Of a stretch of 64,000 bases of DNA, positions 1-64,000 are shown piece after piece (the first letter of the stretch is position 1; the number at the start of each line of letters is the position of its first letter). The position numbers were made by a program, and so were the translations under genes. Below the pieces are notes generated by a model, which saw only the letters and a program-made list of their open reading frames with translations, made no database searches and had not been told where the DNA came from. The stretch is from Mytilus trossulus (Eukaryota). Location: assembly GCF_036588685.1 (NCBI RefSeq), contig NC_086377.1, positions 79,422,001 to 79,486,000 of the forward strand, in the 5' to 3' direction.

Positions 1-330
1 AAGATGTCAAGTGATGAAAACGCATCACACGGTATGGCTGACATCTATAAATGTTGATACCAAATTACAGAAAGGGTGTATGTGTAGTTCCTGAGAAAAA
101 TTTTCAACTTGGCTATCATGTGTAAAATCATACAAGTGTTCGGTAAACAGGAAGTTGTCAAGTGATGAAAACGCATCAAACGGTTTGGCTGACATCTATA
201 AATGTTGATACCAAATTACAGAAAGGGTGGATGTGTAGTTCCTGAGAAAAATGTGACGAAAGTTTCATGGGACGGACTGACAGACAGAGGTAAAACAGTA
301 TACCCCCTTTTTTAAAGCGGGGGTATAATA
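1..330 (+). mobile_element. 3' part of a non-autonomous Helentron/HINE-like element
   Basis: Two ~151-bp tandem units (1-100, ~152-250), then a GACG/GACA microsatellite (271-287) and a terminal hairpin TATACCCCC...GGGGGTATA followed by an A/T tract. Confidence 0.7.
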
Positions 331-1381
331 AATTGGGAATGTTTCCATGCCCCCGCTTTCATATCATATAAAGTTATCAAGGGACATAACTGAAGAACGG
401 TAAAGATCACTATCAAAATTTGGTTGAGGCTAACTTAAGTCAGAGAACAGGAACGAAAAATTCAGCACCTTAAAGGCTTTACCATTTTTAAAGGGGCATA
501 ACTCTAGAACGGTTTAAGTGAAGCACCAAAATTCAAACTTGATCTGTGCTTTGTGGAAATAAGCAATGTGTATAAGTTTCATAACATTTGGTTGAGGCAA
601 ACTAAAGTTAGAGAACGGATACCACCTTTGGGACGCACGGACATATTTAGGGACAGACGGACGCACAGACCGACAAGGGCATAAATATAGTGGACCTATT
701 AAATACAGTATTTGAGATATGATAGATAGTTTATTCTCATAAAACCATGAAGTACATAGGTTACAGAGAAGTTAAAAACATGCATATGGACTTGACCCAT
801 ACAAATTTAACCTTACATGTTCACTGATCCATGAATAGAAAACTGTCTGATGGGCACTAGGACCCTGCAAGGTACGCACATACCAAATATAGTTATCCAA
901 TTACTCATAATAAGAGAGAAATAAAGAATACTAATAATCTTAATTTTTTTTTCAAGTAGTCACTGAACCATGAAAATGAGGTCAAGGACAATGGACATAT
1001 GACAGACAGAAACTTCATAACATAAGGCATCTATATCCAAAGTATGAAGTATGAAGGATCCAGGTCTTCTACCTTCTGAAATATTGGGCTTTTAAGAAGT
1101 CTGTACATAACGATGCTCAGCCGCTGCCACCACTGCTGGATCACTATCCCTATGTCGAGCTTTCTGCAACAAAAGTCATAGCCTGGACAAAAACTGATTA
1201 CATGCATGTATTATTTCAGCCATCTTGGTTGTGGGCGGGGTCACCGGACACATTTTTTAAACTAGATACCCAAATGATGATTGTGGACAAGTTTGGTTAA
1301 AATTGTCTTTGTAGTTCCAGAGGAGAAGATTTTTGTAAAAGATTACAAAAATTTACCAAAAATTGTTAAAATTGACTTTCA

Positions 1382-4300
1382 CCGTCAGAGCTCAGACATA
1401 AATAAGTCTGAATCTGCTTTTGAATCATAGAGGTCTAAATTTGTAAGTTTTAGGATTTGTCTCCCTTTAATGCAAGACAAAATACGACTTTAATAAGTCA
1501 AATATTGTTAAGCAAGAAATAATTGACCATAATCAAAATGTTGCAAATATCGACTCCTACAAGTCGATAAGTTATCAAAATTGGTTAACTTCAAGACCCT
1601 CACATATTTATAAAAAGGTCATGCGTCTAAATCAAATAATGACAACATTGAAAGACAATGCTTTGTCTTCTAAAGAAAAATATGAATGAGAGTCTAACAA
1701 ATCGGAGATAATGTTGATCAACCTTACAATGCAACCACCTGGAACCACACTTATGGTGACTTGAGTAACACCGGTATCACTCAGATTACAATTCTACCTT
1801 GACAGGTAAGTTTGTATTTAGCCTATAAAGTACTTATTTAGCCTTGAGAATTGAAATGTCAGTTTATCCCATTCATACAATAGAAGTTGATAAATTTGGC
1901 TTCATGCCATTTACCTTGTCCAAAATTAAGGTCACTTTATATTGTTATTGTGATATTGTTAAAGTACAAAAGAACCCTATATTCTGAACAATACTTAAAA
2001 TGTTGTGCATCTTGATTTAATTGTTAAAAATCTGTTAATGCTGAATTTTTGGGGTTATTTCGGCCTTTTAATTGCATATTTCTTTACATCGGTAGTTTTT
2101 TTTTCAGATATAAAAAAAACTATCTGCTTGACTTTATAGAAATAGCCTATGCTTGCAGGTTATCTATTACACTGTCTTGTTTTTTGTTTACACCAAATCT
2201 GACAGATTATTATTAAGTTGCAAAATATTTTAAATGAGAGCTGAAATTTTTTCTATATCTTTAAATGTGCATTGAAGGTTTAAATAATCATAATGTGAAC
2301 AAGAATGAAGAAAACATCTTGGTCCCTAAAAAACATCATCAACAAGGATATACCATTCCAAATATTAATTTATTATACATGTACTAATATCAGTTAAAAT
2401 CTCAAGCCACTGTTTTGCATGTTTGGCCAATTAAAATTAATTGCTTGATTTTCATCCCCGCCCGCCCGCCCCTCTGAAATCGTCCCGCCCCGATATTTTT
2501 CATTTAACAAAAATACGATTTCCGGATTTTGATCATGTCCGTTACCGGGAACCATCGATAATTTCGTTTCATTCAAAACTTCCTGTTTCAAATTTCGTTT
2601 TTGTATTTCTTCGAGTAATCTAACGAAAATGATTAAGTCGACATATTCTGCTGCACTATGATGACAACATCATCTACCGAGAATAGAGATTGATAACGAG
2701 AAGGGCATGACATATTCGAGTTATGAGTAAAACGCCTTGTCCTTGAACGCAAATTGCGGTAGTCACAAGTGAATCGAAAACTGTGTTTTTTACTTTATTG
2801 ATGCAATGACTTTGTGTCAGGAAATTTGGACTGAATGATTTCTAAATCACAAGAATTGTAGAACAAATTGGTACACAAAAACATGACTGGATTAAAGAAA
2901 TTGACACAAGCACGAACTTATTTGATTTATGACCGTATATTGAGGAGAAAAAAGTCGACAAACACGCATTTTAATTATAACAAGCCCTTATATTTACCCA
3001 TGGCTGTTGTTTTTGTTGACAAACAGCAAACTCCTTCTGTAACTGTCCCAATACCCTCAATTTAGTCATTAAACAACAACTACGTTTTGGTTAAGTTCAT
3101 TTTTTACATCATAATTACTTTCAACACTGAGTTTAAATTTTATTCTGTACTCATAATACTTGTGTTGCATACAATTGTACCAATACATTGTATTGATTTT
3201 ATGGGGACGACAAACCATTGCTTAGAAAGCAAAATAAATTTGGTGTAGGTATAGTCCAACTGAAGAGAGCATTTCTCTTCTTTTTGATGTATACTATAAA
3301 TAGTTTTCTAAAGCGGCAATTACATGTATAACAGTGGTTGCCAATCAGGGATTTTTATTTAAGAGTTTAAAAAATAGTGTAGGATTCCTTATACAGCATG
3401 TATATATACATTATACAACTTGTTTTCCACCAGCATATACTCCGCGGTATGAAGAACTCGTGACGAGGGTCTCATATGAAATAAAATTTAAAAAATAAAT
3501 CCTCCCACCCGCCCCATTTTTTTCAAAAATTTTGATGAAAATCTACTTATTAATTTTAGTTGGCCTTAACAATGTAGGTCATGTCCCAACAGAAAATCAA
3601 TAAATATGACAGTACAGTGTACTCTGAGCACAAACACATAAGGTCACTGTGAAATAGACATATAGGGCAAGAAACAGTCAGTTATACAAAACCAGTTTGA
3701 CTAGATGTGTCCTATATTTTGACAATGTAAATGACATGAGGACCTGCATGGGTTTTTTTAATATCTGTATTCTTTAAATTATTAGGGCATTTTTCTTTTA
3801 ATAGCCTTAAAAATAACTCATTCTGTAAAATTCTCATGAAAATGATTTTACTTTTTAGTCTTTCTGTTACAAGATTATTTATTAATTCTGTACATTGATC
3901 ATATTTTATCAGTATTCATGGCATTACAGTTTCCTAAGTTACCTTTTTATTTTGCACAGTATTCTTTATACTTTTGCACCGCATTAAATTATTCTCTCTT
4001 CCTTATTTTGTTGTTCATTTTCTCTATTCTCTATTTTTTGTTGCTATTACATGTGTTCTCTATTATGTAAACCCCATTCTTACCCTTATAGGTAAACTTC
4101 TATTGTATGAATGGGATAAACTGACCTTTCAATTCTCAAGGCTAAATAAGTATTTTATAGGCTACTCAAGTCACCATAATGAGGTAAAACATCTGTGTTT
4201 AGTAAGGATGTTCAATTAAATAATTAAATATAGATAGCTCAAGTCCATGTGAACTCTCAGACAGGTTTTTGCTGTCATAGGTGGTGTACTTTGGCCACCA

Positions 4301-4466
4301 AGTAAAATTAAGTTTTTTCATCAACATAAATAGACCTAAACAAGTCTGTCATTTTCTGACTTAGATAAGTCTAAAATTGAAAACACATTTTTATAATAAA
4401 TACATGTTTTGACTTCTTTAAGTTGAAAACAAAAATCGACTTGTTTATGACTCTGAGCTCTGACTG
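1382..4466. mobile_element. Non-autonomous TIR DNA transposon (Tc1/mariner-like, TA target)
   Basis: TIR C(C/A)GTCAGAGCTCAGA..CATAAA at 1382 and its reverse complement ending at 4466. It interrupts the host unit 'attgactataaagggc', which is intact in the other host copies. Additional internal inverted repeat ~1750-1890 vs ~4093-4182. Confidence 0.7.
2425..3565. mobile_element. Kolobok-like MITE
   Basis: TIR GGCCAATTAAAATTAAT...GATTTTCATC / GATGAAAATC...ATTAATTTTAGTTGGCC, followed by TTAA on the right; left TSD degenerate. Confidence 0.6.
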
Positions 4467-5989
4467 TATAAAGGGCAATAACTCTGTAAGGGTCAACTGA
4501 CCATTTTGGTCATGTTGACTTTTTTGTAGATCTTACTTTGCTGAACATTATAATTGCTGTTTACAGTTTATCTCTATCTATAATAATATTCAAGATAATA
4601 ACCAAACTAGAGGCTCTAAAGAGCCTGTGTCGCTCAACTTGGTCTATGTGAATATTCAAGTAAACAAAGGAAGCAGAAGGATTCATGACAAAATTATGTT
4701 TTGGAGATGGTGATGTGTTTGTAAATCTTACTTTACTGTACATTGTTGATGCTTACAATTATCTCTATCTATAATGAACTTGGCCCAGTAGATTCAGAGG
4801 AAAATGTTTACAAACTTTATGAAAATTGTTAAAAATTGACTATAAAGGGCAATAACTACTAAAGGGATCAACTGACCATTTCGGTCATGTTGACTTATTT
4901 GTAAATCTTACTTTGCTGAACATTATTGATGTTTACAGTTTATATCTCTATCTATAATAATATTCAAGATAATAACCAAAAACAGCAAAATTTCCTCAAA
5001 ATTACCAATTCAGGGGCAGCAACCCAACAACCGATTGACCGATTCATCTGAAAATTTCAGGGCACATAGATCTTGACCTGATACACATTTTTATCCCGTG
5101 AAAGATTTCCTCAAAATGCTTTGGTTTTTGAGTTATAAGCCAATAACTGCATTTTACACCTACGTTCTATTTTTAGCCGTGGCGGCCATCTTGGTTGGTT
5201 GACCAGGTCACGCAACACATTTTTTAAACAAGATAACCCAAAAATGATTATGGCCAAGTTTGGATGAATTTGGCCCAGTAGTTTCAGAGGAGAAGATTTT
5301 TGTAAAAGATTACTTTAATTTGCGAAAAATTGTTTAAAAATTGACTATAAAGGGCAATAACTCCTAAACGAGTCAACTGACCATTTTGGTCATGTTGACT
5401 TAATTGTAGATCTTACTTTGTTGAACATTATTGCTGTGAACAGTTTATGTCTATCTATAATAATATTCAAGATAATAACCAAAAACAGCAAAATTTCCTC
5501 AAAATTACAAATTCAGGGGCAGCAACCAAACAACCGATTGACCGATTCATCTGAAAATTTCAGGGTAGATAGATCTTGACCTGATAAACATTTTTACCCC
5601 ATGTCAGATTTGCTCTAAATGCTTTGAGTCTTGAGTTATAAGCCAAAAACTGCATTTTACCCCTATGTTCTATTTTTAGCCGTGGCGGCCATCTTGGTTG
5701 GTTGACCGGGTCATGCCACACATTTTTTAAACTAGATACCCCAATGATGATTGTGGCCAAGTTTGGTTTGATTTGGCCAGGTAGTTTAAGAGAAGAAGAT
5801 TTTTGTAAAAGCTTACGCCGGACGACGACGGACACCGGACGCCGGACGCAGAGTGATGGGCCAGGTGAGCTTATAAACGTTTAATAAAAAATAAATCAAA
5901 ATTAAACTACATGGGGGGTCATTAGGGATATTCCCACTCAGGGGCAGCCGAAGGGTATCCTGTCCACAAGTTCCTGTGTTATAATCTTG

Positions 5990-6505
5990 ATAATAAAAAA
6001 CAAACTATGGATGGTGATATTTATTCACATAAATATTTGAGGTCATTTAACATGTTTAACTTATTTAAATAAACATAATTTTAAAACTGAAAACAAATAT
6101 GAGCATTACATAATTAACCAGTTGATAATTCTTTTACACAAACGTGATGATGTACCTCCAATCCTTTTATATACCCATGTATAGCAGTGGTCAAGACTTG
6201 TATCATCTCCGGATTTGGTCAACTCTTATATCAGAATATTCAGTAAATATTCCATTATCGATTAATTAAATATATCTGCTAATAAGTTTTGGGTATCCAA
6301 TATGCAAAAATCTTCTGTACACTGGATAAAAAAATTGTTAAGTTTATAGAATTCATGGTTATTGCAGCAAACTCTGAATTTGTAAGGCTTATAAGGGCTA
6401 GCATGTCAGTTTTGTTGGGCTAGTAGTTCTTCCAACAGGGCTAGTAAAATCCTGCTACCAATTAGCCCTGGGCTAGTGAGCTATTACAAATCTTCTTAAC
6501 CCCTG
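5990..6505 (-). mobile_element. Partial copy of the hAT-like element at 41025-43165
   Basis: Reverse complement matches ~41025-41500 (CAGGGGTTAAGAA...TAGCTCACTAGCCC...). Confidence 0.7.
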
Positions 6506-8280
6506 TCAAGAGTTTTTTTGCAATAAGACTTCTTGTATTATAACATCTTAGCATAGAAATGAACAAAACGTAACAAATTTCCACTTCTCAACGCTTCTGT
6601 ATGCATTTGTATATGTAAATATGTGCTACGGCCTAAATCGACTCTAAATAATTTTCAATCTCACATGGCCGAAGACCATTTTATACTGATGTGGTATGCT
6701 TTTTGTAACTTTTGTTTACATTTAAAGTACATTTAATATATATGTTTATGTAAGGCTTCCCTTAATTTGAAAATCTCTATTTTAAGGCACAGGTTCATAT
6801 ATAAATTTGACTTTTAGATAATTGTAATAGATCTGATAAATCAGATGAGTGTTAAGTTGTTTTCAATACTTAATATATTATATATAGCAGTATAGGAACA
6901 TTTAAAAAGCAATTTTTTTTCACTTTTGCAATATTTTAATTTTTTTAGCCCAAATCTTGACAGTTGAAATTATTTGATTAAAACGTCAAAATTAAACATC
7001 CAAATTTCAATATTAAAATGGCCATAGTTTCTATAATATATATCCTATGGCCATGAAATTTGGCCAACTATCTCGTAATTTCGTAAGCTTAGGTCTGCCA
7101 AAAATTGGTCAAGTCCTTCTATCCTATTAGGTCCGAGGACACTGTTATCGTCCTTCGATTTTCGTGTCCACAATATATAGTCCCTAGTCCATGTAGTGTG
7201 AACAGTGTATAACTTGCCAATTTTTTTCATACCCTTTCCTTATTTATTTCTAGATATTTTATGCATGAAATATTAAGTAAGGGGATGAAATTACATGATA
7301 AAAACATTTGGGTGCTGAATCTTTATGTTAAGTAGTGATTTGGTCCAGTTAAAAAAAGGTCAAAAATTAGTATGTCTGAAGCTGTCCAGCTGAAGTTTAG
7401 ACCCCCTTAACACAGAATTGTCAATATTTTGAGTTAGAGCTGGTAGAAGTTTCTATAAAAAAGTAAAAACACAAAAATACCGAACTCCGAGGAAAATTCA
7501 AAATTCTATAATTTTCATAGTATTTGTCCCAATAGTAATGATAGAAGAACACTACACTGTAAAAATCTTTTTTGAGATTGAACAGGTGCGATTTTTTTAA
7601 TTTGAGTTTATTGTCTAAAAGAAATGCACTACGAAATAACTGTGTTCTCGGGCCATATATTATAGGTGAACAACTTGCATGTGAACGGAATATGGACCTG
7701 TACTACATCGCATGCAAATTATGCATTGACTTAATTTGTATGATCGAACCCCTTGATGCAAAGCTGTAATTGTATATATCATGTATATAATATGCAAACT
7801 TACTCTTTGTCTTTTTTTGTAAATATGAACTCAAAATAATATAAGCATGTGATAAGAATACTACATTGTTTTATAGCCCCAATCTACATGATCTACGAAG
7901 TAGTGGTAAATAGTTATTTATCTCTCTATCCGTCTGTCTGTCCATCCATTCTTCCGTAAGTATTCTTGATTTTCGTATACTTAATCAAATACTTTAATCA
8001 TGTTACATGTACTATTGTATTGCAACCTTCTTTGGATATATGATTACAAATTTATGAGAGGAAGGACTTCTGATCATGTTCATCATGTTCATACATTTGT
8101 ATTTTTTAATATGGTCTCGTACCTGCTGAAAAGGAACCGAACTTATGTCTAGTGCTATATATGTCTATATGTCATTTTAATTTATTGTGTCTGGCAAATT
8201 CATGTCTTTTATCTTGAATAAAAATATATAAATAATCAGTGAATAACTGTTTTTAAATTTTCTAATCCATAGATTTTATA

Positions 8281-9012
8281 AGGTCAGAAAAACCATTAAT
8301 TGATAATTGAGGTATAATCCACCATTTGATATATAGTGCGATAGACCAATTGAGGTATAATGCAGTTTTTATCATAAACAAATTTTAAAGAGATAATTTA
8401 TCATCTTTTTTCATATATATATACCATCTTAAGCTTTGATGAGTACTCATTAGCAGTCTTCACGCTTAACCACAAGTCCTACGGCATTGGCTGGTAATTG
8501 AAATTGCTTTCAGACTTGTAAAATTATTCTCTATAGGCCAACAGAATCGAACTAAAAAAATAAATAAATGGAGCTTCAGGCTTGTGGACTCTAAAAGTTA
8601 ATCGTGAAGGCTGCATTAGTGATATGTAATTGCTTCTGACTTCCTCTGCTGTGTTTTAAAAAATGTGGATTATACCTCAATTGAGGTATACTCCACAAAT
8701 TGACGGATATTCACAATTGGTTTCCTTAAGTCTGCATCAGTTCTAACTTCAAAATTTGTTAATCGAAATGGACAGGAAGAGACTACAGAACAAAAATGAG
8801 ATTTAATAGATGAAAACTCAGAATTTATCAGTAGGAAAAGGAGTGTTGCATTAGTTTTTAGGTTTCTCAAATTGCAGCACGAAGTGTTAGAATCAATTAC
8901 ATGTCATCACTAAGTCAGAATAAGTGGTCACTATCGTGATTATATGTCAAATGGTAGATTATGTATACCTGAATTGAGTTATAATCCACCAATTAATGGT
9001 AATTCCTGACCT
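8281..9012. mobile_element. MITE with ~70-90-bp TIRs
   Basis: aggtcagaaaaaccattaattg...ccatttgatatata vs tatatgtcaaatgg...caattaatggtaattcctgacct; the internal motif attgaggtata is repeated. Confidence 0.6.
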
Positions 9013-9444
9013 GTTTATATTGTATGCACAATTTTGATTCTAAATGCATTGATAAAAGTCTAAATGAAAGGTTCACGACAAGCTTTTTATAAAAAAAAAT
9101 ACTTGTCACAAAAAAAGTGACAAACATCAGCGCCGCCTGGTGGCTAATAAATCTTCAACAGTTCAAATGCAACGCACCAAGTTTTACTGTCTTTTAACTT
9201 TCAAATTTGGTTTCATAAATACTTTAACCTTGAAGAAAATAAAAATACTCAGTAAAGTGTTCAATTGAAAATTTCTTCTCAGTCATCATTTAGAAATTTT
9301 CGTCCAAATGCAAAAAAGAAGAGATATCCCGGAAATGTGTCCATCGACCTGTTACTGTGTTCAAAATGTAAATAATATTTTTAAAAGGAGATAAAATGAG
9401 TAGAACATATGTCATTCTTCGCGTGAGGGGTTACACTAAAAACT

Positions 9445-10078
9445 GGACCGAATGACAGGACCAAATGAAAAATGCTAATAACTTTTTCATTTCTTAAAGG
9501 ATTGATCTCAAAATTGAAATATAATAAGATTTCATCATTTGATAAACGGATTTAAGAAAAAAAAATAAAAAAAACTGTAAGAAACTTTAGAAAATGTGAC
9601 ATGACCAACTCTGATAATGACATGACCAACATGGAGAATGACAGGACCAAATAAAAATGCTAATAACTTTTTTATTTTTCAAAGAAATTCTCTCAGATTT
9701 GAAATATAAAATGATATGTAATATTTTGTCACCAAAATGTTATAAAAAATATAGATTTATTTTCAAAAACTTTCGAAAACGTGACATGACCAACGCTGAC
9801 TGACAGGATCAACCTCGACAATGACCGGACCAGATGAAATTGCTAATTTGTCTTTTATTTCTCAAAATATTTTTCTGAAATTTGAAATATAATAAGATTT
9901 AATCATTTGATAAATAGATTTAAGAACAAAAAAGTAAAAAAAGATACTGTTAGTGTAAAAAAAATTAGAAACGTGACATGACCAACTCTGAAAATGACAG
10001 GGCCAAATAAAAATATTAATAACTTTTTTATTTTTCAAAAAAAATAACTCAAGATTTGAAACATAAAAAGATATGTCA
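9445..10078. repeat. Tandem repeat, ~180-bp unit x ~3.5
   Basis: 'atgacaggaccaaat.aaaaatgctaataactttt' recurs near 9452, 9638, 9821 and 9994; 'gtgacatgaccaac' recurs. Confidence 0.75.
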
Positions 10079-10448
10079 TGAGAATAATGGGCAAAAACAA
10101 AGAATAGAGTAAAATGGGCAAAAAAGAGATAAGAGAGTAATGGGGGTGATAAAATATAATGAATAACTGCAAAATTTCAAGAATTGGGTAAAAATATACT
10201 GATTAAGGAAAAGAACAATGTTCTGTCAAAATACAGTTATCAAGTTATTGCAGAATAGCCATTATTTTTAAAGATAAAGAATAACGAGCGAAAAAAAATA
10301 AAGAATACAGAAATGAACCGGGACCCTAATCAACCATTGACCAACATATAATGACACAGATAAACAAACCAAAAACTTCACAGTTACTTGACCAGGTCTC
10401 AGCACGGGCAAGTACATTATAAGGTTTCTATAAAAACAGTAAAAAACA

Positions 10449-10800
10449 ATGTCACAAATCTAGGAAACTTTCCATGTCACAAAAATATGTAGATTTACCC
10501 TGACATAGAAATTTGTAAATACACAATGTCAAAAAAATATATAGCATCTGTCACGGTAAGTTAAACTGTAAATTTACCATGTCACAGAAATATGTAACTT
10601 TCCGCTGTCACAGACATCATTTTGTAATTGCACCTTGTCACAAACATAGGTAGCTACTCTGTAAGAAAAACCTTAAATTTGCCCGGTCACAGAAATATGT
10701 AACTAATTAAACTTACTCCGTCACTGAAATATATAACTCAACCCTGTTACAGAAATTTGTGAATGCACCATGTCACAAACATATGTACATGTATCTACTT
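10449..10800. repeat. Degenerate minisatellite (~29-bp unit)
   Basis: Repeated 'tgtcacagaaatatgtaact'-like motif. Confidence 0.65.
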
Positions 10801-11397
10801 TGTAAAACAAGTTATTCTCTTTAAAAAAAGAAAAGCAATACGCGAACCTAAGACCGCTGACTGCCGGGTCAGCAAAAGATTGTTGCTGAATATTTATTTG
10901 CTTTTGAATTGAAATAAATGACTGTGATTAGAAGAAGTCAGTTGAGAGTGAATATTTACATTTACTACTTGAATATACATTTTAAAGCTAGACTATTTTA
11001 TCAAGTACTTGGGAATATACATAATTTTACCGATGATAACCAAATTTCTACAAACCGGATCACTTATGCAAATTGCACAAACCAATCGCAATATAAATTT
11101 CTGCACCCAGTTTGCTTTATAATCTGGAATTCTGCATGCATTTACTTTATCATATCTTTATATGTTATTTCCTGCATGGACTTTCATGTACTCAACTCGT
11201 TATTGAAGTTGTCTGTACTCATGGATATGTTAATTGTATAGACAAATCAAAAGTCCAATGTACATGTGAAATGAAACCTGTGGCATGTAACTGATTGGGA
11301 CATCTTGTAAAGAGACTTTTTTTGGTCTAATAAATTAGGTGAGTAACTATGACCGTACATGCGAGTCACATGTCAATCTCTTACAGCCGTGTCCTAA

Positions 11398-11950
11398 AGG
11401 AGTAAGTTCGGTAAGGGCCATATTTGGCCCCAATTATAAAGTTCATAGTTACAAGACAATACATGTTTAATAACAGAAAACAGAACAGTTTTTGTCAAAG
11501 TTTAATTCTAACACGTTGATTTTTACATCCATAAAAGGTGAAAAAAAAGGATTTTGGTGAAATTTGACAAAGTTAGCTAGATTTCAACAAAACAAAGGAC
11601 CAGGAAACATAGAGCGCAGACGTCGACAAGCTTAAGATTCAAATTAGACATGTAAAATGTCTTCACACACATAATTTTAAAAGATCTTTGTTGTCGACGT
11701 ATGCGCTCTATGTTTCCTGTCCAATAATCTATGGAAATTTACCCCTTTTCATTGATTTGTTCATGTAAAATAAACATGAGTACAACTTGTGACGTCATAA
11801 TGAAACGCAGAAACGTAAAATTTTCAACAAAATTGTTTATATCCTAGATATTCAATGTATTAGCTATAATCTATCGTGATATTGGTCGATAAATCCGAGT
11901 TTCGAATTTACGCTGAAAAAAGGGGCCATTTTAGGACCTTATCGAACATA
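11398..11950. mobile_element. Kolobok-like MITE (same terminal type as 55419-55962)
   Basis: Left end aggagtaagttcggtaagggcc; decayed right end ggaccttatcgaacatac. Confidence 0.5.
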
Positions 11951-12904
11951 CACACGAGTGAAATTAGTATAATTGTTTTTTTTGAGAACGCAAACCGATA
12001 GTGTGCGTTTGAATTCGCACTATAGCGTGAATGAATCAAGACGTGAAGGATAGGTGGGCAACACAGTGAGTACAATTTTTAAAATGTACCATAGTACACA
12101 TATATATGAAGATGTTATAAGGTAATACTATTAAAACAAACAAACAAAAATAGGGTTGAAATTTTATAATAAACATACATTCTTGTCAGTAATGTTTTTC
12201 CGAAATTTTTTAATAGATATACATGTAGTATCAATAAACACAAGCGTCAAGTATTTAAGGACGGACATTTTATTAATCAAATGATTCTATTTTTAAATTC
12301 TACCATTGCACTATAAGAACAGATTGCTATACAAAATATCAGCAAAGACTTATAAATCCATACTTAAACAGTACAAAATAATAGCAATCGGAAATCAGAC
12401 AGAGATCGACGGAATATAACTGACATTATTCGGGTTAGTACTTTATTAAATTTTGTTATGAATATTGTAAATTATTACTAGGACTATTATTCTATTGTTA
12501 CGTTTTTTTGTGAGCTGCAGGGATTTAAAATCTTTGTGAATTGAAAACACATAAGTATTTTTATTCACTACCGTTTAAAATTTAAATATTTAATTAATTT
12601 ATCTTACTTTCCGTTTTATGGATATATTACAATACACAAAAAAAAAAACAATTACTTATCAATCTTACTAAATCGAAGGAAATAATTAACATAGAAACAT
12701 AATTATTATTGTTTATCAACATTTGTTTTGTATGATGCAAAGATTTATTTAGAATTAATTATTATGCATGTTTCATTTACAAATGACTATTTAAAAATAC
12801 AAAAGCAGAGTATCCTGTCATATAAATAATTATTTCTTAATTGCAACTCCGAAAATATCCTGACTTCAATTTAATATTTAGTTTCTACAGAAACATAGAT
12901 AAAT

Positions 12905-13411
12905 GTACATTCTAATATGACGTTCTTCTTAAGCTTTGGGTACAAAGCCATGTTCTAATTCAAATGGAACATGGGCTGCACGTGATTGACGTCACAATTG
13001 AAATTGCAACGTCAGATGAATTTTGAACAACGCCAGATATCAAAATGGAAATTTTTGTTGGTGTTGCTCGCTAGGAAATTAAATAAAAAACATTCTAAAA
13101 GTAAGTTTAAATGTTTCTGTTCTTTTTTATTGATAAACTGTTGATTTTCTATAACGTTTTTGGTTCATGAAATCAAAATGGCGACATTCCGAGCGTCTAC
13201 TCACTATAGGCCACTTCGAAGTGAAAAAGTTCAATTATTCCTATTAGAATATATTATAATTCTATCCTGCCATGCTCTATGCTCATTTTAACATGGGTAG
13301 GCATTATATTTGTTAATATCTTAATACCGAGCGTTAGCGAGGTATTAAATTTTTATAAATATAATGTCTACCCATGTTAAAATGAGCATACAGCATGGCA
13401 GGATAAAATTA
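12905..13411. mobile_element. Hairpin-terminated non-autonomous element (Crypton-like)
   Basis: Short IR 'attctaata' (12909) / 'tattagaat' (13242) directly followed by a ~150-bp near-perfect palindrome (13258-13411) centred on CCGAGCGTTAGCGAGG. Confidence 0.5.
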
Positions 13412-14068
13412 TTTCTCAAGTATATATTTTGTAAATATTGCTTTGATTTCTAATGACTTAATTAAATTGAATACTTCTGATAATAATATTATCTTTCTGT
13501 TTTCTGATCTAATATAATACACATTTAAACCAGCCGAATGTTTTCTCCTTAGTCTATGATGAAAATACACACGTGGTTAAATCTTCAGATATAATTTGTT
13601 TACATGTTCTCATGATAATGCATAATACTGACACGTTATTATTGACCTAGATGCACACAGTGTACAGGGGTCGTTTTAAAACAACTAAGACAACTATCCA
13701 CCATGGTCGACATTAAATTCATGTAGAGGCTTTCTATAATGAGCAAAATCCATTCTGTATAGACATAAGTCAGCTTACAAAACCCCAAATACAACACAAC
13801 GTGATACAATTCAAACGAGATAATGAACGCCCCGATTTTTGACAAAACAATAAACGAAAAAAGAAAAATAATAGATATGATCAACAATTTACCAACGAAC
13901 CAGTGAATTTCAGGCTCCTGACTTGGAACAGGCACTTTAAGAATATGACGGGGTTAAACATGTTTGTGATCGTTTTTAAAACCCTCTCCTAAATTGAGAC
14001 AGTGGTGTAACAGCCCAATATAAAAACGAAGTGTAAAAATCAGTTCGAAATGGTGATGATTTCTTCTT

Positions 14069-14216
14069 GTCGAGTTGCAATTGCGAGTCACAAAAAGTCG
14101 AGTTGAGAGTTTGAAAAATCGAGTTTTAAGTTACAAAATTCGAATTGTGAGTTTAGAAAGTCGAGTTGCGAGTTACAAATGTCGAGTTGCGTTTTACAAA
14201 AGTCGACTTGCGAGTT
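14069..14216. repeat. 21-bp minisatellite (~7 units)
   Basis: Consensus gtcgagttgcgagttacaaaa. Confidence 0.8.
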
Positions 14217-14577
14217 AAGTAATTCTAAAAATAATTAAAAAAAAACAATGATTTATATCACTGGTAAATGATAAACTGACGGCCATTTAAATTCGTAGTG
14301 CAGGCCTTGCAATTTTCTTTTTAAAATTAAATAAACTAGGTTTATTTATTGTTAAACGCCACGTTCAGCACTTTATAATTGCCAGTGTTCATTGATGGAG
14401 GAAGTCTAAGTCCTTGAAGAACTAGAGAACTGCAGACCTTCGGGTGGAAAACTGGCATTCCTAATTAATTCGAACGCACCTTGGTACGCCCATAATTTCG
14501 GTTAATCTTAATATATTGCATGTCCTGAATAAATGAAATACATTCTGATGTCGTCTGAGTTGAAACAAGCTGTTCTT

Positions 14578-14727
14578 CAGGGGCGGATCCAGACATTTAT
14601 AAAAGATGGGGTTCCTAACCCAGGATAAAGGGGGGTCCAACTATATGTCTCCATTCAAATGCATAGATCGTCAAGAAAAAGGGGGGGTTCATACCCCCCG
14701 GACCCCCACCCTCTGTATCCGCCACTG
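14578..14727. mobile_element. Short MITE CAGGGGCGGATCCAG...CTGTATCCGCCACTG
   Basis: 15-bp imperfect TIRs; related ends at ~37261, ~37700 and ~46928. Confidence 0.65.
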
Positions 14728-15468
14728 CTATCTCAATTAAGTATTATATACACTGTTAGTATCTCAATGCTAACAATGAGGAACTTTTATGCAAATTTAC
14801 AGCCTTTCTCCGTGTATTCTTATATTTGATATTCCTGCACTTAACAGATAGAGGATTGCTACAAAAGTGTAAGCAATGATTTCCCTTAAACAACTTTTCA
14901 AATTAAGATATTAGTTAAAACAAGTACAAATATGGACCAATTCAAGTACACCTTTTAGGGTGCGCTTGATTTTAGTGAATCAGTACGAGGGTTTCTCTTT
15001 TGTAAAGGTTGTTTGGGATTGTTTGCTAACAATAAACGCTAGCACGACATGGACAAACAAGCGAGGAATCTATTTTTCAGATGTTAACACGGAAATCTCT
15101 GTAATAAAGTCTATAGATTTTCTGTGAAAAAATTGGTTTGAGCTGCCACAAAATCCACATTTTCTATCTATATATTGCATTATTTAAAAATACATATAAT
15201 TGCTGTGAACGACGTTTCCCTGTGGTATATGTACAAAATGACAATCTCTTTTCTTCAGTATTTTTTGCTGTTATGATATTATTGCACGTTGAAAATTTCT
15301 TCATTCACAGGCCTAAAGAAGGAATCAGAAATGTTCATGAACATGATACACGACGCCATCCGCCGTACACTGCAATGTAGATTTCAGATTCATAAACATG
15401 GAGTAACTTAATTTGTTATGGGTATGTTTATTTCGAATTTTATTTTCAAGTTAGGCATCCCTTGTTTT

Positions 15469-15670
15469 TGTAACAATGTAAAACTTCGGAAATGTTTTAA
15501 TAGGATAACTTCCTACAATTACAACATAAAGTTATTTATCTACAAGGTTCACAATTGTTAATATCCGTAATCACAATATCCAACTGTACGACTCACACTA
15601 CCGGAAACACCTTCTCTCCTTTTCAACACCTAAAACTCGACCTAGTCCCGACCAATTTCAAGGTGTCACA
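15469..15670 (-). repeat. 3' LTR (202 bp)
   Basis: Begins TGTGACACC and ends TGTTACA (minus strand); its first ~60 bp match 21116-21176. Confidence 0.9.
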
Positions 15671-15674
15671 TAAT

Positions 15675-15684
15675 CCCCCCTTCT
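15675..15684 (-). promoter_or_regulatory. Polypurine tract
   Basis: AGAAGGGGGG on the minus strand, 4 nt upstream of the 3' LTR. Confidence 0.85.
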
Positions 15685-15770
15685 AAAAAAGACACGCCCT
15701 CGTGTCTTTATTATAATGTTTACATATCAGTTTCAAAATCCTGCAAATAAGCAGGCGGCCGACGCTCTCT

Positions 15771-17462
15771 CTATGGACGGACATGAACTTCACCATCATC
15801 ATCTTCTTCTACTTCTGAATTAATGTTTTCACTATCACCATCGACACTTTGATCAACACCATTATCATCATCTGCAATGCTAAGCTCATGAACTGAATTT
15901 AGCTCCTCGTCTTCGCTTCCAATATCATCAGTGCCAGTGTTTTCCCTCCTTGATTTATCAGGAGCTGCAAAACGCTGCTCCCGATCAGGATTGTGTCCCT
16001 TTCCTAAAACTGGCTGTTTGTTTTTAGGTTTAAATCTAGTATTTCTTCTAACTTTATTTGCCTCAATTCGAACTTCATTTTCCGGTTCAGACGCCACAAA
16101 TTTCTTCAATCGATTAAAGTGGACGATCTTTGATTTTGCATTTTGTTTCTTTATTTTGTAATCCACATCAGAAACTTTCTCTAAAACTACATATGGTTCC
16201 TTCTCCCTCTGACAATGAGGTTTGTGTGTTCTTCCTGGTTTTACCGCGGGATTGTATAACATAACTAAATCTCCTACACTTATTTGCTTTCCCGATATTT
16301 TCTTATCATTATAGTCCTTTTGCCTCTTTTGGGAGTAATTTATGTTCGTTCTAACCTTTTCAAATGCTATATTTAAATTCTGACGTAGAGATGTAACATA
16401 TTGGGTCTTATTACTTTCCTCTTGTGGACATTCCCCAAATACAACATCAATGGGTAATCGAAGTTCTTGTCCTAGCATTAACATTGATGGCGAGAATCCA
16501 GTAGTTTCGTTAACACTACATCTGTATGCCATCATAAGGAATGGTATCTGCTCGTCCCAATTCTTTTGATCTTCTTTCACATGCTTACTTAACATGTTAA
16601 GGAGCGTTTTATTAAACCTTTCGACTTGTCCGTCGCACTGAGGGTGATATGCAGTCGTTCTCTGCTTCTTTGATTCAAATACTATGCTGATTTCTTTGAT
16701 CAAGTTCGATTCAAAGTCTCTTCCTTGATCACTGTGTACGGCATATGGTGCTCCAAAGCGACAAATAAATTCCTCTACTAACTTTTTCGCTATGGTTTTT
16801 GCCTTGTGGTTACGAAGGGTAAATGCTTCTGTCCATTTAGAGAAATAATCTGATATCACTTATATATATTTATTACCCCTTGACGACGTGGGTAATGGGC
16901 CTAAAATGTCCATAGCTATTTTTTCTAGTGGGGCACCAGTTTTAACAGAAACCAAAGGTGCTCTTAAGTGTTTAGAAGGATTTCTCCGAGTAGCACAAGT
17001 TAGACATTCTTCACAGAATATTTCAACGTCTTGAGAACATCCAGGCCAATAAAAACGATCTTTCAGCTTCCTCAACATTTTCTTTGTCCCGAGATGTCCA
17101 CCGTCTATACCAGAATGCAATGTTTCCAAAATGTTCCGTCTTAATTCGGTAGGTACCAAGAACTGGTAGGCAGTCCCATTTGTGTCTTCGAATTTCCTGT
17201 ACAGAATATCATCTCTAGGAACTATATTTTCCCATTGACCAATCAGCCTCTTTACCGCACTTGAGTACCCTTTCTCCACAATTGGTTTATCACTACTAGC
17301 CGTTTTCAAGTCTTGAATCAGCTTTAAATCAACATCTTTCAACTGCGCCTTTTCCCAATCAATTTGATCACCGGCACAAACAGCTTGACAAAACTCACTA
17401 TCGCTTGTTATTCCGTCATCCTTTTCTTCTCTTTCTAATTGTGCAGTTGGTCGTCTAGACAT
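15771..17462 (-). pseudogene. Gypsy integrase region (frameshift at ~16860)
   Basis: HHCC finger (LHSGIDGGHLG...CEECLTC); DDE core (AMDILGP / HSDQG / QVERFN); GPY/F-like EPYVV; long acidic tail. Frameshift lies in a TA run. Confidence 0.93.
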
Positions 17463-17486
17463 GCCATCTGCATTATTATAGTTTGA

Positions 17487-18748
17487 TCACTTTCGATGAA
17501 CAATTTCCATGTCAAATTCAGATAGATATGCTTGCCACCTTGCTATTTGATCTTCCGGTTCCTTGAAGTTCCAGAGCCACGACAATGCCTTATGGTCTGT
17601 TCTGACTTCGAATTTATTTCCGAGAAGGTAATATCTAAATTTCTTTACAAAATACACTAATGCCAACATTTCCTTTTTTATTATTAACGATGACTTTAAA
17701 ATTTCGAATCCCTCACTGCAATCTTTAGACCAAACGGAGGTTTCCTCTTTTAATAGTAATTTATGGAGAGGCGAACAGATGAGGGAAAATCCTTTAATAA
17801 ACCGTCTGTAATAACTGGCTAGACCAATAAAGGATTCCAGTTCCCGAACATTAGTGGGTTGAGGCCATGATTTGATCGCTTCATTTTTTTCGGGGTCTGT
17901 TTGAATACCTTGATCAGAAATTATGTGACCAAGACACTTGACACTTCTGCCTGCAAAGTGACACTTACTAGGCTTCAATTTGAGGCCATTTTCTCTGAAC
18001 CGCTGAAACACTATTCCTTATCTTTCAACATGATCGTCAAATGTTGAGCTAAAAATTACCACATCATCCAGATAAATTAAGCATATTTCAAACTGAAGAC
18101 CTTTAAGAACATTTTCCATTAACCGCTGAAACAGACCTGGTGCACTTGTCAGTCCAAACGGCATAACATTGAATTCGTACAGCCCATACGGTGTTGAGAA
18201 TGCCGTTTTTTCCTTGTCGTCCTCTTCTACTTCAACTTACCAATAGCCATTGGCCATAACAACACATTAAAAGAATCTTGCACCAGAAAGCGTATCAAAT
18301 GTGTCGTCGATGCGTGGTATCGGGTATGCATCTTTTTTTGTAATTTCATTTACCTTGCGAAAATCCACACAAAAACGAGTGCTATTGTCCTTCTTCTTCA
18401 CTAACACATGTCAATGGGCGAAGACCATGGACTACTCGATGGTCTTATCACCTCATGTTCCAACATATCATGAATTAGTTATTTAACTTTATCTTTCTTG
18501 TGGAGTGGTATTCTCCTTGGGTTTTGTTTTATTGCAGCTTCATTAACAGTGTTAATACCATGTCTTACTAAGTCTGTTCGTCCAATATATGACGGGTCTT
18601 TCGAGAAGATGTCATTATACTCGAGCAATAATGTTTTTAATACCTCCCTTTCTCCACTTTGTAGGTTGGAATCTATGTTGAATGATGTACCAGGAGCTGC
18701 AATCTGCTGCTCCAGGGAGGGCTTACACTTGTGTTCCTTCACAGGCAA
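17487..18748 (-). pseudogene. Gypsy reverse transcriptase and internally deleted RNase H
   Basis: VMPFGL (~18160), IYLDD (~18063-18077), LKPSKC, FIGLASYYRRFI, VRTDHKAL. The TDAS-GAVLSQ block of RNase H is missing; multiple stops and frameshifts. Confidence 0.92.
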
Positions 18749-18808
18749 AAGGATTCCAACTGTCGTGTTTTATACATCGTTACATCCTCAGCCGAAACAT
18801 TCATAACT

Positions 18809-20301
18809 CTAATGATGCATAAATCCTTCCCTTCTGTTAACACATTTATAAGCTGCACAAACTTTGTCGTTATTTTCGAATCTCTGTTTTGGTTCAAATA
18901 AGAACGTTCCTGTCTTTTGAAACCCCCTTTCTTTCTTCTTCACCTTACCCGAAGGAATACACACGGTTTGTTTTAGATTTACTCTACAAACAGCAGCACT
19001 TCCGGTAGAGTAATTTACATCACACTCATTGTTATCAACTGAAATAGTCATTTTATTAAAATCTATTTTTGCATTATGCTTTTTCATAAAGTCTGTTCCC
19101 AGTAAACACTGGTGAGCTAAGTCTTTTGCGATTAATACTGTTTGCTTACACTGTACACCTTTAATCGAAATATTTACATCAATAACTCAATGTATATCAA
19201 TAATTTCGCTTTTGGCCGAAACCACTGTTGATTTACAAGGTGCTACTAAAATTTTACTCTGACTTTTAGTTTCAATTTCCTTGAACACATTTTAATGTAT
19301 AATAGTAAAAACTGAACCTGTATCTATCAACATTTCCGCAGGCGTGTTATTAACCAATCCTTTACATATCATTGATAACCCTGCACTGAAACAAGTATAA
19401 ATGTCCCTTGGGTCTTTAAAATCAGCCGATGTCTGACCCTCGACTTCGGCTAGTGGCCGTTTCCCGGACTGTTTAAATGTGGGACAGTCATTTCTCATGT
19501 GTCCCGGAAGTCCACAATTCCAACATTCTCTATTTTTGGGACAATTTCGTTTGAAGTGTTGGTCACTGCCACAAATAAAGCATTTATAGTCATTTTCATA
19601 GCGACCTCGACCTCTTCCTATTCCTGCAATATTTTGACCTCGTGACCTTCTTGCTTCTACTCTATCTTCCTTCATCATTGTCAATGCTTCATTCATCATT
19701 GTCATTAAAGCTGTTTCTTGTGTAGTAGTACTACATGCTCCTGCTGGCGGCTGAATAGAAGTGGTTGATTTATCTTTTCGAACTTCGAATTCCACTGTTT
19801 GCCAGTCGATTGCCATTCTGATTGCATCATCCAATGTCGCTGGCATACCATGTCTGAGTTTTAGAGTCATGTCGACATTTATTAAAGCACGGACATATTG
19901 ATCACGTGCTAATTCATCTCGTAATCCCGCCTCGATGGTGGGGTAGGCTTTCCTGGCCAATGTCCTTATTCTGTTACCGAGATTCAGAAGTGTGTCGCCT
20001 TGCAGTTGTTTTGTAGCATTAAATTTTGTTTTATAGAACTGAGGTTCTTTAACCGTTCTAAACCTCTTTTCTAAGGTGGCGCACAAGTTGGTCCAGTCTG
20101 TTTTTACTGCTGCTTCAGTGTCTTGATATACTTTTTATGCAGTGTCCCTAAGTCTCACTCCCATAAATTTACATTTTAAAATATTTCTGCGCACGCTTTA
20201 AAATTATCCTGCCAGTCCTTCCAATCCTCCTCTATTTCACCTCTAAATGGATCTGGCATAATGACTGGCTTCTTAATCCCAGCATGTTCTGTGTCAGCCA
20301 T
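18809..20301 (-). pseudogene. Gypsy gag-protease
   Basis: ATG at 20301 reads MADTEHAGIKKPVIMPDPFRGEIEEDWKDWQDNF (gag N-terminal motif); two CCHC knuckles (CFICGSDQHFKRNC, CWNCGLPGHMRNDC); protease LIDTGS in the same frame as the knuckles. Confidence 0.92.
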
Positions 20302-20434
20302 AGCTAACTGTTCCAAATATTGCATAAAAGTTACCAAAAAAAAAGCAAACTACTGTGTTACCGTAATTTTAGTCGTTTTTAAATTATATTGTCGAATTAA
20401 ATTTAATTCGGAGGTAGCACACTTTATTAGTTGT

Positions 20435-21030
20435 TTATGCCAACGTCTCTTCAAACTTATGCCACGATATTGTAAAACACCCCTTTAACAGTCCAGATTG
20501 TTTTCTTGAATTTTCAAGCTTTATGTCCGCATTTAGCAATGTTAGTTCTTTACCTAGTTTGGCCTGATCTGCCTGTAATTCCTTATCTGACGCACTACAC
20601 GTTTCACGTCCACTACTTTTATAACTCCTTGGTTTAAGTCTTAGGAAATCTCTTTTACAAAAGACAGTGTAGGAACTGTAATAAATCCAACCGATGCAGT
20701 TGGCAGTTCAGTTTTCATCTTCTCTTTAAAACTTTTTAGTCTATTGAAAACTGTTCTGCTTAAAACATCTGACTTTAATCTTAGATCTGTACCTTCCTTG
20801 TGGTGCTCAAACTTAGTAAATTCATTGATACCACATGCTATTTTAACTATAATACTTCGGTCTGTCCCTTTATACTCCCGCAAAATTGACAATGTTTCAT
20901 TCACAAGATCTTCAATGACAGCTCCTCTTTTAATTACATAACGGAATCGAAAATGTTCGTATTTAAATGAATCGAATCCACAGAGTCTTTTATCACCTGC
21001 TAAAAGTAATACTGGCTTGTTCCCGGACAT
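20435..21030 (-). pseudogene. SGNH/GDSL-hydrolase-like accessory ORF within the Gypsy element
   Basis: Block I-like VLLLAGDKR, block II-like RGAVIEDL, block III-like IVKIACGINEF. After a frameshift at ~20650 it continues RDFLRLKP...ELQADQAKLGKELTLLNADIKLENSR...TISWHKFEETLA* (stop at 20435-20437). Confidence 0.65.
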
Positions 21031-21115
21031 AAAATTGTTCACTTTTGAAAATTATTTAAAATCGATATATATATGGTACTTTCTGGTATATGATTTTTAA
21101 ACTAAATCAATGGTA

Positions 21116-21176
21116 TTCTCTCCTTTTCAACACCTAAAACCTTCGACCTAGTCCCGACCAATTTCAAGGTGTCACA
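21116..21176 (-). repeat. Truncated 5' LTR (61 bp)
   Basis: Matches 15612-15670 apart from a 2-bp indel; the rest of the LTR and the PBS are absent. Confidence 0.9.
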
Positions 21177-21509
21177 TTTTAAACAAAGACGGATTCTTAG
21201 GGTTGCATACACACGAAGTATCATGTTACTTATTGGGATCTATGTAGCAAATTAACACAACTTTCCGTTGTTCGTTATTGACAAATAAGAACGTGCACTT
21301 GCTCATAAAAAAACATATAATCCTGTAGCAAATAGTCTAGAATCAAATTCATTGAAAAGATACCGGTAGTTCATGTTCATTAAATATCAAGACTTTAGCA
21401 GAAACAACTGTATTTGTAATATAATTACAGCACAAATGATCAAGCGTCTACGTGAACGGCGAAAAAGGCATATACGTCTTGACAAATACAACGACAGAGA
21501 GAGAAAACG

Positions 21510-21762
21510 GGCATGGTTGTCGTTTGTTGCTGTGTTACATATTTGGTTTTCGTTCATTTTTTGTATATACATTAGTCCGTTAGTTTTCTCGTTTGAATTG
21601 TTTTACATTTGTCACTTCGGGGCCTTTTATAGCTGACTATGCGGTATGGTCTTTGCTCAATGTTGAAAGACGTACGGTGACCTATAGTTGTTTATTTCTG
21701 TGTCATTTGGTCTCTTGTGAAGAGTTGTCTCATTGGCAATCAAACCACATCTTCTTTTTTAT
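21510..21762 (-). mobile_element. Abundant short interspersed repeat (probably PLE-mobilised non-autonomous retroelement)
   Basis: Family defined by 'aagaagatgtggtatgattgccaatgagacaact...ggctcctgacttgggacaggc'. Other copies near 13700-14040, 25105-25430, 27710-28030, 29515, 34140-34420, 44805-45170, 54360-54620 and 62380-62600. Confidence 0.65.
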
Positions 21763-22221
21763 ATAACATTGTGTAAATATCCTTGCGGCGGGAAAAACTT
21801 AACGATCAACCATACATTAGATCAAGGATGTGTATATTAGATAAATAGAAAATACATGAAAAACACACTATTCAAAATCTAGCATATATTTGTATGATAA
21901 ATAGAAAAGATATCATATGGAATATTCTCGCAAATAATTTTGTTTTGTTGGCAGACCAAGAACAGTGATGCCACATAGAAATCTTGCATATCTCAGTTTT
22001 TATACCTTATATTTTATGATGATGAAAAGCAGGATACCTATTTAAGCAGAAAATGTCTTCTATACCACTTTTAAAATATTTAGAAATTGACTCCTCTCAG
22101 TGGTAAATTACACATTTTTCTGGAAAACAAAAGTTATAGGAATATAACAGTCACTCGCCAGTCGTTCTGTTCGTCTCTGTATGAGCTGGTTAATCTTTTC
22201 AGATAATATGTCATATATATA

Positions 22222-23240
22222 TATATATAGCACGGCTTAACGAATTAACGTATTTAATTCACGAAAAGCGTAGCTTTGAGTGGATTAAATATGTTAATGA
22301 GTAAGGCGTGGGTATATATGATTTGTAACATTAATGGGCGATGACACATGTCAGGCGTTAAACTTAACTGTACTTTTCATGAATTAAATGTGTCAATCAA
22401 ATAGTTGGACTTCTTTCTATGACAAAATGTTTCTACTTTTCAGAAAATGGTTTCATGGATTGGACATTTTAGTTGGATGTAATTTAATGATAGATCTGTA
22501 CATGTAAATGATAGATCTGTACATGTAAATGATAGATCCGTAAATGTAAATGATAGATCTGTACATGTAAATGAATTGTTGCCGTGATACTTTCATCATG
22601 GTTTAAAGAACAGAGAGCGATTTATGCGTTATTGAAGTGCCCCCCCCTCCCTGGGCGAAAATTCGTAAGGGAATAGATGCAAAATATTGTTAGATGAAAA
22701 ACATGCTGCCTGCTTTCAAAACAAAACGGAACATGCAGTTTCAGAAGAGGTAAACGAATTGTGAAGGTAGTCTGCCTTTCCCAACACCATGAAACTGATC
22801 GATTGATAGCTGGGAAACAAGTATCCACCAATTTATCAATATCGCCTTTTTTTTATATAGACCACGTTATTCCTTTTTGTAGCTTTCCTCGGGCATTCAT
22901 TTGTTTCAAGTACAGGAAACCATTTTTAATTCAGGGTTAGGTTTGCAAGTTTGGCTAGTTTTAGGGTAAGCCCCTTCACCCTATTTCACGATTTTTTTTA
23001 TTTACTTTACGTGGCCAAAGAGGCGGAGCTAGACAGTGAAATAACAAACTTGAGATGGAAGTTAGAGCACTCGTCTAAGCTCCTCCCATTCTTTGCTTTT
23101 CCTATGACAAGCGACACACGGCGGGACTGGAGATTTCAATGACTAAAAAATAATTCAGTTAACTCACTCCTCTAAAAATAACCGAAGTTAACTCACTCAA
23201 AGATTAAAAGGAAAATTACCATTCATGTTACAAAAGACTA
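22222..23240. mobile_element. Hairpin-terminated non-autonomous element (Crypton-like)
   Basis: ~95-bp palindrome (22222-22319) centred on AAAGC-GTA-GCTTT, followed by IR 'tttgtaacattaatgg' (22322) / 'ccattcatgttacaaa' (23219). Confidence 0.45.
22486..22573. repeat. 21-bp minisatellite x4
   Basis: aatgatagatctgtacatgta repeated. Confidence 0.9.
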
Positions 23241-24841
23241 TGGTGTATGATATTTTATTTTTTGAAAGAGTGTGTAATTAGAAGTTACCGTAGATACATG
23301 TAAAATAAAGAATATTTTTAATATCTCGTAGGACTTCACTAAATCCTAAATCCTAAAGGATAAAGCTATAATTCTATAGGATATTAAAAATATCACCAAT
23401 GCTACATTATTCAGATAAGATAATTTCTTCTCCGATAGGACACGTTTAGTTCCATTGGACAAGTTAGTCTAAATTCGTTTTTGACATGCAATGTCGTTTA
23501 AAAGTTAAAGTGGTAAATCGGTACAATGGGATATCTAGTGAACGAAAACAAAAGAAAATTCACTCTTATGATAGAGTCGTGAAAGTCAATAATAAAACAA
23601 TACCGGTGACGATACTGATCAAAAGTTATTTCTAAATAATAATCGTACATTTTATAGAAATTATTTGTTAAATTGTGTTATCAGAAATATATGTATGCAA
23701 ATACACGATGTTTTATGTTCAGTATTTATCGAGATAATTGCTTGTGAAACTGAAATTTAAAAAAAATCTTTGCTCCATATTGATAAAAAAAAAAAGGGAA
23801 AAATCATGTGCATACAAAATCGAAAGATCTTTCGGATCACCAATTTTCGGAGTATTCCAAAGAGTCTTTAGCATGTTACAAATTCCCAAAGTATGCTTAT
23901 ATTTTCACCCCATAAGTTATCGTGCACACCGGTTTGCTCTTGTCACATGTACATTCAGTAGAGAAATATTGTCTTTTCGTGAACATAAACATCTAAAAGT
24001 CTCTCTATGCAGGTTAAAAAAAATAAAGATAACTATTTTTATAAATCAGGTATCTTTCTACTATTTTGGAAAATTTTAAGAAAAGGTCGCCTCGAGTTTT
24101 GTTCAAGTATTTGCGGTCTTCTCGATCTATTCACATTCAATGTTTACATCGAGCTAAGGTCTGTTTGAATTTCCTTGTAACTTAATTTCAAAAGTGCCAA
24201 TCTTTGCTGCATATCAATCGATTCCTTTGGAATTTTTTCCCTGACTTTCTCTGATCTAGCTGTATATAAATACGAGTAATTAGCTTGTTCCAGAGATATA
24301 CAGACAGTAAACAAATTAATTAATTTTACACTACACTTCTATAGCCTGTTGTACTCGCCGTTTGCTACTTAAGGAGGACAATGATAACATTGAGTGGAAG
24401 TTTTGTTTTTATTTCAACTAATTTCTATTTTTACTATTTACCAGAACGTTTTTCTGTGATACCATAATTGATAGCGTCCTTGCTAAAATGGGACAACATT
24501 GAGAATATCTAGTAGTTTTCAGTGTTTACAGGGGAGGTAATATTTCGTCATTAGATTTCCCACTGGGTACTTACGGGTCATATTCATATCACGTTAACAT
24601 GTTCTCTTCCTAAATATGCCTCTTATAGTTATCAATAGACGTTAAAAACCGACTTTGAATTCATCCATTGTTATAGTAGTAAGGAGGCTTAGATCAATGT
24701 ACACGTAAAACATTCAATTATATCCTTGCGCCACGATCACCTAGCTTATAAGATACAAAAACATTAATTTCATAAGAAAAGGGGTGAACTTAAAATCAAG
24801 AGTTTACTTTCTTGATAAAATGCAAACTTGCTTTTATAGTA

Positions 24842-24990
24842 AAAGTTCAACGGCAAGTCAATATTGACATTAAACGACTTCCGAACAAGAAGGGATTTTC
24901 AGATCCCCGAACCCGAAGGGCGGGGTAATTTCAATAGCCTATTTTGTGAGGAGGTCTTTTGTTGTCAATATTAACTGATCATTGAACTTT
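24842..24990. repeat. Degenerate ~150-bp palindrome
   Basis: aaagttcaa...aatattgaca / tgtcaatatt...ttgaacttt arms around a CCCCG-AA-CCC-GAA-GGG-CGGGG centre. Confidence 0.65.
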
Positions 24991-25575
24991 CACTGACTTG
25001 CAATCCTTCAAATATTCAAGAAAATTACAGAAACAACACTTGCATTATAAAGGACAAGTTTAATTAGGATTCGACTCATATGACAGATAAACAGTACTTA
25101 GTATAAAGATACGGGGAAGTGGGTTGATTTCCCGTGAGACAAATATCAGCCAGAGTTTAAAAGAAGTGAAGGTTAAAAATTATAGGCAACCGTGTGGCCT
25201 TCGTCAACGAGAAAAACCCATACCGTATATATAGTCGGCTGTAAAAGACCGATACATGACAAATGTGAAACAATTCAAGCATACTAATAACAAAGCCATT
25301 TATAAAAACAAATACGGAAGACATGAAATAACGACAACCACCGAACTACAGGCTCATGTTGGCTTAGGACAGGCACATACAGATTGTGACAGGGTTAAAC
25401 ATGTTTTTTAGCGCTCAACTTTTCCATTACCTATTATATACAAATGATAGATAACCAATTGCATAGAAAACGGAACGATTACATAATATGATTATTCAAT
25501 AGTTTAGCTCCAAATCAACACCGTGGGATGTTTCTTTTTAAAATATGAAGGGTAATTTTATATTTTTGAACATGT

Positions 25576-27664
25576 ATGTGAAGTTAGCAGCCGGTTCGTT
25601 ATTCGTTATTCAATATTCAATATCTAACCGGCTGCTAGCAGTCGGTTGGATATTCAAAATTAAGTTGAAAAAAATACTTAATAACATTAAAAGCATGATT
25701 TTCATAGATAAAATGACTGATAAGATACGTAGGAAATTGTTTCATGACCTCTTCAAGCTGTCGTAAATTCTCGAATATAAACCCTTTTCTAACTTGCATA
25801 TTTGCAAAGATGTACTTTTATACAGGATATTTCTAAAAAAGGAAAAGAAAAACCGCCTGGTCTTTCAATGTCCTCTACATTTAACTAAATCATAGACTCT
25901 GTACATATAAAGGTTGTATTAGAAGGATTCCCCAGAATACTGTCATATTCAATATCTATGGAGGGCTTATATTGTCACTTTTCAGCTAAAAATTATCAAA
26001 ATTTTAGGAGAAAGGGCACAGGGCAATGGTGAGAGCCCCCTTATCTCCCAATCTTTCTAATATTATTCAGACATTTATTCAATTGGTAGATACAAACGTA
26101 ATTAAAGGGAATTTGGGTATACTTTCTGTCTTTCATGTTTACGGAGCGCCCAAAGTGCCAGTTGGATATTCAAAGTGTATTGGGAAAACCTACCTGAGAC
26201 CTCTAAAATGATGGTGAGACCCCCCTAGTCTTTCAATATCCACATAATTTAACTAAATAATAAACTTGCAGCTTTCCGATTGTGAACTTTTTATTTCTAA
26301 GTAGCAACATTCCAGCAGCACCTGCATACGGGGTATATATCTCCCGATTGAAACGATATTCCCATGCTTGCATTTCCTATCATGATTTTCTTGATAGAAG
26401 ATTACTGCTCACAAGGAACCTATTAATCCAAGAGTTCCAAATGGTGAAGTTGAAATCATCCCTTCGTAAATTTTACGGACTCCATCACGAGTTGGTTGAC
26501 CGTTATGGAATAACCGTTTCACAAATGATATCGGATATGTTCCTTACGTCGTACCTACCATCCCCTTCCCTTTCATGAATTTGACCTACCGAATTAGACT
26601 ATTTACCGGATTTGTAATCACATAAGCAACACGACGGGTGCCGCATGTGGAGCAGGATCTGCTTACCCTTCTGGAGCACCTGAGATCACCCCTAGTTTTT
26701 GGTGGGGTTCGTGTTGTATATTCTTTAGTTTTCTATGTTATGTCATGTGTACTTTTGTTTTTCTGTTTGTCTTTTTCATTTTTAGCCATGGCGTTTTCAG
26801 TTTGTTTTAGATTTACGAGTTTGACTGTCCCTTTTGTATCGTTCGTCCCTCTTTTACGGAGGGCCAACTAGCACTTTGGACCCTCTGTAAACATAGAAGA
26901 CAGGAAGTGTACCCAAATTCATTTAAGTCACGTTTGTATTTTCCTACCAACTAATTGTCTACTTTATATTAGACAGATTGAGAGATAAGAGAAAAAACTT
27001 TTTATATGAACATTTTCGATAACATTTTATTTATTTTTGTTCGTCGTACCATTGAAATCTATGTTTAAAGTGACTTATAGACCCAAAGGGTCGGGTGTTC
27101 TAATTATTGTTTTTATATATCATTGTATTATAAATTTTGTGAAAACACATGTCACTATAATAAATAATTTACTTACTTACTTACTTACTAAAGGTTCGTC
27201 GAATCTTATGGACATTGAAAGAACAGGGGGGGTCTCATCGTCCTTTAAGCGGTCTCACTATATATTTGTTGGGGGGCTTTTCATATATATTTTATTCATA
27301 TTTCTAAATGTTTCTAGAGTGAGCGGTTTTTGTTTTTGTTTTAAGAATTATTAGATATAAATTAAAGTGTTTATGTAGTTTTATTGATAGAAATCTATAT
27401 TACATAAAGACAAATATACAACTTACATAAGCATTGATAAGGGTTTATATTCGAGGATAACGAAAGTTTAAGACAACTTGAAGGGGTCATAAAACGATTT
27501 TCTACGTATCGTTTAACTCCTTTCAACTTTGAAAATCATTCTTTTAATGTTATCATATATTATAATTTTTTTATGATTTTCAACTAAATTTGAATATCGA
27601 ACAGACTGCTAGCAGCCGGTTGTATATTAAATATCGAATAACAAACCGGCCGCTAACATCACAT
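25576..27664. mobile_element. Foldback-type element with long diverged inverted arms
   Basis: 25576-25790 is inverted relative to 27440-27664; 26040-26165 relative to 26862-26990; 26190-26250 relative to 27200-27258. Confidence 0.7.
26269..26855 (+). mobile_element. 5'-truncated Penelope-like element (Naiad-type: RT C-terminus with no downstream GIY-YIG)
   Basis: FPIVNFLFLSSNIPAAPAYGVYISRLKRYSHACISYHDFL...LRKFYGLHHELVDRY, ending soon afterwards, then a 3' UTR. The 3' end is also present in reverse at ~58258-58424. Confidence 0.75.
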
Positions 27665-28423
27665 CCTATAGGATTCTGATTTCACTTAAAAAAACATGAT
27701 TGATATCAAAGTAAGAGATGTGGAATAATTGCCAATGAAACAAGTATCCTTCAAATCTTGAATGAAATGGATGTAAGCAATTGTAAACAAACGCATGGCC
27801 TTCAACAACGAGAAAACCCCATACTATATTATACGGCTATAAAAGACATCGACATGAAACATAAACAAACTGTCTTAATCTATAACAAAACAATTTTTAC
27901 GAAAAGCAATTGTAACAGACATGAACAATCACTGAACTACATGATTCTGACTAAGGACGGGCTCACCAACAATGTGGCGGGTAAATCGTGTTAACAGACG
28001 TCAACAATCTATCTAACCTGGCATAGTCTTGAAATAGTAAAACGTAAAAATAAATTATTGAATGTTCACTTTTTTTTTAAATAATTGTGCATGTAATAAG
28101 TATAATAATGTGGACAATACTATCGAATTTATTAATTTGATCGAGTTGCGTATTAAACATCTCAACAGGGCGCATCAACACGCAGTAATATGTAGTGATA
28201 TATCTGACCAGAAAACATTGAAAAATATAAGAAATTCTGATTAAAAACAATCGACCAACTCTACATTTTTATATAAGTACTACATGTTCACCGTGATAAC
28301 AAGTATGACTTGAATGTTGACTCATCAAAACAGGAAGATATAGATTGTAAATATAAACCATTTTTTCTTGACATCTTCAGATACAAGTAGAAATGTGTCT
28401 GTCTTAATAAAATGTTTTGGCTT

Positions 28424-31220
28424 CTAATAATCATGATCATGTAATAATAGCGAGTTTTGGTATTCAACAGAATTAAATTGAAAAGAGTTCAACAAAATGC
28501 ATCAGACAACAGTAATCTGAAATATCTCATCAGGAAAATAAAAAGATTTTAAATCACAGACGAATACAAGTAATGTTTACCAATGAAACACGACCAGTCT
28601 CCCAAATAAAAAGACCAAACTCGGGAAATATATGTGATGAGTCAGACTGTACATTTCTGTTATTGTTGTTCATTTAGTTCGACCTTGAAAATATGTATAA
28701 ACAAGATAAATACTACGTGGTCAAAGTATAAGTTGAATGCTGAATCATCATAACAGGAAGATGAAGGGTGTGATTATTAACGATTTGAACTTGACATCTT
28801 CCGTATGTTACAAGTGGAAACATAATTTTATCTACATCAGCTTGGTTCGACCTTATTCATTGTATTATTCAATGCTTTCAATTTTGAGTGTAGTATACAT
28901 TGACTTAATAACGGATGAGGGAGGCTGATAATTTGAACACGTTTTTATTTTAATCTTAAGTAATAACACAACACGTTTCGAAATCTTGAAAAAAGCAAGG
29001 GTTGCATACATGTATAATTGTCATTTATAGTAAATCAAGTTTTGGATCTTGTTTATTATGAGTAATAAGTTCTAACTATTGGGGCTAGTTGGAATTTCTT
29101 TCGTCATATTTTATGTGTCCTGCGTGCTTTATTTCTTTACATACAGGTATTAAACTAATTTTTGATGGTCTTTTTCTTAATTAGATTAAATTTCTATACA
29201 TGTGAGAGAGTTGACATATCTTTTTATTTAGCAGCAGCAGCTAAACTATTCTCCATCAGTTCAGTTGGGCTATTTTTCAATGTAGCCAGTTGTCTTCGAT
29301 TCAATTGTATCGTACAGACAAGTAAGTTATTTAACGTGACACAGTATGATGGAGTTAGTACATTACATATTTGGTAATGAACAGTTATTTTGGTGAACAG
29401 TTAGGCAGACATAGCTTTATTAACTCGACATGTGACTAAATAAATGGATTATGACCAATAAACACTCAAAATTTACTGCAAGCATGTTTTTTTTATATAA
29501 CTATTCAGAAGGTAGATATAGGAGGATATGGTATGAGAGCCAATGAGACAACTCTCCATCCAAGTAACAATTTATAAAAAGAATTTTTACTTCAGACTCT
29601 GAAAAAAGTAAAATCACAAAAATACTGAACTCAGAGGAAAATCAATTTGGAAAGTCCATAATCACATGGCAAAATCAAAAAACAAAACGCATCAAAAACG
29701 AATGGACAAGAACTGTCATATTCCTGACTTGGTACAGGCATTTTAAATAAGCATTCAAGTGTTTGAAATAAGCATTCAACGTGTGTATGCTCTGATGAAT
29801 CTAGGAATCATATAATATTTTACAAAATATGCCAATAAGGCTACTTATTAAATCATTGTTAAAAAAAATGGATGTTATGTAGAAAGTAAAGTAACGAAAA
29901 TACCGAACTCCAACGCATATTCACAAATCATAAAGTGATTTATGAAATAGCAAAATCAAAAACTCAAACACAACTTACGAATGGAAAACAACTGTCATAA
30001 TCCTGATTGTTTTTACAGGAATTTTCTACTGTAGTAAATGGTGGATAAAACCTGGTTTATATGTAGCGTAATATGGATGACAATAAGGTTCTACTTGTGA
30101 AAAAAGAAACATTACCAAAGTATATGGGTAATCATTCTTAGGCAATGTTGTTTCTTTACCATATCAACATAATTTGAAAAATGTTCAAAGAAATGTTTAA
30201 GTGACATGTTTTTTTTTTAACATTTAACAACATTTTTAAATTTTGTGCATGCATCTTGAAAACTGAGGAAACATATTCAAACATCATTTTGTTTCATAAT
30301 GGGTTAACACAATTCTTTGAAAAATGTAGAAATGTTGTTACAATATACTCAAATAACATATTGCTGTTATCCAGATTAACTGTTATAGTACCGACAGTGA
30401 ACGTTACAAATTCAAGCTAAGGCTATTACCGACACTTTATAGACATGATGCTAACCGATTTTGGAACAAGTAACCAGCAGTTTGACTTTTCACGAATGTG
30501 ACCTACCGAATTAGACTATTTACCCCTATTTGTGACATTTTTACCTCTGTTATGTTCACACATCGTTGTCAATATAATGGAATTATATGCGAGTGTCATA
30601 CAAGTCAGAGGTTTAGCTAGCTATAAAACCAGGTTCAATCCACCATTTTCTACATAAGAAAATGCCTGTACATGTACCAAGTCAGGAATATGACAGTTGT
30701 TATCCATTCGTTTGATGTGTTTGGCCTTTTGATTTTGCCATTTGATTGGCGACTTTCCTTTTTGAATTTTCCTTGGAGTTCAGTATTTTTTTTAGATTTT
30801 ACATTTTGACAAACTGTTGAGATCTGAAAATATCTCACATTTTTACAACATATAAATGCGTCTGAGGATAATCAATACAAGAGAAATGAGATGTGTGGAG
30901 GATTGCAAACGAAACAACTATCTACTAAAGGTCAAGCTGATTTTTTTTAGGGTGGGTGGGTAAGCAAACACAATTAAAAAGAGGAAGGGGCATAATGATT
31001 TATGTGGTGAAAGTATTACGATATGCATGTCCAATGAGTATTATGATTGATATAGGAGGAATACCAGGTTATTTAGATAACATTTATCAAGTATAAACTT
31101 CAATTTTAATGGGCAATACTATAAGGTCCTGTGTAACCAAGCTTGGAATACTGTAAATTAAGAAATTATTGCGTAAATTTATTATTGGAATTTTGTCATT
31201 TAACACTAAAATTCGATTTT
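28424..31220 (+). repeat. Local segmental duplication, copy A
   Basis: Collinear with 51185-51720 plus 56919-59390 once copy-specific insertions are removed. Confidence 0.9.
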
Positions 31221-32095
31221 AATTTCTACTATATTGAGAACAATACTGTTTTCTTCATATAGATATTTTCAAAATGCGAGTTTAAAGTGCTGCAATTATA
31301 ACTCGGTTGCATTTATCTCAATAATAATAAAAACATCGGAATAAATTCTGAACTTACAGTAACCAAGTCATGCTAAATGATTAGGATTGCTTATTTTCAT
31401 AAATTTTGATAAGTGAACATAAAAATATTAGTATCAATCAATGTAAAATTCGCATTCGACATGCTCGGCATAAACTGTGAGTTTAAATTGAAGCGTGTAG
31501 TTCATTCCGAAATTTTGATTTGAATAACTAATTCATATATTTGTTCTTTTATGATTCGTAGGCAGTACTTTTCTCTAGTTATACTTCATTTGTTCAAGGT
31601 CGGACTAGGCGCATTTATCTCTATCATAAAACTGGGTTTTAGGCAGTTCAAAGTAAAATAATGAACACGCACGTGTACATGGAATATGCCCAATCTTTTT
31701 CCCAATAACCGAATTCACGGTGGGTGAGGTTGTCCTGCGAGAGAACGTTCTGGGCTGGTGATTCGGTCCTGACTGGTGCTGGAGATCATTAAAAATATGT
31801 AAACAAAGACGAAAATGATGATTTTTGACGTTTTCTCGCATAAAAATGGAAAGAAACAGTTCAGATCTTTTAATTTTGTTTCTAATGGGTTCATCGGAAA
31901 GCAATTAAAAATGTGACCCTCTAAACTGTTTCAGGAAGCGTAACACAAAAGTGCTAATTTTTTCAAATTCTAGAACTGAAAAAATAAAACAAAAATGCTC
32001 CTGGAGTACGCTTTCTATACCCAAATCCACACGACAAAATTATTTTGTGAAAAACCTGTGCAATTTATTTAAATGTACTTTCTCAGTTTAGACAT

Positions 32096-32241
32096 GTCCT
32101 GATTCTGTGCTGGTGGGTCCTGTTAATGTACTGATAGATCCTGATACGGTGCTGGTGGGTCCTGTTAATGTGCTGATCGGTCTTGATACGGTGCTGGTGG
32201 GTCCTGTTAATGTGCTGACAGGTCCTGATACGGTGCTGGTG
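32096..32241. repeat. 42-bp (21+21) minisatellite x3.5
   Basis: gtcctgatacggtgctggtgg alternates with gtcctgttaatgtgctgatag. Confidence 0.9.
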
Positions 32242-34595
32242 ACTCCTATTTTTACTTTTTTGCATCCATTTGGATGTTTAATAAGGTTTTCAAATAATCG
32301 TAACTTATATTACATAAAAGGGCAACATATTCCGTCCAATATCAGATGAAAATATATCTAGTAAGAATATTTGTATTCAAAATATTAAATGCACTTAAAT
32401 TGATGATTCTCTACATAATATGAAAACTAAAACAGTTTTAAAAGGTGATTATACGTCGCGTAAGGTGTTTGTGATAATAAAACGTTTTGATTTCCAGGTC
32501 GCTTTTTTGAACAGCGGTATACTACTGTTGCCTTTATTTGTTGCATTTATTAGAAGTTTCGTAATCGATAACTATATAGATGCATGTATGAAAACCCAAA
32601 TCTCTCATGTTGTAAAGAGCTTTTTAAAATTCGAACGAATGCTGCAGACCCAAATCACAATTAACATATCCACCCTTCCTGTGACAAAATTATACAATGA
32701 ATGTTAAACTTGCTATGTATTCCATTATAAATATTATTTGAAGTATGTCCTAAATTGTTCATTTTATTAAATCCGTTGAAATGTCACACTCGCCGATTTT
32801 TTTTACATTTCGGCGTAATTGGTAAGTGTCTAATAAAAAAGAGTAGGCATTTGCAGTCTTTTCTACGATTTGAAATTTTATTTACACGTGAAAAGATGTT
32901 TTTTAAGTGTATGAAAAAAAAATATGTAGAAGTTTCAAGGTAAATTATATTGAAATATAATAAACGCGATCTTTTTGTTTGTGTCTAGTTGTGATTTCAC
33001 TGCGACAAGTTCATAAAACAGAGGTCGATTGAAGAAGCCAAAAATTGGACGTCGATTTGAGAACAACGAAAAAAGACGTCGAATAGAGGAACATAACATT
33101 GGCCGTCGATTTGCAATGTTATCTTATTGTGACGTCAGATTTAGACATCGATTTGATGAACGGACGTCAATTATAGTTCGGACGTCCACCTGAGTCTTAC
33201 ATCTATAAACGATAACACGTTGCCATTTGTAAAACAACCACGTAGGTTATATATTAGACTACACCCAAAATGCAAAAAAAATCCAGTCATGCAATATGTA
33301 AGATAACATTTGACTACTCGGTAAATATATAAGTCAAACTTGGCAAATCTACAAAGATCACAATCGGCCAATCTACACAATAACCACTTTGGTAATAAAT
33401 AAGATGAGCAGTGGCCAATCTGACAAAATGACCACTTGGGTATTGTAATAGATAGCACTGTTTCAATCTCCATAATTACCACTTGGGTAATATAACAGAC
33501 AATACTCTGTCATTTTACAAATTAACCCCTCTGGGAAAAAATCAGATAACCCTCGGCAAATATAAAAAAAATATTACTTAGGTAATACATTAGATAACAT
33601 TTAACCAATCTTCACACAAAAAAAAAAAAAAAAAACACCACTCGAGCAATATATAAGATACATTTTATAAAACTCGACCAATAACTCGGACATAAAGATG
33701 ATGACACTCGGCCAATGTACAAATGACTACTCCAGTAATTTATAAGTATATTTTCATAGATTCTGTCACATTACATTAAGTTCGACCTTGAACACCAGGT
33801 TTTAAATATAAGCAGCATATGCACTGCGTGATAACATTATAATTTGAATGTTGACTCATCATAACAGGAAGACATAGGTTGTAAATATAGATATTTACAC
33901 TTGAAATCATCCGTAGGTTTCAAGTAGACACGCTATATTCTATAAATTAGCTAATGTTAACCTTATATATTGTACGTTTTAATAAATTTTATTATGAGTG
34001 TAGTAAATATTTACTATATTATGGGGTAATATGAAAATAAAAAGTTATCACCAGATGCAACATCTATAAACACAACTTGTTTCGAGAAATTATCAAACAA
34101 GAGGGTTGAATCCATTAATTTCATTTCATCAAAAAAGTTCATCCAACAGCAAGCTATAAAGGGCCTCAAAAATTACTAATGTAAAACCATTCAAACGGCA
34201 AAGCCAACGGTCTAATATATATAAAAACGAGAAACGAGAAACGAAAAACACGTATGAACTACATGAACAGACCAAAACTACTGTACATCAGATTCCTTAC
34301 TTAGGACAGGTGCAAACATTTGCAGCGGGATTAAACGTTTTAATGGTACCAAACCTTCTCCCTTTTCTGAAACAATAACACATACATTGTAATCACAACA
34401 TAGAAAAGACAAACTATAAAATATTAATTGACTTTATTAATCGACGAAATATATCCTTTGCTGTCCTCCCTCTGTAGTTTTAAAAAATCATTGTTCTATT
34501 ACATGTTGTTTGGAGTCATTGAGACAAACAACATAAGTAATCGATGGATTTTATTATATGTTGTCTGTTGACATTGAGACAGAAAACATATTCAA

Positions 34596-35880
34596 TCACA
34601 AATATAGGTGCTTAGGGTGCAATACGGTCTTTCCCTAAAACATAGACAGAATGACCAGCATTCACAATTATAGGTACTTAGGGTGCAATACGGTCTTTCC
34701 CAAAAGCATAGACAGAATGACCAGCATTCACAATTATGGGTACTAAGGGTGCAATACCGTTTTTCCCTAAAACATAGACAGAATGACCAGCATTCACAAT
34801 TATAGGTACTTAGGGTGCAATACCGTCTTTCCCCAAAGCATAGACAGAATGACCAGCATTCACAATTATATTTACTTAGGGTGCATTACCGTATTTCCCT
34901 AAAACATAGACAGAATGACCAGCATTCACAATTATAGGTACTTAGGGTGCAATACCGTCTTTCCCTAAAACATAGACAGAATGACCAGCATTCACAATTA
35001 TAGGTACTTAAGGGTGCAATACGGTATTTCCCCAAAACATAGATAGAATGACCAGCATTCACAATTATAGGAACTTAGGGTGCATTACCGTCTTTCCCCA
35101 AATGATAAACAGTATGACCAACATTCACAATTATAGGTACTTGGGGTGCAATACGGTCTTTCCCTAAAACATAGACAGAATGACCAGCATTCACAATTAT
35201 AGGTACTTAGGGTGCAATACGGTCTTTCCCAAAAGCATAGACAGAATGACCAGCATTCACAATTATGGGTACTAAGGGTGCAATACGGTCTTTCCCCAAA
35301 ACATAGATAGAATGACCAGCTAGCATTCACAATTATATGTACTTAGGGTGCATTACCGTCTTTCCCTAAAACATAGACAGAATGACCAGCATTCACAATT
35401 ATAAGTACTAAGGGTGCAATACCGTCTTTCCCCAAAGCATAGACAGAATGACCAGCATTCACAATTATAGGTACTTAAGGATGCAATACGGTCTTTCCCC
35501 AAAACATAGACAGAATGACCAGCATTCACAATTATAGGTACTTAAGGGTGATATACGGTCTTTCCCCAAAACATAGACAGAATGACCAGCATTCATAATT
35601 ATATGTACTTAGGGTGCGATACCGTCTTTCCATAAAACATAGACAGAATGACCAGCATTCACAATTATAGGTACTTGCGGTGCAATACCGTCTTTCCCTA
35701 AAACATAGACAGAATGACCAGCATTCACAATTATAGGTTCTTAGGGTGCAATACCGTCTTTCCCTAAAGCATAGACAGAATGACCAGCATTCACAATTAT
35801 AGGTACTTAAGGGTGCACAACGGTCTTTCCCCAAAATTTACATAGATAGAATGACCAGCATTCACAATTATAGGTACTTA
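34596..35880. repeat. 66-bp satellite, left part (~19 monomers)
   Basis: ggtacttagggtgcaatacggtctttccctaaaacatagacagaatgaccagcattcacaattata. Confidence 0.97.
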
Positions 35881-38800
35881 CACTACTGGACGAAAAAACA
35901 ACTGTCCATACCAGTAACAGTCGTTGTACGACTGTCTTAGTCTGTATAAGACCAGTAATGACTGTCAAATCTGTCATATTTAGTTGCAACAGTTTATTTA
36001 TGTCTGTTCCAACTTTTCTACGGGTTGTGAAAGTCAAAAAATGCTACCATCAGTCATTTCAGAACTGTTGCAGTGGTTTACGGTGTTGTCACAGTCAAAA
36101 TCTATTTATTACAGTCTTTCTAATAGTTGTGGCAGTTGCATAATGTCCGTCCCAACCTTTTTATTGTTGGGACAGTTAAAATTTGTTTGTGTCAATTTTT
36201 CAGACGTTGATGCAGTCAAAAAATGTTTGTCACAACGTTTTTAGAGTTGGGACAGTCGTTAAATGTTTGTTACAACTTTCTAAAGGTTGGCACAGTCATT
36301 AAATGTTTATAACAACTTATAAAAGGTTGACACAGTCGTTAAATGTTTAAAACAAACACTTCATAGGTTGCTACAGTCGGTAAATGTTTAATACAAATAT
36401 TTTAGTGTAACGGTAGTCGGCCATCAGTGAACAAAAAAATCACGTCTCACCCGGCTCTCAAGATTTGATTTTGTTGTGAAATAGTCCATTATTTATACTA
36501 TTATCGTCTATTGTGCGATTGTAAACTTGTTTTTTTCTGTTTATTCAGTTATTTTGCGATCGTTGTTTGTCTTTTGTCGTTTTCCGTTTATTGCCGTAGC
36601 ATTGTCCGTTCATTTTTGACAGTCATGTGCGTTTGACTTTAAATAATTCTACTGATATCCTTACTTTTTATTTTATAATATCTGTTTAATAACATTTTCG
36701 TTCATAACTGGTTTTAAAAACCAGAAGCTTTTGCATAAAATAGAGTTTAAATAGTATTGCAGAAGAATGAGAAGATGACAATGAATTCATTCAAATTTAT
36801 ACTTGACAAAGTTTTGATAAATTCTGCGCAATAGAAAAATGTACAAGGGTGTACCTGAAATAAATTAAAAGATTATGACTAAGTTATCAATATTGTACAG
36901 CATAATAAAACAGTTTTAATTCGAATTACACCAAGAAGGACATTTCCGATGATTAAAAAAATAATTAGTAAAATTTGTCAAGTTTCATTAAAAACGGAAA
37001 ACAATTCTTCACCGTAAACGGTTCACCCTCTTTATTTTTTTGTCGGCAAAACACCCCGGACCTGAGGTCGGCAAACTAAATTTTTACACAGGTAACTACA
37101 GATGTTAGACCACATGTTCAATAATCTGAGCTGGAAATTACAATCGGTGAGTAGAAATTATCAATATTTTACAGCATTTCTATCCAATAATCATGGATTC
37201 ATAATTTTGAAGGGAAAATGTGCACATTTGTCGGCTTACAGACCAATTACAACTTGTTCTCATTGGCGGATCCAAAAGGGGGGTCGGAGGGTTCGAACCC
37301 TTCCTTTTTTTTTTGGCTGCTCAATTGCATTTGAATGGGTCATATAGTTAGACCCCCACTTTTTTGTCCTGGGTTGGACCCACCTCCCCCCACAGGCACA
37401 TGTCTCGTGCAAAATTGCATATTCCAGGGAAAATATAGGCTTTGGGCTTCAATGTTAAAGTTGTGCATCATAATAAATCGTTGAAAGTATTAAAGGACAC
37501 CGTTCCCTTCCCCCTATTATCATGTGTATATCATTTATACCCTTAATTATTTGAATACAGGAAAGGTTACTCTATATCTTTCCATTTTGTGGGCAAAAAT
37601 TTGGTTGATTATATAGGGAATCACTCAAGCGTGACTGGATCTGTGCCCCTAAGGGCAGTCAGTGTACCTTGTCCTTTCTGAAAAGTTCTGGATGTGCCAC
37701 TGACATATACATCATGTAGTGTACATATTGTATGTTAATGTATTGCTAACTCAGGTCCTAAATTTGCATGAAATACTTGTCACTGGACATTTTATTACCA
37801 ACAACCAACCGATCTTTACATGAATGTATCCACATAAATGTGTTTCTTTTCATGCATATGCTGGATTACTAGTATTTCCCTGGTTTTGCTTTATCAGCTG
37901 ATAGTTTTTGTTGATTAAGTATGCATTGTGATGTCACAATGTTCATAAAAAAACCATGCATAGTACAAAAACATATGATTTGATCTTAAAAGTGTTATGA
38001 AAATTATTAACTATAAAATTAAATAGTGACTTGTTAAGCAAGTGTCCACTTTCATTTAGATTTTAAATAATTCTGAAATCATGGACAACAAAACATTAAT
38101 ATATATTTTTGATAATCTGATAATAGCAGGCATTGAAAGTGAATAGGTATTTTAGAAATGGTTTAAAATAGCATTAATCATCAAAATAAAACAATATCAT
38201 TAAACTAATGTTCCTGAAACAAGGCACAGAGTCATAAACAGTTGCCATTTAAACACTGTTAATTAAACAAAATGTGCTAATTCAATTAGTAATTGTTTTA
38301 TTATGTAGTACATGTACTACATTGTTTAAAAAACAAATATTAAAAGAGCAAAGCTAGCATCATATTTTTTTTCTTTTTAGATTTAACATAGAATATATAT
38401 TAAATCACTTTAAGTTGTTAATACTTTGAACCTAAACTATATATTTTCATGTCAAACTTTTATATAAATTGTGCCCTGTCAGCATTGTTTTTCCAAATTC
38501 ATTTGTGCCATACATGTTATCTAACTTACAAGTAGTAACATTCAATGGTCTTCTTATTTATTCCGCAATTATTAAAGACCTTCTAATCATGAGTCATATT
38601 TTTTGACACGCATTCAATTGTGTTTTGGTTACTTTATTGTGCCTAACTGTTGGGTTGATGCATCATTGATATATCCCACATAGATCTCCTTTGATCATGT
38701 GCATTCACATACGATTGCTGATTTTTTGCATTTTCTTCATAATCATGATAATGATTTTATGTTAAAATTCAATATGTCAGGAAAACATAACAAAACATCT

Positions 38801-41024
38801 CTCTGTCATATCTGTATGCATTTTTTTTATGTTAACATGGTAAACACTTTTTTAAAGTATTTTATGAAGCTCAAAATATTTAAAAAAAAAAATAAACACT
38901 TAAAATATTTATATTTACTGAATATGACCATGCAAATGTGACATTTAAATAGGTAATAATCAGGATGTTAGCACTGGATATATCTGATAGGTATAAATAA
39001 GAAATTCTTATATACATGATGTAGCTAATAAACAAATTAAGACACAATAGTTTATTGCCCTGGGGGATGATATTTAATCTGTCCTTGGTTTAATCAGAGA
39101 CATATATATGTCTCTGGTTTAATGATATAAATTAATTTTATGTTTAATGTTTACAAATTACATGAATTATCATGATTAAAATTGTCTTCTTTAAAATTTT
39201 GATAACTTTTTCAAACAAATTATAATTCAAGAAAAATATGAAACAGCAGGATATACTTTTATTTTGGATATAAAAATTCAAATTTTAAAAGAAATTTAAA
39301 TATTGATTTATTAAAATAAAATTGGGTAAATGACTGAATTAAATAAACAAAAAAGTGTTGTCTGAGCTGCAAAGCATTATTTAATGCAAGCTGTAATAAG
39401 AATAAGTAAAAAGTATTCAGTGTAACACAAAAGATGTAAAAATTATTAAACTCAAGGATTTAAAACATTAACTGGGATGGTTGAGTCTTGGAACAATATG
39501 TTTACATCACAAGGTTTATTCATTATATGCACTGGATAAAGGTAAAGTCAATATCATCTAGTACATGTATAAATAGTAACGGTAACCATGAGGTAATAGT
39601 GCATTTGTTTATTTATTTTATTATTTCATCCTCAAACTTTTCTTTGTCATGTTTGTAGTATTAATATATTTCACATTAAATTATAAACATAATTCAAATG
39701 AACAAAAGAAATAACCTGTTGTGTTTTAGAGAGGAATTACTATGTCCATGATGTCTGACTTTAACGAATTGATGAATTAAAGTATGGTGTGAGCCTCAAT
39801 AAGACAGTAACACTTCAATGCAAGTACGCAATCACACTTAAAAAATCATTAATGCAGGAAAAAAGACAACACTACATGTACATGTATATAGAATTTAGAC
39901 CCCCTTAACAGATTTATTTTTCTTGTTTAATAGTGACTTGAAAATAGAATTGTATTAGTGCTAGAATTTTTCAGTCAATGAAATGAGAAGTGCTAGTTTT
40001 ATCTAGGTTAATACAGTAATTGTAATTAACTTTCTTATTATTGCACAATGTATATACATGTAGTATTATATATTTATTAATAGTTAAACATTTACTGTAC
40101 TTGAGTCTAAATGTATATTTTATTTTGTAGAATCATACTGAATATGTATTGGTTTGGCCATGATTCCCACTTAGAATATGACGCCTGCTAGTACATGTGC
40201 ACTTTGATGCATAGGAAACGTGTGCACTTTGATGCATAGGAAATATAGATGTCACTGAGTCGCTCGTATAGCTGCAAATTGTGAAACAATGGATTAATTC
40301 ATTATTTAATGCTAGTTATCTATTGTTTTTGGAAATTATGACTATGGCGTGCAGCATTATTCCATGATGATGATGTGATATTCTGATTAAATTGGACAAG
40401 AAGAAAATTGTGCCTTGTACAAATAGGAAACTTACAAATTGTCTTAAAGGAGGACCACATTACTGGAGGACTAATTACCTTGGATTATCATGACCAATTG
40501 TAAATTTTGAATAACAAAATTTCGTAGTTGCAGTGAATATAAATAGTGCAATCATACATGTATATTGTTTCTGAATTCCATGAATACCCAGGATAATTAT
40601 TCATTTGAAAAAGCAATTTGGAATAATGAAAATGCATAGTTTCAGTGAATTACTACTAATAATAGTGCATCATATATGAATTCATGAATACTTTGAATTA
40701 GTGGATAATCAGTCATTTTAAATAACAACAATATGGATATAATGTGAATTTCTAGTTTCAGTGAAATTTACAAAACAGTACATGTATATCACATCTGAAG
40801 TTTATGTTGGCGTTGCAATTGTTAACTGCATGTACCGCCAGCATGTCCAGGGTGTGTAAAAAGATCTTAACCAACTATGAGGGTCTTGTGCAGTCCGTGT
40901 CAATTAATTAGTGTCAAATGACTGCTTGTTGTACTTAAATTATTAAAGTCTGAATTAGAATTAAATAAAAATCTTAATTAGCATGATTAGTGGCCAAGTA
41001 TTTGAAACAAATAAACCATGCATG

Positions 41025-43165
41025 CAGGGGTTAAGAAATTTTGTATTAGCTCACTAGCCCACGGCTAATTGGTATCATGATTTTACTAGCCCTGTTGGAA
41101 GAACTACTAGCCCAGCAAAACTGACCCGCTAGCCCTAGTTTGCTTCACACATTTGAACGAGTTTGCTGCTAAAACAATGAATTATATAAAGTTAACAATT
41201 TTTATCCATTTTACAGTAGATTTGTGCAAATTGGATACTCAAAACTATCCAATTACTAGCTTAGCATATATATATATAAAGTAATTGATAATTGAATATT
41301 CACTGTATATTCTTTCATAATGAGTTGCCCAAATCCCGACATGAAACAAGTCTTCAAGTACTGGAGGGTTCTTACCAGATACATTTTCGCGTTTGTTTAA
41401 AAGAATTATCAGCTGATTAATTATGTAATGCTCATAATTGTTATCAGTTAATAAAATTATAACCACTAATATTTATATGAAGAAATATCACCATCAATAG
41501 CTTTTCTCTTTTATAATTGTTTTATAAACGAAGTACATTAATGTCCATATTTACATTTTTTACAGGTAAGCTAATTGTGACCTTAAATAGATATAACCTA
41601 AGCACGGCCTTTTAACTGAACTGAAATTGTATTTGTAAAAAAAAATATTTCTTTAAAAATCGATTGATTGATTGTTGGTTGCTTAACGTCCAGTGGCAAA
41701 TATTTCATGCATAATCAGGACGAGAACAAGTTCATAATAAATACAATAGGTAGGTTGTTACAATAGAGGCTATCTGGAAGTATGGTCGGGAACACTTGGA
41801 CTGCCACTGGAAAATGAGGGTATATTGGATAGGAACAGAAATTTTGCCTTGCAACAGGTCACCTACGGACTCCTCAAAGAATTGTTACAAGGGTTCTTAA
41901 CGTTCAAAGAGCGTGGCACTCTCCTAACACGAGACATCGGATTTAACCCCCCCTTCTGACCGGACGTGACTGCGAACTTGATACATCCTGCACAGCCAAA
42001 CGGACGCCCTACTTCGGCAAGCGTTTTACTGCCGGTCGGGAGAAGACCAAGTGACCGTATTTCTTTACCCCAGTCATCCTTGGGGACTTTAAAAATCGAA
42101 TGCATTTGGATATCAATGAAGATTATCATGATTGATGAAGATTTATTGCAACAAGTTAAACCTGATGCTTTTTGTTATCTATTAATCATGTGTTTCTTTG
42201 TCTAATATAATATCCTATTTATTTGTATTGTAGTCCTGTTATATTATGTTGTCAATTCAATGTTATATTTTACATTGCCATTAAAGTGTAAGGCTTGGCA
42301 TGCCTCTAAACCAGGTTCAAACCACCATTTTTCCCTTTAAAATGTCCTGTGCCAAGTCAGGAAGATGGCCATTGTTATATTATTGTTCGTTTTAGTGTGT
42401 GTTACATTTTAACGTTGCGTCGTTTGTTTTCTTTTTTAAATTTTTTGTGTAAATTCACATTGCGATAAGACGTGTCACGGTACTTGTCTATCCCAAATTC
42501 ATGTTTTTGGTTTTGATGTTCTATTTGTTATTCTCGTGGGATTTTGTCTGATGATTAGTCCGTTTCTGTGTGTGTTACATTTCATTGTTATGTAGTTGTT
42601 CTCCTCTTATATTTAATGCGTTTCCCTCGGTTTTAGTTTTTTACCCCGATTTTGTTTTTTGTCCATGGATTTATGAGTTTTGAACAGCGGTATACTACAG
42701 TTGTCTTTATTTAAGTTTTCCGAGACTGTTAATGATTTGATCATGGTTCTGGAGGCTTCTTTACAGTATGTAAACAATAACAAAATGGCGTTCATAACAT
42801 GTTTCAAAAGTAATATCTGACAAAAGTCAGGTTTCTGCTGTCAAAAAGGATTCACATTTATATTACAATAAATTATTCAGAAGGAGGTGCAATCAGGTTG
42901 CATATTAAGCCTGTACTAATACATCGATATTGAAAGTTCGGGATCCATTCAGAGTTATTTGTTCTATTTTAAAACATTCTGATGACGTAGTCGAATCTGA
43001 TTGGCTTAGATAGAAAAGTGATGAGGGGAGTTTCCCCGTTCTATTTTAGAAACGCCAAGAATTTTTTGTCACTAGTCCGTCGGGCATATTGGGTTACAAA
43101 TTTGGTTGCCCGAGCTCTAAATGATGTAGTCCCGGGCGTCGGGCTAGTGGATTTTTTAACCCCTG
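41025..43165. mobile_element. hAT-like non-autonomous element nested in the CACTA, itself containing retro-derived inserts
   Basis: CAGGGGTTAA...TTAACCCCTG termini and subterminal GGGCTAG/CTAGCCC motifs; no clean 8-bp TSD. Inner inserts at ~41660-42090 ((TTGA)n-tailed) and ~42170-42712. Confidence 0.65.
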
Positions 43166-43779
43166 GCATGTACTTTAAAGTATAATTTTATTATCCCTCC
43201 TGCAACAAAAGTTGAAATACACTCATGCAAGAAATATGTATTACAATCTGGCAGTGGCTACAGTCACTGTTTTGTATTTAAGCTTCACAAGATACATTTT
43301 AGAAGCTGAAAGGCCTGGAAACGTCCGTATGTTATGAAGTTTCTGTAAGTGATTTGTCCATTACACTTTACCATTGTTTTCATGGTACACTACATGTACA
43401 TGTACATTGTACATGTAACTGTTTGAAAAAAAATATTACTGTTTGAACAGTCACAGTGAAATACACTTTAAGTCTTAAATGTATATTAATTGAGGTTTTT
43501 TATGATATCTTGAAAGGTGTACATGTCTCATTGTCTATCAGGCAGGGTTGGCCTGATCCTGACTTCATTTCATGGATCAGTGATTAAGATTACTTCAGTT
43601 ACATGTAATTTGTAGAATTGTTTGTCACACATGTTAAATACTACAAGCAGTATAGGAAAAGAAGGTCAACTATATTTGGTGTATGAAATGAGTGTAAGGT
43701 GAATATATATGTCTAATTGGAAGACTTGCATCAGACTTTGACCTCAATGAAAATGTCATGGTTCATTGCACAATACTTA

Positions 43780-44280
43780 GTTTTTATACGCCCGTCTAAA
43801 GGGACATACATGTATTATGGTTTACTGTTGTCCATCGGTCTGTCTGTCCGTCCGTCGGTTGTCCACACTTCGGACAATAACTCAAAAACACTTTCACCAA
43901 TTTCCATGAAACTTAAGTGAATTGTTTATATCTATTGAGGTAAGCTCCCTTTCGTTTTTTTTTTAAATTTCAGATTTTAAGTTTTGGATTTATGGGGCTT
44001 TATTCATAAAAAAAGGGGGGATTTTCAACACTTCGGACAATAACTCAAAAAAGCTTTCACCAATGTCCAGGAAACTTTGGTGAATTGTTTATATCTATTG
44101 ACTGTAAGCTCCATTTCAATTTTTTTAAATTTCAGATTTTAAGTTTTGGATTAATGGGGCTTTATTCATAAAAAAGGGGGATTTTCCAATTTTGGGACAA
44201 TAACTAACACTTTCACAAAATTTTATGCAACTTTGATAAGCAACAGGCGTATCATGGGCTAAAGCGCAGCCCTTTATTGT
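43780..44280 (-). mobile_element. HINE-like element
   Basis: T-tract start, (GTCC/GTCT) microsatellite, ~165-bp tandem units (cacttcggacaataactc) and terminal hairpin. Confidence 0.7.
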
Positions 44281-45679
44281 GGTTTGATCTACATGTATTT
44301 CCAAATGTTTCTCAGATGCTACAGTAGAAACTAGTCTACATGTACATGCATGACATCACTATTTTTGGCATATTATCATGATTATTGGATATTCATAAGT
44401 TAGTTTTCATGGTTTGGATGTTAAGAATGTTAAGTCTATTTCACAGACAGTATAAATCACTAAATTTTTGGTATGGAATGTCAGTTTCACTTTGTGGGGT
44501 GTACATCATCTGTCTGGCATGGTTAATTTGACTGCAACTTAACTTTCAAAGGTTAATGAAAATTGAAAGTGTGTGTGATACTTGTACATGTAGTAAAACC
44601 TTCATACATGAAGGTAGAGCAGAAATGACATTTCAGCAGTTGTACAGTCACTCTTGTTTACATCTGACACCAGTGATCATGTCTACCATATTGATTATAC
44701 ACATGTACATGATGTAGCTGATTTTTGATAACAAAAGTCTGACAACTATCAACAATTGTTATAATTCATTTGATAATACTAGGTATTGTAGTCTTGTATA
44801 ACATATAAAATAGAAGATGTGGTATGATTGCCAATGAGACAACTATCCACAAAAGACCAGAATGACACAAACATTACACATTATAGGTAACTGTACGGCC
44901 TTCAACATTGGTCAAAGCCCATACTGCATAGTCAGCTATAAAAGGCCCAGATAAGAGAATGTAAAACAATTCAAACAAAAAACTAACTGCCTTATTTATG
45001 TAAAAAATTGAACGAAAAACAAATATATATATATACAACACATAAACAAACGACAACCACTTAATTACAGGCTCCTGACTTGGGACAGGCACATACTTAA
45101 ATTATGTGATGGGGTTAAACATGTTAGCGGGATTTTAACCCTCCCCTAACCTGGGAAAGTGGTATAACATATATACTGTATGATAACCAGAATAAGGAGA
45201 TGTGGTATGAATTTCAATAAGACAACCAAAGGTAACTGTACATCCTTCAACAATGAGCAAAATTAGTTCCGCATAAGTGTGATAATGAAAAACCTATAAC
45301 AGGCCTAGTCATATTGCATGTATTGGATGATGTAACACGATGTAAATAAGTTTAGATGAGAAACCCAAGTTTAATTTTTATACCATGTAAACTATATAAA
45401 AGCAACATTGACACGTCAGTGATGACAAATATTTTGTGGTTAACCAAAGACTTGTACTAAAACAGCTGATCATCTGCCCTTGTTAATGTTTTTTTCTACA
45501 AATCCATTATATCTGCTTTTGAATAAATACCTTCTAAATATATATCCCAAGATGTTAAGGAACATTTTCTCATTGTTTTCTATAAACACAATAAGCATTA
45601 CAAAGTCATACATGTATAACACACTAAACCATTATAGGTCAAAGTGAGGATCTAGAAAGGGTGGGGGGGGGAGGTTTCG

Positions 45680-46805
45680 GGGGTGTCGAAAAGGCGAGAC
45701 TAAGCGATCCTACTTTCCGTCGTCAGTGGCGGCGGCGTCCACAAATATTCACTCTGTACGTGATTAAAGTTTTTGAAATTTTAATAACTTTCTTAAACTA
45801 TACTGGGATTACTTCCAAACGTGGACAGAAGCTTGTTTATGATTAAAAAATACTATCCAGAAGTAAATTTTGTAAAAATAAAATTCCATTTTTTCCGTAT
45901 TTTATTTATAAAAGGACTTAGTTTTTCTACGTTGAAACATTACAAAAACTCTGTGGTTCAAGTTTTTAAAATTTTAATAACTTTCTTAAACTATCCTGGG
46001 TTTGTACCAGGTTCAGGGGTGTCGAAAAGGCGAGACTAAGCAATCCTACTTTCCGTCGTCAGCGGCGGCGGCGGCGTCCACAAATATTCACTCTGTGGTT
46101 AAAGTTTTTGAAATTTTAATAACTTTCTTAAACTATACTGGGATTACTTCCAAACGTGGACAGAAGCTTGTTTATGATTATAAAATAGTATCCAGAAGTA
46201 AATTTTGTAAAAATAAAATTCCATTTTTTCCGTATTTTACTTATAAAAGGACTTAGTTTTTCTACGTTGTTTACCTCAATCTTGAATGCTGACGTGCTAT
46301 TTACATGTATCATGTGTATCAATTTCATAAACTCTGTGGTTCAAGTTTTTAAAATTTTAATAACTTTCTTAAACTATCCTGGGTTTGTACCAAACTTGGA
46401 CAGAAGCTTGTTTATGATCAAAAGATAGTATACAGAAGTAAATTTTGTAAAAAAATAAATCAATTTTTTCGTATTTTACATTTAAATGGACTTAGATTTT
46501 CTGCCAGGAATCAACACATCGATCTGTGGTTACTTATGCTACTTTTTATTTGTACCAAACTTAGACAGAAGCTTGTTTATGATCATAAGCTAGTATTTAA
46601 TAGGAAACTTTGTACCTGTCATGCCTGTGTATCTGTATTTTACTTATAAATGGACTTAATTTTTCTTCCAGTTCTCATTTCACACAGTCTGCAGTTAAAG
46701 TTTTTAAACATTTATTTGATTCATAAACTATCCTAGATTCTTACTAAACTTGGACAGAAGCCTCTTGCAATGAAAAGATAGTATCGAGAGGAATATTTTT
46801 TATTG
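45680..46805 (-). mobile_element. HINE-like element with duplicated head and tandem units
   Basis: Head 'ggggtgtcgaaaaggcgagactaagc...cggcggcgtccac' occurs at both 45681 and 46016; repeated 'actctgtggttaaagtttttgaaattttaataactttcttaaactat' units. Confidence 0.7.
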
Positions 46806-48414
46806 ACGCGGAACCCTTACAAATTTTCTTTGGACGATCAAAGCATTTGAATGGGTACATGTAATTGGAACCCCCCTTTGTCCTGGGTTAGAAACACCAC
46901 CTTTTTAAAATGGCTGGATCCTCCCCTGGGCCTTCAACATGGAGCATCGGCTTACACCGAACAAAAAATATAAAGGGACCCAAAATATTGTCTGTACATC
47001 TAGTAACATTGTTATTTTTCGTTACTGATTGAATAATATGTCATTTTGTACAAGCATTTATAGGATTAAATAATTTGAAATGGGAAAATATTTTGGATAA
47101 ACGTTAGTACATCTGATCAACTGAAACCACATAAGAAAATCCGATGTCAGTCTTTAGAATTTAATAAGAGCGGAGTCTAAAGAATACATCAAGTTCTAAA
47201 CCGTGATGTGAAAAAAAATAAAAGAAGATTTGATTTCCCTGTCTGAAACAATGCGAGTTTTCTTGTTTTGAACATTTGAACTTTCACTGGTGCTAGTTAT
47301 TTTGTCGGGTCTTGTACAGTACGTCCATCTACTAGTATTTACATATGTATGGTAAATTGCTTGCGAAAAATCCGGTGAAAATATGAATTTTTCTCGCGAG
47401 TGATAATATTTTTTTACCTCAATCTTGAATGCTGACGAGCTATTTACATGTATCATGTGTATCAATTACAATTGAACTTCAAATAGACCATTCCGTACAA
47501 AATACAATACAAAGTCGAGTTAATATTGAACTATTCAAAAATAAAATACGATAAGATAAAATAAATTAAATTCAGATAGATTTAAGATTTGCTTTCCATA
47601 GCTGCAAAAGATGTGTTAAATGTCTGGTTGTGTTTTTTTTTCATGTATAGAAATTAAAATGGTTAATACGGCAATAATTATAATTTTACAAGACAAAAAT
47701 GTAGCCCCAAATAAAAGCTCAGAATAAGTGTGTGAAATAAGCCCTCAAGAAAATAAAAAAGCAGTTGTATATGGGGATAAGTTTGACAAGTGTGTATATT
47801 AGGAGTTCCCCGCTAGGTTTAGAGTATATACTGTATATTGGGCGTTATTAGGAAGCAATGTGATTCGTAAAATACGGGTATTGAAAACAACCGTGTATGC
47901 ATGAATGATTTTACACCTAACTAAGTTAATGAAAAATAATTAAATTGTTATTTAGATAATATTAAAAATTGTCAAATCAGTTATAAAGATACATTTGGTT
48001 ACAAATATATTGGGGAACGTTTTTCGATTTTTCTTTTATTTAGTGAAATTACAAGTATCTAGTGCTGGTTCCGATTTTATTTGTTCGAAGAGATAAAGAC
48101 GATGAAGTGTTAATAAAATATATAAATTCTGTACATTCACTAAATAACCGACGAATGCAAAAATGTGTTCAGCGGCAAATATTACAAAATACATTTTTTT
48201 TTAAAATCAATATCTATCTGAAATTAATGTAATAAATGGGAGTGATAGTTGTTTCTCTTTGTCACAACCTTATATTTCACACAGTAAAATTGTTTTACAA
48301 ATAATTGAACCTATATCCCCGACTGTTAGACATTTTGTATCCGTGACTTTTAAGTGTACATAAAGGACAATGTTTGGAAGTTGCTACGCTTATAAATTAG
48401 CTATGCCTATACAT

Positions 48415-48668
48415 AATAAATAGAATCTATTTTTCAATATTAAATATTATTTTTTAATATTAATAAATCAAATATCTAATATTAAAAAATGATTTTTTAA
48501 TATTAGAAAATAAAACCTTTTTATTAATTTATTAATTTTTTAATATTAACAAAATATTTATTAATATTAAATATTCGATTTATTTATATTAAAAAATAAT
48601 ATTTAATATTAATAAATGATTTATTAATATTAATCAATAGGGAATAAATTCCAAAACGGCTTGCCATA
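48415..48668. repeat. Extremely AT-rich AATATTAA repeat tract ending in a MITE-like terminus
   Basis: Nearly pure A/T with reiterated aatattaa; ends ggaataaattccaaaacggcttgccata. Confidence 0.6.
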
Positions 48669-49122
48669 TATGAAATGGTTGTAGCTATCATATTATAACT
48701 GTTACAACTTTTTTCTGCGTTTAAACAGTTTATTCGTGACTGTTTCAACGTTTTCCGTGTTGGGACAGTAATTAAATAACTGTTACAACTTTCTAATGGT
48801 TGCATCAGTTTTATTACGACTGTGACAACCATTTAGGCGTTTAATCAGTTTATTTATGACTGTTGCAACGTTTTTCGAGTTGGGACAGTTGTAAATCAAC
48901 TGTTACAACTTTGAAATAGTTGTATCAGTCCTTTAATGACCGTGACAGTTATTTCTTGCGTTGTTACAGTCGATTTATGTTGTAGACAAACATTTTTAAA
49001 GTTGGGACAGTTACAAAAAAACTGCAGCAGTGAAATTTAACAACTGTTACAACTTTAACAAACATTATCAGTCTTAGAACGACTGTTACTGGTATGGACA
49101 GACGTTTTTTCGTCCAGTAGTG

Positions 49123-50036
49123 TTAGGGTGCATTACCGTCTTTCCCCAAATGATAAACAGTATGACCAACATTCACAATTATAGGTACTTGGGGTGCAAT
49201 ACGGTCTTTCCCTAAAACATAGACAGAATGACCAGCATTCACAATTATAGGTACTTAGGGTGCAATACGGTCTTTCCCAAAAGCATAGACAGAATGACCA
49301 GCATTCACAATTATGGGTACTAAGGGTGCAATACGGTCTTTCCCCAAAACATAGATAGAATGACCAGCATTCACAATTATATGTACTTAGGGTGCATTAC
49401 CGTCTTTCCCTAAAACATAGACAGAATGACCAGCATTCACAATTATAAGTACTTAGGGTGCAATACCGTCTTTCCCCAAAGCATAGACAGAATGACCAGC
49501 ATTCACAATTATAGGTACTTAAGGATGCAATACGGTATTTCCCCAAAACATAGACAGAATGACCAGCATTCACAATTATAGGTACTTAAGGGTGCTATAC
49601 GGTCTTTCCCCAAAACATATAGATAGAATGACCAGCATTCACAATTATAGGTACTTAGGGTTCATTACCGTCTTTCCCCAAATGATGAACAGTATGACCA
49701 ACATTCATAATTATAGGTACTTAAGGGTACAATATGGTCTTTCCCCAAAACATAGACAGAATGACCAGCATTTACAATTATATGTACTTAGGGTGCAATA
49801 CCGTCTTTCCCAAAAACATAGACAGAATGACCAGCATTCACAATTATTGGTACTTAGGGTGCAATACCGTTTTTCCCCAAAACATAGACAGAATGACCAG
49901 CATTCACAATTATAGGTACTAAGGGTGTTATAGGTCTTTCCCCAAAACGTAGACAGAATGACCAGCATTCACAATTATAGGTACTTAGGGCGCAATTCTA
50001 TCTTTCCCCAAAAGGTAGACAGAATGACTAGCATTC
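49123..50036. repeat. 66-bp satellite, right part (~14 monomers)
   Basis: Same monomer; resumes exactly in register after the CACTA (ggtacTTA | TTAgggtgc). Confidence 0.97.
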
Positions 50037-51720
50037 AGTTAAAGAAACAATAGTCTTTCCTAATAGGAAGAAATTCCCCAACAGTTACTTATAGTATATT
50101 TTACATTTTAAGTTGACTTTTTGTCAAAATTTGTTTTAACTACGGTAATTGTGAACAAGAAAAATTTAGTCAAGAATTTATATCCTTGAAGTTAGTAAAT
50201 TTTGATCTTGTTTTATCAAATAGGCTCTGCTAAAAAAAAGATAAATGTAGCTGTGTGTATATTTAAAAACACAAATAAGTAAGAGGATGAAAAATAATGT
50301 AAAAATGAAGCATATGTAAATAAAAATTTAAATAAGTTAAAATGAAACATATGTAAATACAAATTTAAATAAGTAAAATTAATCATATGTAAATAAAAAT
50401 TTAGATAAGTATAAAAATAAAAAAACTTCTAGAAATTAAACAAAAATACTTCAGACTTTGAATCTAAATAAAAAATAAAAACTCCAATAATGATATATCT
50501 TAAAAATGTGAGAAGCTTTAATTTCAAACGTCTGTGTGAAACATCATCTACGTGTGAAACATCATCTGTTTCATGCAACATCATGGAGAGTCACATATCC
50601 TCCCCTGTAGACAACGTATCATGATGACATAAATGAATTCAAATTCATTTGATAACAAAAACAAAGTTAAAATGGTGTGACATTAAAAATAAAGGTGATC
50701 AGTAAATTATATTGGTCACAATTTTATGTAAATTTAACTTGTATTTATAAATAAATATTTATATAGAATAGTCACCAAAGAGACTATACTTGTATCTTTA
50801 AGATATTTCAAATCAACTGTGCTTGTGACCGTCATAAATTTGTATTTGGACTATTAAAATCAACAGATCATTATTTCATGGAAATATGAATAATATATCC
50901 TGATTGTAACATCATGAAAAATCATATATCCACAATGATGGACAACTTATCATGATGACTTCATCAAAAATATCTCGACCAACAACTTTAACCTGAAGCG
51001 GGACAGACGACCGAACGAACGGACGAACGGGCGCACAGACCAGATAACATAATGCCCATCTAATATTGTAGGTGGGGCATAATAATAGTATTGTTATTGT
51101 TGCTGGTGTGTGTCTTCCAGATTTCATTGCAAACACAATTATGATTTGGGGGGGATGATGAAAAAAAATGTTTTTGTTTCTTGTTTCTAATTATCATGAT
51201 CATGTAATGATAGCGAATTTTTGTATTCAACTGAATTGTATATAAAAGAGTTCAACAGAATGCATCAGAAACCAGCAATCTGAAATATCACATCAAGAAA
51301 ATAAACAGATTTTGAATCACAGACGAATATAAGTAATGTTTATCAATTAAACACGATCAGTCTCCCCCCAAAAAAGACCACATTCGGGAAATATATGTGA
51401 TAAGTCAAACTGTACATGTCTGATATTGTTTTTAATTTAGTTCGACCTTGAAAATATGTATAAACAAGATAAGTACTACGTGGTAAAATTATAAATTGAA
51501 TGTAGACTCATCATAACAGGAAGATGAAGGGTGTGATTTTAACGATTTGAACTTGACATCATCCGGAGGTTACAAGTGGAAACATAATTTTCCTTACATC
51601 AGCTTGGTTCGACTTTATTCATTGTATATTCGATGCTTTCAATTTTGAGTGTAGTATACATTGACTAAATTTTGGATGGTGGAGGCTGAGAATTTGTAGA
51701 CGTTTTTATTTTAATCTTAA

Positions 51721-54700
51721 GAGCCAATCCGCCAGAAAACCATGATTTTAATTAAACTCTAAACACAATTAGTAATAAAATGGCTTATAAAATCATTAAA
51801 AAATGTAAAATAAATTTGTATAAAAAATGAAATAAGACGTTTTTGTACTGCAAGTGCAAAAATCAATAAATTGTCTGAAACCAGGGAGTACTTCTTTTAT
51901 GCTCTTCCATTGACTTATCTCCCTTTGGCAACATATTAGCTCCCGGTGATGGTTTGGCAGACAAATGTTTACAGTGAAGTTTGTGTCTTGAATGATCTAG
52001 GAGGAGCATGTTGGCTATTCCATCATCATACAACTACATATAACAAAGTATTTAAGATATCTGAATGCAATGAAGACCAAATAGCATAACAACTGCCAAG
52101 AAATTTGAGAATAATGAAAATAATTTACCAGACAATAATTTAGTGAATAAACATGATAAATATTGATTGGAAAAAACAAGTCAATGAACTGCAAGAGGTG
52201 TTCTTAGATTTCAACTAGCAAAACAAAAATATTCTAAATCATTCTTAGTAAAATAAAGTGAGCGAAAGGAAGACATTGCTTATGCTTGCACTAAAATGGA
52301 GATTGAGAGTGTCAAAACTGTCTGGCTTTACAAGATCTTACAACTGTCTGGTACACCAAAAATAAATCAAAGACACTCTCTCTACCGTTGTACTAAAAGC
52401 AGCATTGGAAACTAGCATTGGTAAACAAATATATTCGTACAGATACAGACTACCATTCATCTCAGAAGTCTGAAAATACTGAAAACTATGGTGTAGAATT
52501 TACAGCCAGACTTTTTATTTTACATAAAAAGAGGAGTGGTTTATTTTCCTATGGTTGTTATAAGATCTTGTCTTAGACATGTTAGAATAATTATGTTTGA
52601 AGTACAGAGACTTTCATGGATTTCATTGACATTACAATACATTTGTATGGTCAAGCAACATGTCAACATCCTGTCCAACCCTCTTCCAGCAAAGCCAAAG
52701 CTGACCAAGGATTTTCACCATTTCATAACAGGCTGTATACAACCACAGGAGGAGTTACTTCAGTAGGAACAGGTACAAATCTTACAATAATTTTTTATTG
52801 TTCCTTATAGTCAATCCGAAATTAGGGAACCAAGATTTGATACATCATATAGCTAGATTAAGAAAAGGAGGGGGGGGGGTGGAAGGGGCATGTGAATATT
52901 CTTTTACACCTAACTAGTTTCTAAGACATCTTATTTATTTTCAATGACAAAGTGCATACAAATAATTTATATTCCTTATCTACATTTTCTGTCTTTGGAC
53001 CATTTGATAATAAAAAAAGAGGGAGGGTCAAAATAGTTATATGTCCTTGTCAGCTAAGGACAGAATTTTAATTTTAAAGCTATAAACCAGGGTACAATAT
53101 AATTATAAAAATAAAACAAATTTATAGACCATAATCATTATAATAATCAAAATTTCTTTCAATATAATAATATTCAATATAAAGCAGGTCAGGGTTTTTT
53201 TCACTTCCCCTAAGTTATATTTTCAGTTCTAACTGGAAGTTGTTTATCTCTTTAAATTTGTCTACTAAAAAACTTTTATCTCGTGGAAAAGACTCATAAA
53301 AATACATGTTTTAAATACAACATAATGTTCATGTAACACTAGACAATTTATTCCAGAGAATAATCTTTTTTAATGAACTATTCATTCTTGTAGGCCATGG
53401 ATCCTAAAAAAACAACAAAAGCATTGCAAAGTTTTGTAAACTTTTATTTTAGGACCCTACATTTGTACATTTAGATGTATGTAGATGACTTATAGTGCCC
53501 TTTTTAAAAGAAAAAAATATATATTTAAACTACATGCATAGTGATGCTTCATGTACACAACCCTAAATTTCCTGTTTGGTATATTTTATTTCATGAAAAA
53601 CAAAATTGAAGAATTATTTTATAGTTCACACTTCTTATTTGTAGGGTTATATGCCAGCAGGTATACAATCCAGATGAATTTTCGAGTAAGTGACAATAGC
53701 CAGGTATGGAAAAGTAAACAACCGATACCGGAAACACCGGAAGTAACATGCACGAGAGGCACTATTATGGGTTTTGTGCATGAGATGCACATGCTATGGG
53801 TTATCAGCCCGGGTGGGAAATTATGGCTTGTGTACTTCCGTTCATTACACATATGCAAAAGCTATCATAGCAATGCTAAGTATTTGATAAATTAATTTAA
53901 TTGTTTGTATACAATGTAATATATGGGAATTATAAAGTATATAATAACATTATTATGCATGTTAAACATCAGTCTTATTGAAAAGTCTTTGTTTACTTTA
54001 CTTTACTTATTTAATTTGTAGTACAATGTTGGGCGGCTTTTATTTCCATTCAACAGCTAACAACGACTAATGAACTGTTCATACATTCCTTTTCAAATAT
54101 CAATGAATATAAAAGGGGGAGATTTGTATTGGTACTTTTGAAGATATTTCACCTGTTTGATTAATTGATTGGTTGTTGGTTCCTAATGTTCAATGTCAAA
54201 TGGTTCATGCATATTTAGGACTAGAACAAATTGAAATAAATACATTATTTGGGTTCTTTAAATTAATATGCTCAATCTAACAATGTATGAAGATGTATTA
54301 GATGTTGCAATTGGGACTTACAGTAACAATTGTCAATTTTATTTCCTGTCAGTGGTACATATGAAATAAAAAAAATGTGGTATGATTGCCAATGAGAACA
54401 ACAAATGGAAGTTTTTAACGACCTTGACTGGCTATACAGCCCTTGCACGGTCGGTAATGAGAACAAATGACATTGAAGTAAAGCTATAGGTCTGCATACG
54501 CCTTATGGCCTTGAACAATGAGCAAGACCCATATTGCATATATATGTATATTCACCCATAAAAGGCCCCAAAATAAGAAAATGAAAAAATATGAAAATTA
54601 ACAGCCTGATTTATGTATGTAATTTTGTGGTTTTCAGATCTAGACTTGCTGCTAACCATTCTGTCAACAACAACTGAACTTTCACAGCAGTCAACATCAG

Positions 54701-56914
54701 ATTGAGAGACTGATAATACTTATGACAGAAACAACTTTAACCAACCACACAAGCAACAGAAACTTTCCAAATTTAAAACATCAGTTAAATCTTCCATGGG
54801 ATGATGTTTCAAAAAATAGCAGTTCATCATTTATGGAAATTTTAATATTATGGTTTTTCTTTTACAAGAAAGTTAATGTACACTTGTTTTATAGTAAAAC
54901 CTTGCCGTTCGAGAAACCCACATTCAACTACATGTATATTTAAATTTGAAAATTCATGTGATTATTTAAATTGTTTTTTTATACAGCAATTTTAACAACT
55001 ATCCAATTTCAGTCAAAATTCTATATAAATTTTGCACTAGTTTATATAGACTAGGTTATTTGTTTTTCGTCTAGTTGTGCGATTTTTTATAGATGCATTT
55101 ATGATTTTCATGTTTGTATTGATCACATTGCAGCACCATAGATATAGGTACCTGGCAAATGTTACCTCGTTAGCATACTAGGCTCAAAGACTCATAAATC
55201 AATTTCTATCTCTTAGTGTCTGTAGAAATCATCTCTATATTGTAACTGTTTACCATGGTTTAAAGTTTTCTCTTTTGAACCATTATTGTAATAACTTTAG
55301 AACAAGTGTCATACATATATATTATATATAAAAAATCAACATGACAAGATCAAGTACCCAAAATTTTTCTGAATGAGTGGACATAACATCTATGAGCTAT
55401 TGTCCCTGAAATGTGTAAAGTAGTAGGTCCAGTAAGACCTCTTTTTGGCCCCAAAACATAGCAGTTTTACAAAGTAAAATTTTAGTTATTTATTGGACAG
55501 TAGAATGCTTTTGCTACATAAATATGGGCTGTTTTTGACAATACAATGCACATATATCGGGTACTAGCACCATTAAATCATTCTAAATTACTGAAATCTT
55601 CACAATTCTAGCATTTTAGTTAAATTTAAGGCGGTTTCCATGTAAAACGAAAGTGGCCGCATTCGTGTTCATCCTTAATATTGAAATGTAAGTTGTATTT
55701 GATGATAATACATAACATACATAGAGGTTGTGGATGACCACAGATGCGGCCACTTTCATTTTTGACAAAAAACATCTGAAAAGTGACATTTTTCGGTATA
55801 TTTGGTATATTTTTCATATTTGAGCTTAATCAGTTAAAATCTTTCACATAACTAATTGATTCAACTGAAATAGAAACTTAAGTGTTTTAAAAGTAGTCAA
55901 AATCTTTCGACAGACGAACCTGAAATTTGAGGACAAAATCGGTCCTTACCAGACCTACTCCTTTACAAATTTTCACATTTTTTTGCTATTACCTGACAGC
56001 TTTATTAATATATTATAAGAATAAATTGCAAAAATGGTCTGAAGAAATGTCTTGTACAGTCTGAACTTTTTCTGAAGTGTTTAACTTCTTTTATTTTAAT
56101 TCTTTGTTTTTTAGATATGGTTTTTTTTGTCGTTTTTAAGTGCACAATTTGTCAACATGTTCAATGCAAGCTATATCGGCTCCTTGGAGCCTATAGATTT
56201 ATAATAAATAATTTGTATTTATGTATGATTATTTTCTTAATGTATTAAATGAAACATTAATTATTATTTTCCATTTGTTGTTATACTTATTTATAAGTCC
56301 AGACACTATCATATGTCAGATGTTACAAATGAGACGGCAAAATTGACAAAATTTGAATATGCAGGCTACCCTATTTTGTTGTGCCATATACTAGACACCA
56401 ACATTATTTGCCGAGCTCAATATTTTTTTTGATAAGGTATATATAGTTATACTTTGCAAGCAGACATGTTATTTTATAATAATAATATGATCTTGGAGTA
56501 TTTTGGCTCTGAAAGATGACCAAAATCAGCAATTTTGGACATGAGGCTAAATGAGACATATTGAAAAGGTTAGATAATACATACACTTAATAGACAGCAT
56601 TGTTATTTCTATGCATTCTTACACTTAATGTGATGTATTACTAGGAACAACTATCAAAAAACTATGAATATTGCCATATTTTTTGTATTTAAACCAGCGA
56701 AATATGCCAAAAAGGCTTATTTTTGTCGTTATCGAGCAATCTCATCTATTAAAAGATGGCGCCTAAAAAAATACAGATCGGTTCAATATTTCCCAAAACA
56801 AATTTGTGTGGTTATTTATATCAATAAAGTGCACCAATGTGCCAAATATGAACTAATTTGGCCAAAGTGGCATTCGGACGGTTTTGCATGGTTTTCTAGC
56901 AGATTGATTGGCTC
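51721..56914 (+). mobile_element. Decayed Sola3-like DNA transposon (5.2 kb)
   Basis: GAG...CTC termini; TIR GAGCCAATC(...)CGCCAGAAAACCATG; flanks TTAA / TAAA; empty site 'aatcTTAAgtaataac' at ~28952-28967; cysteine-rich N-terminal transposase-like remnants at ~51975-52080 and 52591-52772. Confidence 0.7.
55419..55962. mobile_element. Kolobok-like MITE nested in the Sola3-like element
   Basis: TIR agtagtaggtccagtaag / cttaccagacctactcct. Confidence 0.65.
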
Positions 56915-58118
56915 TAAAGTAATAACAGTAATCACGCAATGTGATAAACATAACATGTTTCGATGTCTTGAAAAAAGCAAGGGTTGCATATATGTATAAT
57001 TTTCATTAGTAAATCAGGTTTGGATCTTGTTTATTATGGTTAATGAAATTAAACTATTGGGGCTAGTTGGCATTTGTTTCGTCAGATTTTATGTGTCCTG
57101 CCTATTTATGTCTTTACATATAGGTATTAAAACTTTTTTTTTTTGGGGGGGGGGGGGGGGGACATTAGTTTGACGAGTGGGTCTTTTTCTTAATTAGATT
57201 AGACTTTTATGCAGGTGAGGGACGAGTTGACAAATCTTTATTTAAACTATTCTCTATCAGTTCAATGTAGCCAGTTGTCTTCGATTCAATTGTATCGTAC
57301 AGACAAGTAAGTTATTTAACGTGACACAATATAATGCAGTTAGTACATTTCATTTTATCATGACCTATTTGGTATTGAACAATTATTTGGTGAACAGTTA
57401 GGTCGTCATAGCTTTATTAACTCGACATTTGACTAAATAAGTGGATTATGACCAATAAACACTTAAAATTTAATGCAAGTATGTTTTTTTTATATAATTA
57501 TTCAGAAGGTAGATATAGGCAGATATGGTATGAATGTCAATAAGACAACTCTCCATCCACGTAACAATTTATAAAAAGAAGGGTTTGTTTTACGTAAGAC
57601 TCGGAAAGTGTTTGCTCTGAAAAATCAAGGAATCATATAATATTTTCAAAAAATGTCAATAAGGCTTCTTATTAAATCGCTGTTAAAAATATCGGATGTT
57701 ATGTAGAAAGTAAAGTAACGAAAATACCGAACTCCAACGGATATTCACACATCGAAAAGTGATTTATCAAAAAGCTAAATCAAAAACTCAAACACAACTT
57801 ACGAATGGAAAACAACTGTCATAATTGTGATTTGTTTTACAGGAATGTCCTACAGTAATAAATGGTGGATAAAACCTGGTGTAAAGGTCGCGTAATATGT
57901 ATGACTATAAGGTCCTACTTGTGAAACAAGAAACATTACCAAAGCATATGGGTAATCATTCTTTGGCAATGTTGCTTCTTTAAGTTATCAACATAATTTG
58001 AAAAATGTTTAAAGAAATTGATAACCTTAGTTGTATTTGGCACAACTTTTTGGAATTTTAGATCCTCAATGCTCTTCAACTTCGTACTTGTTTGGCTTTA
58101 TGAATATTTTGATATGAG

Positions 58119-58160
58119 CGGCACTGATGAGTCTTATGTAGACGAAACGTGCGTCTGGCG
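58119..58160 (+). ncRNA. Type I hammerhead ribozyme, in a ~175-bp insert at 58019-58194
   Basis: CGGCA-CUGAUGA-GUCU(UAUGU)AGAC-GAAAC-GUGC-GUC-UGGCG. All core nucleotides present; one G-G mismatch in stem I; predicted cleavage after C58155. Confidence 0.85.
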
Positions 58161-58902
58161 TACTAAATTATAATCCTGGTACCTTTGATAACTATTAAGT
58201 GACATGTTTTTTTTAACATTTAACAACATTTTAAAATTTTGTGCATGCGTCTTGAAAAAAGATACCAAAGGGACAGTCAAACTCATAAATCAAAAATAAA
58301 TTGACAACGCCATTGCTAAAAACGAAAAAGACAAACAGACAAACATTAGTACACATGACACAACAAAGGAAACTAAAGAATAAACAATGCGAACCCCACC
58401 AAAAACTAGGGGTGATTTCAGGTGAAAACGTTACGTATTTAAAATTGAGGAAACATATCTAAACATCATTTTGATTCATAATGTGTTAACACAATTCTTT
58501 GAAAAATGTAGAAATGATGCAACAATATACTCAAATAACATATTAATGTTATCCAGATTTATTGTTATAGTGCCGACAGCGAACCTTACAAATGCAAGCT
58601 AAGGCTATTACCGACACTTTATAGACATGATGCTAACCGATTTTGGAACAAGTAACCAGAAAGTTGATTAACTGTTAAGATTTGAAAATATCTCACATGT
58701 TTACAACATATAAATGCGTCTGAAGATAATCCTTACAAAACAATGTGTTGAGGATTGCAAACGAAACAACTACCCATCAAAGGTCAAGCTGATTTTTTTT
58801 AGTGTAAGCAAACAAATTTAAATAGAGAGAGGGGCATAATGATTTATGTGATGAAAGTATTATGATATAAGTTATCAAAGGTACCAGGATTATAATTTAA
58901 TA

Positions 58903-58944
58903 CGCCAGACACGCGTTTCGTCTACAGAAGACTCATCAGTGACG
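58903..58944 (-). ncRNA. Type I hammerhead ribozyme, in a ~250-bp insert at 58869-59124
   Basis: CGUCA-CUGAUGA-GUCU(UCUGU)AGAC-GAAAC-GCGU-GUC-UGGCG. Intact core and stems; predicted cleavage between 58908 and 58907. Confidence 0.9.
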
Positions 58945-61900
58945 TTCAGATCAAAATAGTTCAAAATAGTTAAGCCAAACAAGTACAAACTTGAAGAGCA
59001 TTGAGGACTCGAAATATTAAAAAGTTGTTACAAATACGGCTATGGTCATCTATTCCTGGGATAAGAAAATCCTTAGTTTTTCGAAATATTCAAAGTTTTG
59101 TTAACAGGAAATTTATAAAAATGATGCTTACCGATTTTGGAACAAGTAACCAGAAGGTTGAATAAATGTTAAGATTTGAAAATAGCTCACATGTTAACAA
59201 CATATAAATGCGTCTGAAGATATGCATGTTCAACGAGTATAATGATTTATATAGGGGAGTACCTTGTTATTTAGATAACATTTATCAAGTCTTAAACTTC
59301 TTTTTGATGGTCAATACTATAAGTAAATTCAGAAATTATTGCGTACATTTATTATTGCAATCTGGTCATTTAACACTAAAATTTGATTTCGCAGCGACAT
59401 TAAGGTGATTTTCCCGCAAAACCGAATAAAAAAATAGTGCAGGAGTTATTTCCCCTATCTGGATCAACATGTTTAATGGCGGGCGACTTTTGACGTTGCA
59501 GACACAGTTATAAATGTAGCAATAGGTAAGTTTTGAGTATCGCATAAATGATGAAATATATCACATATGGTGTCTTTTTTTCATATTATAATGTATTTTC
59601 ACATCAAATAATATAAATAATTTGAATGAAAGCTGTATTTATCAAAAGAAAGATCGCAAGCGGAGTTTAAGCTCCGCCCACTGTTTACCTTATTTGGAAA
59701 ATCTATGTAGCTGAGAAGCTTGCAGTATGCAAGTCTGTTAATTGAAGATAATTGAAGCAGCCTGGCACTTGACAGTTAATATTTAAACGACCTGGTTGAA
59801 GAAACTAATGAGAAAAAGTGGAAAATTTATTCAATATGATCCAATGTCTGGGCAAAACATGATTTAGCAGGATAATTATGGTGTAATGTATCGCTTTCAG
59901 GTATATAATCTCGAGATATACTAAAATTATGCAGACGGCATGGCTTGTGCATCATGTGCATAGGACAGAAATATAAACCACGTGTTGCAATATTTAATTT
60001 CAACCATGGCCAGTATCAATCCTTTTTATACGAAAGACACAGAAACACGGGGGTCCTTCTTCATAGGGGTACACACAAATTATCAAGTTTTTTACCCCAC
60101 TTTTTTGGGGTTTTCGACCCCAGAAAAACGTGTTTATCCCACAAACCTGGGACCACCCCATGTTTCATGACTTGAGCCCAACCTGTTCATCTTGTGTCAG
60201 ATAATTTAGGAAAATGACAAATAGCATAAAAAAAAACATGTGCCTGTGCCACTGGCCTGTACCTCTTGTCACCTTTTTAACTGTTTAATGATAATATGCA
60301 TAAACTGTATTATAAATGGCAAATACATGTATAATTTTCAATTGTTTCTAATTATTAATTGGAAGCTTTTAGAGCTGATAAAAGCGTCCAATTAATAATT
60401 ATTAGGACTAATCTTGCCGGGGCTTATTATTCCTCATCAAAACTACTCCAAATAATTATGACATGTTGAAAAGCTGTTATATTTTTTTTCTCTTTAAAAA
60501 AAAACTTAGCTATAAAAAGTAAGGCGTCGAGGAAAAAAAAAGCTTTTCAAGATTAAAGTAAGGCGTGTCAAAGTAAAGAAAAATAAAATAGCTTTTCAAG
60601 GCGTCATAATTTTTTGGACAACATCGAAACCACCTTTAAATTTCAATTCATCATCCCTAACAAACATTTTTTTTTGTTCGTCTGTTATTGATAATAGTCC
60701 AAATAATTAAGACGTCTGGCAAGACTATTTTTATTTTTATCTGAGACACCAGTAGGAAGGCATCCAAGAAAAACATTTAAATAGCCTTGCCAGACGTCAT
60801 AATTATTTGAACTAGGTCTGAAATTAAGCACTTCATGTACATATATAATTGTAACCTCCAAAAGTTCCAAAGTTAGCTTTATCATTTTTTGTAGCAAAGC
60901 TCACAGCTAAAATAAAATAGTATTTTTATTTTATTTTTTGGCATGATTTAGAGTCGGGGGGTTTTATCCTGTCAAGGGCCGAGTTTACCTGTATTTTTAA
61001 AGATTGTATTATTTCCCTTGGTTATTGGTTGGAAAAAATGGTGGCAAAGTATTTATTTCTTCACACGAGATGTGAAATTTTCTTAAAAGAGCTGCCATAT
61101 TAATGATTGTGAACATTAGGATGTATCATGCAATTGACTTATATTATTGGCAACACTACAAAAATGTAAATGTACTTTTGACTCGAGTTCAGTTTACTTT
61201 TCACTTTACAACGGAAATAAAATGACTATTTAAAGGGTCAGTGCTCAAAAAAAGGTTAGGTCAGGTACATGATATATATATATATATATATATTGGCCTA
61301 AGAAAAGACTAAAAGAAGCAATGATCTGAGGCTAATTAATGTATAGTTTGCTCATCATGACTGCCTACTTTGACATATTATTTTTATATATATATGTCTT
61401 TTGGAAAATGTTGTTTGTGCTGTTTTTTGACCCTTCTACAAAAAAATTGTTTTACATGCACACATATAAAAATTGCGGTTTTTATCCAATGCAATCCGAC
61501 ATAGGTTTAAACGTAGTTTTCAATTTAGACTCGTATATATATATTGATAGATAATAATTATTAACAGTTATACATTGAATAGTCACTGCATGCACTTTCC
61601 CTCTAAAACACATGTTTGACATCAAATATCTAAACTCTGTCCCTGTTCAGTGTTGGTTGGAATTAAATCCATCACTCAAAGCTATTTATCCCCAGTAAAC
61701 AGAATCTATATCTAGTCTCTAGTCAGACTGACTATATATTAAAGTTCTGTCTGTCTGTTCCATGAATTTTTTTCTTTGCACCGTTCTCAGGAAAATTACA
61801 AGGATTTCTGAAATTTGCTTTCAGGGTTTATGTATGAGTTAGCAATACCATGTGATGCTTTTTCATCTTAATCACTCAACAACTTCCTGTGTACCTTAAA

Positions 61901-62251
61901 ATTGTTAAAGTTTAAGGGGGTATCATAAGTTATCAGTAGCTCACAGATTCACTTGTTTGTTTCTGATTATTTTTTTAATTTTTTGTTTGGGGAGGGAGCT
62001 GCCAGGCTATTTTGAGTAGTGCTCTCAGCACTTCTAGTTAATCATAAATTAGCAACATCTGTATCATGACATTAGTTCATTTAATTTGCATTATAAACAA
62101 ACTTGTGTGGCAAAAGTAATTTCTTTATATTAAAAAAAAATATGATTCATTATCATGATCAGACATGTTACATTTGCTATGGACGCATGAAATTATTAAA
62201 CGTGTTGTTATCAATTTTTCAAGTATATTATATTACAATTTTTTGTTTTAG

Positions 62252-63620
62252 CTTGCCTGAGAATTACAGGACTGAAGTAAGAGTATGGCATTCAAGCTTT
62301 GATGAAATATAAAGGTATTGGTTTGAATTTGGGATCTTTATTATAGACAGGTAAATTGTTTATCCTGCAATTATCTAACTGTTGTACAATGAGACAACTC
62401 TCCTCAAGAGTCTTAAGTGAAACAGAAATTAAAAACTATAGGTCACCATTTAGGCAATAAGAAAACACAGTAAAGGCCCCAAATCATAAATGTTTATAAA
62501 CAAGGAGAAAACTAATGGCCTAATATATGTGGGGAAAATGAATGAACAAACAAACAACAAATGTTTAATTACAGACACAGTCATACATATATGTACAGGA
62601 TGTGGGGGGGGGGGGGGGTGGGGGGGGTGGTTAAGTTGATTACATGTATGTTAGCAAGTCAGGCTTTTCTTCCAGATTTTATGATACATGTACATGTATG
62701 TGCAAATAAATTTCTGTTTTCTTACATTGTGAGAAGATTGTATGATGTAAATTTAGAATTTATACATGTTATATGGCAATGTTTTAATTAAAAGGCAACT
62801 TTGAATACAAAATGTATCTCATTTTTATAAGAACTGACATTCTGAAATCTATACATGTATCACACATAAGTAATTGTACAAGTATGTAAATATTTTCTGA
62901 AATAGCAATTATTGATATCACAATTTTCCATTCTTCATGAATTGCAATACAATAGTTTATGTACCCAATATAAATGATCATGATAATTTCTTAATTAAAA
63001 ATGAAGCTTCTGTACCAGCAATAGTATTTATTTACACAAACATGACAGATACACCTAGGCCTATAATAATATACTGAACTTGCTAGCTCAAATTTCTTGT
63101 GATCATGTTGATATTGAAGTATTCATGTCATTGTTCACATTTGGAAAAGGAGATATAAAATAATGAAGTTAAACATTATACATAAATTTAAATATTTATA
63201 ACATAGTGCACCTTTTAAAAATGCATGTGGAAAATTTATATTTTGTTCAAATGTTGAATGAAGACATTAATACTACAGGTAAAATAGGATGGAAATTATT
63301 TCGTTAGAATTTTAATCGTACCTTTTTGAAGAGGTATGTTTGCACTAACTTTGAATTACTTTTTTCATTTTGAAAACTTCAGTTGATAAACATGTATACA
63401 TTGTACATGTATTATATTTGGATTTTTTTTTTATTTCAGGGATGAAGATCTAGACCTTAATAGACCTGCAGTCAGACACCAGTTAAAAGTTGCTTATAAC
63501 TCATCATGGCCATTACCATGACTGGAAGATGTGATAAAAATTTGTTTAAAAAGCTACCAAATATGTTTTTTGAAAAAAAGACAGCTATTCTACATAATGT
63601 ACCGTTCTAAGCAGAAGCAT
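62252..63620 (+). pseudogene. Putative spliced pseudogene remnant (two phase-compatible exons)
   Basis: Exon 62252-62314 (ttttgttttag| ... ag|gtattg, 63 bp) and an exon starting at 63440 (tttttttttatttcag|) join in phase 2: LPENYRTEVRVWHSSFDEI*R-DEDLDLNRPAVRHQLKVAYNSSWPLP*LEDVIK. Confidence 0.35.
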
Positions 63621-64000
63621 TGACAGTTTCAAGACCAAACGAATTGGAATTTAGTGAAAAACCGAGGAATATTAATTGGACAATTTAACTTCTTTTTCAT
63701 CATTATTGAAGTTGATGTTTTTATCTCAGTTAAAATGATGTCCAAATATACATAATGGCAGTTCAGAGATTTGTGAATATTCTTAGAATAGGAGCTGCAA
63801 AAAGGATTTCAGTTCAAAAATTGTGTTTCATGGATGTAAAAAATGGAATTTGTTGTCTCTTACATGAAATCTTTTTTAAAAATCTGCAATATCTAACCAA
63901 TATGAGTGAGAGATCTACAACTAGACATGTCATTCAGTTGAATTGTAATCATGGTAAAGAGGAATTTTGAAATATAAATTTATAAGTCTTATATGAGTGT

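Follow-up and report, generated by a model that had tools for sequence, protein, structure and literature searches.

Why would a retrotransposon carry a gene with the sequence blocks of an SGNH/GDSL esterase between its 5′ LTR and gag? In the window, by which we mean the whole 64,000-nucleotide stretch of Mytilus trossulus DNA analysed here, the sequence-only reading had placed a frameshifted open reading frame, here called ORF0, on the same strand as gag, between a 5′ LTR remnant and the gag ATG at 20301, and had recognised in it the SGNH-like blocks LLLAGDKR, RGAVIEDL and GINEF. The frame, its position, its frameshift and its blocks were all confirmed in the window, but ORF0 is longer than had been supposed: the remnant does not end at 20435 but runs on to a stop at ~20350, and its counterpart in a sibling element, L008, has 261 codons rather than about 200.

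ORF0 lies within a ~5.7 kb Ty3/Gypsy element on the minus strand, flanked on both sides by a 4-bp target-site duplication, AAAA, at 21177..21180 (5′) and 15465..15468 (3′), identified by comparison with the sibling; 4-bp duplications also surround L008, L022, L023 and L026. Read along the minus strand, the element begins with the first ~61 bp of the 5′ LTR (21116..21176; 59/59 aligned bases equal the 3′ LTR), followed by the ORF0 remnant (20350..21030, with its start ATG at 21030), a decayed SGNH/GDSL esterase gene recognised by the open counterpart in L008 and the fold of the sibling protein, and by a TGGTAA hexamer directly behind the ORF0 stop (20331..20336). Then come gag, with two CCHC knuckles (19450..20325, broken near 20180; a second in-frame ATG stands at 20325), assigned by Pfam and the 298-aa sibling gag, and pol (15720..19460), which in the Pfam matches has the order PR-RT-RH-IN with an integrase C-terminal domain and is interrupted by several stops and frameshifts. 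The pol domains matched were RVT_1, RT_RNaseH, Integrase_H2C2, rve and Integrase_p58_C, with a weak protease match (E 0.22). A polypurine tract (15671..15684) and a 202-bp 3′ LTR with TG...CA ends (15469..15670), the former read from the window sequence and the latter from that and the LTR search, close the element.

The order of gag and pol is that of Ty3/Gypsy, and the element has the direct TG...CA LTRs, polypurine tract and short target-site duplication of that group; the PBS is present in L008 and deleted in the window copy. There is no env ORF in the window element: only ~36 bp separate the pol stop from the polypurine tract, leaving no room for env or for an ORF3, and no dUTPase was seen with Pfam. 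The window element is a degenerate copy of a Ty3/Gypsy retrotransposon without env. Elsewhere in the window, a 66-bp tandem repeat forms two arrays ~13 kb apart (34480-35908 and 48991-50021), and copies of a MITE-like composite repeat, 88-93% similar to one another and containing inverted arms, are dispersed over ~28300-30900 and 51200-59200.

Searching the host genome with the LTR gave seven matches: two in the window, two bracketing L008, and three weaker ones on C1, C4 and C8, at which neither ORF0 nor gag was found and which are uninformative on ORF0. L008 is a full-length, 6.3-kb element on C9 with the same LTR as the window element and the order LTR, tRNA-Leu-type PBS, open 261-codon ORF0, gag, broken pol, LTR; its two LTRs are identical at 201/203 positions. 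Because this sibling has the segment open and intact, ORF0 is native to the element.

Comparison with L008, to which the window copy is about 96% identical in nucleotides, also shows where that copy is damaged. L008 reads GDSR, RGA, GINE and DGLH; in the window the first block is LLLAGDKR, with an AAA Lys codon at 20991-20989, the frameshift near 20653 is a 4-bp deletion, a 101-bp deletion near 20457 takes out DGLH, and ~197 bp are missing that in L008 make up the remainder of the 5′ LTR, the PBS and some of the leader. Window ORF0 against L008 gives a dN/dS of 0.79 over 126 readable codons, near neutral, as is expected of decay, and Lys stands at the nucleophile column in none of the 111 aligned sequences with a residue there. 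The Lys, the frameshift and the missing DxxH are lesions private to the window copy, not features of the lineage. The sequence-only reading was thus right about the Lys nucleophile and the lack of DxxH in this copy and wrong in tentatively extending them to the lineage; GDK, whose fixation it had raised as a question, is not fixed. That the lineage encodes a catalytically dead pseudo-esterase, as the GDK and the absent DxxH of the window copy by themselves would suggest, is barely conceivable beside the Ser and DGLH of so close a sibling.

We used the natural L008 ORF0 protein for homology searches, which returned 23 close homologs and 148 clusters at E<=0.001. Residues were counted over 123 sequences of 195-420 aa (L008 and 122 of 169 proteins), non-gap cells only: Ser occupies block I in 108/111, Gly block II in 117/118, Asn block III in 95/120 (Cys in 24), and Asp and His block V in 117/119 and 116/118, respectively. 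In the 101-sequence alignment used for folding, all three residues of the Ser-Asp-His triad are present in 95 of the 98 homologs that could be scored, contrary to the earlier suggestion of a dead, Oskar-like protein. The SGNH/GDSL sequence blocks (Ser, Gly, Asn, DxxH) are therefore present family-wide, though not in the window copy itself, and an Oskar-type dead SGNH protein was rejected because there is no lineage-wide loss of catalytic residues.

Structure prediction agreed with these blocks. AlphaFold2 modelled L008 ORF0 with a pLDDT of 95 and a pTM of 0.91, and the model has a three-layer alpha/beta SGNH fold; the structural matches listed for it by Foldseek/VIA-align are SGNH-fold proteins, the best among them being 4rw0 (Z 17.9, to 18.2; rmsd 2.2 over 169 residues), so the structural hit that the sequence-only reading had asked after is a strong one. 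The predicted SGNH core is elaborated by two beta-hairpins, the second of which lies in a region with a net charge of at least +4 in 95/100 homologs; the median pI of the homologs is 9.4. No signal or transmembrane segment was found in ORF0, and a hydrophobic window >1.8 occurs in just 3/101 homologs. On that ground we rejected ORF0 as an env homolog; the idea that it acts in place of env is only compatible with the element, which has no room for env, yet ORF0 is not env-like in build, lacking signal and transmembrane segments.

Pfam found no family in window ORF0 or L008 ORF0 and unrelated weak matches only in 17 close members, while Lipase_GDSL matched 6/101 members at E<=0.01; as Pfam is blind to most members, standard annotation misses the family. 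Profile searches of the PDB gave nothing significant (best E 0.17 and 0.93; 4c1b, the ZfL2-1 LINE esterase, at E 3.9), 133 pattern matches for ORF0 in viral contigs yielded none that was confirmed, a BFVD search returned remote phage SGNH domains only, and looking up the clusters of ten homologs gave no names. The closest relative with a name is P0293, a gene model from Mytilus coruscus with 89% identity, and among the Atlas look-alike clusters that have a recorded phylum annelids and molluscs predominate. An acidic tail ending W-x-F-K-R, often followed by basic residues, occurs in 21/101 homologs spread over distant sequences, and several further homologs end acidic-W-K-R; the W-x-F-K-R tail is absent from the window's family. 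Normal ORF0 very probably encodes an active esterase, soluble and basic, that works for the element.

A basic hairpin would suit RNA no less than lipid as a ligand. It could mean that ORF0 mainly binds or chaperones RNA, with catalysis secondary, in the manner of an Oskar that has kept its active site. Besides the charge of the hairpin and the high pI, the match of the model to the Oskar OSK domain (5a4a; Z 13.2, rmsd 3.1, 164 residues) speaks for such a role; OSK ranks 38th among the matches listed, however, below active hydrolases, and is itself non-catalytic (PMC3905857), whereas ORF0 has kept its triad, and few columns are as conserved as those of its catalytic residues. Gag, moreover, already has two CCHC knuckles, and the LINE esterase is described in the accessible part of PMC3905857 as not binding oligo(A) RNA. 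We consider a primarily RNA-binding ORF0 quite improbable.

Is ORF0 a feature of one element or of a lineage? Within the host, ORF0 is also carried by a second family, L022-L026, whose LTR differs and measures 245 bp, and public contigs add two more, L030/L027 and L031; the four families share 37-50% ORF0 identity. Genomic context was drawn from 15 ORF0-matching loci, with ~148 homolog clusters outside that set, and in 11 of the 15, the window included, across all four families, ORF0 stands directly before gag. The other four are L025 and L028, which are compatible but incomplete, L029, whose match is weak and short (23 residues), and L046, a distant and decayed homolog. This last (L046:1754-2347) is 25% identical and has no gag or pol match in the 9.9 kb around it; it may derive from another element type or be a remnant, and distant ORF0 members may sit in other element types. 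As a control we took 40 of 150 listed host RT matches, picked to span different families, and the ORF0 profile matched 0/40 of these other Gypsy copies (best E 0.96).

A quick RT tree (91 rows, 221 columns) combined copies from the host with pol homologs that are unnamed or only loosely named, and no reference elements; it used 45/114 pol homologs and left out L023 and L026, which have short RT stretches. A branch with an SH-aLRT of 87 separates the six ORF0 rows, together with five pol homologs of unknown context, from the rest, and a single ORF0 change suffices on the tree, a count that 0/500 shuffles matched or bettered, although near-copies favour this outcome. ORF0 is under purifying selection: its dN/dS is 0.18-0.37 in five pairs from family B, which includes L022, L023 and L028. 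Between families dS is saturated, and ORF0 dN (0.47-0.66) is similar to gag dN (0.51-0.56). A Gypsy sub-lineage gained ORF0 between PBS and gag, probably once.

These data bear on two ways in which ORF0 might be foreign to its host element. A nested LINE was rejected, as the sequence-only reading had anticipated in proposing a Gypsy lineage with a 5′ SGNH-fold ORF0, since ORF0 is stand-alone inside LTR elements and holds its position before gag family-wide, in all four families. That it is a one-off nested insertion or neutral cargo might be argued from the few copies and from the ORF3s of rotifer LTR elements, for which the accessible text of PMC5408684 reports no clear departure from neutrality within the genome; with the same position in four families whose synonymous sites are saturated, open frames and a conserved active site, we regard this as extremely improbable.

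Some observations on these loci stand apart from the question of origin. The contigs L030 and L031 are catalogued under a Sedimenticola bin; as both are LTR retrotransposons, they are probably contaminating animal host DNA. Short tandem ‘EQQ.AAP’ repeats occur in pol of L030 and L008. Three predicted proteins (P0021, P0022 and P0024) join the first two thirds of ORF0 to the beginning of Gypsy RT; these are probably deletion derivatives, and as predictions they may be a further sign of the linkage between ORF0 and Gypsy. The PBS is similar to the 3′ terminus of a tRNA-Leu(AAG) gene of the host: of the PBS-pattern matches, the first six gave no tRNA in ARAGORN, and a tandem array matching the pattern gave tRNA-Leu(AAG). 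This array (L125; G000:C2, ~47.07-47.18 Mb) has a 1290-bp unit and, in the 3 kb examined, each unit holds a tRNA-Leu(AAG) and an opposite-strand gene that ARAGORN calls tRNA-SeC.

In 11/12 ORF0 loci examined (the window, L008, L022-L024, L026-L028, L030, L031 and L048), representing all four families, the ORF0 stop is closely followed by the TGGTAA hexamer, against 2/31 ORF0-less Gypsy leaders and four occurrences in ~20 kb of coding sequence, the motif having been chosen after looking at the sequences. Its resemblance to a splice donor, or 5′ splice site, is our own reading of the letters. In family B the ORF0 frame is open for 302 codons (L022:7517-8422 and L023:7542-8447, both minus strand; L028:820-1725, plus strand), and has no in-frame AUG before the active site; upstream the frame continues across the PBS and into the LTR, so that translation may begin at a non-AUG codon or on a spliced leader.

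A short intron could alternatively join ORF0 in frame to gag, so that some Gag would carry the esterase as a matrix-like N-terminal domain. The M. coruscus gene model P0293 makes just such a join at the same place, and the conserved donor-like hexamer near the ORF0 stop would suit it; but the join in P0293 is itself a prediction, and a hexamer behind the stop gives no fusion. Four runs, searched as contigs only, contained no ORF0-gag splice joint, and one contig, which we guess to derive from RNA, spans the stretch unspliced; no carrier of ORF0 recorded as RNA was among those listed, and these results have no bearing on expression. L031 has two in-frame stops there and no clear acceptor, and among 7998 candidates for longer, fused ORF0 forms the one match was a gene model. 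We judge the fusion very improbable.

What, then, might an intact esterase do for the element? The account we favour, and think somewhat more probable than the others together, is a joint one: an intact 5′ SGNH esterase gene in an env-less Gypsy sub-lineage, with the layout, the fold, the intact catalytic residues, the restriction to one RT group, the purifying selection and the window-specific decay described above, coupled to action at a membrane. In this mechanism the basic surface and basic beta-hairpin of ORF0 would attach it to anionic membranes, where it would hydrolyse an acyl or acetyl ester; Gag/RNA assembly, or particles already complete, might thereby be brought to, or helped through, a membrane compartment. 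The model is drawn by analogy with the ZfL2-1 esterase of a LINE, which slowly hydrolyses short esters and binds anionic lipids by surface charge (PMC3905857). The mechanism taken by itself, membrane docking with ester hydrolysis that aids assembly, trafficking or exit, is a tentative proposal, plausible though short of probable. The analogy is not one of close homology, as the LINE-specific His191 aligns with Ala in ORF0.

A competing account also takes ORF0 to be an active esterase and directs it at a host substrate, for example by taking acetyl or acyl groups off a lipid mediator, a glycan or a protein, which would blunt host restriction with no direct role in assembly. The intact triad under purifying selection suits this, as does the encoding of ORF0 as a separate ORF and not a Gag domain; among the solved folds closest to it are those of sialate O-acetylesterases, PAF acetylhydrolase and carbohydrate esterases. 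These structural matches are nonetheless tied at 10-18% identity and so are uninformative on substrate, and the strong basic character with a conserved basic hairpin suggests polyanion binding. We hold a host substrate to be unlikely, if less so than the RNA-binding and fusion alternatives.

SGNH esterases have been recruited by other retroelements, and the comparisons that follow rest on the accessible parts of the papers cited. They are found in the ORF1 proteins of LINEs and Penelope-like elements (PMC3905857, PMC4120745), in Terminons (PMC6431247), behind the recombinase in amphibian Ngaro elements (10.1101/2021.08.05.455354) and as ORF3 of rotifer LTR elements (PMC5408684, PMC5718144); what they do for retroelements is described as an open question (PMC5408684, PMC3905857). 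Closest in build is Vesta of bdelloid rotifers, likewise an LTR retrotransposon without env, whose SGNH/GDSL ORF stands apart, keeps its catalytic residues and has no transmembrane domain; in Vesta, however, the esterase is ORF3, behind pol, in rotifer-specific, dUTPase-bearing lineages (PMC5408684), whereas ORF0 lies between PBS and gag, in elements with no dUTPase seen and with molluscs and annelids as hosts on record.

The ORF1p esterases of CR1/L2/RTEX and Penelope elements resemble ORF0 in lying at the 5′ end of a retroelement, in their GDS, G-x-N and DGLH blocks and in a basic surface, but there the esterase is a domain of an ORF1p that stands in for Gag, and ORF0 is an extra gene beside a normal Gag (PMC3905857, PMC4120745). 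ORF0 is ~90 residues longer, with two beta-hairpins, and it is in the weak, non-significant sequence alignment with 4c1b that the conserved Ala faces His191; 4c1b is not among the structural matches listed, an absence that excludes nothing. The MDG1/412 elements are, like those with ORF0, env-less Ty3/Gypsy with accessory ORFs upstream of gag (10.1101/2025.03.14.642691). Their sORF1 and sORF2 have ~110 and 70 aa, and sORF2 is transmembrane and fusogen-like, unlike ORF0 with its 240-300-aa enzyme fold and no transmembrane segment; the word ‘esterase’ does not appear in the main text of that paper. Ngaro elements also combine gag and RT with an added SGNH ORF whose function is unproven; they belong to another retroelement order, with YR and split repeats and with the SGNH ORF behind YR (10.1101/2021.08.05.455354).

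The full-text literature searched, with most subscription papers outside it, yielded no Gypsy element in which a stand-alone SGNH ORF lies between PBS and gag, though Repbase/Dfam entries and supplements could already record one. The accessible text of surveys of mollusc and annelid LTR elements and of env (PMC6238403, PMC8556966, PMC13524379) makes no mention of an esterase or hydrolase, and that of PMC2774666 holds nothing further on such an arrangement. The ORF0-gag arrangement is thus real, built from known parts and apparently unreported. It is decidedly unlikely, though it would be the most far-reaching outcome, that this is an undescribed old mollusc and annelid Gypsy lineage in which a lipolytic enzyme in the 5′ accessory slot, occupied in MDG1 by a fusogen-like protein, provides an env-independent means of targeting, remodelling or crossing membranes, possibly from cell to cell, with expression of ORF0 versus gag switched at the conserved hexamer behind the ORF0 stop.

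Several unrelated retroelement groups have picked up SGNH esterases, and the ORF0 lineage adds an apparently separate arrangement to them. It offers a deep family with a confident fold and a conserved active site, and its close Gypsy relatives that lack ORF0, present in the same genome, can serve as natural controls; and because ORF0 is a single-domain protein and very probably soluble, the lipid, RNA and substrate hypotheses for what such esterases do would be testable in vitro.
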